From contig NZ_JMCB01000007.1 in assembly GCF_000737315.1 (NCBI RefSeq), positions 248,001 to 312,000 on the forward strand: a DNA stretch of 64,000 nucleotides. Reading direction: 5' to 3'. The translations under genes were made by a program, and so were the position numbers. Numbering within the stretch: the first letter of the stretch is position 1; each line of letters begins with the position of its first letter. Shown in pieces: positions 1-64,000 of this stretch. The notes under the pieces are model-generated. The model made no database searches. It was not told where the DNA came from and was given only the letters and a program-made list of their open reading frames with translations. Origin of the DNA: Hyalangium minutum (GTDB taxonomy: Bacteria; Myxococcota; Myxococcia; Myxococcales; Myxococcaceae).

Positions 1-164
1 CCGCTGCGGCGTCGGCCTGCATCAGCCGGGCGATTGCCTGGCGGGAAGAGCACCTGGGGAAGGTGGGAGACCTGACTCCCGAGGAGGCCCAGGCCCTGCG
101 CGAGCGCTTCTATGTCCTGGCTGTCAAGCAAAGGAAGCGGATTTTCAAGGGAAAGCAGCCGTGA
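1..164 (+). CDS. 3' end of a gene truncated by the window edge
   Basis: Open frame from position 3 to TGA at 162-164 (...FYVLAVKQRKRIFKGKQP*); no family recognised. Confidence 0.4.
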   Translation, partial: AAASACISRAIAWREEHLGKVGDLTPEEAQALRERFYVLAVKQRKRIFKGKQP

Positions 165-242
165 ATGAGGGGGGCGAGGCCCCCGTCTGAAGCGCTAGAA
201 GCCATCACGGGCCCATGGGGCCTGCTCGGAGATCGCACCGCC

Positions 243-1070
243 ATGCTCATCGACACCTTGCTCGCCCTCCTGCTGTCCGCGCAGCCTGCTGCGCCGGTGG
301 CCCAGGCGCAGAAGCCCGCAGCGGCCGCCGAGTCCAAGCCCGCGGAGGCGAAGCCTGCTGGTGACCCCGCTGCGAAGCCCGCGACTCCTGCTCCCGCTCC
401 GGCGGCTCCGGCTCCTGCGGCGGCCACTCCTGCGGCCGAGCCCAGCAAGCCCGCCGGGACGGTGAAGGGCAGCGTGGCGCCGGACGTGAAGGCGCTGGTG
501 GAGCGGATGCAGGCCTTCTACGAGAAGACCACCGACTTCCGGTCGGACTTCAAGCAAGACTACAAGTACAAGACCTTCCGCCGGACCCAGACGTCCACGG
601 GGACGGTGACGTACAAGAAGCCGGCGCTGATGCGCTGGGAGTACGAGAATCCCTCGAAGCGCACGTTCGTGTTGGCGGGCAGCAAGGTGTACGCGTACGA
701 CCCGGAGGCGCAGAGCCTCACAGTGGCGAGCCTGGACACGAGCAAGCTCTCGGCTTCGGTGACGTTCCTGTTCGGGCAGGGGAAACTGGCCGACGAGTTC
801 AACATCAAGAAGGGCACGTGCGCGGATTGCAAGGGCACGCTCCTGGTGCTGGACCCAGCGCAGCCGGATCCGCGCTTCCGTCAGGTGCGCCTGGAGGTGG
901 ACACCAACACGGCGCAGGTGCTCAAGAGCACGGTGGTGGATCCGGATGGCAGCGAGAACACCATCTCGTTCCTGAACCTGAAGCAGAACGTGGGCATCTC
1001 GGCGGATAGCTTCAAGATCAACCCGCCCGAGGGCACGCGCGTCGACGACTTCACCAAGCCGAAGAAGTAG
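243..1070 (+). CDS. lolA: Outer-membrane lipoprotein carrier protein LolA family
   Basis: Signal peptide MLIDTLLALLL, Pro/Ala linker, then G.VTYKKPALMRWEY / LASAS.TFLFG / N.ISF.NLKQN LolA-like core. Confidence 0.85.
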   Translation: MLIDTLLALLLSAQPAAPVAQAQKPAAAAESKPAEAKPAGDPAAKPATPAPAPAAPAPAAATPAAEPSKPAGTVKGSVAPDVKALVERMQAFYEKTTDFRSDFKQDYKYKTFRRTQTSTGTVTYKKPALMRWEYENPSKRTFVLAGSKVYAYDPEAQSLTVASLDTSKLSASVTFLFGQGKLADEFNIKKGTCADCKGTLLVLDPAQPDPRFRQVRLEVDTNTAQVLKSTVVDPDGSENTISFLNLKQNVGISADSFKINPPEGTRVDDFTKPKK

Positions 1071-1076
1071 CCCGAC

Positions 1077-2489
1077 GTGCGCCGCGCGCTCCTCGTGGCC
1101 CTGTGTGTCCTGGCCGGTTGCCACCGGAGTACGGTAGCTGCGCCCGAGAAGGGCAGCTTCGCCGGGAAGACCTTCCCGCTGCTGTCCTCCCCAGCGTTGC
1201 GCCTCGTCATTGCAGGCAGCCTGGGCGCGAAGCAGGTGCCGATCATGCTCGATGTGGATCGGCCCCTATCGGTGGTGGCCCCCGCATGCTTCGAGGGAGC
1301 ACCGCCTCCCATCGAGGGGCAGGTGCGTGCCCCCGACCCCAACGGCATGAAGGAGTGGGCGATGGTGCCGCTGCCGGGCTTTCGCGTGGGTGACGTCGCG
1401 CTGCCGGGCTTTTCCGCGGGCCTCACTCGAGAGCCGGTCTGTTCCGTGACGCTGGGCATGGACGTGCTCCACCCGTACGCGCTCACGGTGGATCCGCTGC
1501 GCCGCGAGGTGTCCTTTGCCGTGTCGCGCTCCCGAGAGGCGTACATGGCCGAGCTCACCGCGCCCGGCGCGGACCCCTCTCAAGAGGCGCACGTGCTGGA
1601 GCTGAGCCGCGAGCCCAAGGGCGACTGGCCGTTGCTGGCGGGCCGGGTGGTGCAAGGCGAAGCCCGCTTGACGGGGCCCTTCGTGCTCTCGACGCGCGAT
1701 CCGTTCTCTCGAATCGCGGTGGGCGCTGCCGAGGCGCAGGGCCTGAAGCCGCTGGAGACCGCCAGCGGCCAGCCCGCGCGCGCTATGTGGGTGGATGCCG
1801 TGGAGGTGGCTCAGGGCGTGGGCGTGCGTTCGCTCCCGGTCGAGACGGGCGGGTGGGCCTCTCCGAGTTCGCTGGGGCGCCTGGGGCCGGATGTCTGGGG
1901 CCGCTTCCGGGCAACCATTGATGCGCAGGCGGGTGTCCTTCTGCTCCGCCGGCCTCGAGTGCTGGCCTCGGGAGCGCGCCAGCGCTGCGCCCGGCCTGGT
2001 ACTGAGGGCTTTGACGAGGAGTCCTGCTACGCGCTGCACTCGCGGAAGGAGCCGGATGGCTCGCTCACCGTGACAGCAACGACCTTTCGTGACTTGCCTG
2101 AGGGGGGACGGCTCTACGTGGAGCCTCTGGGGGAGGACGGGCAGGCCCTTCGAACAGGCTGCCGGGTCGGCTTCACCTTCATGCCGGGGAGCCGGGGCGC
2201 GACGACGCAGCACCGCCTGCCGTGGCCTTCGCTCGCCCGATCCCTGCCGCAGTGCCACGCGGAGCTCTCGGCGGCGAAGGGCTACGCGCTGGCCCTCGTG
2301 GAGGATGGGATTCAGCCGGAGTGCCCGCTGACGTGCGCCTTCGTCCATGAGCTGCGCACGCGGCGCACGCTCTGCGAGTGCCAGCTCTCTCCGCTGGAAG
2401 AGGGCATGAGCGCTGCGAGCCGCAAACCCAAGCTGCCTCAGGCTCCGCCTCCCGAGGAGCGGGAGCGGGAGCCCGAGGATCCCAAGTAG
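1077..2489 (+). CDS. Hypothetical lipoprotein with degenerate aspartyl-protease-like segments
   Basis: Lipobox LAGC; IMLDVD...V / LGMDVL and LGPDVW motifs resemble retropepsin-like repeats. Confidence 0.6.
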   Translation: MRRALLVALCVLAGCHRSTVAAPEKGSFAGKTFPLLSSPALRLVIAGSLGAKQVPIMLDVDRPLSVVAPACFEGAPPPIEGQVRAPDPNGMKEWAMVPLPGFRVGDVALPGFSAGLTREPVCSVTLGMDVLHPYALTVDPLRREVSFAVSRSREAYMAELTAPGADPSQEAHVLELSREPKGDWPLLAGRVVQGEARLTGPFVLSTRDPFSRIAVGAAEAQGLKPLETASGQPARAMWVDAVEVAQGVGVRSLPVETGGWASPSSLGRLGPDVWGRFRATIDAQAGVLLLRRPRVLASGARQRCARPGTEGFDEESCYALHSRKEPDGSLTVTATTFRDLPEGGRLYVEPLGEDGQALRTGCRVGFTFMPGSRGATTQHRLPWPSLARSLPQCHAELSAAKGYALALVEDGIQPECPLTCAFVHELRTRRTLCECQLSPLEEGMSAASRKPKLPQAPPPEEREREPEDPK

Positions 2490-2513
2490 AAGCCCGCGGG
2501 CTTCAACCTGGAG

Positions 2514-3923
2514 TTAGCGGGGAGATGTCCAGGTGGCCATGGCGGTGGGGGCCGCGTCCCGGGCCTTGTGCTTGCGCTGCTTCGGATCCGGACGCTCCAC
2601 CACCCGGCCGACGAGATCGTAGTCGTGGGCCTCGGTCACCTCGATGGTGACGAACTCGCCGGGGTAGGCGAGGCCATCATTGATGTAGACCTGCCCGTCG
2701 ATCTCGGGAGCTTGGCCCTCGTGGCGGCCCACCAGCAGGTGCTCGGTCTCGGGGCTGGGGCCCTCCACGAGCACCTCGATGCGCTTGCCCACGAGCTTCT
2801 TGTTCTGCTCGCGGTTGATGCGCTTCTGGATGGCCATGATCTCGCGCCAGCGGCGCTCGATGGTCTTCTGCGGCACCTTGTTCGGCAAATCGAACGCGGC
2901 GGTGCCCTCCTCATCGGAGTACTGGAACACGCCGAGCCGCTCGAAGCGCTGCGTCTTGACGAACTCCTTGAGCAGCTCGAAGTCCTCTTCCGTCTCGCCT
3001 GGCAGGCCGACGATCATCGACGTGCGCATCACCAGCCCCGGCACGCGGGCGCGCAGCTTGACCAGCAGGTCCGTGAGGAACTGCGAGTTGCGGCCGCGCT
3101 TCATCGACATGAGCAGCTTGTCGCTCGCGTGCTGGATGGGCATGTCCAGGTACTTGGCGATCTTCTTCTCCGTCGCCATGACCTCGATGAGCTCGTCTGG
3201 GAACACGCGCGGATAGGCGTAGTGCAGGCGGATCCACCGCACGTCCACCTTCACCAGCTCCTTGAGTAGGTCCTGGAGCTTGGGCTTGCCGGGCAGGTCA
3301 TGCCCGTACGCCGTCAGGTCCTGCGCCACCAGGTTCAGCTCCTGCACGCCCTGGTCCGCCAGACGCTCGGCCTCGGCGACGACGTCCGCGATGGTGCGCG
3401 AGCGCTGGCCGCCGCGCAGCTTGGGGATGATGCAGAAGGCGCAGGCGTTGTCGCAGCCCTCGGACACCTTGAGATAGGCGGTGTACGACGGCATCGAGTT
3501 CTCGCGAGGCGTGCTCGCGTTGTGGATGTAGTCCGGATCCGGGATGACCTGGCGCGGAGAGGCCTCGGCCGCGAGCAGGTCGCCGATCTGCGCATAGGCG
3601 CTGGTGCCGAGGAAGTGGTCCACCTCGGGCATCTCCTGGGACAGCTCGCCGCCGTAGCGCTGCGAGAGGCACCCGGTGACGACGAGGGTGCTGCACGCGC
3701 CGCTCTTCTTGTACTCGGCCATCTCCAGGATGGAGTCCACGGACTCCTGCTTGGCGGGGCCGATGAAGGCGCACGTGTTGACGACGATGACTTCGGCGGC
3801 GGCGGGATCCTGCACCAACTGGTAGCCGCGCTGCTTGAGGGTGCCAAGCATCACCTCGGAGTCCACCCGGTTCTTCGGGCAGCCGAGGGTCATCATGTAA
3901 AGGCTCTTGGGGTCTTGAGGCAC
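2514..3923 (-). CDS. rimO: Ribosomal protein S12 methylthiotransferase RimO
   Basis: [13 protein letters not shown]-terminus, radical SAM CxxxCxxC (GCDNACAFC), TRAM-like C-terminus APEIDG; start uncertain (3899-3968). Confidence 0.95.
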
Positions 3924-3927
3924 TGCT

Positions 3928-5037
3928 CTACCGCTTTCCGAGTTCCGTTCGCTCGAAGTGGTCCCCACTCCAGGCGAAGTTGATGATTGCGCCGTTCGAG
4001 TAACCGATGCTCAAGGCTCCGTCTTCTTCTTCCAGACTGACGGAGAGGGCCCGGCCCAGCGCACAGGTAGCAGCCGGCCACTCGAGCGCTCGTGTCGCCG
4101 TCTTGTTTCCTCTTCCCTGCAGAAGGTAGATGCCGAGCCGCAGCTCGTGGTCTCCCTCGCACTTGCCCTCGACGGCGTAGGGGTCCTTGCCGGAGACAAC
4201 GGTGAGAAGCGTCCGCCCGCCACTGAGCAGGAGCGTCTCCGGGACATTCACATTGACCTTCTCCGGATCGACGCTGTCCAAGGCCACCATGGCGCGGAGC
4301 GAATCGGAGGTCAGGGGCTTCTCGGCCTCCACCCAGACCGGGTAATGGAGCACGCCCCAGCCCAGCCACCCGCCGCGAGTGGCCTCCAAGGAGATGACAT
4401 CTTCAGGGGGCTTGAGCTTCAGGTTCTTGCGGAACTCGTCCGGCAGCTTGAGGGCCTCACCGAGCATGCCCCCGTCCTTGCAGTTGGAGAGCGGGGTGGG
4501 CTTGTCGCCCACGGCGTCCTGGTCCTCGAAGGTGACGCAGAGGTCAAACACGAGCGGCTCGACTGCGGGGAAGCGCGGGAACGCCGTGACGGGGATGGCG
4601 ATCTCCAGGTTCAGCGCCTTCTCCTTGCGGTCCACACCGATCTGGACTTGCTCCTGCGCGAAGGCGGAGGTGCCGCTCTCGGCGGGCGAGGGGCGCTTGC
4701 CATCGAACGCGAACCGGAAGGTGTTGCCGATGGCGGTGGGGCCCGCGCCAGGGAAGAAGAGGGTCAGGGTGAACAGGTCGCGCGCGAGGAGCTGATCATC
4801 CGTGGCCTCTACGCCCACGTAGAGCGTGTCCTTGCGCCAAGCCACCCGGGTGTTGAAGCCCGCGGACTCGGTCGAGGCGGGAGCACGGAGCGTGAGGGCC
4901 GGAGCGAGGTCCTTGAGGACGCCGTCCAGCTTGGGCGCCTTGGCGAGGGCGGGGACAACCTTGGTGGGGCGCTCCTCCTGCGCGGAGGCGAGTGCGGGCG
5001 CGATGAGGAAGCTGAGGGCGAGGAGCAGAGCGCGCAT
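3928..5037 (-). CDS. Secreted hypothetical protein (CBM9/DOMON-like sugar-binding type N-terminus possible)
   Basis: Signal peptide; [27 protein letters not shown] pattern. Confidence 0.6.
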
Positions 5038-5039
5038 GG

Positions 5040-5537
5040 CTATTCCCGGAAGTTGGTGAACTGCATGTCCAGCTTCAGCCGCTCCTGCTCCTTGCGGAAC
5101 AGCGCCATGGCGGCCTGCAGGTCGTCCTTGTTCTTGCCGCTGATGCGGAGCTCGTCGCCCTGGATGGAGCCCTGGAGCTTCAGCTTGGACTCCTTGAGGA
5201 GCTTCACCAGCTCCTTGGCCTTCTCCACGGGGATGCCCTGCTGGAGCTTGATGTTCTGCTTCACGCTGTGGAGGCCCGTCTTCTCGATGTCCAGGAACTC
5301 GAGCGCGTGCAGGGAGATGCCGCGCTTGGCGAGCTTGGCGAGAAGGACTTCCTTGGCTGCCTTGACGCGCTCCTCGGTGTTGGCCTTGACGGTCAGCAGG
5401 GCGCGATCCGGGGAGATGACGATGTCGGGCTGGGCACCCTGGAAGTCATAGCGGGTGCTGAGCTCCTTCTTGGTCTGGTTGACCGCGTTATCGAGCTCGG
5501 CCTGGTCAATTTTTGAGATGACGTCGAAGGAAGGCAT
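5040..5537 (-). CDS. yajQ: YajQ family nucleotide/c-di-GMP-binding protein
   Basis: MPSFDVISKID...NAV.Q..KE...RYDF, QGIP.E.AK, SIQGDELRISGK.KDDLQ. Confidence 0.95.
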   Translation of the reverse strand: MPSFDVISKIDQAELDNAVNQTKKELSTRYDFQGAQPDIVISPDRALLTVKANTEERVKAAKEVLLAKLAKRGISLHALEFLDIEKTGLHSVKQNIKLQQGIPVEKAKELVKLLKESKLKLQGSIQGDELRISGKNKDDLQAAMALFRKEQERLKLDMQFTNFRE

Positions 5538-5554
5538 GGGCCCCAGGGCCCTTA

Positions 5555-7195
5555 TCACACCTTGACGACCATGGGCACCACCAGCGGGCGCTTGGCGGTG
5601 TAGAGCTTGAAGGCCCGGCGGACGGCCCGAGTCACCTCTTCTCGCACCAAGGCGTCATCCCCGCGCAGCTGTGGGGACATCTGCAGGAAGATGTTCCGGG
5701 CCTCGTCGGCCACTCGGGGCAGCAGCACCTGTTCGTCCAGGGACAGTCCGTGGCCCGACAGCTGGGGGCCCGCCATCAGCGCCAGCGAGGCACGGTCGAT
5801 GACGACGGCGGCGACGACGAGCCCTGTTTCCGCCAGCTTGGTGCGCTCCTGAAGGGACTCGGGGGTGACAAGGCCGCCGCTGTAGAGGTCCTTGTGGACG
5901 CGCCCGGTGGGGACGTTGCCGGCGAACCGGGCCCGGCCCTTCTCGAAGGTGACGAGGTCTCCGTCCTGGGCCAGGAGGAGCCGCTCAGGAGCGAGCCCGG
6001 CTTCGCGCGCGGTGGCCAGGTGGCGGTGGAGGTGGCGAAGCTCTCCGTGGATGGGGATGAAGTGCTGGGGGCGGACGAGATCCAGGACACGCCGCTGCTG
6101 CGGCTTGCTGGCATGGCCCGAGACGTGGACGCCGGGCTCCACCTGCGCGTAGACGATGCGGGCCCCAGTCCAGTGCAGCTGGTCGAGCAGGGCGCCCACG
6201 GCGCGCTCGTTGCCGGGAATGGGGCGAGAGCTGAGGACGACCATATCCCCGGGGTCCAGCCGGACGGCGCCATTGCCCGAGGCGAGCTGGGCCAGTCCGG
6301 CGCGCGCCTCACCCTGAGCCCCGGTGGAGAGCAGCACCACCTTGTTGGCCGCGAGCCTCGCCACCGCGTCCAGCGGGACGAAGAGGGATTCGGGGACGTC
6401 GAGGTAGCCCATCTGCCGCGCCAGCTCCACGTTGCGCGCCATGCTGCGGCCCTGGAGGGCTACTTTGCGCTCCAACCGCTCGGCGAGTTTGAGAACAGTG
6501 CGCACACGGTGGAGGTTGGAGGCAAAGAGGGCCACGACGATGCGGCCCTGGGCCTCGTGGAAGAGGCGGTCGAAGGTCTGCTCGACCACGCGCTCGCTGC
6601 CGGTCTCGTTGGTGAACTCCGAGTTGGTGGAGTCGGACAGGAGGCAGAGGACGCCCTGCTCGCCGGCCTCGCCCCAGCGCTCGAGGTCTGTGCGGAGGCC
6701 GTCGATGGGATCCGGGTCCAGCTTGAAGTCCCCCGTGTGGATGAGGGTGCCCTCGGGGGTGCGGACGATGTAGCCCACGGCATCCGGCACGGTGTGAGTG
6801 ACGCGGCTGGCCTCGACGGTGAAGACGGAGCCGACGGAGAACGGGGTGCGCGGCTCGATCTCCCGCAGGTCCGCGATGACACCCAGCTCGTCCAGGCGCT
6901 GGCGGGCCATGGCGAGGGTGAAGCGGGTGCCATAGACGGGGACGTTCACCTCGCTGAGCAGGTAGGGGAGGGCGCCCGTGTGGTCCTCGTGGCCGTGGGT
7001 GAGGACGATGCCTTTGAGCTGGGAGGCGTTCTGCCGGATGTGACTGAAGTCCGGGACGATGATGTCCACCCCTGGGGCGGCCTCGGACGGGAACATGAGC
7101 CCAGCGTCGATGAGGATCATCTCCCCACGGCACGCGAGCACCATCGCGTTGAGGCCGATCTCGCCCAGACCTCCCAGGGGAATGACATGGAGCAT
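5555..7195 (-). CDS. rnj: Ribonuclease J
   Basis: IPLGGLGEIGLN, THGHEDH, HTGDFKLD, SDSTN, HVSGHA, PIHGE motifs. Confidence 0.95.
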   Translation of the reverse strand: MLHVIPLGGLGEIGLNAMVLACRGEMILIDAGLMFPSEAAPGVDIIVPDFSHIRQNASQLKGIVLTHGHEDHTGALPYLLSEVNVPVYGTRFTLAMARQRLDELGVIADLREIEPRTPFSVGSVFTVEASRVTHTVPDAVGYIVRTPEGTLIHTGDFKLDPDPIDGLRTDLERWGEAGEQGVLCLLSDSTNSEFTNETGSERVVEQTFDRLFHEAQGRIVVALFASNLHRVRTVLKLAERLERKVALQGRSMARNVELARQMGYLDVPESLFVPLDAVARLAANKVVLLSTGAQGEARAGLAQLASGNGAVRLDPGDMVVLSSRPIPGNERAVGALLDQLHWTGARIVYAQVEPGVHVSGHASKPQQRRVLDLVRPQHFIPIHGELRHLHRHLATAREAGLAPERLLLAQDGDLVTFEKGRARFAGNVPTGRVHKDLYSGGLVTPESLQERTKLAETGLVVAAVVIDRASLALMAGPQLSGHGLSLDEQVLLPRVADEARNIFLQMSPQLRGDDALVREEVTRAVRRAFKLYTAKRPLVVPMVVKV

Positions 7196-7282
7196 GCCCT
7201 ACTGATTATGGCCTGTGGCCCGGCGCCGCCCGAGCGTTTTAAGCGAGCGCCTGCCTTCTTGCCTGCTGGGAGCCTGATCCAC

Positions 7283-10096
7283 TCAGGCTGTGGTAGGAGG
7301 TTCGGGCGGCGGGCGGGAGATCCAGGCCGCGATGAAGAGGTCCAGGTCGCCGCGCAGCACGTCCTTCACGCGAGGCGTCCCCGCGCCGGTGCGAGGGTCC
7401 TCAACCCTGGCACCGCGGCCCGTGAAGTATCGCCGCACCTCGTCCGTGCTGACGCCCTGGCCGGACACCACACGGGTCGCGATGTCCTTCATCTCGTCCA
7501 TCTCGCCCGCGCCCGTGAGAGTGAGCACGCGGCCCGTGGAGGCATCCTTCACGGTGACTTCGGTGCGTACGCGCTCCAGGAACGTGCCTTCGTGCTTCCT
7601 CACCGGGCGGCCGTCGACCTCCAGGGCCTCTAGGACGCCGGGTGTTCCACCCCGGTGCACGCGGACGTAGGCGCGCTGCCGCTTCTCGTCCTCGATGCGC
7701 CGGTGCATACCCGCCTCGCCTGCGAGGAAGCTGTAGGCGCCCGGTCCCGCGACGCGCACGACGACGCGGGCGGGAGACTCGGCCTCCGCGACGAGCATGG
7801 CCTCGTAGCCGCGCTTCTCCGCCCAGCCGAGGTACATGGTTGCCAGCTCCTGCACCCAGGCGTCCTGGGCCTCCATGGACTCGCTGGCGCAGATATCCAC
7901 CAGCGCCTCATTGTCATTGGCGGAGGCGCCCGAGGCATGGAGCGCCTCGGCCATCTGGACCTCGCGCGCCACGTCTTCGACCTGCTTGGCCGCGGACGCG
8001 AGCTGCATCTCATTCTTGGCCTCGCGCACCAGGCGGCGGGCGAAGGTGGCAGCCTGCTCAAGGCGCTCCAGCTCGTTGATTTGCGCCTCCACCGTTCGGA
8101 ATGCCCGCAGGGTGGCTGCCGCGCGCTCTGGATCATCCCAGAGGTTGGGCGCCTGGGTCTCGGCGAGGAGCTGGTTGCGCCTCTCCTCGAGCTGTGGACG
8201 GTCGGCGGACGCGGACAGTGCCCGGGCGCGGCCGACGAGCCGATCCATTTCGTGCAGCAGCGACTTGCGATCCAGCCGCCGCTTGACGGCTGCGGCCTTC
8301 GACGTGGGCAGAGACAGCTGTGCCGTCGCCTCACGCGGAGGAGAGATCGGTTCGGCAACAGCCATCACCTTGCCGCCAGGGCGAGCCTCCACGCGGACAG
8401 GCGTACCTGGCCGCAGCGGCCGGCGGGCGATCTCCACCGCGAGGGCCGCCGTGAGCGTCTTCTCGATCTCCCGCTGCAGGTAGCGCGCGCCGAACTGCGG
8501 CGAGTAGCCACGGTCCACCAGCAGGTCGACCACCTCGGGCGTGACCTCCACATCGAGGGCGCGGGCGCGGATACCCTCGCGCTCCAGCACGCGGCCCACC
8601 TCGCGCTGGGCGATCTTCCGGATTTCCACCTTCGAGAGCGGCCGGAAGTGGCAGATGGCGTCAAAGCGGTTGAGGAACTCTGGACGGAACGAGTCTGCGA
8701 TGCGCCGGTCGACCTCGGAGACGAGCTCGTCCTCGCGGCGGCTCGCAGCGAAGCCCAGCCCGGACTCCCGGTACACCTCGGCGCCTACGTTGGAGGTGGC
8801 GACAATCAGCGTGTTGTTGCAGGAGACCGTCTCTCCCGCGCCGTTGACGAAGGTGCCCTCATCGAACAGCTGAAGGAACCGGTCGTGCACGCTGCGCGCC
8901 GCCTTCTCGAACTCATCGAGCAGCAGCACGGTGAACACCTTGCCATCGAGCAGGTTGGTCAGCTCTCCGCGCTTGGTTTCCATCGCGGGCGCCCAGGACG
9001 CGCCGAAGGGAACACTCTCGTCGCCGTCGTTGGGGAAGTCCGCCATGTTGAGGCGCACCAGCCTGTCGGCGGAGCCGAAGAGGTACTCCGCGAGCAGCTT
9101 GGCCAGCTGGGTCTTGCCCACGCCCGTGGGGCCCGCGAAGAGGAACACGCCGAGGGGACGGCGCGGATCGTTCAGGCCCGCCTTGAGCAGCGCCACCGAG
9201 CGCAGCACCGCCGACACCGCATCCGTCTGGCCGAGCAGCCGCTCCCCGAAGAAGCGCTCCGTCTCGTCCAGGTCCAGCGGCATCGCATCGTCCACGACGA
9301 AGCGGGGCAGCCGTGTGGCCGCGCAGAAGCGGGTGAGTACGTCCTCGGGCCCCACCCGGTCGCGAGCGGCCCCCGCAGCCTCGGCGGCGGTCTCCTTGAG
9401 GAGCTCGATCGCCTTGCGAGGCATGCGCTGGGCCAGGAGGAACTTGGCCGACAGCCGCAGCGCCACGTCGCACGCGGCCGGGTCGATGGGCAGGTGCATC
9501 TCCCGCTCCAGCTCCTCGGCGACACGGCCGAGGATCCAGCGGGAGCGCTCCAGCGGAGGCTCCTGCAGCGGGATGAGGTGGAGTCGCTCAGCCAGGGCCT
9601 CGTCCGCGCGCAGAAGCTCCTGCACGCGCTTGGGCTCGGTCTCGAAGATGAAGCGGATGCCTCCGGTGCGCAGGGCGCGAATGGCCACGGGCGCCAGCGG
9701 GCCGCCGAGCGCCAGGGGCAGATCCCGGATGTAGACGATGGGGCAGGCGTGGCGGCTCAGGTGGCCGAGCAGCTCTTCGAAGCTCTCGGCGGCCTGACGC
9801 TGGGTGCTGCGCGCCAGGATGTTGGCGGCGGACACCTCCACCAGCCGGGCCTGGGCCACAGCGGCATCCACGCGGCCCTCGGCGATACGACGGGCCACTT
9901 CCTGGACGAGGGCGCTCTTGCCCACGCCCGGCTCGCCCGAGAGCAGAGGGTGCTTGCCGCCTCGAGTGAGCAGGCCCAGCACTTCGGAAACGGCGGCATC
10001 CACGCCATGCGCGGGCGCAAGCTTGCCGTCCCGCGCGAGCGCGGTGAGATCGCGGTCGATGAGTCGCTCGTTGTCCTCGCTCTTCCTCGTCGCCAT
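7283..10096 (-). CDS. Clp/Hsp100-type AAA+ ATPase fused to a C-terminal release-factor-2-like (PCRF) region
   Basis: Walker A GEPGVGKS and GPTGVGKT, second-module Walker B LLLDEFEKA, FRPEFLNRFD, FGARYLQR; C-terminal PNLWDDPERA, MYLGWAEKRGY, AYSFLAGEAGMHRRI, DPRTG, VLRGDLDLFIAAW. Confidence 0.85.
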   Translation of the reverse strand: MATRKSEDNERLIDRDLTALARDGKLAPAHGVDAAVSEVLGLLTRGGKHPLLSGEPGVGKSALVQEVARRIAEGRVDAAVAQARLVEVSAANILARSTQRQAAESFEELLGHLSRHACPIVYIRDLPLALGGPLAPVAIRALRTGGIRFIFETEPKRVQELLRADEALAERLHLIPLQEPPLERSRWILGRVAEELEREMHLPIDPAACDVALRLSAKFLLAQRMPRKAIELLKETAAEAAGAARDRVGPEDVLTRFCAATRLPRFVVDDAMPLDLDETERFFGERLLGQTDAVSAVLRSVALLKAGLNDPRRPLGVFLFAGPTGVGKTQLAKLLAEYLFGSADRLVRLNMADFPNDGDESVPFGASWAPAMETKRGELTNLLDGKVFTVLLLDEFEKAARSVHDRFLQLFDEGTFVNGAGETVSCNNTLIVATSNVGAEVYRESGLGFAASRREDELVSEVDRRIADSFRPEFLNRFDAICHFRPLSKVEIRKIAQREVGRVLEREGIRARALDVEVTPEVVDLLVDRGYSPQFGARYLQREIEKTLTAALAVEIARRPLRPGTPVRVEARPGGKVMAVAEPISPPREATAQLSLPTSKAAAVKRRLDRKSLLHEMDRLVGRARALSASADRPQLEERRNQLLAETQAPNLWDDPERAAATLRAFRTVEAQINELERLEQAATFARRLVREAKNEMQLASAAKQVEDVAREVQMAEALHASGASANDNEALVDICASESMEAQDAWVQELATMYLGWAEKRGYEAMLVAEAESPARVVVRVAGPGAYSFLAGEAGMHRRIEDEKRQRAYVRVHRGGTPGVLEALEVDGRPVRKHEGTFLERVRTEVTVKDASTGRVLTLTGAGEMDEMKDIATRVVSGQGVSTDEVRRYFTGRGARVEDPRTGAGTPRVKDVLRGDLDLFIAAWISRPPPEPPTTA

Positions 10097-10169
10097 GTCT
10101 GAAACGCCCCCGAGGGCGGCACTCTAACCTGCTGAACCGCAGTGGTGAGGGGACAATCCCCAGTCAAGA

Positions 10170-10258
10170 GCGGAAGGCGGAGGACTCGAACCTCAGACCG
10201 GGAGCCGGTCCGCACCCGCTAGCAACGGGGCCTGGTGCCATCACCAGTTCACTCTTCC
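10170..10258 (-). tRNA. tRNA-Ser(GCT)
   Basis: Acceptor GGAAGAG, loop TT-GCT-AG, long variable arm, T loop GTTCGAGTC, G73. Confidence 0.85.
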
Positions 10259-10264
10259 AAAAAA

Positions 10265-10349
10265 GCGGAGCGAGGTGGAGTCGAACCACAGGCCCGTTGG
10301 ACCCTCCTGGGTTCCAGCCAGGTTGCCGGCCGCCCGGCAATCACGCTCC
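10265..10349 (-). tRNA. tRNA-Ser(GGA)
   Basis: CCTGG-CTGGAAC-CCAGG, long variable arm, GTTCGACTC. Confidence 0.85.
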
Positions 10350-10366
10350 AAAACGGCACTGCACAT

Positions 10367-10451
10367 GCGGAAGACAGGGGACTCGAACCCCAAGCGCCGA
10401 GCACTCGCACCGCTTTCGAAACGGGCCACCGGCCTCCGGTGTTGGTCTTCC
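10367..10451 (-). tRNA. tRNA-Ser(CGA)
   Basis: CCGT-TTCGAAA-GCGG, long variable arm, GTTCGAGTC. Confidence 0.85.
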
Positions 10452-10607
10452 AGAAAAGGTGCTGGCAGCTGCGGACCCGCCTGCCAGCGCGCGGGGAGGC
10501 TCTACAGGTGGGGGCCGCCTCTGGCGCACCCCCGCTCCACCTTGTGCTCCGTTCCGGGGCGGAGCGGTGGCGGGGACCACCTCTGGTGACCCCCCATTTC
10601 CCGGGCC

Positions 10608-11150
10608 TCACTCCTCCAGCTCCGTGTGCCAGTAGGCGACATCACGGAGGAACTTCCGCCACGAGACGGGCATGCCCTTCTCGTAGATGAAGGTGAACTG
10701 CAGCGACTCCGGCAGCCGCTTGGGCTTCACCGGCTGCGTGCGCAGCGCCATGCCAGCCTGCGCGGGCGTCCGGTTGCCCTTCTTCTGGTTGCAGGGCACG
10801 CACGCGATCACCACGTTCTCCCAGGTCGTCTTGCCACCCTGGGCGCGGGGAATCACATGGTCGTACGTCGCCTCCGGCCGCGACACCTTCTTATGGCAGT
10901 ATTGGCACTTGCACCCGTCGCGCAGGTACACGTTGTCGCGGCTGAACTTCACGCCGCGGTGCCGCCACCGGAAGAAGCTCACGAACCGAATGATGGACGG
11001 CATCTTCAGCTCGAGAGTGACTGAGCGGACGAAACGGTCCTCGTACTCCTCGACCACCTCGACCTTGCCCTGCCAGATCAACATCATCGCGCGTTGCCAC
11101 GGAACCCGTGCAACGGGCTCGTAGGCCTGGCTCAACACCAGCGTCTCCAT
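10608..11150 (-). CDS. HNH endonuclease (McrA-like) embedded in the tRNA array
   Basis: METLVLSQAY.P, FSRDNVYLRD..KCQYC, TYDHVIPRAQGG, WEN.V.AC..CN..KGN. Confidence 0.9.
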   Translation of the reverse strand: METLVLSQAYEPVARVPWQRAMMLIWQGKVEVVEEYEDRFVRSVTLELKMPSIIRFVSFFRWRHRGVKFSRDNVYLRDGCKCQYCHKKVSRPEATYDHVIPRAQGGKTTWENVVIACVPCNQKKGNRTPAQAGMALRTQPVKPKRLPESLQFTFIYEKGMPVSWRKFLRDVAYWHTELEE

Positions 11151-11171
11151 GACACGGGGCCTTTCGGGAAA

Positions 11172-11246
11172 TGTCCGCGGCGAGGTTCGAACTCGCACGT
11201 GAGCTGGGTTTGAGCCAGCCGCCTCTCCCATTTGGGCCACGCGGAC
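11172..11246 (-). tRNA. tRNA-Leu(CAA), short variable arm
   Basis: GCTGG-CTCAAAC-CCAGC; 5-nt variable region; A73. Confidence 0.8.
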
Positions 11247-11273
11247 GGTTGTTGGGAGCTTCTGAGAAGGAAG

Positions 11274-11349
11274 TACCGCGGGCGGGATTCGAACCCGCAA
11301 CCTCTGCATTCTGAGTGCAGCGCCTCTACCAAGGTTGGGCTACCGCGGC
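11274..11349 (-). tRNA. tRNA-Leu(CAG), short variable arm
   Basis: CTGCA-CTCAGAA-TGCAG; 5-nt variable region; GTTCGAATC. Confidence 0.85.
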
Positions 11350-11363
11350 ATGAAAGGGTGAAG

Positions 11364-11437
11364 TGCCGGAAGAGGGAGTCGAACCCTCACTCGCCAGACT
11401 CTCGAGCTGGTGCCTCTACCTATTGGGCTACTCCGGC
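11364..11437 (-). tRNA. tRNA-Leu(GAG), atypical loop
   Basis: CCAGC-TCGAGAG-TCTGG, C33, short variable region. Confidence 0.65.
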
Positions 11438-11444
11438 ATTTGAG

Positions 11445-11517
11445 TGCACGCCCTGGGGATCGAACCCAGCGAAATCGGTGTGTGGGACCGACGCCGTCTC
11501 CAGCTGGCTCGGCGTGC
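11445..11517 (-). tRNA. tRNA-Val(CAC), atypical loop
   Basis: TCGGT-CCCACAC-ACCGA, C33. Confidence 0.65.
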
Positions 11518-11526
11518 ATGAGAAGT

Positions 11527-11596
11527 TGCGGAGCAGGGAGTCGAACCCTGCAGCCCTGGCGTATGAGACCCGGTGGGGCGTCCGGCCCCTCTCCGC
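11527..11596 (-). tRNA. tRNA-Met(CAT), degenerate
   Basis: Loop CT-CAT-AC, imperfect anticodon stem and short D arm, T loop GTTCGACTC. Confidence 0.55.
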
Positions 11597-11619
11597 ATCA
11601 AAATCAACGTGCTGCTGAG

Positions 11620-11693
11620 TGCCCCTGGCAGGAATTGAACCTGCGGCCTCACGGTTCGGAGCCGTGCACTCTCATCCACTGAGCTACAGGGGC
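11620..11693 (-). tRNA. tRNA-Arg(CCG)
   Basis: CACGG-CTCCGAA-CCGTG; TAGCTCAGTGGATGAGAG D arm. Confidence 0.85.
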
Positions 11694-11703
11694 AAAACTG
11701 AAG

Positions 11704-11777
11704 CGGTCCCGGCAGGACTCGAACCTGCGACCCCACGGCTCGCAACCGTGTGCTCTCATCCACTGAGCTACGGAACC
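11704..11777 (-). tRNA. tRNA-Arg(GCG)
   Basis: CACGG-TTGCGAG-CCGTG; D arm same as neighbouring Arg(CCG). Confidence 0.8.
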
Positions 11778-11792
11778 AAAAAGACAAGGAAG

Positions 11793-11863
11793 TGGACCCG
11801 CCGGGATTCGAACCCGGGTCGCTCGGGTGCAAACCGAGCATTCTCCCGCTGAACTACGGGCCC
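11793..11863 (-). tRNA. tRNA-Ala(TGC)
   Basis: CTCGG-TTTGCAC-CCGAG; G3-U70 present (GGGCCCG/CGGGTCC). Confidence 0.85.
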
Positions 11864-11879
11864 AAAATTCACTGCTGAG

Positions 11880-11951
11880 TGGAGCCGCCGGGGATTGAAC
11901 CCGGGACCTCTCGGATGCGAACCGAGCGCTCTCCCGCTGAGCTACGACCCC
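11880..11951 (-). tRNA. tRNA-Ala(CGC)
   Basis: CTCGG-TTCGCAT-CCGAG; G3-U70 present. Confidence 0.85.
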
Positions 11952-11955
11952 ATGA

Positions 11956-12027
11956 AGCTGCTGGCGGGACTCGAACCCGCATTGTCCTGAGTGGCGCTCA
12001 GGTGCCTCACCTCTCGGCCACGGCAGC
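11956..12027 (-). tRNA. tRNA-Gly(GCC), atypical loop
   Basis: CCTGA-GCGCCAC-TCAGG, U73, G32/C33. Confidence 0.7.
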
Positions 12028-12050
12028 AAAACCTACGTCGGTACTTCGAG

Positions 12051-12123
12051 AGCCCTCGGCCGGAATCGAACCGGCGACACCCTGTTTACGAAACAGGTGC
12101 TCTGCCTACTGAGCTACAAGGGC
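12051..12123 (-). tRNA. tRNA-Thr(CGT)
   Basis: CCTGT-TTCGTAA-ACAGG. Confidence 0.85.
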
Positions 12124-12126
12124 AAA

Positions 12127-12196
12127 TGGCAGGCCGCCAAGGAGTTGAACCCTGCTGCTCGGATTTGGAGCCCAAGCTGCTCCCGGAGCGCGACCC
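12127..12196 (-). tRNA. tRNA-Trp(CCA), short D arm, encoded 3' CCA
   Basis: Loop CT-CCA-AA, G73 followed by CCA. Confidence 0.65.
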
Positions 12197-12216
12197 ATCA
12201 ACCAGTGAAGAAGAAG

Positions 12217-12289
12217 TGCCGTCTCCTGGAATTGAACCAGGTCCTCCTGCTTTTCAGACAGGCGCGCGAACCATCTACGCCAAGGCGGC
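12217..12289 (-). tRNA. tRNA-Phe(GAA)
   Basis: CCTGT-CTGAAAA-GCAGG. Confidence 0.8.
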
Positions 12290-12306
12290 AAAACATCGAC
12301 TGCGAG

Positions 12307-12377
12307 CGCTCCTGCAGGGAATCGAACCCTGTTCACGTGGTAGACGGCCACGCCGCGATCCAATCGCGTCCAAGAGC
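12307..12377 (-). tRNA. tRNA-Asp(GTC), atypical loop
   Basis: CGTGG-CCGTCTA-CCACG, G73, C33 and U37. Confidence 0.65.
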
Positions 12378-12400
12378 AAGGGAAGGGTGCTTCACTTCAG

Positions 12401-12472
12401 TCGGGGCACCTGGACTCGAACCAGGATTGCTCGCGTATCAGACGAGAGTCTTTGCCTTTGGACCATACCCCG
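12401..12472 (-). tRNA. tRNA-Ile(GAT)
   Basis: CTCGT-CTGATAC-GCGAG. Confidence 0.75.
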
Positions 12473-12493
12473 AAGTGCTACAAGTGTTACAAG

Positions 12494-12567
12494 TCTGGGT
12501 GGCAGGACTTGAACCTGCGACCTCACGGATCCGAACCGTGCGCTCTACCAAGCTGAGCCACACCCAG
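12494..12567 (-). tRNA. tRNA-Pro(CGG)
   Basis: C1-G72, CACGG-TTCGGAT-CCGTG. Confidence 0.85.
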
Positions 12568-12576
12568 ATAAACAAG

Positions 12577-12652
12577 TCGGGATGACTGGATTCGAACCAG
12601 CGGCCTCACGCACCCCAAGCGTGCGCTCTCATCCAAGCTGAGCTACATCCCG
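12577..12652 (-). tRNA. tRNA-Pro(GGG)
   Basis: C1-G72, CACGC-TTGGGGT-GCGTG. Confidence 0.85.
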
Positions 12653-12669
12653 ATGAAACATGCTGCGAG

Positions 12670-12742
12670 CGCCTCGTGCGGGAGTCGAACCCGCCTTTCC
12701 ACATTGAGAGTGTGGCGGCCTAAACCGATAGCCGAACGAGGC
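12670..12742 (-). tRNA. tRNA-Glu(CTC)
   Basis: CCACA-CTCTCAA-TGTGG, G73. Confidence 0.8.
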
Positions 12743-12755
12743 AAAAAGACTGGAG

Positions 12756-12826
12756 AGGCTTGTGCGGGAGTTGAACCCGCCACCAGACGGTTTTGCAGAC
12801 CGCCGCCGCCCCGGGCGGAACAAGCC
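12756..12826 (-). tRNA. tRNA-Cys(GCA)
   Basis: GCGGT-CTGCAAA-ACCGT, U73. Confidence 0.75.
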
Positions 12827-12832
12827 AAGATG

Positions 12833-12905
12833 CTCGGAGGGAGGGACTCGAACCCTCAACCCCGCGGTTAACAGCCGCGTGCTCTGCCAGTTGAGCTACC
12901 TCCGA
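12833..12905 (-). tRNA. tRNA-Asn(GTT)
   Basis: U1-A72, CGCGG-CTGTTAA-CCGCG, G73. Confidence 0.9.
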
Positions 12906-12917
12906 ATACTGCTTCAG

Positions 12918-12989
12918 CGCCGAGAGAAGGATTCGAACCTTCGTTTACGGGTTCAGAGCCCGCCGCCCTGCCAATTGGACCATCTCGGC
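12918..12989 (-). tRNA. tRNA-Gln(CTG)
   Basis: GCGGG-CTCTGAA-CCCGT, G73. Confidence 0.8.
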
Positions 12990-13004
12990 ATACCGACAAG
13001 GTGA

Positions 13005-13075
13005 AGCGGGTGACGGGACTCGAACCCGTGTCACTGGCTTGGGACGCCAGAGTCTTGCCACTAGACGACACCCGC
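13005..13075 (-). tRNA. tRNA-Gly(CCC)
   Basis: CTGGC-GTCCCAA-GCCAG, U73, GCGGGTG acceptor. Confidence 0.8.
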
Positions 13076-13087
13076 GTGTGCTGCGAG

Positions 13088-13158
13088 TACCCCCGGAGGG
13101 AATCGAACCCTCACCGTCCGCTTAAGAGGCGGATGCTCGACCAATGAGCTACGGAGGC
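13088..13158 (-). tRNA. tRNA-Lys(CTT)
   Basis: TCCGC-CTCTTAA-GCGGA. Confidence 0.85.
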
Positions 13159-13204
13159 GTTTGACCGCCCCCGTGCAAGCGGGCGGACGAACTTCACCAC
13201 TGCG

Positions 13205-13223
13205 ATTCAGTTGTCAGAGAACA
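13205..13223 (-). promoter_or_regulatory. rrn-type boxA antitermination-like element
   Basis: Minus strand TGTTCTCTGACAACTGAAT resembles rRNA-operon boxA context (GTTCTTTGAAAACTGAA), in the first array spacer. Confidence 0.5.
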
Positions 13224-13256
13224 AGGGACTGCCTTGGAACTGCTCACACTGCTGAG

Positions 13257-13342
13257 TGGGGATGCTGAGAGTTGAACTCAGTGGGCCGTCGAGCGGCTCC
13301 GGAGTTACAAGCCGGTGCGTCTCCGTAACGCGCTACATCCCC
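13257..13342 (-). tRNA. tRNA-Tyr(GTA), first gene of the array
   Basis: GGGGATG/CATCCCC acceptor, loop TT-GTA-AC with a mismatch closing the stem, long variable arm, A73. Confidence 0.7.
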
Positions 13343-13353
13343 AGGAAGTGATG

Positions 13354-13425
13354 CGAGGTGATGCTTTGAAAACAGCGAGGCCGGGTTCCCCTTCGGGAGC
13401 CCGGCCTCTGTGCGACGTCACCTCG
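13354..13425 (-). other. Nested stem-loop immediately 5' of the first tRNA (terminator/attenuator or processing hairpin)
   Basis: Inner hairpin 13377-13408 GAGGCCGGGCTCCC-GAAG-GGGAACCCGGCCTC followed by GCTGTTTT; outer pair CGAGGTGA/TCACCTCG. Confidence 0.55.
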
Positions 13426-13447
13426 GGAGGGGAGGAGCCGTCGGCAT

Positions 13448-13600
13448 TCAGAAGCCGGGTAGTCTGTTCCAGTACCACTGGGATTCGACCGAGAAAACCG
13501 GAGCGGTGACCAGACTGGGACGCGGGAGCGAATCGATGCAACCGGCAAAGTTGTCAGTGTGCTTGGGGTTCATCGCGCTCTGCAGCGTCACCGTTGTCAT
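13448..13600 (-). CDS. Putative 50-aa leader peptide of the tRNA operon
   Basis: SD GAAAGGAG 8 nt before ATG; MTTVTLQSAMNPKHTDNFAGCIDSLPRPSLVTAPVFSVESQWYWNRLPGF*. Confidence 0.5.
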   Translation of the reverse strand: MTTVTLQSAMNPKHTDNFAGCIDSLPRPSLVTAPVFSVESQWYWNRLPGF

Positions 13601-13626
13601 GGTCACCGCTCCTTTCAGCGAGAAAA

Positions 13627-13651
13627 GACGCGGCAATAAATGCTTCCTGAC
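13627..13651 (-). promoter_or_regulatory. Candidate ECF-sigma promoter 1 (tRNA operon)
   Basis: GTCAGGAA-N13-CGTC. Confidence 0.7.
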
Positions 13652-13787
13652 GCGCACGTGGATTTTCCACGCGCCCATCAGGCTCGAGTTCTTTTGCTGG
13701 CTTCTTTAAAGCGCTCAGCCAGCTTTATTAAGGAAGGGAATCTGTCTTCCTTTCGATGCCGAGCTGCGTGCCGAGGCCCAGGGCGGG

Positions 13788-13829
13788 AAAAAGAAAAAGG
13801 CCCCGGAGCACGAAGCTCCGAGGCCTTTT
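13788..13829 (-). terminator. Intrinsic terminator after the small Ubl-like gene
   Basis: AAAAGGCCTCGGAGC-TTCG-TGCTCCGGGGCC followed by TTTTTCTTTTT. Confidence 0.85.
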
Positions 13830-14149
13830 CATGTACCGATACTGGGCGCCGCCGACTCCAGATTCTCCGCCGTACCGCACCAGCTTCCCTGCTTCGCTGG
13901 GGCGCCGAACGGGACCTTCGGCCGCAGGTAGATGCGATCCTCGCCGCGTGCCCCACGGAAGCGGTCCACGACGTAGTTCTGGAAGGCATCGTCGCGAAGG
14001 TGGACCAGGTGCATGCCCGGCACGCCGCCGGAGCGCACGACTTCCACCGCGATGCGCCGCACGTCTGCGTCCGACACGTGCCCGTCCAACTCCACCGGCA
14101 CGTCGGCGGACATCCCGTCATAGGTGATGTTGAGCGTCGTCATCGCCAT
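13829..14149 (-). CDS. Small conserved-looking hypothetical protein, possibly ThiS/MoaD/ubiquitin-like
   Basis: SD AAAGGA; TLNITYDGMSADVPV...NYVVDRF...RIYLRPKVPFG pattern of alternating beta-strands and one helix; fold is a guess. Confidence 0.6.
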   Translation of the reverse strand: MAMTTLNITYDGMSADVPVELDGHVSDADVRRIAVEVVRSGGVPGMHLVHLRDDAFQNYVVDRFRGARGEDRIYLRPKVPFGAPAKQGSWCGTAENLESAAPSIGT

Positions 14150-14203
14150 CACATCCTTTCACTTGGAGCGGACCGCGAGTCGCGGCCGGTCCAGGTGGCC
14201 TGG

Positions 14204-14229
14204 GACGCGTACCTTGTCGCGTTCCTGAC
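14204..14229 (-). promoter_or_regulatory. Candidate ECF-sigma promoter 2 (Ubl-like gene)
   Basis: GTCAGGAA-N14-CGTC. Confidence 0.7.
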
Positions 14230-14279
14230 AGCCCCGACCAGTCGAAAGAGGGACAGACAGGCGGGTATGCTCCGCGCCC

Positions 14280-15824
14280 ATGAAAAGAACCCTTCCTGGT
14301 GTCAGAGTCGCTCTCACCCTCATGGCCCTCCTGGGGGTTTCCCTGGTGGGCTGTAGCAGCGAGGACGTCGCCCCGACTCCCGCAGGCGGGAGTGTCGATG
14401 TTCAGTTCGACGTGGCCGTGCCCGCCAGCACCCCCTGTAGCGCCACAGTGGAGGTGGTCGGCAATGATCCGGCGCTTGGGGGTGGAAAGTCTCCGGGTCT
14501 GGCGCTCAAGCGTGACGTGGACGGCCACTTCCGGGGCTCGGGTACATTCACGGTGGGGAAGGTACTCACCTACAACTTCGTGCTGACCCATCCCTCCGCG
14601 CAGGAGCCCATCGCTTTCCACAGCTACATGGTGGAGAACCGCCGGAACATCCAGCGCCAATGGACCGTCAGCAAGTGGTCCGTGGCCCCGGACCCGGAGC
14701 ACTTGCCTACCCTCTTCGTGGTCGATGTGCCCGCAAGCACGCCCGCGAATTCGGAGATCTGGCTGTCCGGCAACCAGGAGTCGTTGGGCAACTGGAATGG
14801 CGCGGGTGTGCAGCTGGCTCAGAGCTACTCGAGCGAGCGCAGTTATGTCACCTGCCTGGAGTTCTCGCCGGGCACCAACCTGGAGTTCAAGGCGACCCGC
14901 GGTTCGTGGGACTCGGTGGAGAAGGATGCCCAGGGTGGGGAGATCAACAACCGCTTCCACCGCGTGGACGCTCCGTCCACCGTGGCGGCCCAGGTGGGCT
15001 CGTGGCGTGACCTGGTTCCCGAGGAGCCGCGTCCGGACACGCTCACCGGCAACATCAAGTACCACGAGGTGGACGGGTCTGCTTATGGCCTGAAGAATCG
15101 CCAGCTCATTGTCTGGCTGCCTTCCAACTACGACACCGACACGAACGCCCACTACCCGGTGCTTTACATGCATGACGGCCAGAACCTGATGAATGTGAAG
15201 ACGTCTGCCTTTGGTGTTGAGTGGGGCGTGGACGAGACGGCGCAGCAGCTCGTCGAGGCCGGGCAGATCGAGCCCATCATCATCGTGGGCATCTACAACA
15301 CCGTGGACCGTGTCCTCGAGTACACGCAGATGCCCAGCCCGCCGCGCGACGGTGGCAAGGCGGATGACTACGGTCGCCTGCTGGTGGAGACCATCAAGCC
15401 GCTCATCGACTCGACATATCGGACGAAGCCGGAGCCGGAGTACACCGGTCTGGCGGGCTCGTCGCTGGGGGGGCTCGTGTCCATGTACTTGGGCCTCACG
15501 CACGGCGACACCTTCACGCGGCTCGGCGTTATCTCTCCCTCCGTTTGGTGGGCCAGTCGAGACATTGTCTCGCGCGTCAACGCGCTCTCCGACAAGAAGC
15601 CGCTGCGCATCTGGTTGGACATCGGGACCGAGGAGCTTGGGAGCGACGCGGATAACCAGGAGACCGTGGACGACACTCGGTTGCTGAGGGATGCGCTCAT
15701 CGCCAAGGGCTGGGTGCTGGATGGCGACCTCAAGTATCTCGAGGCAGAGGGCGGCCGGCACAACGAGGCTTCCTGGCGGGCCCGCATGGACCAGATCCTC
15801 AAGTACCTCTACCCGGCGCACTGA
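14280..15824 (+). CDS. Lipoprotein: CBM20-like domains plus alpha/beta-hydrolase (putative esterase)
   Basis: Lipobox LVGC; SGNQESLGNW, LEFKATRGSW (CBM20-like); YPVLYMHDGQN, GSSLGG, HNE..W. Confidence 0.85.
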   Translation: MKRTLPGVRVALTLMALLGVSLVGCSSEDVAPTPAGGSVDVQFDVAVPASTPCSATVEVVGNDPALGGGKSPGLALKRDVDGHFRGSGTFTVGKVLTYNFVLTHPSAQEPIAFHSYMVENRRNIQRQWTVSKWSVAPDPEHLPTLFVVDVPASTPANSEIWLSGNQESLGNWNGAGVQLAQSYSSERSYVTCLEFSPGTNLEFKATRGSWDSVEKDAQGGEINNRFHRVDAPSTVAAQVGSWRDLVPEEPRPDTLTGNIKYHEVDGSAYGLKNRQLIVWLPSNYDTDTNAHYPVLYMHDGQNLMNVKTSAFGVEWGVDETAQQLVEAGQIEPIIIVGIYNTVDRVLEYTQMPSPPRDGGKADDYGRLLVETIKPLIDSTYRTKPEPEYTGLAGSSLGGLVSMYLGLTHGDTFTRLGVISPSVWWASRDIVSRVNALSDKKPLRIWLDIGTEELGSDADNQETVDDTRLLRDALIAKGWVLDGDLKYLEAEGGRHNEASWRARMDQILKYLYPAH

Positions 15825-15926
15825 GAGGCCGCACGCCCGGTCCGCAAGGAGCCGGGCGGCAACCTACGTAGGAAGTAGGGTTCATTCCTCCTGACCTGGT
15901 GGGTACACTGGGTCAGGAGGTGGTAC

Positions 15927-16658
15927 ATGGACCTGAAGCTTCTGCATGACTGGAACGTCACGCCCCAAGAGGCTGTGGCGCTCCAGAACTCCCTGCGTGA
16001 GCGGCTCGTGCTTCGAGCTCCCTCGGGGTTGAGAGTGTCCCGAGTCGCCGGTGCGGATATCTCCACCGAGCGTGGCAATGACACCGGGTACGGGGCCTTT
16101 GTGGTCCTCGACGCGGAGTCACTGGCCCCTGTCTCTCAGCAGGGTGCTGAGGCCCCGCTTGGCTTTCCCTACGTGCCAGGTCTGTTGTCGTTCCGGGAGC
16201 TACCCGTGCTCGCGGCCGCTTGGATGCGCTTGGAGTCCGCGCCCGATTTGCTCGTCTTCGATGGGCAAGGCACAGCTCACCCTCGCCGCATGGGAATTGC
16301 CTGCCATGGCGGTCTGCTCTTTGGCGTGCCGTCCATTGGGTGTGCCAAGTCGCTGCTGGTGGGCTCGCACGGTCCCCTAGGTGAAGAACGCGGCGCAACG
16401 GCGGAGATCCGGCACCGAGGTGAGGTGATCGGCATGGCGGTGCGGACGCGCCGGGGCGTCAGTCCCGTCTATGTCTCTCCTGGCCACTTGATGGACCTGC
16501 CCACCGCCGTGGAGTGGGTCCTTCGCTTGAGCCCTCGCTACCGCGAGCCGGAGACGACACGGCACGCGCATCGGCTCGTCAATGTGCTGCGCCGCCAGGC
16601 CCATGGAGGTTTGCAGGGTGACGTGTGTGGCCAGTGGGGAAGGGCATGGTCACCTTGA
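15927..16658 (+). CDS. nfi: Endonuclease V (deoxyinosine 3' endonuclease)
   Basis: VAGADIS, FPYVPGLLSFRE, DGQGTAHPRRMGIA.H.G, IGCAKS.L.G, V.VSPGH, YREPETTRHAH. Confidence 0.95.
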   Translation: MDLKLLHDWNVTPQEAVALQNSLRERLVLRAPSGLRVSRVAGADISTERGNDTGYGAFVVLDAESLAPVSQQGAEAPLGFPYVPGLLSFRELPVLAAAWMRLESAPDLLVFDGQGTAHPRRMGIACHGGLLFGVPSIGCAKSLLVGSHGPLGEERGATAEIRHRGEVIGMAVRTRRGVSPVYVSPGHLMDLPTAVEWVLRLSPRYREPETTRHAHRLVNVLRRQAHGGLQGDVCGQWGRAWSP

Positions 16659-16767
16659 AGCCGCGACGGAGGTTGTCCATGGCTGAGAATCGTGAACCCA
16701 CCCAGGCCCCCGAGGTGAATGCACGGCAGGGGACCACTCAGAGAGACGTACCCCTAGCCCGCAAATG

Positions 16768-16811
16768 AGAGGCGCCACCTCCCCGGAGTGCTCCGGAGAG
16801 GTGGCGCCTCT
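16768..16811. terminator. Strong hairpin between convergent nfi and vWA genes
   Basis: AGAGGCGCCACCTC...GAGGTGGCGCCTCT with inner CCGGAG-TG-CTCCGG. Confidence 0.7.
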
Positions 16812-16817
16812 ATTGGC

Positions 16818-18581
16818 TCAGGCCGCCTTCAGCAGCGGCGTGCGCATCACGCGCTCCACCCAGCCAGACTGGCTCACGCCAGCCGCCTTCGGCGCGTCCA
16901 GCAGCGCCTTCAGCACCCGCGGCACCTGGTAGGGGTCCGCGAACTGGTCCACCGACACCTCGCTGAACGGCACCTGCAGCTGGCCCGCGCACGTCCGCAC
17001 GGTGTTACCCCGTGCGCTCGCCACGCTCACCATCAGCGCCAGCGCCGCCACCGTGTAGCCGCACTCGCGGAAGGCCCGCGCGAACTGGTCGCCGGCCTCG
17101 CCCGCCTCGTCGCCCACCACGATGACCACGAGCTTCGCCTCCGCCGGCACCTTCACGCCGTCCCGGTGCAGAGCGTGCACCGCGGCCGCGTGCGTCGTAC
17201 CGCCAGACGCCTTGATGCCCTGCAGCATGTGCTGCACTGCCATGCGGCTGGACACCTTCGGCTTGAGCACCGTGCCCACCGTGTCGAACGACGCGATGTG
17301 CAGCTTCTCCAGCGGGAAGCCCGCGAGGATGCGCGTGAGCGCCTCCTTGGACTGCTCGATGGCCCCCTCCATGGAGCCGGACTTGTCGATGAGGAACATC
17401 ACCCGCACGTCCGTCTCCGCCGTCGCCTCCGCCACTGCCTGCCGGGCTGCGTTGTCGCTCGCCTCCTCCAGCTTCTCTCGCAGCTCCTTGCTCCGGACGT
17501 TCTTCGCGATGTGGAGCGCCCGCTGGTCCGTTGCCGTCTGCACGGCCTTCTCCCAGCGCGCCCGGATGGTGGGCTCCGACAGCAAGCCCAGCTCCTCCAG
17601 CGTTGGCGTCATCATCCGCATGTCCCGGTCCGACAGCGACGGCAGCAGCGCCACCATGATGGCCGGCGTGAGCCCCACGTCCTTCGGCAGGCGGCCCACC
17701 ACCTCCTTGAAGGAGAGCTTCTGCGACTCGATGGTCTCGCAGATCTCCGCCTCGGAGAGCCCGTCGAAGCGCTCGCGCTTGACCAGCCGCAGGCCCTCGA
17801 GGCCCACCGCCCGGTGGCCCCCGCTGGACTGCTTCTGCTTCCAGCCGAGCACCTCGAAGAACGCCTGCGTCTCCGGCTTGTAGCCGGCCTTGCGGGCGAG
17901 CTTCTTCAGCGTCTCCTTGAAGCCGGCCTTCACCAGACCCTCGAGCATCGGCAGGTTCTTCTCCCGCGCCTGGAGCCACTTCTGCGCCACGCGCTTCCAG
18001 CGGCCCAGCGGCGGCCGCTTGGAGCCGGGGTCACCGAACCCCGCCTCGCGGTTGAGCCGCGCGATCTCCGGCGTCTCGAGCAGCTCGGCCACTCGCAGCA
18101 CCGCCTTGGGCGTGAGCATGCGCGTGGACTTGCGCTCGTAGTGCAGGATCATCGCCTCGCCGATGGCCCGGTGGTCGTCGTCGAAGAAGGCGACCGTGCC
18201 GTCGTCCTCACGAACCGGCTGACCCGCGTGGCCCTGCACCAGCATCAGCGCGCAGGTCGCCACCTTCAGGTCACGCCAGTCCGTCTGCGTCAGCGCGTAG
18301 GACGCGAAGTGCGCCATCAGGTCCGTGTTGAGCTTGTAGATGTCCAGGATCTGCCGGTACAGCTTCACCGCCGCCGGCACGAAGAGGCCCGGGCTCACCC
18401 GCGTCGCCTTGGCCGGGATCGCCGCGTTGCCGCGGGGCGCCGGCTGCCAGACGCCGTTGAGGTCGAGGCCCGGCCGGTTGTGCCACAGGTGGGCGGAGCC
18501 GTTGAGCACGAGCTCGAGCAGCCGCTCGGCGGGCCCGCGCTGTGCCTCCGGAATCATCGGGGTGTTCTGCTTCGTCGTCAT
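16818..18581 (-). CDS. Divergent Ro60/TROVE-like protein with C-terminal vWA domain
   Basis: vWA MIDAS MFLIDKSGSM, GGT, VVGDE; helical N-terminus with GRWKRVAQKWL and LKKLARKAGYKP resembling TROVE motifs; flanked by Y-RNA-like genes; SD GGAGGG. Confidence 0.65.
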   Translation of the reverse strand: MTTKQNTPMIPEAQRGPAERLLELVLNGSAHLWHNRPGLDLNGVWQPAPRGNAAIPAKATRVSPGLFVPAAVKLYRQILDIYKLNTDLMAHFASYALTQTDWRDLKVATCALMLVQGHAGQPVREDDGTVAFFDDDHRAIGEAMILHYERKSTRMLTPKAVLRVAELLETPEIARLNREAGFGDPGSKRPPLGRWKRVAQKWLQAREKNLPMLEGLVKAGFKETLKKLARKAGYKPETQAFFEVLGWKQKQSSGGHRAVGLEGLRLVKRERFDGLSEAEICETIESQKLSFKEVVGRLPKDVGLTPAIMVALLPSLSDRDMRMMTPTLEELGLLSEPTIRARWEKAVQTATDQRALHIAKNVRSKELREKLEEASDNAARQAVAEATAETDVRVMFLIDKSGSMEGAIEQSKEALTRILAGFPLEKLHIASFDTVGTVLKPKVSSRMAVQHMLQGIKASGGTTHAAAVHALHRDGVKVPAEAKLVVIVVGDEAGEAGDQFARAFRECGYTVAALALMVSVASARGNTVRTCAGQLQVPFSEVSVDQFADPYQVPRVLKALLDAPKAAGVSQSGWVERVMRTPLLKAA

Positions 18582-18678
18582 GGTCCCCTCCGGGAACGTG
18601 TTGCGGGTGAGTCGGAACGAAGCGGGCACCGGAACCAGCCGGTACCCGCCTCGGGTGGAAGTAGGTGAAAGGGAAAAG

Positions 18679-18821
18679 GTGCGCCCGAGTGGCGAAGCCA
18701 CGACGACCCTGTGGAAGGGCAGTGCTCTACCAGGCTGAGCTACGGGGCCATGGAGCGGCCCCGGCGGGAGTTGAACCCGCGACCCCTGCAGTGCTTGTAG
18801 GGCCTCACCGGCCGGGCGCTC
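18679..18821 (-). ncRNA. YrlA-like Y RNA (circularly permuted tRNA mimic)
   Basis: Order T arm (GCGGG-TTCAACT-CCCGC), acceptor hairpin (CGGGGCC-GCTCCAT-GGCCCCG), D arm (TAGCTCAGCCTGGTAGAGC); closed by GCAG/CTGC and terminal GCGCCCG/CGGGCGC stem. Confidence 0.8.
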
Positions 18822-18840
18822 AATCAGATGAGATGCAGGC

Positions 18841-19548
18841 TCACGAGAAGACGTTCACGTCTCCGTGCACCGGGAACAGCGCGACGTCTTTGCCGCCCCG
18901 GTAGGACTGCCTCGCGGGTACCGAGACGAGCTCCCACGAGGGGAGAACCACCGCGGTGAGCGAGCGTCCGTAGACACAGCCCGTGTCGATGCCGACCGCG
19001 TGCTCTGTCACCAGCGGCTTGTCGAACACCGTGTGCCCGAAGATGACGCGCTCGGGGCCCTTCCAGTGGTGCGTCCAGAATCGATGCGTCGCTGGCGCCT
19101 TCGAGGGCCAGTAGCTCTTCTTCTCTGGAGGCTGGATGCACTGGGCGTGGAGCAGGTGGTACGGATCCTGCGACTCGATGGGCTTGTGGGGCATCACTCC
19201 CGCGTGCACCACGACGGCGTTGTACTCAGGCAGCCGGATGTAGAGCGGGAGCTTGGCGAAGTAGTCCAGGTGCTCGGGTTCGAGCGCCCGCCGCGTCTCC
19301 AGGTGGTCCGGCGAGAGCCGGTCGTCCGAGCGGCGGCGCTGTTGAAGGTGCGACTCCTCGTGGTTGCCCTGGATGGCCTCGTACTTCATGGCCAGCTCCA
19401 CGCACTCGCGGCGCTTGGGGCCTCGGTCCACGAGGTCTCCCGCGAAGATGATGCGGTCGCTGGAAGTCGCGCCCACCTTGGCGAGCAGCTCGAGGGCCTC
19501 GTCGTAACAGCCGTGCAGGTCGCCGATGACGATGGTTCGGGGAGACAT
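18841..19548 (-). CDS. Calcineurin-like metallophosphoesterase (ApaH/PP1/Pnkp-phosphatase-like)
   Basis: IGDLHG, GDLVDRG, GNHE, VHAG, FGHT, IDTGCVYG. Confidence 0.9.
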   Translation of the reverse strand: MSPRTIVIGDLHGCYDEALELLAKVGATSSDRIIFAGDLVDRGPKRRECVELAMKYEAIQGNHEESHLQQRRRSDDRLSPDHLETRRALEPEHLDYFAKLPLYIRLPEYNAVVVHAGVMPHKPIESQDPYHLLHAQCIQPPEKKSYWPSKAPATHRFWTHHWKGPERVIFGHTVFDKPLVTEHAVGIDTGCVYGRSLTAVVLPSWELVSVPARQSYRGGKDVALFPVHGDVNVFS

Positions 19549-19568
19549 GGGACAACACCTCAAGAATG

Positions 19569-19704
19569 GAGCGCCCGAGTGAGGAAGCCGTAAGTTGCGC
19601 TGAATTCACGGTTCAGTGTCGGGACCCCCCGACGGCATCGCCCTGATGGGAGAAGGGTGGAGTCGAACCACCGGAGCTTGTAAGGCCTCTTCGGCCAGGC
19701 ACTC
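19569..19704 (-). ncRNA. Second Y-RNA-like gene
   Basis: Terminal stem GAGTGCCTG/CGGGCGCTC, GCCGAAG motif, T arm GGTGG-TTCGACT-CCACC; 5' and 3' ends paralogous to 18679-18821. Confidence 0.7.
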
Positions 19705-19723
19705 TAAAAGAGTTGCCGCCAAG

Positions 19724-19748
19724 GACGCCGCCTCCCCTGGTTCCTGAC
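19724..19748 (-). promoter_or_regulatory. Candidate ECF-sigma promoter 3 (Y RNA / Ro operon)
   Basis: GTCAGGAA-N13-CGTC about 20 nt upstream of the Y-RNA stem. Confidence 0.7.
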
Positions 19749-19784
19749 GGCGGATTTTCCGGCTCCAGCCTTCCCCGGCCTTCT

Positions 19785-19810
19785 GTCAGGAACCTGGAAA
19801 AGCCCCCGTC
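19785..19810 (+). promoter_or_regulatory. Candidate ECF-sigma promoter 4 (autoregulatory, sigma gene)
   Basis: GTCAGGAA-N14-CGTC on the + strand, divergent from promoter 3. Confidence 0.7.
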
Positions 19811-19974
19811 TTGCTCTGCGACGCCCCCCTACCTGTCCGTTCACCGGCGGTGGGGGTCCCCGTCATCGGAGGATGCCTGCGGATGCCATCGTGGTACCTT
19901 GCCGAGCCGTGGATGCCCCGCCCACCCGCCAGGTGGGGAGGCACTGAACTCCTCGGCGCTACCAGGTTCCTTCG

Positions 19975-20640
19975 GTGTACGACCAGCTCTCGGATGACGA
20001 ATTGTTCGCGGAAGTCTCCCGACGCCGCGCGGCCGGCGAGTCCTTCAATGGACCGCTCGGCGCGCTTGTCGAGCGGTGGGGCCGTCCCGCCCGTTATGTC
20101 ATCGGCAAGATCCAGGCCAGCTATGGCCGGGGCTCTCCCGCGGATGGGGATGAGCTCTTCCAGGATGCCGTGGGGAAGTTCATCTCCCGCGGCCTCGACC
20201 AGTTTCGCGGCATCTCCGAGCACATGCCCGGCAAGGCCGCTTCCCCCAAGACGTTCTTCCTGCGAATCGTCAAGCACGTCGCCATCGACTTCTACCGGCG
20301 GCAGCGCGAGGAACTGGCCCCAGCGCCCAGCGACCCGGACGACACCATGGAGGAGTCTCCTTCCGAGATGGCGCAGGCCGTGGAGAAGGCCAAGCGCACC
20401 GAGGAGCGCTCGGACGCTCAAGAGCTCTACTGGGCAGCGTTTGCCCGCCTCCAACAAGAGCACCCCAAGGAGGCTGGCGCGTGGGAGCTGTACCACCACC
20501 AAGATGTGGAGGACCACGAAGAATGCGCCCGTCTGCTGAACATCACCGTGGTCAACTCCTACAAGCGCGTCAGCCGCGCGCAGGCCTACCTCAAGCTGTA
20601 TCTGCTCGAGTTGAAGCAGACAGCCGAGGGAGGGGACTGA
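19975..20640 (+). CDS. ECF-type RNA polymerase sigma factor
   Basis: DGDELFQDA.. / FFLRIVKHVAIDFYRR (region 2), EECARLLNITVVNSYKRVSRA (region 4 HTH). Confidence 0.85.
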   Translation: MYDQLSDDELFAEVSRRRAAGESFNGPLGALVERWGRPARYVIGKIQASYGRGSPADGDELFQDAVGKFISRGLDQFRGISEHMPGKAASPKTFFLRIVKHVAIDFYRRQREELAPAPSDPDDTMEESPSEMAQAVEKAKRTEERSDAQELYWAAFARLQQEHPKEAGAWELYHHQDVEDHEECARLLNITVVNSYKRVSRAQAYLKLYLLELKQTAEGGD

Positions 20641-20680
20641 GTCCCCGCTTTTCGTTCCATCTCTTCTCTCGAGGTTCGCG

Positions 20681-21865
20681 ATGAGTGACGCTCTCTCCCG
20701 TTATCAGGCCCGGCATCAGCAGCTCTCCAGTGGTTCCTCCTCCGTGGGAGGTACCCTCGAAGCCGCAGGAGATCTGCTTCGTCGTAGCTCTCGCGTCGGA
20801 GTGCAAGCCGTGGAGCCAGCGCTGCGCGCGGTGACTCGACCTCAGATCGAGACATGGCTGCAGAGTCAGAAGCCCGCCGAGCTTCGGACCCAGTTGCTCA
20901 AAGCCGCCGAGGAAGCTGTCGAGGTCGCGCTGGGAGAAGGTGGCGACGAGGCGGAGATGTGGCGAACTTCGGCGATGGATGGGTTGTCCGCGCGAGATCG
21001 CGCCGCCTCCGCCGCCCGCGCACTGGGGCAGTGGGAGGCCCTCCACGGAGCCCTGACGGGGCCCGCAGCGCAACGGCGGGACGATTTTCTCCAGGCCCTC
21101 GGGAATCTCGATAACGCGCTCCGCCCGAGGGCCCGCTGGTTCATCCCCCTGAACCCGCAACGCAGACAAGAGCGCGACCTGCTCGACTCTTCCGAGCAAG
21201 CGCAGGCCTGGTGGTTCTCTGCCCGGGCCGACTGTGATGACTTGGTGGCTACCTGGACGCAGCAGCCCCAGTCCCTCTCTCCTCACCTTCAGAGCTGTGC
21301 CGACTGCCGCGACGATCTCGCGGACACCGCCATCGTTGATCAGCCTCCTGCCCGTCACGTGAGCGCCGATGAGCTGTGGCGCCTCGACGTGGGACTGCTG
21401 TCCACCGACGAGCGCGCTCGCATCGAGTCGCATACCGCTCAGTGCTCCGACTGTGCCCAGGCTGTGCTGGCCCTCGAGGAGGGTGACGCCGCCATTGATG
21501 AGGCTCTGGAGATGGAGGCAGAGGGCTCCACGGGGCCGGGTCTTGCCGCGCGCACCTCGCGGGAGGCTGTTCCTCGCCGCCCCGGTGCCCGTCTCCCCGA
21601 GCAGCGCGAGGTGCTGGAGGAGCGCCGCGATTTTCGCGTGCTCCTCGTGCGTGAGCGCCAGCGCGTGAGGCTCCTGGTGCAGCCGCTCTCTGGCCGCACC
21701 GTCACTGCCGCCGTGTTCACTGCTCCCGGCAAGCCCTCGATCAAGCCGACTCAGGGGCCCGAGGGGATTTCCTTCGAGCTCGGCGCCGACGGTGGTGGCA
21801 CGCGCTCCGCTCACCTCACCGTGATGGCCGGCGGAGAGACCCTGGAGCGCGACTTCTCCTACTGA
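20681..21865 (+). CDS. Soluble anti-sigma-like protein with two HxxxCxxC zinc motifs
   Basis: HLQSCADC and HTAQCSDC (second in zf-HC2 context LSTDERARIESH..QC..C); no obvious TM helix; directly after sigma. Confidence 0.65.
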   Translation: MSDALSRYQARHQQLSSGSSSVGGTLEAAGDLLRRSSRVGVQAVEPALRAVTRPQIETWLQSQKPAELRTQLLKAAEEAVEVALGEGGDEAEMWRTSAMDGLSARDRAASAARALGQWEALHGALTGPAAQRRDDFLQALGNLDNALRPRARWFIPLNPQRRQERDLLDSSEQAQAWWFSARADCDDLVATWTQQPQSLSPHLQSCADCRDDLADTAIVDQPPARHVSADELWRLDVGLLSTDERARIESHTAQCSDCAQAVLALEEGDAAIDEALEMEAEGSTGPGLAARTSREAVPRRPGARLPEQREVLEERRDFRVLLVRERQRVRLLVQPLSGRTVTAAVFTAPGKPSIKPTQGPEGISFELGADGGGTRSAHLTVMAGGETLERDFSY

Positions 21866-23070
21866 GAGATGTTCGTCCCCGCCCGCATCGCATCCCGCGG
21901 CGTCATGGGCGGGAGCGGCGGCGGAAGCCCACCGGGTGGCTTGTTCCGCCGGAAGCCGTTGCCCAGGAAGGACAGCGACAGCTGCACCGGCGGTGGCGTC
22001 TTGCTCAGCGCCGCGCCGCACACGTCCAGCCGGTCCGTGGTGCGCAGACCTTCGTACCGCTGGTAGCGGATGCAGGTGGGATCCTGCTTGTAGTCCGTGT
22101 CGCGGACCAGCTCGCGCTCGAGGATGCCCGCCTTCATCGTGAGCTTCTCCGGATCCATCTGGATTCGCACGGGATCAATGCCCCAGTTGCCCTCGATGAG
22201 CGTCCGCTTGCCGTCCGCCGTCACCTTCAACGCAATGGGCCGGCCGAGGTACATGCCCTTCACCTCGTTGCCCTGCTCGGTGACTTCCTCTTCGAGGATG
22301 TTGCGCCAGATGCCATCCGCTCCGCGCGTGTAGCTCTTGTCCATGTTCACGCGGCCCAGGTTGAACCAGTGCTCGCCCACCTTGCCCGTGGCCAGCTGGT
22401 TCTCCTTCGGAGTCACCGCCGCCGCGGCCGCCGCCTGCGTGGCCTCCTCCAGGCCGTGCGGACCGCCCTGCGGCACCGCCGGGCGCGCAGCCAGCAGGTC
22501 CGTCACCGGCACGGTGCGATCCACCACCTCGAAGCGCACGCCATCCAGCCACGCCTGGCCCGTGCCGCTCAGCAGCAGCCCCGCCATGATCGCGTTGGAC
22601 TCGGGCGGCACGTCGAGCACCACGTCGAACCGCTTGCACGGCGTGGTGCCCGACAGCGAGCGCGACTGCATGTTGTCGAAGCCCAGCGGCTGCTTGGAGT
22701 CCTTGCCCTCCACCCGCATCCACAGCCCCGCCCACCCAGACACGTCCTTCACTCGCACCGTCGCCGAGAACCGCAGCCGCTTGCCCCGGAAGTCCTGCGC
22801 CCCGAAGGCCTGCATGAACGTACCGTAGCCCGTGTCGTTCCCCGTCTTCGCGCGCAGGAAGGCACTGCGGGTGCCCTCGCACGGCGAGTTCGTGTCCACG
22901 CCCGCCTCGTAGAGGTTCGGTGCGCTCTGCGTCACGAACCAGCCCACCGGCAGCGACTTGGAGTCCCCGCTCAGCTTGGGCGACACCGGCTCATCCGCCC
23001 GCGCCGCTCCTGCCGCACTCACCACCCACGCCAGGATCAGCGCCCCGAGATGTCTCTTCCAGGATGTCAT
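21859..23070 (-). CDS. Secreted protein with galactose-binding-like N-terminal domain
   Basis: Signal peptide; GTFMQAF.AQDFRGKRLRFSA, WAGLWMRV, G.GQAWLD.V.FE. Confidence 0.7.
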   Translation of the reverse strand: MTSWKRHLGALILAWVVSAAGAARADEPVSPKLSGDSKSLPVGWFVTQSAPNLYEAGVDTNSPCEGTRSAFLRAKTGNDTGYGTFMQAFGAQDFRGKRLRFSATVRVKDVSGWAGLWMRVEGKDSKQPLGFDNMQSRSLSGTTPCKRFDVVLDVPPESNAIMAGLLLSGTGQAWLDGVRFEVVDRTVPVTDLLAARPAVPQGGPHGLEEATQAAAAAAVTPKENQLATGKVGEHWFNLGRVNMDKSYTRGADGIWRNILEEEVTEQGNEVKGMYLGRPIALKVTADGKRTLIEGNWGIDPVRIQMDPEKLTMKAGILERELVRDTDYKQDPTCIRYQRYEGLRTTDRLDVCGAALSKTPPPVQLSLSFLGNGFRRNKPPGGLPPPLPPMTPRDAMRAGTNISQ

Positions 23071-23081
23071 GGCGCCATTCC

Positions 23082-23618
23082 TCACAGGGACGCGGGACGC
23101 GATGAGAGCGCCCCCGCCGGAATCCCCGTGCTCCCCTCGTAGCGGGGCACCTCGCCCATGCCGAGCGGGTACTGCACCAGCAGCCCTCGCGCCGCAGCCT
23201 CCGACGCGCAGGACTCTTGCGTGGTGAGATCCGGGCACGCCACCACCGTGCTCGGCAGATCCATCGGCAGCTCCAGCGTCAGCACCGCCGGAGAGGGCTG
23301 CTCCACCGGCTGCGACACCGCCGCGCCAGGGTGATGCACCATCAGCGCCAGCGCCGCCGCCGCCGCCATTGCCGGGCCTACGACGACCGCCGCTACTCGC
23401 GCCACGCGCCAGCGGGCCGGGCGTACGACGTTGTCCTCTCGCGGCGCCGCGCTGGCTACTTCGCGCAGCTGCTCCTCCAGCATCGCCTCCTGCTGCAGCA
23501 ACCGGGCGCACGCCTCGCAGACCAGCGTGTGCGCCTCGAGCTTGCGCTCGCGCTCGGGATCCAGCGCACCCAGGATGTACTGCTCCGCGTCAGACGGAGT
23601 CAGGTGCGGTTCAGTCAT
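23082..23618 (-). CDS. zf-HC2 membrane anti-sigma factor
   Basis: YILGAL..ERERKLEAHTLVCEAC, followed by a TM helix. Confidence 0.85.
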   Translation of the reverse strand: MTEPHLTPSDAEQYILGALDPERERKLEAHTLVCEACARLLQQEAMLEEQLREVASAAPREDNVVRPARWRVARVAAVVVGPAMAAAAALALMVHHPGAAVSQPVEQPSPAVLTLELPMDLPSTVVACPDLTTQESCASEAAARGLLVQYPLGMGEVPRYEGSTGIPAGALSSRPASL

Positions 23619-24252
23619 GGCTCTCCTCCTCGAGCGCGGTTCGCAGCTTCTTGCGCACCTCGCACAGGATCTGTCGCACGCGCTGCACGGACAGGCCGAC
23701 ACGCGCCGCGACTTCGGCATGGGGTAGCTCCTGCCCATCGCAGGCCAGGAGGAACACGTTACGGGCGCTCGGCGAGCACCCCGCGAGGGCCTCGTGGGCC
23801 CGGGCCAGCTGCTCCTCGGACAACAGGCGCCGCTCGGCCGACACAGTCGGATCCACCGGGTGCTGCCGCTCGGGCAGCTCCTCCACGTTGCCCGTGATCG
23901 CCTCGCGCCGGGCACGGCGGGCATCGTCCGCGGCCAGGAAGGCCGCCTGGGTGATCGCGAGGTTGGGCAGGCGCAGCTCCGTCAGCAGCCCGCGCTGCTG
24001 TTGTTGGATGAGCCGCGTCCAGGCCTCCTGGGCCAGCTCATGGGCCCGGTCCACCCGGATCCCCTTGGCCAGCAGCGATACCACGACGCGCCGGTGGTGG
24101 CGCGCGATGAGCGCGTCCCAGGCCCGCCGGTCGCCTGCCAGCGCCCGCTGGGAGACATCCTCGTCCCCCTTTTGGGTGCGCTCCACGGCGTCTCCGGCGT
24201 CCTCTTGCTGTCGGCCCATTATCGGCAAGCCCTGCACAGCCGCTCCCACCAT
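23611..24252 (-). CDS. ECF sigma factor
   Basis: AWDALIARH, AHELAQEAW, LPHAEVAARVGLS..RVRQIL; overlaps anti-sigma start. Confidence 0.85.
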   Translation of the reverse strand: MVGAAVQGLPIMGRQQEDAGDAVERTQKGDEDVSQRALAGDRRAWDALIARHHRRVVVSLLAKGIRVDRAHELAQEAWTRLIQQQQRGLLTELRLPNLAITQAAFLAADDARRARREAITGNVEELPERQHPVDPTVSAERRLLSEEQLARAHEALAGCSPSARNVFLLACDGQELPHAEVAARVGLSVQRVRQILCEVRKKLRTALEEESHD

Positions 24253-24374
24253 CGCGTCTTCCTATGTTCTCGGTGGCTTCCCCGGGCAGTGCTCCTCCCG
24301 GGTGCTCTCGAAAACGTCCGACCCCCACCAGCATATCGAATCGGATGGAAGAGGGTGTGGGACAAGGTGGGTGC

Positions 24375-24848
24375 CTAGCCAATGGATGGGCTGTCGCCCG
24401 AGCTCCAGGTCTGTGTAGACAAACGGACTACCCCTTGGGCTCGGGCGCAGACGTTGCCCTGGTCATCGAGAATCTTGGCCGAGGCGAAGAGGGTGCTCTT
24501 GCCGTGGGAGTCGATCTCCGCCTCGGCGCGCAGGGAGTTGCCGGTGGCGGGGCGCTGGAACGTCATGGAGAGCTGCAGGGTGGCACAGCGCTTGGTGGGG
24601 TCCAGCAGCGCCGGGGTGCAGCCGAGGACCAAGTCAAAGAGGCCCGCGAGCACGGCACCGTTGATGGCCGAGGCGGTGCCCAGGCCTCCTCGGTGGTGGT
24701 GCTGGAGCTCGGGGATGGCGGCGACCACCTTGCGGCCCTCGGGGAAGGAGAGCCGCACTCCGAGGTGGCGCATGGGGGCGCTCTGGCTGAACTGCTCCGC
24801 GTAGCGGTCGAGCTGGGCCTGCGTGGGGCGGGACGGGGTGTCGGACAT
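24375..24848 (-). CDS. PaaI family thioesterase
   Basis: INGAVLAGLFD..LG, ATLQLSMTFQRPA hot-dog motifs. Confidence 0.85.
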   Translation of the reverse strand: MSDTPSRPTQAQLDRYAEQFSQSAPMRHLGVRLSFPEGRKVVAAIPELQHHHRGGLGTASAINGAVLAGLFDLVLGCTPALLDPTKRCATLQLSMTFQRPATGNSLRAEAEIDSHGKSTLFASAKILDDQGNVCARAQGVVRLSTQTWSSGDSPSIG

Positions 24849-24970
24849 GGAGGCGCCACTTTATGCGAGCCCAGGCCTCGGGTGGCGGATGGCGGGCAGG
24901 CAGGCGGACACGGCCCCGGCGTGCGGAACGTCCGTCACGGCGCGCGGAAATTCGTTAGAGAAGGCCTTCT

Positions 24971-27295
24971 GTGAATCCGCACGAAGCCGCCCTGCTCGAA
25001 GACCTGAACCCGCCTCAGAAGGAGGCCGTCCTCCATGGGGACGGTCCGCTGCTCGTCCTGTCGGGGGCCGGCAGTGGCAAGACGCGCGTCATTACTCGCC
25101 GCGTCGCCCACCTGGTGACGGTCCGCCGCGTGTTCCCCTGGCGCATCCTCGCCGTCACCTTCACCAACAAGGCCGCCCGCGAGATGCGCGAGCGTCTGAC
25201 ACAGCTGCTCGGCGCTCAGGCCCATGAGCTCGTGGTCAGCACGTTCCACTCGTCCGCCGCCATGATTCTCCGCCGCGAGGCCGAGGCCGTGGGCCTGACT
25301 CGCAGCTTCGTCATCTATGACGATGGGGATCAGCTCGGGCTCGTGAAGCGCGCCATGCGCGATGCCCGCGTGGAGCCGCTGCTGCAGCCGCGCGAGATTC
25401 TCCACCGCATCGATCAGGAGAAGAACGCCGCCCGCCTGCCCGAGGACATGCAGGTGGACATCGACGACATACGCGGCATGGTGGTGAAGAAGACGTATCA
25501 GGCCTATCAGCGCCTGCTGCGCGCCGCCAACGCCGTGGACTTTGGCGATCTGCTCCTGCTGCTGGTGACCCTGTTCCGCAAGCGGCCGGATGTGCTGGCC
25601 AAGTACCGGCAGCGCTTCTCTCATGTGCTCGTGGACGAGTTCCAAGACACCAACCCTGTCCAGTATGAGCTGCTGCGCCTGCTAGCGCCTCCGCCGGGCG
25701 CCAACCTCGTGGTGGTGGGCGATGATGACCAGTCCATCTACCGGTGGCGCGGCGCCAGCGTGGACAACATCCTCGGCTTCCCTCAGCAGTACCCGGGGGC
25801 CCGGGTCGTCAAGCTGGAGCAGAACTACCGCTCGGACAAGAACATCCTCGAGGCCGCGCACGCCGTCATCTCTCACAACCGGCGGCGCATGCCCAAGAAG
25901 CTCTGGAGCGAGCGGCCCCCGGGCGCGAACCTCGATCTGCTCATCAACCGCGATGAGCGCGCCGAGGCCCAGGAGGTCGCCCGGCGCGTTCTGGCGCTCC
26001 AGCGCGAGGGCTTCATCAAGTACTCCAGCATGGCCGTCTTCTACAGGGCCAACGCGCAGAGCCGCGTGCTCGAAGAGGCCATGCGCCTGGCCCGTGTGCC
26101 GTACACCCTGGTCAGTGGCCGCAGCTTCTATGACCGCGCCGAGGTTCGCGATGCCGCCGCGTATCTGCGCCTCATGGTCAACCCGCGCTCGGATGCGGAC
26201 CTGCTGCGCGTCATCAACACCCCGGCCCGTGGCATCGGCGACACCACCGTGGAGCGGCTCTCCGACTACGCCGATGCTCAGGGCATCAGCCTGTATGAGG
26301 CCATCGAGCGGCCGGAGAAGATTCCCGCGCTCAATGCGGCGGCCGCGCGGCGGCTGGGTGGGTTTCATGTGCTGGTGTCTTCCCTGAACGCGTTTGCCCA
26401 GAAGGCCCAGGATGCCGCGGGCGCCGTGGACGAGATGTTGAAGGAGACCAAGCTCGTCGAGTCCCTCATGGCCGAGGGCAGCGATGAGTCCATCACTCGC
26501 GCGGAGAACCTTCGCGAGTTCTTGGGCGCGGCGCAGGAGTTCGACCTGAACCGTGCGGCTGCTGCCGTGGCTGCCGCAGCGGCTCAGCCCGCAGAGGGCG
26601 CCGAGCCTCCGCCTCCCGAACTGGATGCGGCTCCGCTTACCGCGGATGTGCCTCCGCTTCAGGCGTTCCTGGAGCAGATCAGTCTGGTCGGTGAGGCGGA
26701 TGCGGAGGTGGGGGAGGGCCGGGTGGCGCTCATGACGCTGCATGCCGCCAAGGGCCTGGAGTTCGATGCTGTGTTCCTCACCGGCATGGAGGACGGGGTC
26801 TTCCCGCACTCGCGCTCGCTGGCCGTCGAGGATCCCGAGGACAGTGAGGAGATGGCCGAGGAGCGGCGCCTCTGCTACGTGGGCTTTACCCGTGCTCGAA
26901 AGCGGCTGTTCATCAGTTTCGCGCAGTGCCGCTCTCTCTTCGGTGAGCTTCGCTACAACCCGCCCTCTCGCTTCCTGCGGGACGTGCCGCAAGGACTCTT
27001 CGGCATCGAGCAGGAGGTTCAGGAAGCCCCGCGTCCCATGCCCTCGGCTGTGGCTCCGCGCCGCCGCTCGTATGACGAGGACGATGGGCCGCGCGTGGAT
27101 CGCTCCTACTCGCAGGCCGCCGATGGCGAGGGGATGGGCGGGGACGTGCGGGGCATGCGCGTGCGCCACGAGCAGTTCGGTGTGGGCCGCATCATCTCCG
27201 CCGACGGCTCGGGCCCCAATGCGAAGGTGACGGTCGAGTTCGGCGGTGGCGTGGGCCTCAAGCGTGTCATCGCCCGGTTCCTCATGCCGGGCTGA
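24971..27295 (+). CDS. uvrD: ATP-dependent DNA helicase UvrD/PcrA
   Basis: GAGSGKT, TFTNKAA, VDEFQDTN, VVGDDDQSIYRWRGA, LEQNYRS, TLHAAKGLEF, EERRLCYVGFTRA, C-terminal Tudor-like VRHEQFG.G. Confidence 0.95.
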   Translation: MNPHEAALLEDLNPPQKEAVLHGDGPLLVLSGAGSGKTRVITRRVAHLVTVRRVFPWRILAVTFTNKAAREMRERLTQLLGAQAHELVVSTFHSSAAMILRREAEAVGLTRSFVIYDDGDQLGLVKRAMRDARVEPLLQPREILHRIDQEKNAARLPEDMQVDIDDIRGMVVKKTYQAYQRLLRAANAVDFGDLLLLLVTLFRKRPDVLAKYRQRFSHVLVDEFQDTNPVQYELLRLLAPPPGANLVVVGDDDQSIYRWRGASVDNILGFPQQYPGARVVKLEQNYRSDKNILEAAHAVISHNRRRMPKKLWSERPPGANLDLLINRDERAEAQEVARRVLALQREGFIKYSSMAVFYRANAQSRVLEEAMRLARVPYTLVSGRSFYDRAEVRDAAAYLRLMVNPRSDADLLRVINTPARGIGDTTVERLSDYADAQGISLYEAIERPEKIPALNAAAARRLGGFHVLVSSLNAFAQKAQDAAGAVDEMLKETKLVESLMAEGSDESITRAENLREFLGAAQEFDLNRAAAAVAAAAAQPAEGAEPPPPELDAAPLTADVPPLQAFLEQISLVGEADAEVGEGRVALMTLHAAKGLEFDAVFLTGMEDGVFPHSRSLAVEDPEDSEEMAEERRLCYVGFTRARKRLFISFAQCRSLFGELRYNPPSRFLRDVPQGLFGIEQEVQEAPRPMPSAVAPRRRSYDEDDGPRVDRSYSQAADGEGMGGDVRGMRVRHEQFGVGRIISADGSGPNAKVTVEFGGGVGLKRVIARFLMPG

Positions 27296-27370
27296 GAGGA
27301 CCTCCAAGAACCCGGTGGCAGCCCGGCGGCAGAAGGTGCCGGGGCACTGCCGGGGCGATAGAGTGCGCGC

Positions 27371-28510
27371 ATGCGATTCACCCACATCGGCTTGGAGAAT
27401 TGGCGCAACTTCCTTGAGGTCGCTGTACCTCTTGAGGGCCGCGTCTTTCTTGTGGGGCCGAATGCAGCTGGGAAGTCCAATTTCCTCGACGCCATCCGCT
27501 TCTTGCGCGATGTCGCGGATGTCCAGGGTGGTTTTCAGCGTGCTGTCTCCTCTCGCCGAGGCGTGTCCCAGATCCGCTCCCTGCACGCACGCCGGTACCC
27601 GAATGTCGCGGTGGAGGTGATGGTCGATCTCTCCGACGGCAAGCCGTGGGGATACCGGCTGGAGTTCACTCAGGACAACCAACGCAGGCCTGTGGTCAAG
27701 CGGGAGATCGTCACACACGGTGATGACACACTGCTGTCCCGGCCCAACAGCGAGGACAAGCGCGACCCTGAGCTCTTGACCCAAACGCACTTGGAGCAAG
27801 TCAATACGAACCGGCGGTTTCGCGAGCTGGCGGATTTCTTCGCCAAAGTGCGGTATCTGCACCTTGTTCCTCAACTGGTGCGTGAGCCCGATCGCTCAGC
27901 TGGGCGGGTGAATGATGCATTTGGTGGAGATTTCTTGGAGCAGCTTGCGAGAGCGCCCTCCAAGACACTCAAGTCACGATTGAAGCGAATCACTCATGCG
28001 CTTCGGGTAGCAGTTCCCCAACTTCAAGAGCTGGATTTGAAGAGGGACGAGCGAGGGGTTCCGCACTTGTTGGGGCGGTATAAGCACTGGCGTCCCAATG
28101 CAGGGTGGCAGAACGAGACACAGCTCTCCGATGGGACGCTGCGGCTCCTCGGGTTGCTGTGGGTCTTTCTCGACGGCACAGCCCCCCTGCTGTTGGAGGA
28201 ACCGGAGCTGTCTCTTCACACCGCAGTTGTCCGCCATATCCCGCAGATACTCGCTCGCTTGAGCCGGAAGAGTGACCGGCAGGTGCTCGTGAGCACCCAT
28301 AGCGCCGATATGTTGTCGGATCCGGGGATCGGTGCAGAGGAGGTTCTGGTACTAGAGCCTCTCAAAGAAGGGACGCGGATCGAAGTGGCCAAGGATGTCG
28401 AGCAGATCCGTTCCCTTCTTGAAGGAGGAATGTCCATGGCCGAGGCAGTCATCCCAAGGACAGCACCCGTGGGAGCAGAGCAACTTCCACTCTTTGGGGA
28501 TGCGCTGTGA
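27371..28510 (+). CDS. ABC/AAA_21-type ATPase (OLD/AriA-like)
   Basis: LENWRNF, GPNAAGKSN, LSDGTLR signature, LLLEEPELSLH, VSTHS. Confidence 0.85.
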   Translation: MRFTHIGLENWRNFLEVAVPLEGRVFLVGPNAAGKSNFLDAIRFLRDVADVQGGFQRAVSSRRGVSQIRSLHARRYPNVAVEVMVDLSDGKPWGYRLEFTQDNQRRPVVKREIVTHGDDTLLSRPNSEDKRDPELLTQTHLEQVNTNRRFRELADFFAKVRYLHLVPQLVREPDRSAGRVNDAFGGDFLEQLARAPSKTLKSRLKRITHALRVAVPQLQELDLKRDERGVPHLLGRYKHWRPNAGWQNETQLSDGTLRLLGLLWVFLDGTAPLLLEEPELSLHTAVVRHIPQILARLSRKSDRQVLVSTHSADMLSDPGIGAEEVLVLEPLKEGTRIEVAKDVEQIRSLLEGGMSMAEAVIPRTAPVGAEQLPLFGDAL

Positions 28511-29094
28511 TACCCGTGTCCATTGCAGTGGAAGGGCCTACGGACACAGCGGTCGCTCGAAGGCTGATTCGCCATGTGGGCCTTTCCGAAGGTCCCATTT
28601 ATCCAGCGGGCGGTAAGTCCAAACTCGACCAGAAGCTGCAGGCCTACAACAACGCCGCGCGCAGCGCTCCCTGGTTTGTGCTCAGGGACATGGACCAGGA
28701 CGCGCCGTGTGCCCCTACGCTTGTGGGACGTTTGTTGAAGGCACCCGCACGCCTTATGCGGTTCCGGATTGCGGTTCATCAGGGGGAGGGGTGGCTGCTC
28801 GCGGATGCGGAGCGGATGGCTGCCTTCCTTCATGTTCAAGTGTCGACTGTCCCCACTTCTCCCGACACTCTCGTCAATGCCAAGCAGGCGTTGATCAATC
28901 TGGCTCGTGGTTCACGGTCACGGGAGGTTCGTGTCGGCATCGTTCCTGCGGAAGGGTCCACGGCTTCTGTGGGGCGTGAGTACACGTCCATGATCGCAGA
29001 GTTCGCACGCGACCAATGGCGCCCAGGTGTCGCTGCCAAGCGCAGCGAGAGCCTCGCTCGCTGTATTCGTGCTCTTCAGTCCTTACCCTCCTGA
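28507..29094 (+). CDS. DUF4276/TOPRIM-like partner protein
   Basis: AVEGPTD, VLRDMDQD, GEGWLLAD, SESL.R..; overlaps ATPase stop. Confidence 0.7.
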   Translation: MIPVSIAVEGPTDTAVARRLIRHVGLSEGPIYPAGGKSKLDQKLQAYNNAARSAPWFVLRDMDQDAPCAPTLVGRLLKAPARLMRFRIAVHQGEGWLLADAERMAAFLHVQVSTVPTSPDTLVNAKQALINLARGSRSREVRVGIVPAEGSTASVGREYTSMIAEFARDQWRPGVAAKRSESLARCIRALQSLPS

Positions 29095-29111
29095 GGAGAG
29101 AAGGTGTTCGC

Positions 29112-29921
29112 GTGTCCATACCGTCGCCATTCGAAGAGCTGCTCGCGGTCGCCAAGGGGCCCGCGGGCGAGGCCGTCCTGGTCGTCACCGGCGCAGGCGT
29201 CAGTCTGGCCAGTGGCATTCCCACTTTTCGCGGGACGGACCCCGGCGCCGTCTGGGCCAATGACGTCACCCAGAAGGGCACCCGCGCTTACTACCGCCAA
29301 TCGCCCCATCAGTCCTGGCTCTGGTACCTCAAGCGCTTCGAGTCCCTGAAAGGCGCCCAGCCGAACGATGCTCACCGCGCCCTGGCGCAGTGGCAGCAGC
29401 GGCAGCAAGCCCTCGGCCGGGAGTTCCTCCTCGTCACCCAGAACATCGACACCCTCCACGAGCAGGCCGGGAGCCGCGATTTCGTGAAGGTGCATGGGAG
29501 CTCGGATCTCGCGCGCTGCACTCAGCTGACCTGCACCCACGGCCCGCCGTACGGCACGCTTCCGATGGCGGAGGTGGACTTCACCGCGCTGTACGCGAAT
29601 CCCAGCCGCGAGACCGTGCCGCGTTGCCCCGTGTGCCAGAGCAAACTGCGCCCCCACGTGCTCTGGTTCGATGAGTACTACTCGGAGCATGGCTCGTATC
29701 AGTTCGACCGCGTCATCCGGCAGGCGCGAAAGAGCCGGCTGGTCGTCTTCATCGGGACGTCCTTCTCCGTGGGTATCACGGCCATCGTGACCGAGGAGGC
29801 CCGGATACACGGCGCTCATGTGTTCAGCATCGACCCCGCTGGGACATCTCCCTCTCATGACATCCAGGTCGTGGCGGAGGGGGCAGAGGTGGCGCTCCCG
29901 CGGCTCGTGGCGTCGCTCTAA
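29112..29921 (+). CDS. Sir2 family NAD-dependent deacylase
   Basis: TGAGVSLASGIPTFRG, TQNIDTLHEQAGS, VHGS, C..C zinc pair, RPHVLWFDE, IGTS. Confidence 0.9.
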   Translation: MSIPSPFEELLAVAKGPAGEAVLVVTGAGVSLASGIPTFRGTDPGAVWANDVTQKGTRAYYRQSPHQSWLWYLKRFESLKGAQPNDAHRALAQWQQRQQALGREFLLVTQNIDTLHEQAGSRDFVKVHGSSDLARCTQLTCTHGPPYGTLPMAEVDFTALYANPSRETVPRCPVCQSKLRPHVLWFDEYYSEHGSYQFDRVIRQARKSRLVVFIGTSFSVGITAIVTEEARIHGAHVFSIDPAGTSPSHDIQVVAEGAEVALPRLVASL

Positions 29922-29933
29922 GCAGTGCCGAGT

Positions 29934-31010
29934 TCACGGCTCGGGCGGACGGAGGCTCCAGGAGAGCACCCGCCCGTCCAGCCCCAGCACGAAGAGCTGA
30001 TCCCCGAGCACCACCGGCTGCGTCCTCATCGGTGTGTCCGTCCGCAGGGTGAGCACTGGGGCTCCTCCCTGGCGCTTCAGCGTGAGCACGAGCCCCTCGC
30101 GTCCGCTCGTGGGTACCACGAGTTCCTCCCCGTGCACGGCGAGCTGCGTCACGAGCGGAGAGGGGAGGGGAATGCTCGACAGCCGCTTCCCATTCGAGGG
30201 GGACACCGCCAGCAATTGTGGAGGCTCGGTCGCTCCGACCCAGAGCACCCCTTGCACGAATGTCGGTGGGCTCGTGAGCACCGGGGCCGGGGACTGCTCC
30301 CAACGCAGTGCGCCGTCCGTCATCCCTACCGCCGCCGTCTTCCCTGTCCGCGTCGACACGTACAGCGTGTCGCCCTCCCGCGTCATTCCCAGCACGGGCC
30401 CCATCAGTCGGCGCCAGCGGACCTCTCCGTTCTCCACCGAGAGGCCCACCAGCCCCGCCTCTCCCAGCGACACCGCCAGCACCCCTCCCGCTAACTCGGG
30501 CGCCGGGAGCCTCTGGCCGGGTTCCAGATGCGTTTCCTCCGGCTTGGGCGCGGGGCGCCTCCACTTCACCTGCCCCGTATCCATCGCATGGGCTCGCACC
30601 GCTCCGTCCGGCCCCAGCACGTAGACGGACGCCTCATCCGCGACCAGCCCCGTCATCACCGGCGGCTCTCCCGTGAGGCGCCAGCGCTCCGTCCCGTCCG
30701 CCAGCCCCAGCCGCACCAACTCCCCTCCCACCGTCCCCGCAAGCACGCTGTCCCCCACCACCGCCGGCCGCCCCGCCACCTCCTGCCCCAGCTTCACCCG
30801 CCACACCGGTTCGCCCTTCCGATTCAGCCGCACCAGCGCGCCTGCCTCGTTGCTCACCAGCACGCCGTCCTCCAGCCCCACCAGCCCCGCTCGCGAGGAC
30901 GCGTCCGTCGAGAACTCGAAGACCCGCTCCGGGCCTCGCTTGCACCCCATCCCTCCTGTCACAAGGAGTACGAGCAATAGGTGGCTACATGGACAGGCGC
31001 GCCTCAGCAT
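29934..31010 (-). CDS. PQQ-like beta-propeller lipoprotein (BamB-like)
   Basis: GxxRW repeats (GEPVWR, GTERWR, GQVKWR, GEVRWR, GALRWE); lipobox GMGC. Confidence 0.8.
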   Translation of the reverse strand: MLRRACPCSHLLLVLLVTGGMGCKRGPERVFEFSTDASSRAGLVGLEDGVLVSNEAGALVRLNRKGEPVWRVKLGQEVAGRPAVVGDSVLAGTVGGELVRLGLADGTERWRLTGEPPVMTGLVADEASVYVLGPDGAVRAHAMDTGQVKWRRPAPKPEETHLEPGQRLPAPELAGGVLAVSLGEAGLVGLSVENGEVRWRRLMGPVLGMTREGDTLYVSTRTGKTAAVGMTDGALRWEQSPAPVLTSPPTFVQGVLWVGATEPPQLLAVSPSNGKRLSSIPLPSPLVTQLAVHGEELVVPTSGREGLVLTLKRQGGAPVLTLRTDTPMRTQPVVLGDQLFVLGLDGRVLSWSLRPPEP

Positions 31011-31068
31011 GGTTTGAGGGACGCATCTTCCGACCCGCACGAGGGTTGGCAAGCAAGGAACCTCGACC

Positions 31069-32229
31069 ATGGCCTCCATTCGCGACGACGAGCTCCCCAG
31101 CGCCACCGGAATCCCTTCCGCGGCTCGGCGCACCGACATCTCCCCACCTCCCGCCATCGAGGTCACCGAGGAGCTGCTGCACGCCCTCCCCAAGACGGAC
31201 CTGCACTGCCACCTCGATGGCTCCATGCGCCTGAAGACCATCCTCGAGCTCGCCGAGCAGCAGAAAGTCTCGCTGCCCGCCGATTCCGTGGACGGCCTGG
31301 CCCAGGCCATTCATATGGGCCAGGTGTGCAAGAGCCTCGAGGAGTACCTCGTGGCCTTCGACGTCACCCTCTCCGTGCTCCAGACGGCCGAGGCCCTCTA
31401 CCGCGCCGCCTATGAGCTCGCCGTGGACGCCGCCTCCGAGAACGTGCGCTACCTGGAGGTCCGCTACTCGCCCGCACTGCACCTGCAGAAGGGCCTGAAG
31501 ATGACCACCGTCATCGACTCGGTGCTCGAGGGGCTGCGCGCCGCCAAGCGCGAGACGGGCATCAAGTGCGGCGTCATCGTCTGCGGCATCCGCCACATCA
31601 ACCCCCAGACGTCCATGCGCCTGGCCGAGCTGAGCGTGGCCTACAAGAACCGCGGCGTCATCGGCTTTGACTTGGCCGGCGCCGAGGCCAGCTTCCCCGC
31701 CAAGGACCACAAGGAAGCCTTCCAGCTCATCCTCAAGAACAACGTCAACTGCACCGCCCACGCGGGTGAGGCCTTCGGCCCCGAGTCCATCGGGCAGGCC
31801 ATCCACTACCTCGGCGCCCACCGCATCGGCCACGGCACGCGCCTGCGCGAGGATGGAGACTTGCTCAACTACGTGAACGATCACCGCATCCCGCTGGAGG
31901 TGTGCCCCACCTCCAACGTGCAGACCGGCGCCGTGCCGAGCCTCGCCGCCCACCCGCTCAAGTTCTACTTCGACTACGGCCTCCGGGTGACCATCAACAC
32001 CGACAACCGGCTCATCACCGACACCACCGTCACCAAGGAGCTGTGGCTGGCGCACAAGGAGCTGGGGCTCGCGCTCGAGGACCTCACCACCGTCATCGTC
32101 TCCGGCTTCAAGAGCGCGTTCCTCCCGTTCCGCGAGAAGCAGGACATGCTGCGCGCCGTGAACCAGGAGATCGCCACCACGCTCGCCGCCTTCGAGAAGC
32201 GCCCCACCGCCGTCAAGAAGCCCGCCTGA
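31069..32229 (+). CDS. add: Adenosine deaminase
   Basis: LPKTDLHCHLDGS, GFDLAGAE, AHAGE, RIGHG, EVCPTSN, INTDN. Confidence 0.95.
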   Translation: MASIRDDELPSATGIPSAARRTDISPPPAIEVTEELLHALPKTDLHCHLDGSMRLKTILELAEQQKVSLPADSVDGLAQAIHMGQVCKSLEEYLVAFDVTLSVLQTAEALYRAAYELAVDAASENVRYLEVRYSPALHLQKGLKMTTVIDSVLEGLRAAKRETGIKCGVIVCGIRHINPQTSMRLAELSVAYKNRGVIGFDLAGAEASFPAKDHKEAFQLILKNNVNCTAHAGEAFGPESIGQAIHYLGAHRIGHGTRLREDGDLLNYVNDHRIPLEVCPTSNVQTGAVPSLAAHPLKFYFDYGLRVTINTDNRLITDTTVTKELWLAHKELGLALEDLTTVIVSGFKSAFLPFREKQDMLRAVNQEIATTLAAFEKRPTAVKKPA

Positions 32230-32268
32230 GCGCTCAGGCTGCCGCTGGGCCATCGGGCTCTATATAAG
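32141..32268 (+). repeat. Direct repeat, copy 1 (3' end of add plus 39 nt downstream)
   Basis: Matches 37781-37908; first 99 bp identical, 3 mismatches overall. Confidence 0.95.
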
Positions 32269-32269
32269 A

Positions 32270-32690
32270 GTCTATTTCGAGGTCGTGGAACCAAGTGACG
32301 ATGCCCAAGGCAGGTGGAGCAACGCTAGGTAAGCGTCGTCTCGCCTCTCCCATCGCACCAGCAAGGGGCGGAACCGGTGGAGGAATGAATGGGAGCGCTC
32401 GACCACCCAGCACTGCGTCTTCTTGCGCCGACTCCCCTTCGGCGGCCGCGCTGGTGGGCGGCGCCTCCTCACTTGCAATGTGAAGCCCAGGCGGGCTGCC
32501 CAAGTACGCACTTGCTGGCAGTCGTACCCTGCATTCAGGCACAGGTGCAGGCGCCGACAGCGGGTCGATCTGGGGCGCTTCATCGGCACCGAGTCAAAGG
32601 TGTGCTGCACCAGCTTGAGTCGTTCGTGCTGGCGCCAGCGACCACGAGGCTGAGGGGGAAGCCCCGCCCATCGGTCAGCAGGCTCCACTT
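32270..32690 (-). mobile_element. IS5-family transposase C-terminal remnant
   Basis: WVVERSHSFLHRFRPLLVRWERR..YLALLHL; degraded frame. Confidence 0.75.
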
Positions 32691-33514
32691 GGTGCCTCGC
32701 TTGGCTCTGTCGGTGGGATTGGGTCCAATTTTTCCCCTCCTAAGCTAGCGGGGCTTTGCCCTGAGCGCCGTCCATGCACAGCCACCTCCAGTTGATCTGA
32801 GGCATCCCCTCAATCTGAGGCATCCCCTCATATGAGGCCAAAGACTTCGCGGAAGACGGGCTGCTTGCAGACGTGCTGAGCGAAGCGCCGCACCTCCTAT
32901 AGGATTAAGCCCATGGGGTAGGCACCTTCATTCCCTACCTACCGAAGTAGGCTCTTACATAACTCCAAGTGCTTGGCGTTCCCATCTGCTGGGCGTGCCC
33001 GAACTATTCCGTCGCAGAGACTGCCAATAGATGTTGACGCGTCAGCCGAGAGCACTTGCGCGTCACTTGCGCGTCACTTGACGTAAGACTGCGGCCCGAG
33101 TTCTCGTTCTTGGCCTATGCCTAGGTCGCCCAAGGAGCACTGGCACCTCTAGGCCCGCTACTTGCACGGCTTGCCGACGCACACGCCGCAATGCAGAGCC
33201 CACTCCGCCTCGAGTACTTACCTCATGAATAGCCTCTGGACAGGCACAGGCTGGTTACAAGCAGTATTGTGGAGACACTAGCACGTGCCTGCTTGGCTGT
33301 TGTGAGCCCTCGCCTTACCAGCGATGTCAGTCGTCGCATGTTTGGAGGCAGCCACCGCCTCAGCGGAAGACCTCGCAACTCTTAACGCGCCGCTGGCACA
33401 GAATCCTTACACCCCCGCGGTCGCTGTTGTTATCCGTAGGAGCGTGCCTCTTCCCTGAGCCCTAAACGAGTCTTGAGGTGAGAGGAAAAACAACCAGCAT
33501 TCAAGGAAAGACTC

Positions 33515-36500
33515 GTGTCAGCTACCTCTAAGACTAGGCTAGAAGCGATTGCGAAATTTGTCATTACCTCAGCGTTGCTGTGGCTCGCGTGCGGCGAGGT
33601 GCCGCAGGGCGAGAACGGAGCGGTGCACCACGAGTGGCTCGTACCCAAGGAGCTCCAGGCCGCAAGCAATGAGCCGTGGAAAGCCACGGGCGCTCTGGCC
33701 AACGTACGATATGCCCACAATGCGACGGTGTTATCCAACGGCCAAGTGCTGGTCACTGGAGGCGTTGGCTCAAGCGACGTTCTCGCCAGTGCGGAGGTGT
33801 ACGATCCGGCCACGGGAACGTGGAACCCTACAGTCTCTCTGGCCACGGCGCGTTGGTTCCACACGACGACACTGCTGCCTAACGGCCAAGTGCTGGCCAC
33901 TGGAGGCAGTGGCTCAAGCGGCGCTCTCGCCAGTGCAGAGGTGTACGATCCGGCTACGGGGACCTGGAGTACCTCTGGCTCTCTAACTGTGGCACGCCGG
34001 TACCACACAGCGACGCTGTTGCCCAATGGCCAAGTGCTGGTCACCGGTGGTTTTGGCTCAGGCGGCTACCTCGCAAGTGTGGAGGTGTATGATCCGGCAA
34101 CGCAAGCCTGGAGTACCACTGGTGCTATGGCCAGTACACGCTATCTCCACACGGCGACGCTGTTGCCCAATGGCCAAGTGCTGGTCACCGGTGGTTTTGG
34201 CCCAACCGGAGCTCTCGCTAGCGCGGAGATGTACGATCCGGTCACAGGGGCCTGGAGTACCACTGGCGCTATGGCCAGAGCACGCTATCTCCACACGGCG
34301 ACACTGTTGCCCAATGGCCAAGTGCTGGTCACTGGGGGCCGTGATTCAAGCGGCGCTCTCGCCAGTGCAGAAGTGTACGATCCGGCCACGGGGATCTGGA
34401 GTACCTCTGGCTCTCTAACTGTGGCACGCCGGTACCACACAGCGACGCTGTTGCCCAATGGCCAAGTGTTGGTCACCGGTGGTTTTGGCTCAGGCGGCTA
34501 CCTCGCAAGTGTGGAGGTGTATGATCCGGCAACGCAAGCCTGGAGTACCACTGGCGCTATGGCCAGGGCACGCGAGTACCACACGGCAACGCCGTTGCCC
34601 TCCGGCCAAGTGCTGGTCACTGGTGGCAACGGCCCAGGCGGCCCGCGCGCTAGTACGGAGGTGTACGATCCGACCACGGGGACCTGGAGTACCACTGGCG
34701 CTATGGCCAGTACACGCAATTACCACACGGCAACGCTGTTGCCCAATGGCCAAGTGCTGGTCACCGGTGGTTTTGGCCCAACCGGAGCTCTCGCTAGCGC
34801 GGAGGTGTACGATCCGGTCACAGGGGCCTGGAGTACCACTGGCGCTATGACCGTAGCTCGCGAATACCACACAGCGACACTATTGCCTAACGGCAAAGTG
34901 CTGGTCACCGGCGGCTTTGGCTCAAGCGGCTACCTCGCAAGTGCAGAGGTGTACGATCCGGTCACGGGGACCTGGAGCACCACCAGCGCTATGGCCAGTA
35001 CACGCATGAGACATACGGCGACACTGTTGCCCAATGGCCAAGTGCTGGTCTCAGGCGGCGCTCTCGCAAGTGCAGAGGTGTACGATCCTGTCACGCGAGC
35101 CTGGAGTACCACTGGTGCTATGGCCAGGGCACGCGAGTACCACACGGCGACGCCGTTGCCCTCCGGCCAAGTGCTAGTCACTGGTGGCAACGGCCCAGAC
35201 GGCCCGCACGCTAGTGCAGAGGTGTACGATCCGACCACGGGGACCTGGAGTACCACTGGCGCTATGGCCAGGGCACGTGAAAATCACACGGCAACGCTGT
35301 TGTCCAATGGCCAAGTATTGGTCACCGGTGGCTTTGGCCTAACCGGCTCGCTCGCTAGCGCGGAGGAGTACAATCCGGTCACAGGGGCGTGGAGTACTAC
35401 TCGCCCGCTGGCCGTGGCACGCAGGGACCACACGGCGACGCTGTTGCCCAATGGCCAAGTGCTGGTCACCGGCGGCTTTGGTCTGGACGAGGAACTCGCC
35501 AGCGCAGAAGTGTATGACCAAGAAACAAAGGGGTGGAGCCGGACAGGCCCTCTAGCCATGGCACGCGAGTACCACACTGCGACGCTGTTGCCCAATGGCC
35601 AAGTGCTAGTCACCGGTGGTTTTGGCTGGGCCGGTCATCTCGCCAGCGCGGAGTTGTACTACGACCCCATCGCACCGGTTGCTCCGGTAGTGACCATCTC
35701 AGGCAACGGCTCGATGACCAATGACAACACTCCTACCTTCAGCGGCTTGGCGGAAGCGATTAGTACCGTCACCATCCTCGTGGATGACACTCCCCTGGGC
35801 GCCACTAAGGCGAATATGGCAGGCCACTGGACCTTCACTCCTACCGTGAAACTGGCCGATGGGGGGCACACTGTAAGGGCGCGGGCCACAGATGGAGGGG
35901 GCAACACGAGCGCCGACTCGACCACCAACACTTTTACGGTGGATGCCACTCCTCCACCTCCTCCAGTAATTGCCAAACCGGCCAATGGAGCGCGAACCAA
36001 TAACAACCAACTGGCTTATAGCGGGACGACGGAAGCGGACAGCACCGTCACTATCATTGTGGATGGAATTCCAGTGGGCACCACCACAGTTGATGCAGCG
36101 GGCAACTGGAGTTTCACTCTATCCATGCCGTTGGCCGATGGACCGCACACAGTAATGGCGCGGGCCGCAGATGCATTGGGCAACACGAGCGCCGACTCAA
36201 ACACCATCACTCTCACGGTGGACACCACGCCTCCGCTTGCTCCGGCGGTTGACACCCCAGTCAATGGATCGCAAACCAATAACAACCATATGACTTATGG
36301 CGGGACGGCTGAGGCGGGCATCTCCGTCACTGTCATAGTAGACGGGATTGAGGTGGGCGCCACGACGACCAACGCCTTTGGGGTGTGGCATGTCGCGCCC
36401 CCTGCGACCTTGGCGGGTGGCAGTCACACGGTAAGGGCGCGGGGTACAGATGGAGGGGGAAACACGAGTGCAGACTCAAATACTAATACCTTTACGGTGG

Positions 36501-37159
36501 ACGTCACGCCTCCTCCTGCTCCGGTGGTGAACACACCGGCTAACGACGTGGTTAGCAGGTACAACATACCGACCTACAGCGGCACAGCCGAGCCGGGTAG
36601 TACCGTGACTGTGAGCGTGGACGGCACTGAGGTGGGCACCACCACGGCCGATACTTCGGAGAGGTGGGGTTTCACACCGGAGGTGCCGCTGCCGGATGGC
36701 CCTCATTCAGTAAGAACTACGGCAACAGACGCGGCAGGCAATACCAGTCTTGGCTCCACCACCAAAGTCTTCACGGTTGATACCACGCCTCCAATTGCCC
36801 CCGAGGTGAATGTGCCAGAGTTTGTCTATACTCAGAAGCCAACCATTTCCGGAAATGCGGAGCCTGGCAGCACAATAACAGTGTGGCTTGATGGGAAAGT
36901 TGCAGGAACAACCGATACGAACCCGAAGGGGCTCTGGAACTTCACTCCAGGAAAGGCTCTGCCTGTGGGGCAGCACCAAGTCATTGCCATTGCTACGGAT
37001 GTGGCAGGCAATGCCGGTTCTTTCTTCAAGGCCCACAGTTTTACGATAATCATTAGGAGTCATTACGGCTGGAGTTGCACCACCGCTCCTTCCCTCTCAG
37101 CCACTTGGGCCTTGCTGGTACTGGCCTTGTATCTTGGAAGGAGTCACCGAGCACGGTGA
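33515..37159 (+). CDS. Kelch-repeat (14 repeats) plus five Ig-like domain surface protein, MYXO-CTERM-like tail
   Basis: HTATLLPNGQVLVTGG...AEVYDP repeats; TPTFSG.AE...D.AGN.S Ig-like units; YGWSC + hydrophobic + RR tail. Confidence 0.9.
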   Translation: MSATSKTRLEAIAKFVITSALLWLACGEVPQGENGAVHHEWLVPKELQAASNEPWKATGALANVRYAHNATVLSNGQVLVTGGVGSSDVLASAEVYDPATGTWNPTVSLATARWFHTTTLLPNGQVLATGGSGSSGALASAEVYDPATGTWSTSGSLTVARRYHTATLLPNGQVLVTGGFGSGGYLASVEVYDPATQAWSTTGAMASTRYLHTATLLPNGQVLVTGGFGPTGALASAEMYDPVTGAWSTTGAMARARYLHTATLLPNGQVLVTGGRDSSGALASAEVYDPATGIWSTSGSLTVARRYHTATLLPNGQVLVTGGFGSGGYLASVEVYDPATQAWSTTGAMARAREYHTATPLPSGQVLVTGGNGPGGPRASTEVYDPTTGTWSTTGAMASTRNYHTATLLPNGQVLVTGGFGPTGALASAEVYDPVTGAWSTTGAMTVAREYHTATLLPNGKVLVTGGFGSSGYLASAEVYDPVTGTWSTTSAMASTRMRHTATLLPNGQVLVSGGALASAEVYDPVTRAWSTTGAMARAREYHTATPLPSGQVLVTGGNGPDGPHASAEVYDPTTGTWSTTGAMARARENHTATLLSNGQVLVTGGFGLTGSLASAEEYNPVTGAWSTTRPLAVARRDHTATLLPNGQVLVTGGFGLDEELASAEVYDQETKGWSRTGPLAMAREYHTATLLPNGQVLVTGGFGWAGHLASAELYYDPIAPVAPVVTISGNGSMTNDNTPTFSGLAEAISTVTILVDDTPLGATKANMAGHWTFTPTVKLADGGHTVRARATDGGGNTSADSTTNTFTVDATPPPPPVIAKPANGARTNNNQLAYSGTTEADSTVTIIVDGIPVGTTTVDAAGNWSFTLSMPLADGPHTVMARAADALGNTSADSNTITLTVDTTPPLAPAVDTPVNGSQTNNNHMTYGGTAEAGISVTVIVDGIEVGATTTNAFGVWHVAPPATLAGGSHTVRARGTDGGGNTSADSNTNTFTVDVTPPPAPVVNTPANDVVSRYNIPTYSGTAEPGSTVTVSVDGTEVGTTTADTSERWGFTPEVPLPDGPHSVRTTATDAAGNTSLGSTTKVFTVDTTPPIAPEVNVPEFVYTQKPTISGNAEPGSTITVWLDGKVAGTTDTNPKGLWNFTPGKALPVGQHQVIAIATDVAGNAGSFFKAHSFTIIIRSHYGWSCTTAPSLSATWALLVLALYLGRSHRAR

Positions 37160-37379
37160 ATGGAGCACGAGGAGACAGTCCTTGCTGAATCATGAACTGC
37201 TCAAGCAGTCGCGGTGACCTAAAAGGCCACGACCTGCGGCGTCCCGCCTGGGGCATAGGCCGGCGTGTGCCCAAAGGGGCTGCACCGCCTCTATACCGGC
37301 CCGGCGCACAGCCCGCGTGACATCTGTCAGCAGCCCTACCCTCCCTCTCTGCACCAGCACTCACCTAAACTAAAAGGCC

Positions 37380-37780
37380 CTACCTGATGGGGTAGAAGGT
37401 GAAGGAGGAAGTGTCGAGTGGGAGTTGCCAAGAGAGATGACGGCTGATGGATGCCAGAGGAGCTGTGGGGCAAGATAGAACCTCTTCTGCCGCCCAGGCC
37501 TGCGCATCCGCTGGGGTGCCATAACCCGAGAGTGCCGGACAGGTCCGCCATGGAAGCCATCCTGCTGGTGCTGCGTACGGGGATGCAGTGGCACGCGTTG
37601 AAAGCCACCGGCTTGTGCCACCCGTCCTCGGCCCACCGAAGGTTTCGTGAATGGCTGTCGGCCGGAATGTTCTGCGAGTTCTGGCGCTTGGAGTTGGTGG
37701 CGTACGACGCGCTGGTGGGCATTGACTGGCAGTGGATGAGCATGGATGGGGCGATGACCAAAGCGCCGCTGAGAGGGAAG
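37380..37780 (+). pseudogene. IS5-family transposase N-terminal fragment
   Basis: MPEELW.KIEPLLP, RVPDR.AMEAIL.VLRTGMQW, SSAHRRFREW, SMDGAMTKAP; truncated at the repeat. Confidence 0.85.
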
Positions 37781-37908
37781 AGGACATGCTGCGCGCCGTG
37801 AACCAGGAGATCGCCACCACGCTCGCCGCCTTCGAGAAGCGCCCCACCGCCGTCAAGAAGCCCGCCTGAGCGCTCAGGCCGCCGCTGGGCCCTCGGGCCC
37901 TATATAAG
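37781..37908 (+). repeat. Direct repeat, copy 2 (duplicated add 3' end)
   Basis: Offset 5640 from copy 1. Confidence 0.95.
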
Positions 37909-37942
37909 GAGAGGGACTCGTCTCTCGGAGGGGACCTCTCTC

Positions 37943-38722
37943 ATGGATCTGGAGCTCGCCGGTAAGGTGGTGCTCGTGACGGGTGGCTCGGAAGGACTCG
38001 GAGCCGCCGTGTGCAACCGGCTCGTCTGGGAGGGCGCTCGCGTCGCCCTGTGCGCCCGGAACTCGCGCAAGCTGGAGGCCTTCGCCGCCACCCTGCGCGC
38101 CCAGGGCGGCGAGGTGCTCGCGATTCCCGCCGATGTGTCCCGCGCCCAGGAAGTGGAGCGCTTCGTTCAGGCGGCCCATGAGCGGTGGGGCCGCATTGAC
38201 GCGCTCGTGAACAACGCGGGCTCGGCCTCGGCCAAGGCCTTCCTCTCCGTCACTGACCAAGAGTGGGAGGAGGACTTCCAGCTCAAGGTGTTCGCGGCCA
38301 TCCGCGCCGTGCGGCTCGCGGTGCCGCATCTGCGCTCGGCGGGCGGTGGAGCCATCGTCAATGTGCTCTCCATCAAGGCCAAGGAGCCCGGGAAGAACAC
38401 CCTGCCTTCCTCCGTGTCCCGCGCCGCGGGCATGTCGATGATGAAGGTGCTCTCCAAGGAACTGGGGCCCGACAACATCCGCGTCAACGCCGTGCTCGTG
38501 GGCATGATCGAGAGCGCGCAGTGGACCAAGCGCGCGGAGACCTCCGGCAAGCCGCCCGAGGTGCTCTATGCCGAGCGCAGCAAGGAGGCCGGGGTGCCGC
38601 TGGGCCGCATCGGCCGCGCCGAGGAGTTCGCCGATGTGGTGGCGTTCCTCGTGTCGCCGCGTGCCTCCTATGTCACGGGCTCGGCCATCAACGTGGATGG
38701 AGGGCTCTGCGCGGCCGTGTAA
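37943..38722 (+). CDS. SDR family oxidoreductase
   Basis: VTGGSEGLG, LVNNAG, IRVNAV..G, YVTGSAINVDGG; lacks canonical YxxxK Tyr (SSVSRAA). Confidence 0.9.
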   Translation: MDLELAGKVVLVTGGSEGLGAAVCNRLVWEGARVALCARNSRKLEAFAATLRAQGGEVLAIPADVSRAQEVERFVQAAHERWGRIDALVNNAGSASAKAFLSVTDQEWEEDFQLKVFAAIRAVRLAVPHLRSAGGGAIVNVLSIKAKEPGKNTLPSSVSRAAGMSMMKVLSKELGPDNIRVNAVLVGMIESAQWTKRAETSGKPPEVLYAERSKEAGVPLGRIGRAEEFADVVAFLVSPRASYVTGSAINVDGGLCAAV

Positions 38723-38800
38723 CGGGCCGCGTACTCCTTTAGAGGTACATACAGGCTCGCGCGCGCCCAGTACCAAGTAGGGGGAGCCAAGACACGCGCG

Positions 38801-39370
38801 ATGCAGCACGCGATGCAGCAGAGGAAGCGTCACACGGCGGAGGAGCCGCTCGCCGCGTTGTACCGGCGCTTCGGGCCCACGATTCACCGCCGCGCCCGAG
38901 CCCTGCTTCAGGATGAGCAGGAGGCGCTCGACGTCACGCAGGATACCTTCCTGGACTACTTGCGTTGGCAGTCCTCGATGCGCGGAGAGGCTTCGCCCTT
39001 CACCGTGCTCTACCAGATCGCCACGAACAAGGCCTTGGACCGGCTGCGCCGCAATGCCCGCTGGTCCGGCGTGCTCGGGCCGCTCGACATCCGCCAGGAA
39101 GAGGATGACGCCCGCCCAGGACAGTGGGTCAGCGCGAACGAGGGCGGCATGGCCCGAGTCGAAGCCCTGAGGGACTTGTCCCTGCTCACCGAGAGCGAGA
39201 GTCCTCAGGCCATCAGCGCGGCCGTCCTCTACTTCGTCGAGGGCTACACCCTGCAGGAGGTGGGGAAGGTGCTGGACCTCGATCGCAAGGCGGTCTCCGC
39301 CCTGCTGCACCAGTTCGCCGAGCGCGCCCGCCAGCGCAGCGTACGGCTCCAGCCGGGAGAACGGTCATGA
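38801..39370 (+). CDS. ECF sigma factor
   Basis: EALDVTQDTF, LYQIATNKALDRLRR, GYTLQEVG..L. Confidence 0.85.
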   Translation: MQHAMQQRKRHTAEEPLAALYRRFGPTIHRRARALLQDEQEALDVTQDTFLDYLRWQSSMRGEASPFTVLYQIATNKALDRLRRNARWSGVLGPLDIRQEEDDARPGQWVSANEGGMARVEALRDLSLLTESESPQAISAAVLYFVEGYTLQEVGKVLDLDRKAVSALLHQFAERARQRSVRLQPGERS

Positions 39371-40125
39371 GTTCTGAAATCCGGTGTGTCCCGGATGCCC
39401 TTCTGGAGCGCTACCTCACGGACTCGCTGAGCGCGGCCGACCGGGACCAGCTCGAGGCTCGCTTGATGGAGTCTCCCCGGGACCGGGCCCGGCTCGAGGA
39501 GCTGCGCGCGGACTCGGCCGCATTTCTCATTCAGCATCCTCCCGCGCCCCTCGTGGCACGGTTCCGGCGGCAGCGGCGGCGGCGCGGAGGGTCGTGGCAC
39601 TGGCCCACCCTGCTCACCGAGGTGCTCCTGGTGGGAGCCGCAGTGGGGATGCTGCTCGTGCTGCAAGGGGACTCTTTGCTGCGGCTCCTGCGCGACGAGC
39701 CGGACTTCAGCGTGAAGGGCTCGGTAGTCCTGGTGATGTACCGCAAGGAGGGGGACACCGGCATCCCCGTCTCCCAGAACGCACGGTTGGCTCCCAACGA
39801 TGCCCTGCGCTTCGAGGTGAGGGCCCCCGCGAGCGGGTATGTCGCCGTGCTGAGCCGCGATGGGCGGGGCGCGGCGTTTGTCTACTATCCCTTCGATGGG
39901 GTGGACGCAGCCCTCTACGACGCATCCCAGCCGCTGTTGCCGGGGGCCATCGAGCTGGACGACACCCTGGGCCAAGAGGACGTCTACGCGCTGTACTCCG
40001 CTGAGCCTTTCGGGCTGGAGTGGGCGGTGGAGGCCCTCCGGCAAGGCCGCCTCCTGAAAGAGGCGGCTGAACGCCATGTCTCGGTGGGACAGGCCACCTT
40101 CGTGAAGGAGCCCCGCGTGCCGTAG
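39367..40125 (+). CDS. Membrane anti-sigma with DUF4384-like extracellular domain
   Basis: LLERYL..SLS..DR..LEARL, TM helix, L.PNDALRFEV...GYV.VL. Confidence 0.75.
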   Translation: MSSEIRCVPDALLERYLTDSLSAADRDQLEARLMESPRDRARLEELRADSAAFLIQHPPAPLVARFRRQRRRRGGSWHWPTLLTEVLLVGAAVGMLLVLQGDSLLRLLRDEPDFSVKGSVVLVMYRKEGDTGIPVSQNARLAPNDALRFEVRAPASGYVAVLSRDGRGAAFVYYPFDGVDAALYDASQPLLPGAIELDDTLGQEDVYALYSAEPFGLEWAVEALRQGRLLKEAAERHVSVGQATFVKEPRVP

Positions 40126-40143
40126 GAGGCGGGGCTCCCCCCG

Positions 40144-43100
40144 TCAGCTCCGGGCCCTGCGGCTCGAAGCGGCGAGTGACAGCAGCAGCAGGGCCAGGCC
40201 GAACGCTCCCGGGGCTCCTCCAGCGCTCGTGCCGCAACCGCAGCCCTCGGAGTCCTCCGGCGGCGCGGCGGTGGCCGTGGAGATCTGGATGGCGAGGCGT
40301 GACTCGCCGCCGTCTCCGTCGATGACCTTCGTGATGATCGTGGCCAGTCCCTGCTGCGAGGGCGTCCAGGTGAAGGTGCCCTCCGGCGACAGCGCGCCTT
40401 CGCCACTGACCAGCTCCCAGCGGAGCGGATCGCTCTGGCCCGCAGCGTCCGAGCCCGACAACTGCACGGAGACCGGCTTGCCCGCGGTGGCGGACACCGT
40501 CTCCTGCGGCAGCGGCACCGGCGGCGTGTTGTGGATGACGACCGTCCGCGTCGCCACCGTCCGCGTGCCGCTCCCGTCCGTGCCCGTCACCTTCAGCGTG
40601 AAGCGCCCGTCATCCGCCCAGGCGTGCGAGGCCGATGCCCCCGTGCTGCTGGGAGTCCCGTCCCCGAAGTCCCATGTGTAGGTGAGCCCCGGCTGATTCG
40701 GATCGGAGAGGCTCAGCGCCAGCGTGGAGCCCTCGACGCCCACCACCGCCGGGCCCGTCGCTCCCGCCGTGATGACGGTCTCCGCGGAGCTGCGCACCCG
40801 CACCCGGAGCAGGGTGGTGGCCTCCTCCGAGGAGGTGGTGGCCTTGAGTTTCACGTCGTACGTGCCCGGTGCCGCGAAGGCGTGCACGGGCAGCTCCTCC
40901 TGCGACGTCTGCCCATCCCCGAAGTCCCACTGGAGCGCAATGTCCGCACCGCGCTCGTCCACGGCGTTGGCGTAGAAGCGCACCTGCTGGCCATCGGCCG
41001 GGCGCACCGTGTCCACCGCAGCGCTCACCGTCAGCGAGCGCTTCTCCACCGTCAGTTGGATCTCCGCCGAGGAGATCGCCCGGCCGTCGCTCGCCGAGAA
41101 CGTGAAGCGCGTGGCCCCCGTGAAGCCCGTGGGTGGCGTGTAGATGATGTCCGGCGGTGTCCCCGTCAGCTTTCCCTGCTCGGGGAAGGACACGATGGCG
41201 AAGGTGAGCTCGTCCCCATCCACGTCGCTGCCCGAGAGGTAGATGGGCGTCGGACTGCCCGCCGGGACCGTGAGTGTCTGCGCCTGCGCCACCGGCGAGT
41301 CGTTGACGTCCGTCACGTTCACCGTCACGGTGGCCGGGGCCGAGGTCAGCACCCCATCCGAGGCCGTGAACGTGAAGCGGTCCTGGCCCTGGTAGTCCTG
41401 CGCGGGCGTATACGTGAGCGCGGGCGGCGTGCCCGTCAGCGTGCCGTGGCTCGGGCCCGACACCAGCGTGAAGCTCACCGGGGAGCCCTCGGGATCCACC
41501 GCCGTGAGGGTGATCGCCTTGGCCGTGTCCTCCCGCGTGCTGACCGTCTGCGCCGCGGGCCGGGGCGCGTCATTCACCGGGGTGAGGGTGAACGAGACCG
41601 TGGCGGGCGTCGACGTGGCCAGCCCATCCGTGGCCGTGAAGGTGAAGCTGTCCGTGCCGAAGTAGTCCAGCGTCGGCGTATAGGTGAGGTGGGGCGCCGT
41701 CCCCGACAGCGTGCCGTGGGCTGGGGGCACGGTGATCGTGAACGTGAGCAAGTCCCCGTCCGGATCCGACCCCATGAGCGTGATGCCGGTCGCAGCGTCC
41801 TCCTCGATCGTGAGCGACTGGGAAGAGACCCCGGGGGTGCTGTTCACCGAGGCCACGAAGAGCGAGAGCGTCCCCGGCGCGGAGGTCACCGTGCCGTCGC
41901 TCACCGTGAAGGTGAAGTTGTCTGAACCGTGGTAGCTCGTCTCGGGCGTATAGGTGAGGTGGGGCGGCGTGCCCGTCAACGTGCCGTGCGTGGGCTGCGA
42001 GGCCAGCGCAAAGGTGAGGGTGTCCCCATCCGCATCGGTGCCCGTGAGGGTGATGGAGAGCGGCGTGTCCTCGGGCGTGGTCAGCAGGCGCGCGGTGGGC
42101 ACGGGCGTGTCGTTCACCGGCGTCACCGTGAGCGACACGCTGGCCGGGGTGGAGGTGGCCTGGCCGTCGCTCGCCGTGAAGGTGAAGCTGTCCGAGCCGA
42201 AGTAGTTCGCTGCCGGCGTATAGGTGAGGTCGGGCGCTGTCCCCGTCAGCGTTCCGTGCGCCGGCGGCGAGACAATGGCGAAGGTGATCGTGTCCCCATC
42301 CACATCCGAGCCCGCGAGGGTGATGGGGAGCGGCGCGTCCTCAGCCGTCGTCAGGGAGCCACCCGTCACCACGGGCACATCGTTCACCGACTCCACCGAG
42401 AGCGTGATCGTTGCCGCGGCCGAGGTGACCTGGCCGTCGCGCGCCGTGAAGGTGAAGCTGTCGGGCCCAGAGTAGTTGGCTGCGGGCGCATAGGTGAGGT
42501 TGGGCGGTGTGCCCGTCAGCGTCCCGTGCGTGGGAGGCGACGCTACCGTGAAGGAGAGGGTGTCCCCGTCCGGATCGGTGCCCGTGAGGGTGATGGGGAG
42601 CGGCGTGTCCTCGGGCGTGGTCAGCTCGCGCGCGGTGGCGGTGGGCGGATCATTTACCGGCGTCACATTGATCGTGATCGTCCCCGGCGCCGAGGTGCCC
42701 TGGCTGTCGCTCGCCGTGAAGGTGAAGCTGTCCGAACCGGAGTAGTTCATCTCCGGCGTGTAGACGAGGCTGGGCGGCGTGCCCGTCAGCGTGCCGTGGC
42801 TGGGGCTCGAGACCAGGGCGAAGGTCACCGGGTCATTCTCCGGATCCGAGGCCACCAAGGTGATCGCCTTGGGCGTCTCCTCCGGCGTGGTGAGGACCTG
42901 GGCCGTGGCCGTTGGCACGTCGTTCACCGGGGTGATCGTGAGGGTGATGGTGGCGGGCGCCGAGGTGGCCTGGCCATCGCTCGCCGTGAAGGTGAAGCTG
43001 TCTGTCCCGTGGTAGTTCAGCTCCGGCACGTACCGGAGCTTCGGCAGCGTGCCCGTGAGCGCGCCGTGCGAGGGCGCCGTCACCACCGTGTAGGTCAGGT

Positions 43101-46100
43101 TCACGCTCTCCGCGTCAGTCCCCGTGAGCTCCAGCGCGAGCGGGACGTCCTCCTCCGTGGTGAGGCTCTGCGGCAGCGCCTCGGGCGGTGTGTTGGAGCC
43201 TGAGCCCCCCATCCACCGCGCCTTCAGCCGCTGCACGTTGCTGCCCAGGGACGGATCGTTCACCTGGTACACCGCCAGCACGCCCGTTCCCACCGCCGAG
43301 GCCATCGCCACCTGGCTCTCGTTGGCCGCGTTCGCCGAGACGATGAACCCATCCCCGTCCATCGCCACGCCCGCCGAGGTGATCCGCCCCGCGTAGATGT
43401 CCAGGCCCGTGCCGCTGCGGCCGTCCTGCCACGCGATGAGGAACTCCGTCCCCGTGTAGACGACCGAGGGCTGCTGCTGGTGCCCCGCCGCCGCCGACAC
43501 CGTGATGGGTGACGAGTCCGCGGGCGAGCCCACGGGCCGGATGCGCCGGGCCGCGAGGTTTGAAGAGGGGAACGTCTGGTAGTCCGACCAGACCAGCAGG
43601 TAGTTCGCTCCGTCGAACGCCAGCGCCACGTCCGTCTGGCTCTCGGTGCCGCCCGCGAACTGGATCCCGGGGGGATCCAGAACCCCGCCCCCTCGGCCCA
43701 CCCGCGCTCCGTACACATCCGAGGTCGAGTTGTTCCGGTAGTCGCTCCAGACCACCAGGTAATTTCCCCCGTCGAAGGCGACTGCGGGCGAAGCCTGATC
43801 GTTCGTGTCCGTGCTGATGCCAATGAACGCATTGTCCAGCACGATTCCCGCCGTGTTCACCCGGGTGCCGTAGATGTCTCGGGCCGAGCCGGTGCCCGAG
43901 TCATCCCAGACCACCAGGTAGTTCGCGCCATCGAACGCCAGCGCGGGGTGCTCCTGGGCGCCGAAGCGCGGGCAGATGCTCAGCCCGTTGGCGTCCAGCA
44001 CCGCCCCCGTCTTGCTCACCCGCGCCGCATAAATGTCACTGGAGGCGCTGAGCCGCGTATCCTCCCAGGCGACCAGATAGTTCGTCCCGTCGAAGGCCAC
44101 CGCCGGGTTGCGCTGGTGGCCGTTCGCGCCCGAGATGGTGAAGCCCGCCGGATCCAGCACCGTGCCGTTGCCGCTCACCCGCACGCCGTAGACATCGAAC
44201 CCGCTGCCGCGGTTGTCCTGCCAGACCACCAGGTAGTTCGTCCCGTCGAAGGCCACCGCCGGGTTCGTCTCGCTGTTGGCTGAGCGGCTCACCGTGAAGC
44301 CGCTCGAGTCGAGCACCGTCAGCGCCGAGCCCGCGCTCACCCGTGCCCCGATGATGTCCGCCGTCCGGCTGTCGCTCCAGGTGAGCAGGGCGTTCGTGCC
44401 GTTCGAGGCGATCGCCACCGTGGACTGCGCGCCCGTCGCCGTCGCCACTCCCACCCCCGAGCCATCCAGCACCGCCCCGTTGGCATCCAGCCGGGCGGCG
44501 TAGACATCCAGCTCGCCCGAGCGCAGGTCTTGCCAAGCCAGCACGTACTGTGTCCCCAGTCTCGCGAGCGCGGGCAGGGCCTGCGTGGATGCCGCCTGCA
44601 CCAGCGCGAACCCCGCCGTGTCCAGCGTGCCTCCGGCTGTCGTGACGCGCGCGCCGTAGAGATCGATGCCCGTGGCCGCCTGGTTGCGCGAGTCCTCCCA
44701 GGCCACGAGGTACAGCGTCCCGTTGAACGCCACCACCGGGTTGGCCTGCGTCGCGCTGTTCGTGCTCACGGGGAAGCCCGAGCCGTCGAGCGCCGCCCCC
44801 GCCGTGGAGATGCGCCCCGCGTAGATGTCATAGCTGCTGCCGGAGCGATCATCCTGCCAGACGGCCAGGTAGTTGAGCCCATCGAACGCCACCGAGGCCG
44901 CCAGCTGGTTCCCCACGGCATTGGACACGAAGAACGGGCTCCCCACGGGGCTCCCCGCCGGGCTTACCCGCAGGCCCTGGAGGTTGGTGGGCGAGCTGAA
45001 GCCGATCTTCTCGTCCCAGACGACCAGGTAGTTCGTGCCGTCGAAGGCGATGGCCGGGGCGCTCATCAGCAGCGTGAAGGTCGTGGAGGTCGAGAGCGCC
45101 AGGCCGCTCGGATCCATCAGCGAGCCCGCCGGGCTCACGCGGGCGCCGTAGATGTCCGAGCCGCTGCCTCGCCGGCCATCGCTCCACACGACGAGGTAGT
45201 TCGTCCCGTCGAAGGCCACCGCTGGGGCCTGCTGCGCGTTGAGGGCCACGGCGATGGGGATGCCCAGGGGATCCAGCACGGCCCCGCTCTGGCTCACGCG
45301 AGCGCCGTACACGTCCACGTCTCCACCCCGGTCATCCGCCCACACCGCGAGGAAGTCCGTGCCGTTGGAGGCCACCGCGGGCGCCGTCTGAGACCCGCCG
45401 CCGGGATCCGTCACCGGCGTGTCCAGGCCGAACTCGGGGGAGATGGTCGGCGCGAGCAGCACGGGGAAGCTCGAGCCCGCGAGCAGCGCTGCCGGGACGC
45501 GGAACTCCACCGCCCCCGCCACGGCCCGAGCCGTGAGCTCCGTCCGCTTCCCCGCCGCGTCCGTCCAGGCCGCGTGGCTGTAGCGCACGCCCAGCCCCGA
45601 GGCGTCCGCGAAGTGCAGGCCTTGCGAGGTCTCTCCCGCGAAGCGCAGCCCCTTCACGGGAACTCGGAGCAGGAGGTCTCCCTCACCCTCGGGCATGCGG
45701 GCCAGGCGCCAGCGCTGCTCGATGCCGTCCTCCCGGTTCTGGAACTGCTCCTCGGCCAGCCCTCGGGACAGGGTGAGCGAGCCATCCTGAGACACGGTGC
45801 CGTTGCCCACGGTGCTGTTCAGTGCCACCCCGCCGCGCGAGAGGGCCAGCGGACCGAAGGTGACAGGCGTGCCCGTGAGCCCCAGGGCGCCGTGGCGCGG
45901 AGTGAAGGTGAGCCCGCCCGGAGTGACACGCGCGGACCAGGTGCTGTGGCCCGCCGTCCAGCCATGGCCCTCGGGGCGGTAGGCGAAGTGGGCGCGGCGG
46001 ATGACCGCGCTCAAGTCGAACCGGGCCCCCGGCGTGTCTGGGGACATCCGCGGATGCGTGGCCTGAGGAGCCACGGGAGGGGAGGCGGGCTCCCGGCAGG

Positions 46101-46278
46101 CGGCGGTGAGAGAGAGAAGGGCGGCGATGAGGACGAGACGGTCCGAGCGAGAGGGACTCAAGGCGATTGGGGGGTAAGGGGCAGGTACGGCAAGGGGGCC
46201 GACCATCGCACGCGGGGAGGGGTCCGCGTAAGAGCCCATGGCGAGGCAGCCGGGCAACCCGCAAACATGAAGCGCCAT
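40144..46278 (-). CDS. Large surface protein: DGTNYLVVW repeats, 8 Ig-like (tandem-95-type) repeats, PKD domains, MYXO-CTERM
   Basis: AFDGTNYLVVWxD repeats; VND.P....TT.ED...GSD.DGD.LTF....P.HGTL units; WDFGDG x2; GCGCG + TM + RR; start uncertain. Confidence 0.9.
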   Translation of the reverse strand: MALHVCGLPGCLAMGSYADPSPRAMVGPLAVPAPYPPIALSPSRSDRLVLIAALLSLTAACREPASPPVAPQATHPRMSPDTPGARFDLSAVIRRAHFAYRPEGHGWTAGHSTWSARVTPGGLTFTPRHGALGLTGTPVTFGPLALSRGGVALNSTVGNGTVSQDGSLTLSRGLAEEQFQNREDGIEQRWRLARMPEGEGDLLLRVPVKGLRFAGETSQGLHFADASGLGVRYSHAAWTDAAGKRTELTARAVAGAVEFRVPAALLAGSSFPVLLAPTISPEFGLDTPVTDPGGGSQTAPAVASNGTDFLAVWADDRGGDVDVYGARVSQSGAVLDPLGIPIAVALNAQQAPAVAFDGTNYLVVWSDGRRGSGSDIYGARVSPAGSLMDPSGLALSTSTTFTLLMSAPAIAFDGTNYLVVWDEKIGFSSPTNLQGLRVSPAGSPVGSPFFVSNAVGNQLAASVAFDGLNYLAVWQDDRSGSSYDIYAGRISTAGAALDGSGFPVSTNSATQANPVVAFNGTLYLVAWEDSRNQAATGIDLYGARVTTAGGTLDTAGFALVQAASTQALPALARLGTQYVLAWQDLRSGELDVYAARLDANGAVLDGSGVGVATATGAQSTVAIASNGTNALLTWSDSRTADIIGARVSAGSALTVLDSSGFTVSRSANSETNPAVAFDGTNYLVVWQDNRGSGFDVYGVRVSGNGTVLDPAGFTISGANGHQRNPAVAFDGTNYLVAWEDTRLSASSDIYAARVSKTGAVLDANGLSICPRFGAQEHPALAFDGANYLVVWDDSGTGSARDIYGTRVNTAGIVLDNAFIGISTDTNDQASPAVAFDGGNYLVVWSDYRNNSTSDVYGARVGRGGGVLDPPGIQFAGGTESQTDVALAFDGANYLLVWSDYQTFPSSNLAARRIRPVGSPADSSPITVSAAAGHQQQPSVVYTGTEFLIAWQDGRSGTGLDIYAGRITSAGVAMDGDGFIVSANAANESQVAMASAVGTGVLAVYQVNDPSLGSNVQRLKARWMGGSGSNTPPEALPQSLTTEEDVPLALELTGTDAESVNLTYTVVTAPSHGALTGTLPKLRYVPELNYHGTDSFTFTASDGQATSAPATITLTITPVNDVPTATAQVLTTPEETPKAITLVASDPENDPVTFALVSSPSHGTLTGTPPSLVYTPEMNYSGSDSFTFTASDSQGTSAPGTITINVTPVNDPPTATARELTTPEDTPLPITLTGTDPDGDTLSFTVASPPTHGTLTGTPPNLTYAPAANYSGPDSFTFTARDGQVTSAAATITLSVESVNDVPVVTGGSLTTAEDAPLPITLAGSDVDGDTITFAIVSPPAHGTLTGTAPDLTYTPAANYFGSDSFTFTASDGQATSTPASVSLTVTPVNDTPVPTARLLTTPEDTPLSITLTGTDADGDTLTFALASQPTHGTLTGTPPHLTYTPETSYHGSDNFTFTVSDGTVTSAPGTLSLFVASVNSTPGVSSQSLTIEEDAATGITLMGSDPDGDLLTFTITVPPAHGTLSGTAPHLTYTPTLDYFGTDSFTFTATDGLATSTPATVSFTLTPVNDAPRPAAQTVSTREDTAKAITLTAVDPEGSPVSFTLVSGPSHGTLTGTPPALTYTPAQDYQGQDRFTFTASDGVLTSAPATVTVNVTDVNDSPVAQAQTLTVPAGSPTPIYLSGSDVDGDELTFAIVSFPEQGKLTGTPPDIIYTPPTGFTGATRFTFSASDGRAISSAEIQLTVEKRSLTVSAAVDTVRPADGQQVRFYANAVDERGADIALQWDFGDGQTSQEELPVHAFAAPGTYDVKLKATTSSEEATTLLRVRVRSSAETVITAGATGPAVVGVEGSTLALSLSDPNQPGLTYTWDFGDGTPSSTGASASHAWADDGRFTLKVTGTDGSGTRTVATRTVVIHNTPPVPLPQETVSATAGKPVSVQLSGSDAAGQSDPLRWELVSGEGALSPEGTFTWTPSQQGLATIITKVIDGDGGESRLAIQISTATAAPPEDSEGCGCGTSAGGAPGAFGLALLLLSLAASSRRARS

Positions 46279-46299
46279 TCAGATGCTAGATTCCGCCCC

Positions 46300-46740
46300 A
46301 TGACTTCCTCCTCCCGCCCCAAGGGGCTGCTGACCCGTGGCCTGAAGCTGGTGGGGCGCCTGACCAGCCCGGAGACCCGCTCCGGCCAGCTCTTCGCCAA
46401 GGCCGAGGCCCGCCTCACCCAGGTCACCTCGAAGCTCAGCGAGAGCCCCACCTGGCTGCGCGTCAGCGGCGGGTTGATGCGCCGCCGCTTCAACCTGCGC
46501 ATCCGCCGCCAGTCCCTCCAGGAGAAGGCGCTCCAGGCCCTGCGCCTGCCCGCCACCTCGGACGTGGAGGCCATGCGCGATCAGGTCCGCCGCCTCAACA
46601 ATCAGGTCGAAGCGCTCGGCTCGCAGCTGGAGCTCGTGGTGGAGCTGCTTGAGAAGCAGGAGCAGCGCTCCACCAAGGCGCCCCGCTCGCGTGAGGAGTC
46701 TCCACCGCTCGAGTCCGCGGCCCGCCGCCCCGGCACCTGA
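46300..46740 (+). CDS. Small coiled-coil protein (PhaE/phasin-like, tentative)
   Basis: LQALRLPATSDVEAMRDQVRRLNNQVEAL pattern; immediately upstream of phaC-like gene. Confidence 0.55.
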   Translation: MTSSSRPKGLLTRGLKLVGRLTSPETRSGQLFAKAEARLTQVTSKLSESPTWLRVSGGLMRRRFNLRIRRQSLQEKALQALRLPATSDVEAMRDQVRRLNNQVEALGSQLELVVELLEKQEQRSTKAPRSREESPPLESAARRPGT

Positions 46741-46757
46741 GCCCCCCGAGTCCTTCC

Positions 46758-47882
46758 ATGGCTTCCAACACCTTCCAGCGCTTCCGCTCCTTCGTCTCGG
46801 GTCAGGCCGAGCTGTCCCGTGCGCTCTCGCAGGCGCTCCAGGACCGGCCCCTCAACCCGTACCCGTACCTGCGCCCCATCATCGAGCGCGCCTCCGGCGT
46901 GCGCGAGCCGCCCGTGAGCACCACGCCGCACTCGGTGGTCTTCACGCGCGGCAGCATGCGGCTGCTGCGCTATGCCTCGCCCCACCGCAAGTGGCGCACC
47001 CCCATTCTCTTCGCCTACTCGCTGATCAACCGCTGGTACATCCTCGACTTCCTGCCCGGCCGCAGCCTCATCGAGTACCTCACCCGCGAGGGCTTCGACG
47101 TCTACGCCATCGACTGGGGCATCGCCGGGCCCGACGAGCAGCACCTCACCTGGAGCGACGTGCTGGCGGATCTGGTGCGCCAGGCCGTGCGGTGGACGCT
47201 GCGCGTGAGCGGCAGTGACGAGCTCACCCTGTACGGCTACTGCATGGGCGGCACCCTGGCCCTGGCCTACGCCAGCCTCTACCCCGAGGGCATCCGCAAC
47301 TTCGTGGCCCAGGCCACGCCGGTGGACTTCAGCAAGGGCGGCATCTACTCACTGTGGACGCAGCCGGCGCACTTCGACGTGGACTCGCTGGTGGATGCGT
47401 ACGGCAACGTCCCGTCGAGGGTGCTGGAGAGCGGCTTCCTCGCGGCGGCTCCCGTGCAGCGTGTCACACGGTGGCTGGACGTGTGCCGCCACATCGACGA
47501 GCCCGAGTACGTCACCACGTTCCTCGCCATGGAGCGCTGGGGCGCGGACGCCGTCCCGTTCCCGGGCGAGGTGTACCGGCAGTACATCAAGGACTGCTAC
47601 CAGCAGAACCTCTTCTGCCAGGGCCGCATGGAGGTGGGCGGCGAGCGCGTGGACCTGAAGCGCATCCGTGCGTCGCTGCTCAACATCATCGCGGAGCATG
47701 ACACCATCGCCTTCCCACCCATGAGCGAGCCGCTGCCGGGGTTGGTGGGCTCGCCGGACACGCAGACGATGCGCTTCCCGGTGGGGCACATTGGCCTGTC
47801 GGCCTCGAGCAAGAGCCCGACGAAGGTGTGGCCTGTGGTGGCGGAATGGATCGCCTCGCGCTCGCGGCCCCTGGAGTCCTGA
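46758..47882 (+). CDS. Class III-like PHA synthase PhaC / alpha-beta hydrolase
   Basis: YSLINRWYILD, GFDVY.IDWG, GYCMGG, TPVDF, EHDTI, GHIG. Confidence 0.75.
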   Translation: MASNTFQRFRSFVSGQAELSRALSQALQDRPLNPYPYLRPIIERASGVREPPVSTTPHSVVFTRGSMRLLRYASPHRKWRTPILFAYSLINRWYILDFLPGRSLIEYLTREGFDVYAIDWGIAGPDEQHLTWSDVLADLVRQAVRWTLRVSGSDELTLYGYCMGGTLALAYASLYPEGIRNFVAQATPVDFSKGGIYSLWTQPAHFDVDSLVDAYGNVPSRVLESGFLAAAPVQRVTRWLDVCRHIDEPEYVTTFLAMERWGADAVPFPGEVYRQYIKDCYQQNLFCQGRMEVGGERVDLKRIRASLLNIIAEHDTIAFPPMSEPLPGLVGSPDTQTMRFPVGHIGLSASSKSPTKVWPVVAEWIASRSRPLES

Positions 47883-47885
47883 CGG

Positions 47886-48773
47886 ATGCGGAATCCGATG
47901 GCGCCACTGAGTGAAGGGTCGATTCGCCTGAAGGATGGGCGGCGGCTCGCGTTCGCCGAGTCCGGGGATCCGGCGGGAGTTCCGGTCATCTTCCTCCATG
48001 GCAACCCGGGCTCGCGCTACATGCGGCACCCGGACGACAGCCTCACGTACCGGATGGGGGTGCGGCTCATCACTCCAGATCGGCCGGGGTATGGGCTGTC
48101 GGACTTCCAGCCGAACCGCACACTGCTGGACTGCCCCTCGGACATCGAGCAGCTGGCGAACATGCTGGGCCTGGGGCGCTTCGCGCTCATGGGCGTGTCC
48201 GCGGGAGGGCCCTACGCGGCGGCGTGCGCGTGGAAGCTGGGGGACCGCCTCACACGCGTGGCGATTGTCTCCGGTGCGGCGCCGTTCGACCGGCCGGGAG
48301 CGATGCGAGAAGTCAACCGGGACTATCGCAATGCGTACACGATGGCGGGGTGGCCTGAGTGGCTGCTGCACCCGCTCATGGCGGCGCACGATCGTTCGGT
48401 GCGGCGCAATCCGGATCGGGCGTTGGGGGCGCTGATGGCGCACAGCTCGCCGGATGACCGGGCGGCACTGAGCGATCCGGCGCTGGCGGCGCAGGTGCAG
48501 GGCTGGCGCTCCGAGGCCACGCGGCAGGGGGTGCGCGGCATGCGGCGCGAGGCACGGATCCTCGTGTCTCCGTGGGGCTTTCCGCTGGAGGAGATCCGGC
48601 CCGAGGTGCACCTCTGGTACTGGGATGGGGACAGCATCGTCCCGCCGCAGATGGGGCTCTATCTGGCCAAGCGGATCCCGAGGACGGTGGCGCACTTCAT
48701 GCCGAACGGGGGCCACTTCTCGCTCTTCACGAACTGGAAGAAGATCCTCACGTCGCTCGTGAGTGAGGGGTAG
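47886..48773 (+). CDS. Alpha/beta hydrolase
   Basis: HGNPGSR, PDRPGYGLSD, GVSAGG, GGHF. Confidence 0.85.
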   Translation: MRNPMAPLSEGSIRLKDGRRLAFAESGDPAGVPVIFLHGNPGSRYMRHPDDSLTYRMGVRLITPDRPGYGLSDFQPNRTLLDCPSDIEQLANMLGLGRFALMGVSAGGPYAAACAWKLGDRLTRVAIVSGAAPFDRPGAMREVNRDYRNAYTMAGWPEWLLHPLMAAHDRSVRRNPDRALGALMAHSSPDDRAALSDPALAAQVQGWRSEATRQGVRGMRREARILVSPWGFPLEEIRPEVHLWYWDGDSIVPPQMGLYLAKRIPRTVAHFMPNGGHFSLFTNWKKILTSLVSEG

Positions 48774-48788
48774 CCGGGCAAAGGTGCG

Positions 48789-49154
48789 TTGATGAACGAG
48801 CAACACGATTGGGACAAGGTCAGAGAGTGGGAGAAGCGGCTCGACCAAGACCAGGTGCTCGCTCCAGACGTGACTGACCTGATCCGGCGCGTCGCGAGGG
48901 ACGTGGCTATTCCCGAGGAGGAAGCACAGCGAGCGGTGGGGACCCCCATCGCTGCCACCATGCTCCTCCGGGAAATGAGCCGCCGGATCCGCGAGGGCTC
49001 GCGACGCCTGATGCGTGCCATTTCAGAAGCAAACCGCCGCAAGGAAGCGGGTGATGCCGCTGGAGCACGGAAGATTCTTGAGGAAGTCCTCGCTGCCGAA
49101 ATCGTGCCTCTGTACCGGCAGCATGTGGAGGCAGAGCTGAGCTACCTGGAGTAG
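48789..49154 (+). CDS. Myxobacterial DUSAM-domain protein
   Basis: LLREMSRRIREGSRRL, AGARKILEEVLAAEIVPLYR. Confidence 0.7.
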   Translation: MMNEQHDWDKVREWEKRLDQDQVLAPDVTDLIRRVARDVAIPEEEAQRAVGTPIAATMLLREMSRRIREGSRRLMRAISEANRRKEAGDAAGARKILEEVLAAEIVPLYRQHVEAELSYLE

Positions 49155-49216
49155 TTTGGGTCTCCAAGGCCCGATCTCGAAGCGAGAGATGCCCCTCTTC
49201 AAGCTGAGAGCCGGGG

Positions 49217-49810
49217 CTACTTCTTGCCCCAGAGGTAGTGCAGTTCCAACTCGAGCGCTTCGAAGGGCTCGGCGCGCACGCGGGTCATGCCGGCATGGGT
49301 GACGAGCAGCGTGTAATGCCCCTCTTGGAGGCGAAACACTTCGAGACTCTGGCGCTCAGGGTCCACCAGCCAGACGTATTGAACGCCCTCTCGGGCATAC
49401 ACGGGCATCTTGAGCGCCCGGTCCAGTGAGGCCGTCGAAGCGGAGAGCACCTCGCACACCCAGTCCGGCGCAAGTGTGCACGCCGCCGTGCGGGGAGGTT
49501 CGGGCATGCGGTGTTCGCGCCAGCCCGCGAGGTCGGGCACCAGCACCTCCTCACCCAGATGCAGCTCTGGCTCATCTAGGAGGATCCACCCGCCCGGGCC
49601 ACCGCGTCCCCGATCGAACGGGCCGAGTAGCTCGCCCCCAAGTCGCGTGGCTACGACGGTGTGAGGCAAAGCGGGCCGAGGGCTGACATGCAGTTCCCCT
49701 GCGATGATCTCGCCCACCACATGCTCGGGCAGCGCCTCGATGTCTGCATAGGTGGCTGGTTTGCGTTCCATTGCTTCCCCATATTCCTCGACGCCCATCC
49801 CAGTTTCCAT
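49217..49810 (-). CDS. Uma2 family endonuclease
   Basis: VGEIIAGEL.VSPRP, VPDLAGWR, APDWVCEVLS.ST, YAREGV..VWLVDP. Confidence 0.9.
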   Translation of the reverse strand: METGMGVEEYGEAMERKPATYADIEALPEHVVGEIIAGELHVSPRPALPHTVVATRLGGELLGPFDRGRGGPGGWILLDEPELHLGEEVLVPDLAGWREHRMPEPPRTAACTLAPDWVCEVLSASTASLDRALKMPVYAREGVQYVWLVDPERQSLEVFRLQEGHYTLLVTHAGMTRVRAEPFEALELELHYLWGKK

Positions 49811-49917
49811 GCAGGCGGGGATAGCACCCCCGTCTGACTCGTCACGTCGTCTGGCTCGAAGCTACCCTCTCAGGTTGTTCCCGGAGCCGCGCGAGTGCAA
49901 GGCGGCCAGAATCGCGC

Positions 49918-51372
49918 CTACTTCTGCCCCGTGGTGTTCGGGCGTGAAGACGTGAACACGGGCCAGTAACACCGTCTCCTCCACTCGTAGGTGCTGTCGA
50001 CGCAGGGGGAAGCTTCATTGCCCACGAGAATCCAGCAGCCACCATTGATCTCCACCTGAGGTCGCTTGCACGGAGGCTGGCGCTGGTTGGGGAGAGGATC
50101 CTTGGGGACCTCTGCGCCGATGCCATCGTGAGTGGTATTGGGCTCTGAGGCTGGCATCGGCTGCTGCAGTGCCGCCTCTCCCACAGCCGCAGTGTCGCTC
50201 TCCTGTGCTGCAGCCTGGGCCTCTCGTGCTTGAGCTCTGGCGGCTGCGAGGAGGGACTGCTCACGGAGTGCATGGCCGAGTCCCATTCCTCCGATGATCA
50301 GCGCTACGGCTGCGGCTGTGGCTGCGAGCTCCTTGCGCCATGACCTGTGCTTACGGACAGGGACGGGCGGTTGTTTCTCTTCACGCTGCTCAGAGGCACT
50401 CTGTGCGGCGGCCGCCTGCGCGGCCTCGCGCGCTTCCGTGTCCGCCGGCAGCGCCAGCCCCGTGGCAAGCTCCGCCGCACTTCCTCGGGCTGCGGGCTCC
50501 GCGGAGAGCATCTGTCGGATCCACCGCGCCAGCTCTGGGTGGAGCGGAACCAGCTTCTCGGCGGGAACCAGCTCGGGGAAGTGGGCGACCCCGTCCTCAT
50601 GCTCGAGGGTGGCTTCCGCATCCTCGTCAATGACCGGGTAACTCTCGGTGGCAAGGAAGTGGGCCGTGACGCCGAGCGCATAGACGTCATCGGCCGGGAC
50701 GGACGGGTACCGAACCGTGGGCTCGCGGAGAAAGCGCCACTGGTGCAAGAGGGCTTGAGGGCTCTGGTAGTAGCGAGTGCTGGGCGGCTCGGGCTCGCGG
50801 GTGAGGACAGGGGCTCCGCGATACGTGCACGAGCCGAAGTCCACCAGCCACAGGTGCCCATCCGAGGGGCGCACGAGGATATTGGCGCCCTTCACATCGC
50901 GGTGAATCCCACCGGCCGCATGGACCGCCTGGAGCGCGCTGGCGGCCTGAGCGAGCACTCGCATCTGCTGATCCGCCGTCCGAGGTTGGAGCTGTGCCCA
51001 GGAATACAGGGGCAGACCCTCCGCGAAGTCCATGACGAGGAACGGGAAGAGCGCGCCACCGGGACCGCTCCACTGACCCGAGTCGTGCAGGCGAGGAATG
51101 TTCGGGTGCTTCAGCCGCGAGAGCAGCTCCACCTCCAGCGCGAAGCGAGGGTCTCTGGGGTGGAGCGCTAACTTGAGGGCGAAGAGGCCCGCTTCAGGCG
51201 AGTCCGCCCGTTGCGCGCGGAAGACGATGCCCGAGGAGCCCTGCGAGATCCGGCCCATCAGGCGCCAGGCGCCGATGAGAGAACCCGGGGAGAGGGAGGT
51301 GGGATAGACGGGACGGGGAGTCTTCAAGCAGATGGCTCCATGATTGAAGTAAAACCCAACAGGTAGGCTCAT
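49918..51372 (-). CDS. Ser/Thr protein kinase, myxobacterial membrane type
   Basis: ALKLA, HPNIPRL, HRDVKGANIL, DFG, DDVYALG; TM; Cys-rich C-terminus (GGCW, C..WRRRCY). Confidence 0.85.
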   Translation of the reverse strand: MSLPVGFYFNHGAICLKTPRPVYPTSLSPGSLIGAWRLMGRISQGSSGIVFRAQRADSPEAGLFALKLALHPRDPRFALEVELLSRLKHPNIPRLHDSGQWSGPGGALFPFLVMDFAEGLPLYSWAQLQPRTADQQMRVLAQAASALQAVHAAGGIHRDVKGANILVRPSDGHLWLVDFGSCTYRGAPVLTREPEPPSTRYYQSPQALLHQWRFLREPTVRYPSVPADDVYALGVTAHFLATESYPVIDEDAEATLEHEDGVAHFPELVPAEKLVPLHPELARWIRQMLSAEPAARGSAAELATGLALPADTEAREAAQAAAAQSASEQREEKQPPVPVRKHRSWRKELAATAAAVALIIGGMGLGHALREQSLLAAARAQAREAQAAAQESDTAAVGEAALQQPMPASEPNTTHDGIGAEVPKDPLPNQRQPPCKRPQVEINGGCWILVGNEASPCVDSTYEWRRRCYWPVFTSSRPNTTGQK

Positions 51373-51526
51373 TCAATACGACTTTGCAGGTGGTACCTAC
51401 TCCCGCAGCAGAGGTATGTTCGAGTAGGAACGGGAACAGGTCTCCGCTGTGGGACAGGGGACGGCAGTCTCGTGTGCCAGGCGAGGACTCGTGTTTCTGA
51501 GGGTTTAGCCGTACCGGGCCCGAGCG

Positions 51527-51597
51527 CTGGTGCCAACTGGTTGGCAGTGACGAATGGTGGGGGTGCTGTCTGGTGCCAACTGGTTGGCAGTGACGAA
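51527..51597. repeat. Two 28-bp direct repeats each containing a palindrome
   Basis: CTGGTGCCAACTGGTTGGCAGTGACGAA at 51527-51554 and 51570-51597. Confidence 0.9.
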
Positions 51598-51834
51598 CGG
51601 CGGAGCCCGGTACTCTGTTGGATGGGTGGAACCTGCGATCGGCTGCTTCTCACGGGGTGAGAAGTCTTCATCCGGTCGCATCTTGCGGGTGTGGAGAGGG
51701 CCAGCGGGGACGGTGGCGCCCACCTACCCAGCGCGTTACCACCACGCCAGAGGAACGGGTGCCACCCCGTGGCTTCTCCTCTTCCTCGGAGCCGCCCTCT
51801 AACGTTCCGTGCTCCTGGCCAGAAGGAGCCATCC

Positions 51835-53199
51835 ATGATGCGCAGGCGGACCCTGAGGTGGGCAGGCGCCCTATTCCTCGCGTTCCTGGTGGGCTGCAGC
51901 AGTGTCCCCAGGGTTCTTCGCGTGGAGCAGAAAGGCGGAGGCCAAGCCGTCGTCCACATTCCTCGTGAGGCGCCGCTGCAACTTGTGGTGGTGGACAAGG
52001 ACGAGTTCCAGCGGGCGTTGCGGCGGCTGGCACGCGAGGCCCGCCTGTCCGGCTCCCCGCGCCAGACGGTGGAGCGGATGTTCGAGATGGATCCGCAGTT
52101 CGGCAACTACCTCTACCTCTTGAGGGACAAGCGGTTGGTGCTGGAGGGCAGCGGCGAGCTGCCGGAAGGAGCGCTGACGAAAGAGGACTTGGAACTGGCC
52201 GAGCGCTACCGGCTTTGGTGCCAGGACGTCTACGGCTTCTACGGAGATTGCCTCGGGGGCGCACTCGTAGGCGGGCGCTACCTGGACATGCACGGCCGCT
52301 ACATCTGGGCACTGGCGATGAGCAAGAGCCCGGTGCTGGACGAGATGAAGAAGGCGCTGGGGGAGATGGTGGAGGTGCGCGCCCTCATCCACACCGCCCT
52401 GTGGACGCTGGGCTCCATGCTGCTCATCCTCGCGCTCAACCCCGTGGCGCCGGCGCTGGTGGCGGTGGTGGGCTTGGGGCTGGTGTTGTACGTGGGGCTC
52501 GACACACTCCAGAACCTCGTGAGCGGCTGGCTGGAGTTGATGGACGTGGCGAAGGTGGCCACCCGCGCTGAGCAACTGCGCGAGGCGGGCGAGCGCTTCG
52601 GGAAGATTCTGGGGCGAGAGGCCGCTCGCGCGTTCGCCCTGCTGCTGATGGCAGCGATAGGTTCCACGGCGCAGCAGTTCGCGGCGAAGGTGCCGACGCT
52701 GCCCGGCTCAGCCCAGGTGGCCATGCAGGCCGAGGGTATGGCGGGAATCCCGCTGCCCGCGCTGGGAGCGGTGGAAGAGCTGGCGCTGTCATCCGAGGGC
52801 GTCAGCGTCACGGTGGCCGCCACGGCGATGACCATGGGGGCCAGCGGCAGGGGGAGCACGGGCCCCTGCATCGAGACTCACCACATCGCCACCATCTGCA
52901 ATGATACCTCCACGGCGCGTGGGGGCCCCTGGACACCGAGGTTCCAAGAAATCTTTGCCAAGGCGGGAATGTCCATGGATGACCCGGCGAACAAGATGCC
53001 GCTGCAGGGGCACTATGGGCCGCATCCCCAGCGGTATCACGAGATTGTCTACGAGGAACTGCGGAGGGCGACGTTGACTTGCCGTAGCATCAGGGATTGC
53101 CAGGCGAAGTTGAGAGAGGCCCTCAAGGAATTGGCAAAGGAACTTGCCACGCCGGGAACAGAGCTGAACCAGCTCGTCACCCAGCGGCCAACACCCTAA
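51835..53199 (+). CDS. Lipoprotein polymorphic toxin with C-terminal AHH nuclease
   Basis: SD AAGGAG; lipobox LVGC; HHIAT..N, PWT..F..IF, GHYGPHP..YH. Confidence 0.85.
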   Translation: MMRRRTLRWAGALFLAFLVGCSSVPRVLRVEQKGGGQAVVHIPREAPLQLVVVDKDEFQRALRRLAREARLSGSPRQTVERMFEMDPQFGNYLYLLRDKRLVLEGSGELPEGALTKEDLELAERYRLWCQDVYGFYGDCLGGALVGGRYLDMHGRYIWALAMSKSPVLDEMKKALGEMVEVRALIHTALWTLGSMLLILALNPVAPALVAVVGLGLVLYVGLDTLQNLVSGWLELMDVAKVATRAEQLREAGERFGKILGREAARAFALLLMAAIGSTAQQFAAKVPTLPGSAQVAMQAEGMAGIPLPALGAVEELALSSEGVSVTVAATAMTMGASGRGSTGPCIETHHIATICNDTSTARGGPWTPRFQEIFAKAGMSMDDPANKMPLQGHYGPHPQRYHEIVYEELRRATLTCRSIRDCQAKLREALKELAKELATPGTELNQLVTQRPTP

Positions 53200-53208
53200 A
53201 GGGAGTCC

Positions 53209-53772
53209 ATGCCCCAGCGTTTTTTCAAGCTCGCCGACGACGTGTATGTCCCGCGCCGCTGGCACTTGGCCATGCCGACGGACCGTCAGGGCCACAAAGT
53301 CAACGATGCGCAATTCACGATGGGGGCGCCTGCATCCATCCAGGAACGTTTGAGAATCCCTGTCGAGATCGCGGGCACCCCGCTGGACTTCACGGAAGCG
53401 GGGATTGGCATTCCCGTGGTTCATGTCCGGGTGGCCACTCTCTTCGCGGAGCTGGCCCCAGACGATGTGCAACTTCTCGCTGTGGATGTTGAGGGCCATC
53501 CAGACCAGTACCTCATCCTCGTGGCCACACGCCGCATTCGCTGTATCGACGAGAAGGCGTCCCGCATCCGGCTCTGGACCCATGAAAATGGGATTCCGGA
53601 CATGGTCGGCCAGTACGCCTCCGTGCGGGACCTGCGCATCGACAAAGCGAAGGTGGGAAGCGCCAAGGTGTTCCGCCCCGAAGGATGGGAGGTCGTCCTC
53701 ATCATCTCCGAGGAGCTCAAGAACGGTTTGGAGCGCATGGGCGCCACCGGCACGAGATTCGAGGAGGTCTAG
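53209..53772 (+). CDS. Imm11-like immunity protein
   Basis: Directly downstream of AHH toxin; LDFT, V.V...VA.LF, CIDE..S, LRID..KVG...VFR..GW. Confidence 0.75.
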   Translation: MPQRFFKLADDVYVPRRWHLAMPTDRQGHKVNDAQFTMGAPASIQERLRIPVEIAGTPLDFTEAGIGIPVVHVRVATLFAELAPDDVQLLAVDVEGHPDQYLILVATRRIRCIDEKASRIRLWTHENGIPDMVGQYASVRDLRIDKAKVGSAKVFRPEGWEVVLIISEELKNGLERMGATGTRFEEV

Positions 53773-53879
53773 TCAGAGCCCCAGCGAGTTGGCGCCGTGC
53801 GTCATTTGAAACCGCTTCTGATTAGGTCGGATATTCTGGCAAAACCGGAAAATCCAAGCAGGCCTAAGAGAGGCACGCC

Positions 53880-55952
53880 ATGAAGGCAGCGACGAGCATC
53901 CGCCGTGAGCGCAGCGCGAGAGTCCGAGGAGTCTTACTGGCCGTAGCCCTGCTGACGGCCACGGCCGCGAGCGCCCAGACGTTCACCAACCCCATCCTGC
54001 CCGAGACGTCCGCGGATCCGTCAATCGTCCGCTACAACGGCTTCTACTACCACGCGGCCAGTGCCGGGGATGCCGGCATCGTGGTCCGCAAGTCCTCCAC
54101 GCTGACGGGGCTCGCGAGCGCAACGGCCGTGCGGGTGTGGACCGCGCCCACCACGGGCGCCTACAGCCGCGAGGTTTGGGCCCCGGAGCTCCAACTGATC
54201 AACGGGCGGTGGTACATCTACTTCGCGGCCTCGGACGGCAACAACGCCAACCACCGCATGTACGTGCTCGAGTCCGCCACGCTCGACGCCCAGGGCGCGT
54301 ACACCTTCCGGGGCCAGCTCCGGCCCACCACGGACCGGTGGGCCATCGACGGCGCGGCCATTCAGAAGGATGACGGCTCGCTCTACTTCGTCTGGTCCGG
54401 CTGGCCCGGCACCACCGACGGACAGCAGAACCTCTACATCGCTCCCATGAGCAACCCGTACACGATCAGCGGCGAGCGCGTCCTGATCGCTCAGCCCGCA
54501 TTCATGTGGGAAGGCCGGGCCATGACGCTCAACGAGGGCCCTCAGCCCATCCGCCTCGCGGGCAAGTACGCGATCATCTTCTCCGCCAGCGGCAGCTGGA
54601 CCCGGGAGTACACCCTCGGCCTGCTCACCAACACGGATGGCAACCTGCTCAACCCCAAGTCATGGGTGAAGACCGGGCCCGTGTTCCGCCAGAACGGTGA
54701 TGTGTACGGCGTGGGCCACCCCACCTTCACCCAGTCGCCGGATGGCTCGGAGAATTGGATCGCCTACCACGCCAAGCGCCTGAGCACCGATGGCTGGGGC
54801 GACCGCAGCGTCCGCGCTCAGAAGTTCTACATCGACAGCGCTGGCAACCTGAACCTCGGTGTCGCTCGCTCCGTGTCCATCGCTCAGCCCAAGCCCGCAG
54901 GTGAGAGCGGCGCCCCCGCCTCCGCCAACCTCCTCGACAGCAACGGCTGGGGCGGCTCCTTCGAGGGCGCCGGCCGCTCCGGCTCCTGGACCCTCCCCAA
55001 CTCCACGTCCGCCACCAGCACCTCGCTCGGCGCGGGCTGGATGCAGCTGTTCCGCGGCAACCCCAACTTCGAGACCGTCGCGGCCTCGGCGGATGTCCGG
55101 TGGATCGCCACGGGCACCACCTCCACCTTCCCCAAGTTCGGCATCTACGGCACCTACAAGAATGCCAGCAACTACGTGGCGCTCTTCCTGGACAAGAAGT
55201 ACGGCGTGCTCGCCACCCACGCGGTGATTGGCGGTGTGGACAAGGGCTGGCAGAACTCGGCGCTCCCCACGGGCTTCTCGTGGACTGCGGCCCACAACCT
55301 CCGCATCGAGCGCAGCTGGAGCGGCCAGTACCTGTTCTTCCTCGATGGCGTGCTCCAGCAGACGCGGGCGCTCGACAACGTGCTCGGCATGATGGGGCTC
55401 GTCACCGAGGACACCCAGGCAGAGTTCACCAACGTCACCTTGGATCCGCTCCAGGGCTGGGGCGACCCGGCCGTGGACGGGCTCGAGAACGGCATGTTCG
55501 AGATCCGCAGTGCCCGTGACGTCGTGGCCTGGCAGTTCGGCGCGGGCTGGAAGAGCCTCTGGCGCAAGAGCGCGCCCACCACCGCCAGCTACACCGTGGA
55601 GTCCGCCGCCCGGCTGATCTCCCAGGGCACCACGCCCTATCCCAAGTACGGCCTCTACGGCTGCTACCAGAACGGCGGTAACTCCATGACCGCGTGGCTG
55701 GATCCGAAGACCGCGGTGCTCGCCACCCACGCCGTGGCCGGTGGAGTGGATCTCGGCTGGCAGAACACCTCGCTCGCGGGGCTCAGCTTCACCACCGCCC
55801 ACACGCTCAAGGTGGTTCGCAGCGGCACCACCTTCACGGTGTTCGTGGACGGCGTCCAGAAGCAGTCGCGCTCGGTGGGGCTGTCCGGTTGTCAGACCGG
55901 TGTCGTCGCCGAGGACGCCCAGGCCGAGTTCACGAACTTCCGCGTCTACTGA
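53880..55952 (+). CDS. GH43 glycoside hydrolase with repeated C-terminal lectin-like domains
   Basis: ADPSI, WAPEL, WAIDG, NEGP, GVGH.TF. Confidence 0.9.
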   Translation: MKAATSIRRERSARVRGVLLAVALLTATAASAQTFTNPILPETSADPSIVRYNGFYYHAASAGDAGIVVRKSSTLTGLASATAVRVWTAPTTGAYSREVWAPELQLINGRWYIYFAASDGNNANHRMYVLESATLDAQGAYTFRGQLRPTTDRWAIDGAAIQKDDGSLYFVWSGWPGTTDGQQNLYIAPMSNPYTISGERVLIAQPAFMWEGRAMTLNEGPQPIRLAGKYAIIFSASGSWTREYTLGLLTNTDGNLLNPKSWVKTGPVFRQNGDVYGVGHPTFTQSPDGSENWIAYHAKRLSTDGWGDRSVRAQKFYIDSAGNLNLGVARSVSIAQPKPAGESGAPASANLLDSNGWGGSFEGAGRSGSWTLPNSTSATSTSLGAGWMQLFRGNPNFETVAASADVRWIATGTTSTFPKFGIYGTYKNASNYVALFLDKKYGVLATHAVIGGVDKGWQNSALPTGFSWTAAHNLRIERSWSGQYLFFLDGVLQQTRALDNVLGMMGLVTEDTQAEFTNVTLDPLQGWGDPAVDGLENGMFEIRSARDVVAWQFGAGWKSLWRKSAPTTASYTVESAARLISQGTTPYPKYGLYGCYQNGGNSMTAWLDPKTAVLATHAVAGGVDLGWQNTSLAGLSFTTAHTLKVVRSGTTFTVFVDGVQKQSRSVGLSGCQTGVVAEDAQAEFTNFRVY

Positions 55953-57169
55953 GCCGCCCCCGCGCTGGCCGCTCGGGCCGCGGTCTTCCGCGGCGCGAAG
56001 AAGAGCAGGGAGCCCTTCTGCTTCATCATCCCAGCGGCCAGCTCCGCCTCGGGGCCTCGGCCCCAGAAGACGTCCACCCGCCCGGCGCCCTTGATGGCGC
56101 CGCCAGTGTCCTGGTTCATCACGAACCGGGTCAGCGGCTTCCACCCCACCGTGCCGTCCGGACGCGGCTCCGGGCGCTCGGTGGAGAGGAACGCCAGCGC
56201 TCCCTTGGGGAACATCCGCGCGTCCGTGGCAATGGAGCGCCCCGGCGTCACGGGTCTCCCCAGTGAGCCCACCGCCGCGGTGTTCAGGAAGCGGAAGAAG
56301 ACATAGGACTCATTGTAGTCGAGCACCCGGTCACACTGAGGTGGGTTCTCCGCCAGCCACGCGCGCAGGGCCTGCATGGACATGGCCTCTTTCGCGATGG
56401 CGCCCTCCTGGATGAGCAGCGAGCCAATGCTCCGGTACGGCCGCCCGTTGGAGCTGGCATAGCCGATGCGCCGCTCGCTCCCGTCCGGCAGCCGCAGCGT
56501 GCCGCTGCCCTGCACCTCCACGAAGAACAGCGCCACCGGGTCCTTCGCCCACGCCAGCTCCAGCCCCTGGCTGTTCAGCTTCCCCTGCCGGATCTCCGAG
56601 CGCGTCCAGTAGGGCAGCAGCTTCCGTCCCTCAAGCCGTCCGAAGACGCGCTCCGCCTTGAAGCGCTCCGCGAACTGCTCGAGCGGCACCTCGATCAGAT
56701 CCTTCGGCGCTCCGTGGATGGGCGTGGCGTACTCGGCGGTGCGGGTGAGGCTCGCCTCGATGATGGGCTCGTAGTAGCCCGTGAAGAGCACCTGGCCGTC
56801 CTCGCCGCCGGTGGACTCCAGCGGCTCGAACTCCTCGAGCACCCGCGTGGTGAGCTCCTCGTGGGACATCCCCTCCGTGATGCGTGAGTGCAGCCGCTCC
56901 AGCGCGTCCCGCAGCTCCGAGGCCAACACCACGCGGGGACCGAACACGAAGCGCTCGTCCGCCGCCCGCGTTCTCAGCCACACGAGGCTCTCCGCGATGG
57001 CGGTCCGCAGCGCCGCGGGCTCTCCATCGTCGTGCAGCTCCAGCGGCCGGGTGGGCTCGCGCAGGGCCTCCTCCGCCCGTGTCGCGACGGGAGGCTTGGT
57101 GGCACGGGGGCAGCCGGTCACGAGGACACAGGCCGCCAGCAGCAGAAGTCGAAGGTGCCGCATGTACAT
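55946..57169 (-). CDS. mltA: Murein transglycosylase A (lipoprotein)
   Basis: FTGYYEP, FFVEVQGSG, N.RPYRSIG, NESYVFF, SIATD, QDTGGAIKG..RVD.FWG.G. Confidence 0.95.
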   Translation of the reverse strand: MYMRHLRLLLLAACVLVTGCPRATKPPVATRAEEALREPTRPLELHDDGEPAALRTAIAESLVWLRTRAADERFVFGPRVVLASELRDALERLHSRITEGMSHEELTTRVLEEFEPLESTGGEDGQVLFTGYYEPIIEASLTRTAEYATPIHGAPKDLIEVPLEQFAERFKAERVFGRLEGRKLLPYWTRSEIRQGKLNSQGLELAWAKDPVALFFVEVQGSGTLRLPDGSERRIGYASSNGRPYRSIGSLLIQEGAIAKEAMSMQALRAWLAENPPQCDRVLDYNESYVFFRFLNTAAVGSLGRPVTPGRSIATDARMFPKGALAFLSTERPEPRPDGTVGWKPLTRFVMNQDTGGAIKGAGRVDVFWGRGPEAELAAGMMKQKGSLLFFAPRKTAARAASAGAAQ

Positions 57170-57188
57170 GTTCAGGGGTCAGCGCTCG

Positions 57189-58694
57189 CTAGGGAAACAT
57201 CGCCTTCACCCGCTCGAGCAGCGAGGCGAAGCGCTCGGCGTTGAGGCCGCCCACGCCCACGCCCAGGACGAACGTCACCAGGATGAGGAGCAGCGTGCCC
57301 AGCGGAGAGCGCTCACCGCGTTGGTGCTGGGCCTGCGCCTGGGCCTGGGGACTGCCGGCAGGGCCTACAGTCTCCTCATCTGGGACGAGCAGTAGGATCT
57401 TGATGCCGCCGTAGAAGAGGGTCTCCACCAGCTCGTTGAGGAACCGGTCGTACTCCTCCTCGTTGATGTCGAGCTCGGCGTTGTAGCGGGCCTTGTGCCG
57501 CTTGGAGACCGAGGCGTAGTTGCGGAGCTGGGACTCCTTCTTGGAGACGTCCACCCAGCCGACCAGGACGGGCGGCGCGGACTCCAGCCGCGAGATGAGC
57601 GAGATGGGCTGCCGGGCATGGAGGCCGCCGGCGGTGCTGGGGCCATCCGGCTCGTCGATGCGCAGGCGGTAGGGTGCGGTGCCGTAGCTGCGGCGCGCGA
57701 ACGTCGACTTGACCAGGTCCGCCACCATGGCGGCCTTGTTGGAGAACGTGGTGCGGATGGCCTCGCCATCGGTGGTCGGCTCGGCGGGCAGTGGCGGCGC
57801 GGAGGGCGTCAGGTGCGGCGCGGTGACGATGGGCGTCAGCGCCGGCGGCGGAGGTGGCACGTAGTTGGGCTGCGTGACGATGGGGACCTTGGGCGCCTGC
57901 GCCAGGTAGTGCGGCTCGGTGTTGATGGGCACCAGCACCGGAGGCCCATGCGGCGGAGACACCAGGGCCTGTTGCTGGCCCGAGGCGATGGGCGGCAGGG
58001 GCTGGGCCCGCGTGGGCAGCCGGGACAGCGCATCATCCTCGGACTCCCAGGGCAGGGGCGAACTCTCCGGAGGCGCCGCCCGCGTCACCGTGGCCTGAGA
58101 GCCTGACTTGCGAGGAACGTCGCGTGTGGCATCCGGCCCTGCGTCCTGCAGCGCCGGCCGCATCCCCGACTTGCGAGGAATGTCGCGCGTGGCATCCGGC
58201 TCCGCGTCCTGCAGCGCCGGCCGCGTCCCCGTCTTGCGAGGCACCTGCCGGGTGGAGTCGTCCGGCTCCTGGAGCGCGGGCCGCGTCCCCGTCTTGCGAG
58301 GAATCTGCCGGGTGGAGTCGTCCGGCTCCTGCAGGGCGGGCCGAGCCCCGGTCTTCCGAGGAATCTGCCGTGTGGAGTCGTCCACATTCTGCAGGGCAGG
58401 GCGGCTCCCCGTCTGCTTCACGGGAATCGGGCGGGTGGGCTCGTGCGGCTCCTGGGTGTCCGGGTCCGGGTAGGTGCCGAGAGGAATCTTCCGGGGGACA
58501 GGAGGTGTCGCGTCGTCCACGCCCTGGCCGATGGGCACGGGCCCGGTGAGGGGGAGCAGCTGGGTCGAGTCCCGCTGCGGATCCCATGACGGCTCGTCTG
58601 GAGGCGACTCCGCCTCCTCCTCCTCGGGAGGTTTGACGCGCGTCTCCTCCGTGGACAGCACCGGGGGGAGTGAGCCCCTTTGCTTGTTCGCCAT
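57189..58694 (-). CDS. Hypothetical membrane protein with Pro-rich and ~20-aa tandem repeats
   Basis: DDSTRQIPRKTG.RPALQ repeats; C-terminal TM. Confidence 0.75.
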   Translation of the reverse strand: MANKQRGSLPPVLSTEETRVKPPEEEEAESPPDEPSWDPQRDSTQLLPLTGPVPIGQGVDDATPPVPRKIPLGTYPDPDTQEPHEPTRPIPVKQTGSRPALQNVDDSTRQIPRKTGARPALQEPDDSTRQIPRKTGTRPALQEPDDSTRQVPRKTGTRPALQDAEPDATRDIPRKSGMRPALQDAGPDATRDVPRKSGSQATVTRAAPPESSPLPWESEDDALSRLPTRAQPLPPIASGQQQALVSPPHGPPVLVPINTEPHYLAQAPKVPIVTQPNYVPPPPPALTPIVTAPHLTPSAPPLPAEPTTDGEAIRTTFSNKAAMVADLVKSTFARRSYGTAPYRLRIDEPDGPSTAGGLHARQPISLISRLESAPPVLVGWVDVSKKESQLRNYASVSKRHKARYNAELDINEEEYDRFLNELVETLFYGGIKILLLVPDEETVGPAGSPQAQAQAQHQRGERSPLGTLLLILVTFVLGVGVGGLNAERFASLLERVKAMFP

Positions 58695-58806
58695 GGAAAG
58701 TCCCTTCCCCATCGTGCAACGGACCCAGGCGGGGGTCCAGTGGCCACGGGACAAACGCAGGTTCTACCCTGGGTTGAAGGCCGTGGCGCGAATCTGGCAC
58801 TGAACG

Positions 58807-58832
58807 GTCAGGCGCGCCCGAGACCTCCCGTC
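58807..58832 (+). promoter_or_regulatory. Candidate degenerate ECF promoter upstream of rtcB
   Basis: GTCAGGcg-N14-CGTC, 124 nt before rtcB ATG. Confidence 0.45.
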
Positions 58833-58955
58833 CAGGGCCCCCCGAAGGATGGCCTCGCGCCGTCCTGCGACCGCGGCTGCTGACCCGAGGTCCCCCTCCC
58901 TTCGTTCACGTCCCCCCGTTCCCTTTCGGGCACGGGGCCACTTCCGAGTAGGGTC

Positions 58956-60380
58956 ATGCAGCCGAACTTGAATCGGCTCCTCCGGGCGCTCGCCCGCGAG
59001 GGGCTCGAGGTGACCTATGACGGTCGCCTCTATACGGTCCGCCTCCAGGGTGATGCGAATGCGCCGCCCGCCGAGGTTCTCCTCCCGCCGGACCTGCCCG
59101 TGGAGGGCAAGGCCTTCCGGCAGCTCGCCCACCTGGCCGCCCTGAAGCACCCGCGCGGCGGCGAAGTCCTGCGCGTGCGCGCCACCCCTGACTTCCACCC
59201 GGGAGACTCCGGCGTGGCCATCGGCTCGGTGCTGCACACGCGCGGCTTGGTCGTGCCCGCTGCGGTGGGCACGGACATCAACTGCGGCATGCGCCTGCAC
59301 GTAGCGGATCTGAGCGTGGAGGACTTCCTCTCCCGCCGGGACGCCTTCGTGGAGCGCATGAAGGGTCACTACTTCTTCGGCACGCGGGACGTGGCCATGT
59401 CCTCGCACGCCGCCGAGGCGCTGCTGCGCGACGGTATCCCCGGCTGGCTCCTGGAGACGATGGAGCACCCGCTGGGCTGCGCCGTGAAGGCGGACCTGGG
59501 GCAGCTGGATCGCGAGTCCACGCGCATCCACCTGGGAGGCTCGCTGGAGGGCGATCCGGCGTGGGCGCCCTCGGGGCTGGTGAAGCCGGGGGTGGTGCGG
59601 GATGCGGGGCTGGCGACCATCGGTGGAGGCAACCACTTCGTCGAGGTGCAGCGCGTGGAGGCGGTGACAGACCGGGCGCGGGCCTGGGAGTGGGGCGTGC
59701 GCGAGGGCCAGCTGGCGTTCATGATCCATTCGGGCTCGCGCGACGTGGGCAAGCACGTGGGCATGGCGTGGCTGGATCGGGCCCGCGAGGCGTGGCCGCA
59801 GGGCGCCTCTTTCCCCGAGAGCGGCATCCTCCCGCTGGCGGATCCGGAGCTCGTGGCGGAGTACCTCCGGGCCGAGGCCACTGCGGCGAACTACGCCTTC
59901 CTGAACCGGCTGCTGCTGGCGGAGCTGCTGCGGCACACGCTGCGCGAGCTGTTCGGGGACGTGGAGGCGCCGCTGGTCTACGACGTGCCTCATAACATCA
60001 CCTTGCCGTGGGAGGGCGGCTGGCTGGCGCGCAAAGGGGCCTGCCCGGCCGAGGCGGGCCAGCCAGTCATCATCCCCGGCTCGATGGGAGCGGCGTCCTA
60101 CCTGATGGTGGGCTGCGGAGACGCGGCGGCGCTGGCCTCGGCCTCGCACGGGGCAGGGCGGGCGCGGTCGCGCTTCTCCATGGCGCGGGGCGGGGCGGAT
60201 CACCGCGAAGCGGCGCTGGGGCTCACCGGAGTGGACTGCATCACCCTGCGCCAGGAGCGCCGCATCGAGGAGGCTCCCGCCGCGTACAAGCCGATTGGCC
60301 CGGTGGTGGCCGCGCAGGTGGAGGCCGGCATCGTCCGCGAGGTGGCGCGGCTGGCTCCGCTGCTGACGTTCAAGGCCTGA
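58956..60380 (+). CDS. rtcB: RtcB family RNA ligase
   Basis: TPDFHPG, VGTDINCGM, GGGNHF, HSGSR, HN, SHGAGR, EEAP.AYK. Confidence 0.9.
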   Translation: MQPNLNRLLRALAREGLEVTYDGRLYTVRLQGDANAPPAEVLLPPDLPVEGKAFRQLAHLAALKHPRGGEVLRVRATPDFHPGDSGVAIGSVLHTRGLVVPAAVGTDINCGMRLHVADLSVEDFLSRRDAFVERMKGHYFFGTRDVAMSSHAAEALLRDGIPGWLLETMEHPLGCAVKADLGQLDRESTRIHLGGSLEGDPAWAPSGLVKPGVVRDAGLATIGGGNHFVEVQRVEAVTDRARAWEWGVREGQLAFMIHSGSRDVGKHVGMAWLDRAREAWPQGASFPESGILPLADPELVAEYLRAEATAANYAFLNRLLLAELLRHTLRELFGDVEAPLVYDVPHNITLPWEGGWLARKGACPAEAGQPVIIPGSMGAASYLMVGCGDAAALASASHGAGRARSRFSMARGGADHREAALGLTGVDCITLRQERRIEEAPAAYKPIGPVVAAQVEAGIVREVARLAPLLTFKA

Positions 60381-60487
60381 GGCCGTTTATTCCTTGGCGT
60401 CAGGAGCGGGTGCTGTATGGAATGAACCCCAAGAGGTCGCCGGACCGTCGGCGGCCGCTTCGACACGGAGTCGAAGGGAGGGGAATC

Positions 60488-60934
60488 ATGGAGAACGTCA
60501 ATATGCCGGGGGCCGCGGGGGGAGGGAACGCTCGGGAGCAGGTGAACGTGCCCGCCATTCTGCTGATGGTGGTGGGAGGCCTCACCATCCTGTCCGCGTT
60601 GTGGGGGCTGGTGCAGGCCGTCACCGGAAGCAACGCCTCGCAGATGGCCGAGGTCCTCAACAATCCGGACATTCCGGAGCAGTTCAAGTCCTATATTGGC
60701 ACCGCGAGCAAGATCGGGCCCTTCGGCAGCCTGTTCCAGCTCGTGCTGGGCGGCCTCACCGCCTTCGGCGGGCTGAAGATGAAGAACCTCGAGAGCTACC
60801 CGCTGGCGATCGCGGCCTCCATCATCGCCATCATCCCGTGCTTCGGCTCGTGCTGCTGCACGGGCATCCCGGTCGGCATCTGGGCGCTGATCGTCCTGAA
60901 CAAGCCCGAGGTGAAGTCCTCCTTCCGGCCGTAG
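60488..60934 (+). CDS. Small membrane protein (DUF4190-like)
   Basis: Multiple TM helices, IIPCFGSCCCTGIPVGIWAL.VL. Confidence 0.65.
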   Translation: MENVNMPGAAGGGNAREQVNVPAILLMVVGGLTILSALWGLVQAVTGSNASQMAEVLNNPDIPEQFKSYIGTASKIGPFGSLFQLVLGGLTAFGGLKMKNLESYPLAIAASIIAIIPCFGSCCCTGIPVGIWALIVLNKPEVKSSFRP

Positions 60935-60958
60935 CGCGGCACCTGGCCGTTCACCGGC

Positions 60959-61507
60959 TCAAGGCTCGGGGCGAGGCGCGCCAAAGGCCTCTCCCCGGCG
61001 CCCGGGCCGGAGCTCCGAGGCGGCGGGCCGAGGCTTGCGCATCCGCAAGCAGGCCAGATGCACTTCGGGGGTGAGGATGCGGTGGGCGCGGTGGAGCCGG
61101 ACGTAACCCCGCTCGTGGTAGAAGGTCTCTGCGTTGAGGCTGGCATCCAGGCTCATGGCGGACGCGCCCGCCTGCCACGCCAGGGTCTCCAGCGAGGCCA
61201 GCAGTGAGGAGCCCACGCCATGGCCGGCCTCCTCGGGGGCCACGTAGAGGGCCTCCAGCTCCCCGAGCAGCGGCTCCAACTGCCCGAAGCCCACCAGGGT
61301 CTGGCCGCGCTCGGCCAGCAGCACGGTGCGCGGCTGCTCCGGGCGCAGGTACCCGTCCGGGCGCAGCAACTCCACCCACGTCTTCACCTCGTGGGGAGAG
61401 TAGGCGCCCTGGCAGAGCGCCGCCACCGAGCGTGAGTGGAGCCGCCACAGGGCGCGGCGGTCCGCCTCGGTCGCCAGGCGCAGGCTGGGGCCGGGCCCTC
61501 GTCTCAC
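60959..61507 (-). CDS. GNAT N-acetyltransferase
   Basis: LYVAPE.AGHGVGS.LL, ASLNAETFY...GY. Confidence 0.85.
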   Translation of the reverse strand: MRRGPGPSLRLATEADRRALWRLHSRSVAALCQGAYSPHEVKTWVELLRPDGYLRPEQPRTVLLAERGQTLVGFGQLEPLLGELEALYVAPEEAGHGVGSSLLASLETLAWQAGASAMSLDASLNAETFYHERGYVRLHRAHRILTPEVHLACLRMRKPRPAASELRPGRRGEAFGAPRPEP

Positions 61508-61514
61508 CGGGCCC

Positions 61515-62744
61515 TCACGACACCTTCATGCCCTTGGGAATGACGACCACGCCGTCCGAGGTGACGTGGAAGCGCCGCTTGTCCTCCTCCAAGTCATGGC
61601 CAATGGTCATCCCCGGCGGAATCTCCACGTTCTTGTCGATGATGGCGCGGCGGATGCGGCACCGCCGCCCGATGGAGACGTTCTCGAAGAGGATGCTGTC
61701 CTGCACCTCCGAGTACGAGTGCACGCGCACCTTCGGAGACAGGATGGAGCGGTTCACCGAGCCGCCGGAGATGATGCAGCCCTCGGACACCAGCGAGTCC
61801 GTGGCGTTGCCCACGCGCTTGTTCTCCCGGTCCGCGAAGACGAACTTGGCCGGCGGCAGGTTGTGCGCCGCGGTGTAGATGGGCCACTTGTCGTTGTAGA
61901 GGTTGAAGATGGGGTCCACCTCGGCCAGGTCCATGTTGGACTGGAAGTAGACGTCGATGTTCCCCACGTCCCGCCAGTAGCCGCGCTCCTTCTCCTCCTG
62001 GCCCGCCACCCGGTTCTGCGCGAAGTCGTACACGTAGACAGGCGCCTTCTTGTACAGCTCGCTGATGATGGACTTGCCGAAGTCGTGCACGCTGCCCTCG
62101 TCGGCGGCGTCCCGCACCACCTCCTGCACCAGCACGTCCGTGGAGAACAGGTAGTTGCCCATGGAGGCCAGGCACATCTTCGGGTTGCCCGGCATGGGCG
62201 GCGGGTTCTTGGGCTTCTCCAGGAACTGGAGCATGCGCCCATCCGGCCCCACGTCGATGATGCCGAAGTCCTTGCCCTGCTCGATGGGCACGGGAATGGC
62301 GGCCACGGTGCAGGCCGCCTTCTTGGCCTGGTGGAAGTCCAGCATCTGCCGCACGTCCATGCGGTACACATGGTCCGCGCCGAAGACGAAGATGAAGTCC
62401 GGCTCCTCGTCGGTGATGATGTTGAGGTTCTGGTAGATGGCGTCCGCGCTGCCCTTGTACCAGTCCATGCCGGTGCGCATTTGCGCGGGCACAGACTCCA
62501 CGTAGTGGCCCAGGAACGCCGTCATCCGCCACGCGCGCGACAGGTGGTTGTTGAGCGAGTCGCTCTTGTACTGCGTGAGCACCTTCATCCGGTACACGCC
62601 GGAGTTGACGAAGTTGGAGAGAACGAAGTCGATGATGCGGTACCGCCCGCCGAAGGGAACGGCGGGCTTGGCGCGCTCACGGGTGAGCGGCTCGAGCCGG
62701 GTGCCTGCACCACCTGCCAGAATCATCGCCAGCAGCTTTGCCAT
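61515..62744 (-). CDS. glgC: Glucose-1-phosphate adenylyltransferase
   Basis: [47 protein letters not shown]. Confidence 0.97.
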
Positions 62745-62973
62745 AGTGGCGCGGGACCTTAATCGTGCTCTTGGGGCCGACAAGGCCGCCCGCGCCGCTC
62801 CGAGCGCGTTCGTTGAGTGCCGAACCGCCCCGTCGTCCCTGTGTGGCCAGTGGGGAACGCCCGTCTCCGACCTGGGTGCTACCGGGAGGGCCAAAAGGAG
62901 GGGGTAGGGACGTCCCACACCTGGCCCTCCTACATGGCATTTCCCGGGTGAAGCGTGCTATTCCTACTTTGCA

Positions 62974-63855
62974 ATGGCAGCCGACGAAACTCGGGTCACT
63001 AAAATCTCTTCGGTCAATGTACGGAACGCGGCCAACAGGGATTGCTGCCTCGTCCAGATTCACGGGCCGGAGCTGGGGAAGAAGTACGTGCTCGAGGACA
63101 TCGAGTACACCATCGGCCGGGACGAGGCCTGCAACATCCAAGTGGAACTGGACAACGTGTCCCGCCGCCACGCCCGCGTGAGCACCAAGCAGGGCCGCAT
63201 GTTCGTGGAGGACTTGGGCTCCACCAACGGCACCTACCTGAATGATCAGGAGGTGCTCAGCCCGCAGCCGCTGCGCAGCGGAGACCTGGTGAAGGTGGGG
63301 GGCTCCATCTTCAAGTTCCTCGATGGCGACAACATCGAGACGCAGTACCACGAGACCATCTACACGCTGACGATCGCGGACGGTCTCACCGGGGTGAACA
63401 ACAAGCGCTACTTCCTGGAGTACCTGGAGCGGGAGATGGGGCGCTCGCACCGGTACCACCGGCCGTTGACGCTGATGATGTTCGACATCGACCACTTCAA
63501 GAAGATCAACGACGTGCACGGTCACCTTGCGGGTGACTACGTGCTGCGCGAGCTGGCGCAGTCCATCAAGCGGCTGGTGCGGCGCGAGCAGTGCTTCGCG
63601 CGCTACGGCGGCGAGGAGTTCGCGCTGGTGATGCCCGAGGACGGGCCGGACAAGGCGAAGCTGTTCGCGGAGAAGATCCGGAAGATGATCGAGGAGAAGA
63701 CCTTCGTCTTCGAGGACAAGGAGATCCCGGTCACCATCTCGATTGGCGTGGCGGAGATGGCCTCGGACATGACGGAGCCCACCCAGTTCATCAAGGTGGC
63801 GGACGCGAACCTGTACCGGGCGAAGAAGGCAGGCCGGAACCGGGTGATCCCGTAA
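62974..63855 (+). CDS. FHA-domain diguanylate cyclase
   Basis: IGR...VSR.HA...DLGSTNGT (FHA); DIDHFK.IND.HGH..GD, RYGGEEF. Confidence 0.95.
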   Translation: MAADETRVTKISSVNVRNAANRDCCLVQIHGPELGKKYVLEDIEYTIGRDEACNIQVELDNVSRRHARVSTKQGRMFVEDLGSTNGTYLNDQEVLSPQPLRSGDLVKVGGSIFKFLDGDNIETQYHETIYTLTIADGLTGVNNKRYFLEYLEREMGRSHRYHRPLTLMMFDIDHFKKINDVHGHLAGDYVLRELAQSIKRLVRREQCFARYGGEEFALVMPEDGPDKAKLFAEKIRKMIEEKTFVFEDKEIPVTISIGVAEMASDMTEPTQFIKVADANLYRAKKAGRNRVIP

Positions 63856-63858
63856 GGC

Positions 63859-64000
63859 ATGGCCCAGCACTCTCCCTCTCGGCTGGCGCGGTTTCTGTTC
63901 ATCGTCCTGGGGCTGCTATTGCTGGGCGCGGCGTGGGTCTGGCCGCTGCTGCCCCGGCGCGAGGGCGCTCGGGTGGACGCGGGCAACGGGCTGGTGGGCG
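63859..64000 (+). CDS. 5' part of a gene running off the window
   Basis: MAQHSPSRLARFLFIVLGLLLLG.. signal/TM start. Confidence 0.5.
   Translation, partial: MAQHSPSRLARFLFIVLGLLLLGAAWVWPLLPRREGARVDAGNGLVG

Follow-up and report, generated by a model that had tools for sequence, protein, structure and literature searches.

Our analysis of a 64-kb window, meaning the whole stretch of DNA that was analysed, points to the two-part motif GTCAGGAA-N13/14-CGTC as the -35/-10 promoter of a divergent ECF-type sigma factor of the Myxococcota, whose putative regulon combines RNA repair and RNA quality control with a spare set of tRNAs. We give this reading a probability of about 0.78. The evidence for it comes from the motif itself, from its retention ahead of the same units in related genomes, and from the nature of those units.

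Motif copies in the window and in related genomes

The whole-window scan recovered the four exact copies listed in the initial annotation, at 13627-13651 (-), 14204-14229 (-), 19724-19748 (-), and 19785-19810 (+) (copies 1 to 4, with spacers of N13, N14, N13, and N14, respectively), and no match appeared across 100 dinucleotide-preserving shuffles. These four sites account for every GTCAGGAA octamer in the window, and relaxing the spacer to N12-16 added no further GTCAGGAA...CGTC match there. The shorter core, GTCAGG-N15/16-CGTC, matched five times versus 0.85 expected, and the additional match is a fifth, degenerate copy (GTCAGGCG-N14-CGTC; 58807-58832, +) located 5' of rtcB. Copies 3 and 4 are divergent, making an inverted pair with 36 bp between them. 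The GGAAAATCC that copies 1 and 3 had been said to share upstream proved real (13660-13668, -, and 19752-19760, -; three window copies versus 0.16 expected), with distances to the -35 element that differ, at 8 nt and 3 nt, respectively. As claimed, all four exact copies are intergenic and aimed at a downstream unit, while the identities of two of these units had to be amended: copy 1 precedes a short leader open reading frame (ORF) and then a 26-tRNA array, not a protein gene, and the first element behind copy 3 is a Y RNA-like non-coding RNA, not the phosphoesterase gene. A terminator and promoter scan of the window called no sigma-70-type promoter in the motif-bearing intergenic regions.

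Comparison with 80 Myxococcota loci carrying an orthologue of the sigma factor (1.35 Mb) revealed that 106 of the 109 exact motifs lie directly 5' of, and co-oriented with, the sigma gene, the phosphoesterase gene, rsr, p107, the tRNA leader, or a Y RNA. Specifically, allowing one mismatch at most, 66 of 79 loci have the motif 5' of the sigma orthologue (exact in 50/79), 40 of 53 have it 5' of the phosphoesterase gene, and 16 of 44 have it 5' of the rsr-like gene; exact copies precede the p107 orthologue in 11/16 loci and stand 26 nt ahead of the leader ORF of the tRNA array in all six related loci (6/6). The motif is retained ahead of the sigma gene even in metagenome-assembled genomes (MAGs) whose sigma factor is only 60-67% identical, and where the phosphoesterase, rsr-like, or p107 genes have been relocated by kilobases, it moves along with them. 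Neighbouring control genes, among them the second ECF sigma gene at a distance of 3 kb, had two or more mismatches in every case. Across orthologous loci, the conserved core consists of GTCAGG and CGTC, often preceded by an A-tract at a distance of 8-10 nt; the spacer is free to vary in sequence and fixed in length at 13-14 nt, the orientation is always that of the downstream unit, and single sites mostly lack an inverted partner. One distant locus (L074; sigma 64% identical) has the identical four-promoter layout with -35 variants, among them GTCAGGAC ahead of its tRNA array. This cross-genome pattern supports the initial proposal of an ECF regulon with an autoregulated promoter at the adjacent sigma gene, and we infer, strongly, that this sigma factor is the one recognizing the motif.

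ECF41-type promoters have the consensus TGTCACA-N16-CGTC, to which the motif had been likened. The likeness holds for the layout, as both have two parts, the -35 element containing GTCA and the -10 being CGTC, at a similar distance (21-22 nt from GTCA to CGTC here), and fails for the class: the -35 element here is GTCAGGAA, and a sigma factor that lacks a C-terminal extension and has an anti-sigma-like partner is not an ECF41 member. If GGAA corresponds to the usual ECF GGAAC, the spacing between the -35 and -10 elements is short.

The sigma factor and the units behind its putative promoters

Copy 4 lies 5' of the gene for the sigma factor (221 aa; 19975-20640, +), which is kept in Myxococcaceae, Archangiaceae, and Myxococcota MAGs and appears, from its sequence, to be an atypical, divergent member of the ECF type. 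It matches Pfam Sigma70_r2 (27.8 bits, cut-off 24) and aligns over residues 31-209 with TIGR02937 (sigma70-ECF) at 37.4, below the cut-off of 42.9. Pfam detected no region 4, and a PDB profile search found no relative; a putative region 4.2 helix, NSYKRVSRAQA, is invariant among the orthologues. A gene for a 394-aa protein with two HxxxCxxC motifs (20681-21865, +) follows the sigma gene immediately in 79 of 80 loci, the remaining locus ending within the sigma gene. This position, together with a 22-residue zf-HC2 match (residues 238-259; 28.3 bits, cut-off 22.2), suggests an anti-sigma function; the anti-sigma matches in NCBIfam were weak, and a membrane segment was not obvious by eye. SigR-RsrA is a zinc-binding (ZAS) anti-sigma pair, with which the present pair shares HxxxCxxC within the zf-HC2/anti-sigma-domain match, the lack of an obvious membrane segment, and an autoregulated sigma factor (presumed here). 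By analogy, these ZAS-like features and the presumed autoregulation make a thiol or oxidative trigger plausible. The partner here differs from RsrA in its 394-aa length, in an extra 220-aa N-terminal region, in having two HxxxCxxC motifs, and in cysteines that the alignment shows to be absent from its three most distant sequences (L057, L063, and L075); further, its regulon would concern RNA metabolism rather than thiol homeostasis.

Behind copy 3, a Y RNA-like non-coding RNA (Y1; 19569-19704, -), identified by conservation and covariation, begins about 20 nt past CGTC and lies directly 3' of the promoter in about 45 loci. Its fold comprises a bulged closing stem, a T-arm (GGUUCGACUCC), and two more hairpins; paired bases fill 96.9% of the cells, and compensatory changes occur in 12 of the 32 pairs, a level that none of 500 shuffles equalled and that compares with 3-6 in slid controls. 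Its sole Rfam match was a weak one to tRNA-Sec. Next comes a calcineurin-like metallophosphoesterase (18841-19549, -; Pfam Metallophos E=2.9e-15) resembling ApaH, PrpE, and the Pnkp phosphatase module, all of its NCBIfam matches being below the equivalog cut-offs, and then Y2 (18681-18821, -), a YrlA-type tRNA mimic with a D-arm and a T-arm (Rfam YrlA, 47.9 bits, E=1.3e-8, short of the gathering score of 69). Y2 is kept in related loci and has both its 5' and 3' closing-stem sequences in common with Y1. Bacterial Y RNAs adjoin rsr and mimic tRNA (PMC4201824), and here a 587-aa protein follows (16818-18581, -) whose N-terminal region is helical and whose C-terminal part is a VWA domain. Pfam detected the VWA domain only and no TROVE domain, and PDB sequence and profile searches returned no Ro60. 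Its AlphaFold2 model (pLDDT 77.7, pTM 0.45) nevertheless has a Ro60-like predicted fold: full-length Ro60/TROVE structures make up all ten of its best Foldseek matches (TM 0.38-0.52), including 1yvp (E=1.3e-8) and the Deinococcus Rsr 2nvo.

The unit behind copy 2 encodes p107 (13829-14149, -), a small protein kept in relatives, where it has about 83 aa and ends in PKVPFGA, compared with 106-107 aa here. It had no match in Pfam, NCBIfam, or PADLOC, and its single-sequence AlphaFold2 model (pLDDT 52) has the order beta-beta-alpha-beta-beta. A strong intrinsic terminator, with a 16-pair stem and a T run, closes this unit (13794-13830, -).

Copy 1 leads into a 50-codon leader ORF (13448-13600, -; Shine-Dalgarno AAAGGAG) that encodes all 20 amino acids, as do 0.25% of 50-aa stretches in the window's proteins; it is retained in six relatives, with an equivocal codon-position substitution pattern. 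Between it and the first tRNA lies a terminator-like hairpin with a U-rich tail (13368-13408, -; fold z=-3.6) that is kept in L001, L003, L004, and L007 and that a simple terminator scan did not call. The array itself (10170-13342, -; ARAGORN and Rfam) comprises 26 tRNA genes, possibly 27, on a single strand and covers 19 amino acids, with His missing; gaps are 3-26 nt except for 97 nt past tRNA-Tyr, CCA is not encoded, and an HNH endonuclease gene (10608-11150; Pfam HNH) interrupts the series. Its gene order is kept in the same four loci that keep the hairpin, of which L001 and L007 also have His. Codons ending in G or C are the ones that the anticodons read, which fits the host GC3 of 0.8-0.95. 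Among the sampled loci, arrays occur only in Hyalangium-like loci and L074, so the tRNA arm is specific to some lineages.

The array is followed after 73 nt, on its own strand, by a gene (7283-10096, -) whose product joins a ClpB/ClpA-like double AAA+ ATPase to a PCRF domain that resembles RF2 and lacks GGQ. This gene is not preceded by a motif copy, and the scan called no terminator in the interval that separates it from the array. In L001 the gene likewise comes after the array, and in L061 and L080 it adjoins the sigma gene; co-transcription with the array is possible. PrfH-RtcB2 is a ribosome rescue and repair pair that likewise links a release-factor homologue genetically to RtcB-type repair. 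The fusion here differs in its AAA+ portion, in its PCRF domain lacking GGQ, and in standing after a tRNA array, not beside rtcB, as a candidate regulon member.

The RtcB RNA ligase gene (58956-60380, +; Pfam RtcB E=2e-90) lies 39 kb from the sigma locus, with the fifth copy 123 nt upstream. A matching site occurs about 111-139 nt 5' of rtcB in seven myxobacterial genomes and three metagenome contigs, with the GTCAGG core exact in 8/10 and the full GTCAGGAA in 4/10; neighbour genes differ among these ten myxobacterial loci while the offset of the site is conserved. No such site precedes rtcB in loci from other phyla, and the closest RtcB relatives outside myxobacteria are cyanobacterial (64-68% identity).

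Alternative explanations

The motif might instead be a promoter for another sigma factor, such as the product of the second ECF gene (23611-24252, -), in which case the site 5' of the 221-aa sigma gene would indicate a cascade and not autoregulation. That gene lies about 3 kb away in a position kept in 35 loci, and a third ECF gene is present in the window (38801-39370), but the idea is improbable: in 35/35 loci, nothing upstream of the second ECF gene comes closer to the motif than 2.5 mismatches, the distant loci L054-L080 retain the motif ahead of the 221-aa sigma gene where the second ECF gene is not nearby, and the putative region 4.2 helix is invariant, in parallel with GTCAGG. Very improbable is the notion that the motif is an operator for a DNA-binding repressor or activator, with the genes using other promoters, even though the inverted arrangement of copies 3 and 4, the conserved A-tract GGAAAATCC beside many sites, and the action of the Anabaena analogue via the repressor TrcR (PMC10272220) would suit it. 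The site is asymmetric and two-part, keeps a constant direction to its downstream unit and a free spacer of fixed length, and mostly stands singly; moreover, the beginning of Y1 shortly past CGTC and the lack of called sigma-70-type promoters both favour a promoter.

A different doubt accepts this promoter and its regulon and concerns only the tRNA array and its HNH gene, which could be a selfish, horizontally acquired L-array that simply ended up behind one of these promoters, or captured it, and is of no benefit in a response to RNA damage. L-arrays do spread horizontally, often with homing HNH endonucleases (PMC8421152), and the patchy occurrence of arrays and the loss of tRNA-His from some copies are in keeping with this, yet we consider it rather unlikely. 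The anticodons suit the host's codon usage; promoter, leader ORF, hairpin, and gene order are kept among loci whose sigma factors are 84-90% identical; in a distant lineage, a variant of this promoter precedes an array that begins Tyr-Lys...Gln-Asn; and in L068 a tRNA-Tyr lies within the Y RNA-phosphoesterase unit. Further, the analogous array of Anabaena is induced by translation stress and tied to survival under that stress (PMC8421152).

Proposed mechanism and comparison with known systems

We read the regulon of the 221-aa sigma factor as a putative ECF-controlled RNA-repair and translation-stress response. The sigma and anti-sigma-like genes would be co-transcribed, and the anti-sigma-like protein would keep the sigma factor inactive until an intracellular signal frees it. 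Free sigma factor would then activate its own operon; Y1, the metallophosphoesterase, Y2, and the Ro60-like Rsr; the p107 protein of about 83 aa; the leader ORF, hairpin, tRNA array, and HNH gene, with transcription possibly continuing into the ClpB-RF2-like fusion; and, at a distance of 39 kb, rtcB. The combined output would be RNA repair and quality control, with a spare tRNA set supplied. In the literature, we found no description of RNA repair being linked to tRNA supply in this way.

In Salmonella and E. coli, rsr-yrlBA-rtcBA is activated by the sigma-54 enhancer-binding protein RtcR. The putative regulon here has that system's functional set, with a Ro60 orthologue, a pair of neighbouring tRNA-like Y RNAs, and RtcB under a single dedicated stress regulator. 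The proposed regulator here, however, is an ECF-type sigma factor with an anti-sigma-like partner, in place of RtcR and sigma-54. The genes are distributed among five or more promoters and rtcB is far off, no rtcA was seen, Rsr is too divergent for detection of TROVE by Pfam, and the ApaH/Pnkp-like phosphoesterase, p107, and the tRNA array are additional.

Anabaena offers the other close parallel, with a tRNA L-array, an adjacent HNH gene, and rtcB that are co-regulated and induced by translation stress; in Anabaena sp. PCC 7120, the trn L-array has 26 tRNA genes and the HNH gene is all8564 (PMC8421152, PMC10272220). Both regulons group rtcB with a long tRNA array that runs on one strand and is accompanied by an HNH gene. 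There, control is exerted by TrcR, a ribbon-helix-helix repressor binding at the -10 region (PMC10272220), whereas a probable dedicated sigma promoter, a leader ORF, and a hairpin precede the array here. The Anabaena regulon is listed without Ro60 or a Y RNA, and the array described herein is chromosomal, with anticodons for a high-GC host.

The probable promoter motif and its conservation

The four exact copies of GTCAGGAA-N13/14-CGTC proposed in the initial annotation were recovered at the same coordinates and on the same strands, 13627-13651 (-), 14204-14229 (-), 19724-19748 (-), and 19785-19810 (+). The full pattern was absent from all 100 dinucleotide-preserving shuffles, compared to four occurrences in the window; the GTCAGGAA octamer has no further occurrences in the 64 kb, and allowing a broader spacer range between GTCAGGAA and CGTC returned no additional window matches. 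The looser core GTCAGG-N15/16-CGTC matched five times (0.85 expected). The upstream element GGAAAATCC, previously noted for copies 1 and 3, is indeed present there, at 13660-13668 and 19752-19760, and has three copies in the window, compared to 0.16 expected. The third, at 53847-53855 (+), is located 25 nt ahead of a GH43 glycosidase gene (53880-55952), lacks an adjacent GTCAGG...CGTC, and is probably a chance occurrence.

To follow the motif beyond the window, we fetched 80 genome loci that encode an orthologue of the sigma factor, with 10 kb on each side (1.35 Mb in total), from Hyalangium, Myxococcus, Corallococcus, Pyxidicoccus, Archangium, Cystobacter, Vitiosangium, and metagenome-assembled genomes (MAGs), with sigma identities down to 60%. 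These loci hold 109 exact copies, 106 of which are co-oriented with, and just upstream of, the gene for sigma, the phosphoesterase, the Ro60-like protein (rsr), the small protein p107, the tRNA array leader, or a Y RNA; the remaining three are near a locus end (L013 and L035) or beside an unnamed gene (L080). With at most one mismatch, the motif precedes sigma in 66/79 cases, the phosphoesterase in 40/53, p107 in 12/16, the tRNA leader in 6/6, and rsr in 16/44, with the rsr genes that lack their own site usually positioned behind the phosphoesterase. Seven neighbouring control genes, including a second ECF sigma gene (23611-24252, -), never came within fewer than two mismatches of it. In Archangium, where the phosphoesterase has been relocated 2 to 6 kb from sigma, the motif and the adjoining Y RNA have moved along with it, and in Corallococcus, where the phosphoesterase is absent, the same two elements stand before rsr.

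Apart from GTCAGG and CGTC, which were fixed by the search itself, the two bases that follow GTCAGG are A in 78% and 72% of the sites, and the spacer is free in sequence and restricted in length (13 nt in 70 sites, 14 nt in 104). An AAAA tract is found within 20 nt upstream of 36% of the sites, compared to 0.4% in the background. Even in L074, a locus whose sigma is 64% identical, four promoters are likewise placed, ahead of a tRNA array, p107, rsr, and sigma, with the -35 variants GTCAGGAC, GTCAGGTC, and GTCAGGCT. On these sequence features, the motif has the hallmarks of an autoregulated ECF-type promoter in two parts that recurs at its targets, rather than those of a symmetric operator. The reading of the four copies as an ECF regulon is supported by the specificity and the rates across the 80 loci, and we extend it to five putative promoters. 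As a separate observation, the distance from CGTC to the sigma start codon (window 19811-19974, +) is 161 to 173 nt in most Hyalangium, Myxococcus, and Archangium loci, 122 or 167 nt in Corallococcus, and, among the most distant MAG loci, ~20 to 35 nt in many; where it is long, this leader may contain a further regulatory element.

A sigma factor with a zf-HC2 partner

Copy 4 precedes a plus-strand unit that encodes a 221-aa protein with a Pfam Sigma70_r2 domain (19975-20640) and then a 394-aa zf-HC2 protein (20681-21865). ECF (group 4) sigma-70 factors possess only the sigma-2 and sigma-4 domains, in about 200 aa. The Sigma70_r2 match scored 27.8 (cut-off, 24), no Pfam region 4 match was returned at E<=0.01, and TIGR02937 aligned over residues 31-209 with a score of 37.4, under its cut-off of 42.9; the C-terminus is helix-turn-helix-like and invariant among orthologues. 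A profile search of the PDB found no relative of the sigma. Its closest orthologues among named genomes are those of Hyalangium (84-90% identity), and Myxococcus xanthus encodes one as ABF87418.1.

The zf-HC2 gene begins 40 nt downstream of the sigma gene and follows it directly in 79 of the 80 loci; the remaining locus ends inside the sigma gene. Its product carries two HxxxCxxC motifs, the zf-HC2 anti-sigma motif, and, as judged by eye, no obvious membrane segment. It would thus be the co-transcribed cognate anti-sigma factor expected beside an ECF sigma. The HxxxCxxC motifs suggest thiol oxidation as the signal, with the reservation that the three most distant partner sequences aligned lack the cysteines. 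Assignment to the ECF41 subgroup, whose members have a C-terminal extension of ~100 aa (SnoaL-like) and no anti-sigma factor, was considered and rejected, because the protein ends right after region 4, with no extra domain detected, and is accompanied by a partner protein.

Units downstream of the motif

Copy 3 opens a minus-strand unit composed of a conserved 136-nt RNA that starts within ~20 nt (Y1, 19569-19704), a calcineurin-like phosphoesterase (18841-19549), a second RNA (Y2, 18681-18821), and a 587-aa VWA protein (16818-18581). Rfam gathering thresholds gave only tRNAs; by E-value threshold alone, Y2 matched YrlA, the tRNA-like bacterial Y RNA family of Rfam, at 47.9 bits (E=1.3e-8), under the gathering score of 69. 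Y1 and Y2 have common ends (5' GAGYGCCYGGCCG..GAGGCC and 3' GGCUUC..CACUCGGGCGC), and a simple pattern built from these ends located 72 such RNAs in 53 related loci. A 26-sequence alignment of Y1 yields a closing stem, a T-arm, and two hairpins (96.9% paired), with compensatory changes in 12 of 32 pairs, a count that was reached by none of 500 shuffles and that compares with 3 to 6 in slid controls. Ro60/Rsr-Y RNA systems are characterized by a neighbouring Y RNA that combines a bulged closing stem, formed by the 5' and 3' ends, with a tRNA-like module, and such an RNA is present here. A weak tRNA-Sec match at 19648-19736 is the T-arm region of Y1 and was dismissed as a tRNA gene. A third Y-RNA-like class, which shares the closing-stem sequences of Y1 and Y2, occurs in several Myxococcus genomes past uvrD, ~7 kb downstream of sigma, and has no counterpart in the window (L010:17386-17547(-), and at ~17.4 kb also in L011, L012, L015, L018, and L023).

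For the VWA protein, Pfam reported VWA only, and searches of the PDB by phmmer and with a 12-sequence profile returned VWA domains only and no Ro60. Its AlphaFold2 model (pLDDT 77.7, pTM 0.45) had as its ten best Foldseek PDB matches exclusively full-length Ro60/TROVE proteins (Xenopus Ro with RNA, Deinococcus Rsr, and phage Ro60), at E values of 1e-8 to 3e-6, ~560 aligned columns, and TM scores of 0.38-0.52; the other matches listed aligned over many fewer columns, as matches to the VWA domain alone would. Because the model is Ro60-like and two Y RNAs flank the gene, we read the protein as a divergent Rsr and a putative Y RNA binder. In a distant MAG, a single tRNA-Tyr is found within the Y RNA-Y RNA-phosphoesterase unit (L068:8144-8227(-)).

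The minus-strand unit behind copy 1 comprises a ribosome-binding site, a 50-codon ORF (13448-13600), a conserved hairpin with a U-rich tail (13368-13408), and 26 tRNA genes (10170-13342), with an interrupting HNH endonuclease gene. All of the tRNA genes are on the minus strand, within 3.2 kb, and they cover 19 amino acids; 24 of them fall within 2.2 kb, separated by gaps of 3-26 nt, except for 97 nt after tRNA-Tyr. In size and density, this is an L-array, defined as >=20 tRNA genes that share a strand at a density of at least 2 per kb (PMC4758250, PMC8421152). Most of the anticodons recognize G/C-ending codons, and the genes do not encode CCA. The missing tRNA-His is present between Ile and Asp in two of the orthologous loci, L001 and L007. 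A phage or island origin of the array is disfavoured as the main reading by the ordinary chromosomal genes in its surroundings (LolA, MiaB, RNase J, UvrD, and others in the window, where genes were called by codon-position G+C because of the 66.9% G+C and named from Pfam and NCBIfam) and by anticodons that fit the host GC3.

The start and length of the leader ORF are retained in six relatives, as is the terminal ...PGF, with substitutions by codon position that are equivocal as a coding test, showing no clear third-position bias. All 20 amino acids are represented in the predicted 50-aa product, as they are in six of the seven versions, a pattern spotted post hoc; such content occurs in 0.25% of the 50-aa stretches in window proteins, and 41 random ATG ORFs of comparable length gave no case. 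Given this all-20-residue leader and the conserved terminator-like hairpin behind it, the two could form an attenuator that senses translation in general, a reading that we regard as rather doubtful.

Several smaller features of the array deserve mention. Between the HNH gene and tRNA-Ser, a tRNA-like element with a long variable arm (10369-10451, -; Rfam tRNA-Sec 35 bits, E=2e-4, no ARAGORN call) may bring the array to 27 genes. TCAGCAG or TCGCAGC, directly 3' of the tRNAs Tyr, Lys, Glu, Asp, Ala-cgc, and Arg-ccg (11600-13260, -), may reflect past duplication or serve as a common processing signal. Behind a variant promoter, L074 (71-1157, -) has an array of at least nine tRNAs, with Tyr-Lys...Gln-Asn at its start; as tRNA-Tyr is first in the window array and also present in L068 and L074, it may be the oldest tRNA member. 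Outside the array, an ARAGORN tRNA-Met call at 26701-26782 (+) lies inside the uvrD frame (24971-27295), is without Rfam support, and is most likely a false positive. Two further features of the window show no connection to the regulon: a 2044-aa reading frame (40144-46278, -), opposite which 83-aa ORFs recur with a period of ~270 nt, suggestive of internal repeats, and a gene for a 502-aa protein (51691-53199, +) that ends in an AHH nuclease toxin domain.

Copy 2 precedes p107 on the minus strand, a small conserved protein whose unit ends at a strong terminator. Its relatives all end at ...PKVPFGA (81-83 aa), and the window version (13829-14152) is missing the stop codon and runs 24 extra codons into the terminator region. 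Family searches for p107 in Pfam, NCBIfam, and PADLOC returned no match, PADLOC on ten regulon and neighbour proteins returned generic AAA+ and HNH matches only, and the single-sequence AlphaFold2 model (pLDDT 52) was too poor for a structure search. At the far end of the array, 73 nt past the last tRNA, a 937-aa protein (ClpB-PCRF, 7283-10096, -) combines ClpA/ClpB-like D1 and D2 AAA+ modules with an RF2-like PCRF domain (residues ~620-802) that has no GGQ. It is found behind the array in L001 too and adjoins the sigma gene in the distant L061 and L080. The motif is absent upstream of it in the window and in these three loci, and we rejected it as a direct regulon member; it is possibly a read-through or syntenic partner, and its target may be ribosomes that are stalled or damaged.

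The fifth site, GTCAGGCG-N14-CGTC at 58807-58832 (+), precedes by 123 nt a gene (58956-60380, +) that encodes a full RtcB domain. A matching site is found 113-129 nt upstream of the rtcB start codon in seven myxobacterial genomes (Stigmatella, M. fulvus, Archangium, Corallococcus, Pyxidicoccus, Citreicoccus, and H. versicolor), with the exact GTCAGGAA in three, an intact GTCAGG core in three more, and one core mismatch in Citreicoccus. In the six loci with an intact core, it is the sole core match in the 7.4 kb fetched for each, and the neighbouring genes vary among genomes. Three close metagenomic orthologues have one exact site, one -35 variant, and one core mismatch. Because the site recurs at a conserved offset in myxobacterial rtcB loci and nothing comparable was found in 33 rtcB loci of other organisms, rtcB appears to belong to the regulon. 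In the Rtc system, rtcB has a sigma-54 promoter and the activator RtcR; no RtcR gene was found near rtcB in the window, where the only RtcR matches were weak AAA+ ones to the ClpB-like protein, and rtcB is preceded by the ECF-type motif.

Relation to known systems and a possible function

The Ro60/Y RNA particles of bacteria and long tRNA arrays have a wide distribution and poorly understood roles, and, to our knowledge, such modules have only two known regulators, the enterobacterial RtcR and the cyanobacterial TrcR. The Ro, Y RNA, and RtcB part most resembles the enterobacterial rsr-yrlBA-rtcBA operon, which is governed by RtcR/sigma-54; for the tRNA part, the closest likeness is in Anabaena. 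Y RNAs adjoin rsr in bacteria (PMC4201824). The 26-gene L-array of Anabaena is silent until translation stress, and the array, a neighbouring HNH gene, and rtcB are co-regulated by the repressor TrcR (PMC8421152, PMC10272220). Relative to both systems, the class of regulator differs here, both modules appear under one switch, and the phosphoesterase, p107, and possibly the ClpB-RF2-like fusion are added. As judged from sequence comparison, the data support a coherent RNA-repair and tRNA-supply set under five promoters, which would represent a variant of ECF regulons, Rtc-type modules, and inducible L-arrays. Our literature searches found no work in which Rsr, Y RNA, RtcB, or tRNA arrays are tied to an ECF sigma, none on tRNA arrays in Myxococcota, and nothing relevant on the M. 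xanthus orthologue accession or on ECF factors with RtcB, Ro60, or tRNA arrays in Myxococcus; most subscription journals were outside these searches, so the link may already be published.

How the set might operate can be hypothesized from its parts. The zf-HC2 protein would keep sigma sequestered in the cytoplasm pending a releasing signal, and the freed sigma would then amplify itself and transcribe the other four units. Their products would jointly break down or mend damaged structured RNA and replenish tRNA, assuming quality control for Ro60/Y RNA, end healing or decapping for the phosphoesterase, and ligation for RtcB. Taken to its furthest, the regulon might be a myxobacterial response to damage of the translation apparatus, in which the cytoplasmic anti-sigma senses RNA or translation damage and sigma deploys Ro60-Y RNA, the phosphoesterase for end healing, RtcB, and a spare set of tRNAs that is nearly complete, with the array gated again by the all-20 leader attenuator, such that a shortage of any charged tRNA would open it through the leader and terminator hairpin. 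We offer this proposal tentatively and consider it unlikely in its complete form.

If the regulon is as proposed, a single sigma/anti-sigma switch would control Ro60/Y RNA and RtcB together with an ApaH/Pnkp-like phosphoesterase and, in certain lineages, a tRNA array. This would be a third and unrelated mode of regulating these modules, and it would argue that they form one damage response. M. xanthus, which is genetically tractable and encodes the orthologue, offers a practical handle, making both the function of the regulon and its inducing signal directly testable. Finally, the nearest non-myxobacterial relatives of the window RtcB are cyanobacterial (Nostoc and Coleofasciculus, 64-68% identity); as cyanobacteria also co-regulate rtcB with a tRNA L-array, this hints at horizontal transfer of the module.

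What the first reader, a model, noticed from the sequence alone, without database searches (positions are those of the whole stretch)
18679..18821. YrlA-type Y RNA: complete circularly permuted tRNA elbow
Seen: T arm, then an acceptor stem closed by a loop, then D arm, with the anticodon stem replaced by a long terminal helix followed by a U-rich tail. The permuted order excludes a normal tRNA. Established: this is the architecture of bacterial YrlA Y RNAs encoded beside Ro genes.
Basis: partly seen in the sequence, partly recalled or inferred. Interest (0 to 1): 0.8.

Follow-up and report, generated by a model that had tools for sequence, protein, structure and literature searches.

The report
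Y-RNA-like tRNA mimic beside cryptic Ro
The sequence really is a small structured RNA built like a rearranged tRNA, of the kind that partners with the Ro protein. Here the partner gene is a previously unrecognised, very divergent Ro-like protein, and the RNA belongs to an undescribed sister family shared by myxobacteria and giant phages.

Summary
On the minus strand, 18819..18681 holds a 139-nt RNA. In order it has an 8-bp and a 9-bp terminal helix, a T arm, a 7-bp acceptor stem closed by a loop, U8-A9 and a D arm. A pyrimidine/U-rich tail follows.

It matches Rfam YrlA (47.9 bits, E 1.8e-9) but falls below the family threshold of 69 bits. It is conserved upstream of the same gene across Myxococcaceae, with abundant compensatory changes, including the tRNA 15:48 Levitt pair.

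- **Neighbouring gene.** It is not a recognisable Ro gene: there is no TROVE hit in Pfam, NCBIfam or PDB sequence searches. Its AlphaFold model nevertheless matches only Ro60/TROVE structures over its full length, and it keeps a complete MIDAS motif.
- **RNA family.** Members normally keep a closed 5-bp/7-nt anticodon-like arm, so the terminal helix leaves the cloverleaf at the variable-loop position. In the window copy this arm has decayed to a 4-bp hairpin.
- **Second RNA.** A paralogous RNA that no Rfam family detects lies at 19704..19569(-). The layout is RNA-B, phosphoesterase, RNA-A, Ro-like gene.

The same protein and RNA pair occurs in jumbo-phage contigs beside tRNA arrays. Verdict: a new variant of the Ro/Y-RNA system. 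Binding and function are inferred, not shown.

The parts
18672..18822 (-). RNA-A, the reported element. It is a Y-RNA-like tRNA mimic: a terminal helix P1+P2, the CUACAAGC motif, a T arm, a 7-bp closed acceptor, UA, a D arm, a short hairpin and a U/C-rich tail. From P1 to P1 it spans 18819..18681 (139 nt).
   Evidence: Sequence coordinates checked. Rfam YrlA 47.9 bits. Own models: R1 131.6 bits and R2 95.3 bits (this copy itself was not among R2's training sequences, though its type-A orthologues were). Covariation.
18764..18780 (-). T arm of RNA-A: GCGGG-UUCAACU-CCCGC.
   Evidence: Compensatory changes in relatives (GCAGG/CCUGC, GUUGG/CCAAC).
18743..18763 (-). Acceptor-stem analogue: 7 bp closed by the loop GCUCCAU.
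   Evidence: Five of seven pairs show compensatory changes. A 7-bp stem is the RNase P determinant noted for M. smegmatis YrlA (PMC4201824).
18724..18742 (-). U8-A9 plus the D arm: GCUC-AGCCUGGUA-GAGC, with A14, G15, G18, G19 and A21.
   Evidence: G15 pairs with C48 (18781). This Levitt pair covaries, C:G in 7 sequences and U:A in 6.
18707..18719 (-). Short hairpin CCCU-UCCAC-AGGG, at the position of the anticodon arm. It is a decayed version of the 5-bp/7-nt arm found in relatives.
18681..18699 (-). 3' strands of P2 (GGCUUCGCC) and P1 (UCGGGCGC), with the conserved loop AC between them. They pair with 18819-18801.
   Evidence: P1 and P2 covary once the phage members are included.
19562..19705 (-). 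RNA-B, a second paralogous RNA. It has the same P1/P2 frame, with GCCGAAG (a GNCGAAN0-1G match) and UUACAAGC. It then carries a T arm (19672-19656), a weak closed acceptor (19655-19636), a 6-bp hairpin with a GGGU loop in place of the D arm (19633-19618), and a 5-bp/7-nt anticodon-like arm CUGAA-CCGUGAA-UUCAG (19616-19600).
   Evidence: R1 67.7 bits. R2 103.4 bits, but this copy was in the R2 training set. No Rfam family hits it. Coordinates checked. Orthologues are present in nearly all Myxococcaceae loci examined.
18841..19548 (-). Calcineurin-like metallophosphoesterase gene (235 aa), lying between the two RNAs.
   Evidence: Pfam Metallophos 2.9e-15. NCBIfam ApaH, PrpE and the phosphatase domain of Pnkp. 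PHROG NinI-like phosphatase 3e-37.
16818..18581 (-). Ro60-like protein gene (587 aa): an N-terminal helical-repeat domain of about 385 aa and a C-terminal vWA domain with a complete MIDAS motif.
   Evidence: Only VWA families hit by sequence. AF2 model: pLDDT 85.9, pTM 0.77. The top 8 Foldseek PDB hits are all Ro60/TROVE over about 560 aligned columns. BFVD hits include phage Ro-like and TROVE proteins. D399, S401, S403, T462 and D491 are invariant in 51 homologues.
18619..18652 (-). Conserved GC-rich hairpin between RNA-A and the Ro-like start codon. It may be a weak terminator, an attenuator or a processing element.
   Evidence: Sequence. Compensatory changes are seen among Hyalangium relatives. 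The terminator scan did not call it because there is no U tract.
19706..19770 (-). Conserved block upstream of RNA-B (CCGTCAGGAAC ... GCGTCC ...), a candidate promoter of the RNA-B/phosphoesterase/RNA-A/Ro-like unit.
   Evidence: Alignment A8 of 12 genera or species. No sigma-70 consensus is present. The function is inferred.

Best explanation
RNA-A is a non-coding Y-RNA-class tRNA mimic. It most likely works as the RNA subunit of a ribonucleoprotein with the protein encoded 90 nt downstream, a highly divergent Ro60-like ring-plus-vWA protein.

**Proposed mechanism**
- *Transcription (inferred).* A single minus-strand unit starts upstream of 19705 and carries RNA-B, a lambda/Pnkp-type phosphoesterase, RNA-A and the Ro-like gene. 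The two RNAs are excised from this transcript, as M. smegmatis YrlA and YrlB are cut from one precursor.
- *Protein docking (inferred by analogy with Ro60/Y RNA).* The conserved terminal module is P1, an asymmetric internal loop, P2 and the single-stranded CYACAMGC. The CGAA-type motif sits at the P1/P2 junction in RNA-B. This module is the docking site for the Ro-like protein.
- *tRNA-like elbow (fold shown by covariation; partners unknown).* The T loop and D loop, U8, the 15:48 Levitt pair and the 7-bp acceptor fold into a tRNA L-shape. This shape recruits tRNA-recognising factors. RNase P cleavage at the 5' side of G18749 is predicted because the acceptor stem has 7 bp.
- *Likely process (inferred from context).* The context points to surveillance or repair of damaged tRNA-like RNA. 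That context is a 3'-end-healing-type phosphoesterase in the operon, a 26-tRNA array 3.5 kb away, and homologous protein/RNA pairs placed at the ends of tRNA arrays in jumbo phages.
For: **The RNA is real and structured**
- YrlA is the only significant Rfam match.
- Orthologues lie upstream of the same gene in Hyalangium, Myxococcus, Pyxidicoccus and Corallococcus and in a Polyangiales MAG.
- Core structure: 98.7% of cells paired, 12 compensatory pairs, 0 of 500 shuffles reach the observed value, and slid controls stay at or below 48%.
- On a MAFFT alignment of 19 diverse members, including phage copies, 90% of cells are paired and 30 of 37 pairs are compensatory, across all six helices.
- The Levitt pair covaries.

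**The partner protein is Ro60-like**
- The AF2 model has pTM 0.77.
- Foldseek PDB ranks 1-8 are all Ro60/TROVE, with E 1e-8 to 2e-7, about 560 aligned columns and target-normalised TM 0.43-0.52. Apart from two further chains of the phage phiLo Ro60, every other hit listed covers only the VWA-sized part.
- BFVD returns a Gordonia phage 'Ro-like RNA binding protein' and a phage TROVE protein.
- The MIDAS motif is invariant.

**Synteny holds across very distant hosts**
- R2 hits of at least 50 bits lie within 3 kb of the Ro-like gene in about 17 phage or metagenomic loci whose proteins are only 32-43% identical.

**Y-RNA hallmarks**
- A 5'/3' terminal stem, a large junction, GCCGAAG in RNA-B matching GNCGAAN0-1G (PMC4201824) and the CGAA motif (PMC12135203), and two RNAs per locus as with YrlA and YrlB.
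Against: - No experimental evidence of expression or of binding exists.
- RNA-A scores below the Rfam YrlA threshold and lacks the CGAA motif itself (it has CGGU).
- The protein shows no sequence-level TROVE similarity. The best result is E = 0.23 to phage phiLo Ro60. Foldseek TM-scores are only moderate (0.39-0.52), so a Ro-like ring is plausible but not proven.
- RNA-A is missing in some close relatives (L005-L007 and Corallococcus), and its tRNA-like module is deleted in L002. It may therefore be the dispensable partner, with RNA-B the principal one.
- A hairpin separates RNA-A from the Ro-like ORF, so co-transcription is not certain.
- The MFE z-score is weak.
Confidence: 0.68

Rival explanations
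1. The RNA works without the VWA/Ro-like protein, as an anticodon-arm-bearing tRNA decoy or sensor. Family members would present a genuine-looking anticodon loop to anticodon nucleases or other tRNA-targeting toxins. The operon phosphoesterase would then heal the cleaved ends.
For: - 46 of 54 family members have a 7-nt loop, with Y32 in 43/46, U33 in 32/46 and R37 in 44/46, carrying 22 different 'anticodons'.
- Among Corallococcus species the RNA body is almost constant, and apart from small alignment-sensitive patches at the D-arm analogue and the 3' linker the variation falls on this loop.
- A phosphoesterase of the Pnkp/lambda type is in the operon.
Against: - The window's RNA-A has lost the canonical loop. 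Only RNA-B has one, and there with C33.
- The tight synteny with the Ro-like gene from myxobacteria to jumbo phages argues for a protein partner.
- No nuclease or toxin gene was identified in the locus.
- Many of the counted sequences are closely related, so the loop statistics are inflated.
Confidence: 0.12
2. It is a cis-acting element of the operon transcript, such as a processing site, stabiliser or attenuator for the phosphoesterase and Ro-like mRNAs. It would not be a stable trans-acting RNA.
For: - RNA-A starts about 20 nt after the phosphoesterase stop codon and lies in the 5' region of the Ro-like gene.
- A conserved hairpin follows it.
- The GC-rich terminal helix followed by a U-rich tail resembles a terminator.
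Against: - In phage loci the same RNA lies downstream of the Ro-like gene or kilobases away, sometimes in tandem copies.
- RNA-B occupies a different position in the operon.
- Preservation of tRNA tertiary contacts such as the Levitt pair is not needed for a terminator or processing hairpin.
Confidence: 0.1
3. It is a circularly permuted tRNA gene. RNase P and 3' processing would open the acceptor loop, giving a two-piece, aminoacylatable tRNA whose long variable arm is the terminal helix.
For: - Phage members carry N-CCA directly after the acceptor 3' strand (8 of about 18 phage members) and canonical anticodon loops.
- The same P1/P2 frame flanks genuine tRNA-Met and tRNA-Ile.
- M. smegmatis YrlA is cleaved by RNase P and receives CCA in vivo (PMC4201824).
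Against: - The window's RNA-A has no 7-nt anticodon loop, and CCA does not follow its discriminator position.
- Anticodons change freely on a constant body in close relatives, which is incompatible with a fixed amino-acid identity.
- No precedent exists in bacteria.
Confidence: 0.05
4. It is a decaying relic of a tandem tRNA junction from the nearby tRNA array, with no function.
For: - A 26-tRNA array lies 3.5 kb away.
- The models also give weak hits on adjacent tRNA pairs.
- The anticodon arm is decayed, and the tRNA-like module is deleted in L002.
Against: - It is conserved, with compensatory changes, across genera and in phages.
- No donor tRNA in the array is closely similar.
- The conserved non-tRNA frame (P1, P2, CYACAMGC) cannot be explained by tRNA junction decay.
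Confidence: 0.03

Closest known systems
YrlA (Rfam RF02553; Salmonella Typhimurium and M. smegmatis Y RNA-like A; Chen et al. 2014, PMC4201824; structure 6CU1, bioRxiv 10.1101/312249)
   Same: - The T arm, loop-closed acceptor and D arm come in permuted order.
- The elbow nucleotides, U8-A9 and the covarying Levitt pair are conserved.
- The 5' and 3' ends pair in a long stem.
- It lies on the same strand as, and next to, a Ro-type gene.
- A second, less tRNA-like RNA is in the same locus, as with YrlB.
- It has a 7-bp acceptor, like the RNase P-cleaved M. smegmatis YrlA.
   Different: - It scores 47.9 bits against a threshold of 69.
- The family keeps a closed anticodon-like arm, so the terminal helix joins at the variable-loop position. 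In YrlA that helix is the continuation of the anticodon stem, and YrlA 'lacks the anticodon loop'.
- It has a different conserved single-stranded motif (CYACAMGC).
- RNA-A lacks GNCGAA.
- The partner protein has no detectable TROVE sequence signature.
Ro60 / Rsr (TROVE + vWA; PDB 1YVP, 2NVO; phage phiLo Ro60 9KOP/9L5Y, PMC12135203)
   Same: - The predicted architecture matches: an N-terminal helical-repeat domain followed by a vWA domain with MIDAS.
- Ro60/TROVE entries are the only full-length structural matches.
- The gene is adjacent to Y-like RNAs.
- It occurs in phages.
   Different: - Identity is 12-14%, with no Pfam TROVE hit.
- TM-scores are about 0.4-0.5.
- An N-terminal beta-hairpin region (residues about 32-62) is predicted.
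- The family is concentrated in jumbo phages and Myxococcaceae.
Deinococcus radiodurans Yrn1
   Same: It is a Y RNA with a T arm and a potential closed 'anticodon arm' with a 5-bp stem (PMC4201824).
   Different: Yrn1 has no full D arm, a 6-nt loop and a different order of elements. It has no similarity to the frame described here.
Permuted tRNA genes (Cyanidioschyzon merolae) and two-piece (permuted) tmRNA
   Same: The 3' half (T arm and acceptor 3' strand) is encoded upstream of the 5' half (acceptor 5' strand, D arm and anticodon arm). Some phage members encode CCA in the junction. This comparison with the C. merolae genes rests on recalled knowledge, not on a test made here.
   Different: The break lies in the variable region and is bridged by a conserved long helix. 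Anticodons vary on a constant body. There is no evidence of circularisation or aminoacylation.

Membership tests
YrlA (Rfam RF02553) | Covariance-model score at or above the curated gathering threshold (69 bits) | tested here: not met
   47.9 bits for the window and no hit in gathering mode. Orthologues score 45.9 and 42.6 bits, and Corallococcus and Polyangiales copies do not hit. RNA-B does not hit.
YrlA (Chen et al. 2014) | tRNA-like module: T arm, stem-loop in place of the acceptor stem, and D arm, with conserved elbow nucleotides and a Levitt pair | tested here: met
   sequence; helix covariation; 15:48 covaries, C:G in 7 and U:A in 6.
YrlA (Chen et al. 2014) | GNCGAAN0-1G / CGAA motif near the 5' end (proposed Ro60 contact) | tested here: not met
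   RNA-A has GCCGGUG at the homologous place, and close orthologues have GCCGACG or GCCGGCG. RNA-B and the type-B orthologues have GCCGAAG, which does match.
YrlA (structure 6CU1) | Anticodon-stem analogue formed by the 5' and 3' strands and continuing into the Ro-binding module, with no anticodon loop | tested here: inconclusive
   In the window, a 3-4-bp GCAG/CUGC pairing is possible and appears to covary within Hyalangium (CAG/CUG versus GAG/CUC, by eye). However, a hairpin also sits there. In 46 of 54 family members a closed 5-bp/7-nt arm follows the D arm, which is not the YrlA topology.
YrlA (Chen et al. 2014) | Encoded within about 4 kb of, and on the same strand as, a TROVE-domain Ro60 orthologue | tested here: inconclusive
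   It lies on the same strand, 90 nt upstream of a gene with no TROVE sequence match but with a Ro60-like predicted structure. Whether a canonical TROVE gene exists elsewhere in the genome was not tested.
Y RNA (general) | Physically bound by Ro60 in vivo | not testable with these tools
   This needs co-immunoprecipitation or EMSA.
YrlA | Carries tRNA modifications (Psi55 by TruB, D by DusA), or is cleaved by RNase P when the acceptor stem is 7 bp | not testable with these tools
   The sequence prerequisites are present: UUC in the T loop, U in the D loop, and a 7-bp acceptor stem.
Ro60 / TROVE protein family (Pfam PF05731) | Significant match to the TROVE profile, or to Ro60 sequences | tested here: not met
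   There is no TROVE hit for the window protein or for 10 diverse homologues at E up to 1. PDB phmmer and hmmsearch return only VWA matches, with TROVE at E = 0.23.
Ro60 / TROVE protein family | Helical-repeat ring followed by a vWA domain with a MIDAS motif | tested here: met
   This rests on prediction only. AF2 gives pLDDT 85.9 and pTM 0.77. Foldseek full-length matches are exclusively Ro60/TROVE. DxSxS...T...D is invariant. Ring closure itself was not inspected.
Canonical tRNA | Acceptor stem formed by the 5' and 3' ends, with D, anticodon and T arms in that order | tested here: not met
   ARAGORN and Rfam tRNA do not call it. The order is permuted.

The most novel reading that the evidence does not exclude
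The RNA and its relatives are not merely Y RNAs. They would form a distinct class of circularly permuted, complete-cloverleaf tRNA derivatives.

- A Ro-like protein holds the conserved terminal helix, which sits at the variable-arm position.
- RNase P and 3' trimming open the acceptor loop. CCA is already encoded there in many jumbo-phage copies.
- A rapidly diversifying, canonical anticodon loop acts as bait or sensor for anticodon-targeting nucleases, or even decodes.

The same Ro-binding frame also wraps genuine phage tRNAs. This would make the Ro-like protein a dedicated chaperone or repair platform for phage and myxobacterial tRNA arrays.
Probability: 0.15. Interest if true: 0.9.

Novelty: new variant of a known kind. 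Interest (0 to 1): 0.66.

Why it matters
Bacterial Y RNAs have so far been sought only next to proteins that carry a recognisable TROVE domain (PMC4201824). This locus shows that a Ro60-like protein invisible to sequence profiles exists, together with its own tRNA-mimic RNAs. It is common in Myxococcaceae and in jumbo phages, where it sits beside tRNA arrays.

This widens the known distribution of Ro/Y-RNA systems. It also links them physically to tRNA gene arrays and to an end-healing-type phosphoesterase.

Family members retain an anticodon-like arm with a hypervariable 'anticodon'. That offers a direct experimental handle on a long-open question: what the tRNA-like domain of bacterial Y RNAs is for. 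Members also look like intermediates of the proposed origin of YrlA from tandem tRNA transcripts.

Tried and rejected
- **Sequence route to Ro.** Pfam, NCBIfam, PHROGs, PADLOC, and PDB phmmer and profile searches found only VWA. TROVE never reached significance.
- **First structure model.** The first AF2 model, from a shallow alignment, was poor (pTM 0.45). It was replaced by one from a 51-sequence alignment.
- **Megablast against phage genomes.** No match.
- **Viral collection pattern scan.** A scan for the phage-type frame (AAACGA-N7-CNACACGCA) returned chance hits only. Three of 115 passed a pairing filter, and none was convincing.
- **The search for related loci.** The full diverse alignment had no sufficiently conserved stretch. 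A narrower alignment worked.
- **Donor tRNA in the neighbouring array.** Only generic tRNA similarity was found.
- **Promoter and terminator scan.** The sigma-70 promoter and intrinsic-terminator scan of 16700-20000 found nothing relevant.
- **Weak model hits.** R1 and R2 hits below about 45 bits fall on adjacent tRNA pairs (for example L210 714-844 and L180) and were discarded as dimeric-tRNA artefacts.
- **Papers not held.** Burroughs and Aravind 2016 and the 2020 Annual Review on bacterial Ro60 were not in the library. The supplementary tables of Chen et al. 2014 were not held either. I therefore could not check whether any myxobacterium was in their list.
- **Literature search.** A search combining Myxococcus with Ro60, Rsr, Y RNA or YrlA listed no paper (top 12 of 343) that mentions Myxococcus.
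Full report
**1. What is there**

The window comes from Hyalangium minutum DSM 14724 (contig JMCB01000007.1). The adjacent protein is found exactly there, and its closest relatives are Hyalangium, Archangium and Myxococcus proteins.

The reported element lies on the minus strand. Read 5' to 3', with coordinates verified, it consists of:
- P1: 18819-18812 GCGCCCGG, pairing with 18688-18681 UCGGGCGC.
- A CC/AC internal loop.
- P2: 18809-18801 GGUGAGGCC, pairing with 18699-18691 GGCUUCGCC.
- A single-stranded CUACAAGC (18800-18793).
- A 12-nt linker ending in the variable-loop-like GGGUC.
- A T arm, GCGGG-UUCAACU-CCCGC (18780-18764).
- A 7-bp acceptor analogue closed by GCUCCAU (18763-18743).
- U8-A9.
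- A D arm, GCUC-AGCCUGGUA-GAGC (18740-18724).
- A26.
- CUG, then a small hairpin CCCU-UCCAC-AGGG (18719-18707).
- UCGUCGU, then the 3' strands of P2 and P1.
- The tail ACCUUUUCCCUUUC.

Only the strand and the small hairpin were missing.

**2. Is it more than chance?**

ARAGORN and the Rfam tRNA model find 27 and 19 tRNAs in the window, respectively, but do not call this element.

In a sensitive Rfam scan of 901 nt, the only meaningful hit is YrlA (RF02553), at 47.9 bits and E 1.8e-9. It covers the T arm, acceptor and D arm. The score is below the curated threshold of 69 bits, and the outer stems are poorly aligned.

MFE folding recovers the structure, but the energy is not exceptional for this G+C content (z = -1.5).

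The decisive evidence is comparative. I fetched 31 loci that encode relatives of the downstream protein. The RNA is present at the same place in Hyalangium, Myxococcus and Pyxidicoccus species, Corallococcus terminator and a Polyangiales MAG.
- On a MAFFT alignment of 14 orthologues, the five core helices are 98.7% paired. Twelve pairs show compensatory changes, no shuffle out of 500 reaches the observed values, and slid controls drop to 34-48%.
- The tertiary Levitt pair (position 15 in the D loop with position 48 before the T stem) switches between G:C (7 sequences) and A:U (6 sequences), with one exception. This matches what was described for YrlA (PMC4201824).

**3. The neighbourhood**

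The minus-strand unit reads as follows:
- A conserved upstream block (about 19706-19770; alignment A8).
- RNA-B (19704..19569).
- A 235-aa calcineurin-like phosphoesterase (19548..18841).
- RNA-A, starting about 20 nt after the phosphoesterase stop codon.
- A conserved hairpin (18652..18619).
- A 587-aa protein (18581..16818), with a good ribosome-binding site.

The phosphoesterase resembles ApaH, PrpE, the phosphatase domain of bacterial Pnkp, and lambda NinI-type phosphatases.

An ECF-type sigma and anti-sigma pair is transcribed divergently upstream. Downstream lie a convergent endonuclease V gene and an esterase gene. After them comes a 26-tRNA array (10170-13342, minus strand) with an HNH gene inside it.

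**4. The second RNA**

A covariance model built from the 14 orthologues (R1) found a second copy in the window at 19705..19562(-), scoring 67.7 bits.

RNA-B has the same P1/loop/P2 frame and the same UUACAAGC motif. It also has:
- A T arm.
- A weak acceptor hairpin.
- A 6-bp hairpin with a GGGU loop in place of the D arm.
- A 5-bp/7-nt anticodon-like arm, CUGAA-CCGUGAA-UUCAG.

At the P1/P2 junction it carries GCCGAAG. This matches the GNCGAAN0-1G motif proposed as the Rsr contact in YrlA and YrlB (PMC4201824), and the 'CGAA motif' used to find the phage phiLo Y-like RNAs (PMC12135203). RNA-A has GCCGGUG at that place.

No Rfam family detects RNA-B. Type-B RNAs are present in nearly all Myxococcaceae loci examined. 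RNA-A, by contrast, is absent from L005-L007 and from most Corallococcus species (only C. terminator, L011, carries it), and its tRNA-like module is cleanly deleted in one Hyalangium MAG.

**5. Is the neighbour a Ro protein?**

Not by sequence.
- Pfam and NCBIfam see only a vWA domain at residues 394-516.
- Ten diverse homologues also lack any TROVE hit at E up to 1.
- phmmer and two profile searches against all PDB sequences return only vWA domains. The phage phiLo TROVE protein appears at E = 0.23.
- Public annotations read 'VWA domain-containing protein'.

By predicted structure, the answer is yes.
- A 51-sequence alignment (A3) gives an AlphaFold2 model with pLDDT 85.9 and pTM 0.77.
- Its eight best Foldseek matches in the PDB are all Ro60/TROVE entries: Xenopus Ro60 1YVP, 1YVR and 2I91, the cryo-EM Ro60 entries 9NFA and 9NEP, and the phiLo TROVE protein 9KOP. 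They have E 1e-8 to 2e-7, about 560 aligned columns and 12-14% identity. TM is 0.39-0.44 normalised by the query and 0.43-0.52 normalised by the target.
- Apart from two further chains of the phiLo Ro60 (9L5Y), every other match listed covers only the VWA-sized part. Deinococcus Rsr (2NVO) was among the top hits of the first, poorer model.
- In the viral structure library, the top hits include 'Ro-like RNA binding protein' of Gordonia phage VanLee and a phage TROVE protein.
- The MIDAS residues (D399, S401, S403, T462, D491) are invariant across the family.

I conclude that this is a very divergent Ro60-like protein. The ring geometry itself remains a prediction.

**6. The wider family**

An exhaustive HMMER search found only 382 clusters at 50% identity. 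The distant members sit on phage-like contigs.
- A scan of IMG/VR returned 74 loci, most of them on contigs of 100-600 kb.
- About 42 of 60 loci scanned have tRNA genes within 3 kb, almost always upstream and on the same strand.
- Others sit next to tmRNA genes.
- The one GenBank phage hit, Rctr197k, has the gene directly after a 34-tRNA array.

R1 finds the same RNA architecture near these genes. So does R2, a second model built from a MAFFT alignment of myxobacterial type A, type B and phage members (A6).

On A6, which was not fitted to any structure, all six helices are supported. These are P1, P2, the T arm, the closed acceptor, the D arm and the anticodon-like arm. Overall, 90% of cells are paired, 30 of 37 pairs are compensatory, and 0 of 500 shuffles reach the observed value.

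Hits of at least 50 bits occur in about 17 phage or metagenomic loci within 3 kb of the gene. This is a lower bound. Weaker hits were discarded because they coincide with adjacent tRNA pairs.

**7. How the family differs from YrlA**

In S. Typhimurium YrlA, the 5' and 3' strands form the anticodon-stem analogue, which continues into the Ro-binding module. The RNA 'lacks the anticodon loop' (bioRxiv 10.1101/312249).

Here the general design is: frame, T arm, closed acceptor, D arm, and then a closed 5-bp stem with a 7-nt loop. The terminal helix therefore leaves the cloverleaf between the anticodon arm and the T arm, where the long variable arm of class II tRNAs sits.
- Of 54 members, 46 have a 7-nt loop. 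Among those, Y32 occurs in 43, U33 in 32 and R37 in 44. They carry 22 different 'anticodons'.
- Among ten Corallococcus type-B RNAs the body is almost invariant, and apart from small alignment-sensitive patches at the D-arm analogue and the 3' linker the variation falls on this loop.
- Eight of about 18 phage members encode N-CCA directly after the acceptor 3' strand, inside the closing loop.
- In two phage-like contigs, the same P1/P2/CYACAMGC frame encloses genuine tRNA-Met and tRNA-Ile genes.

These features fit the proposal that YrlA-type RNAs arose from tandem tRNA transcripts (discussed in 10.1101/312249). They make this family look like a less reduced relative.

The window's RNA-A is a derived member. 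Its anticodon arm has shrunk to CCCU-UCCAC-AGGG. A 3-4-bp GCAG/CUGC pairing that would mimic the YrlA topology is possible, and it appears to covary within Hyalangium (by eye). Five closely related sequences cannot settle this.

**8. Mechanism**

Shown:
- A conserved, structured, tRNA-shaped RNA with a conserved non-tRNA terminal module.
- Strict synteny with a Ro60-like gene across hosts as distant as myxobacteria and jumbo phages.
- A second paralogous RNA, and a phosphoesterase, in the same unit.

Inferred:
- The Ro-like protein binds the terminal module, by analogy with Ro60 and Y RNA.
- The RNAs are processed from an operon transcript, by analogy with M. smegmatis.
- RNase P opens the 7-bp acceptor of RNA-A, also by analogy with M. 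smegmatis, where this was shown.
- The RNP acts on damaged or misfolded tRNA-like RNAs.

I put 0.68 on 'Y-RNA-class partner of the adjacent Ro-like protein'. The rivals are listed separately: an independent anticodon-loop decoy or sensor, a cis-acting operon element, a permuted functional tRNA, and a junk tRNA junction.

**9. Novelty**

The kind of system (Ro60 plus a tRNA-mimicking Y RNA) is known. The following appear undescribed in the literature I could search:
- This protein clade, which is invisible to TROVE profiles.
- This RNA family, which falls below the Rfam threshold, has a different topology and retains an anticodon arm.
- Their concentration in Myxococcaceae and at jumbo-phage tRNA arrays.

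Chen et al. restricted their search to the flanks of annotated TROVE proteins (PMC4201824), so this locus would have been missed. Some key reviews were not available to me, so prior mention cannot be excluded.

My rating is a new variant of a known kind, with interest 0.66.

Noticed in passing
window 19562-19705 (-): A second, paralogous Y-like RNA (RNA-B) lies upstream of the phosphoesterase gene. It carries the GCCGAAG motif and a 5-bp/7-nt anticodon-like arm. No Rfam family detects it.
   Followed up: yes
window 10170-13342 (-): An array of 26 tRNA genes covers 19 amino acids (no His), with an HNH endonuclease ORF inside it at about 10608-11150. Among Myxococcaceae relatives the array is present only in the Hyalangium group.
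   Followed up: partly
window 7283-10096 (-): A 937-aa AAA+/ClpB-like protein has a peptide-chain-release-factor (PCRF) domain hit and PADLOC matches to DolB and PDC-M37B. An RNase J gene follows it.
   Followed up: partly
window 18619-18652 (-): A conserved GC-rich hairpin lies between RNA-A and the Ro-like start codon. It shows compensatory changes in Hyalangium relatives and has no U tract.
   Followed up: partly
window 19706-19770 (-) and 19975-21865 (+): A conserved block upstream of RNA-B (CCGTCAGGAAY-N11-12-GCGTCC) sits next to a divergently transcribed ECF sigma / zf-HC2 anti-sigma pair. It may be an ECF-dependent promoter, although the spacing is atypical.
   Followed up: partly
window 15927-16658 (+): An endonuclease V gene is convergent with the Ro-like gene. 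The enzyme cleaves at inosine.
   Followed up: no
window 26701-26782 (+): ARAGORN calls a solitary 82-nt tRNA-Met(CAT), but the Rfam tRNA model does not report it at the gathering threshold.
   Followed up: no
L002 1817-1885: In one Hyalangium MAG the T-acceptor-D module of RNA-A is cleanly deleted. The P1/P2 frame and the small hairpin remain.
   Followed up: partly
L036 5908-6046; L035 1297-1428: In phage-like contigs the same P1/P2/CYACAMGC frame encloses genuine tRNA-Met (with encoded CCA) and tRNA-Ile genes. In L036 three frame-bearing RNAs lie in tandem directly after the Ro-like gene.
   Followed up: partly
A7 alignment (54 family members; for example L013-L023 type-B RNAs): The anticodon-like loops follow tRNA rules (Y32, U33, R37) but are hypervariable. 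Corallococcus species share a near-identical RNA body yet carry UGG, CGU, GUU, CCA, UCG or CCG.
   Followed up: partly
L191, L192, L196, L165, L215, L036 (acceptor-closing loops): Many jumbo-phage members encode a discriminator base plus CCA immediately after the acceptor 3' strand, inside the loop that closes the acceptor stem.
   Followed up: partly
L035-L039 (downstream of the Ro-like gene): Phage-like contigs share a recurring gene set after the Ro-like gene: ORFs of about 316, 134 and 85 aa, then HNH, a ThiF/E1-like gene and sometimes Prok-JAB. tmRNA genes lie immediately upstream in L037 and L038 and downstream in L034.
   Followed up: no
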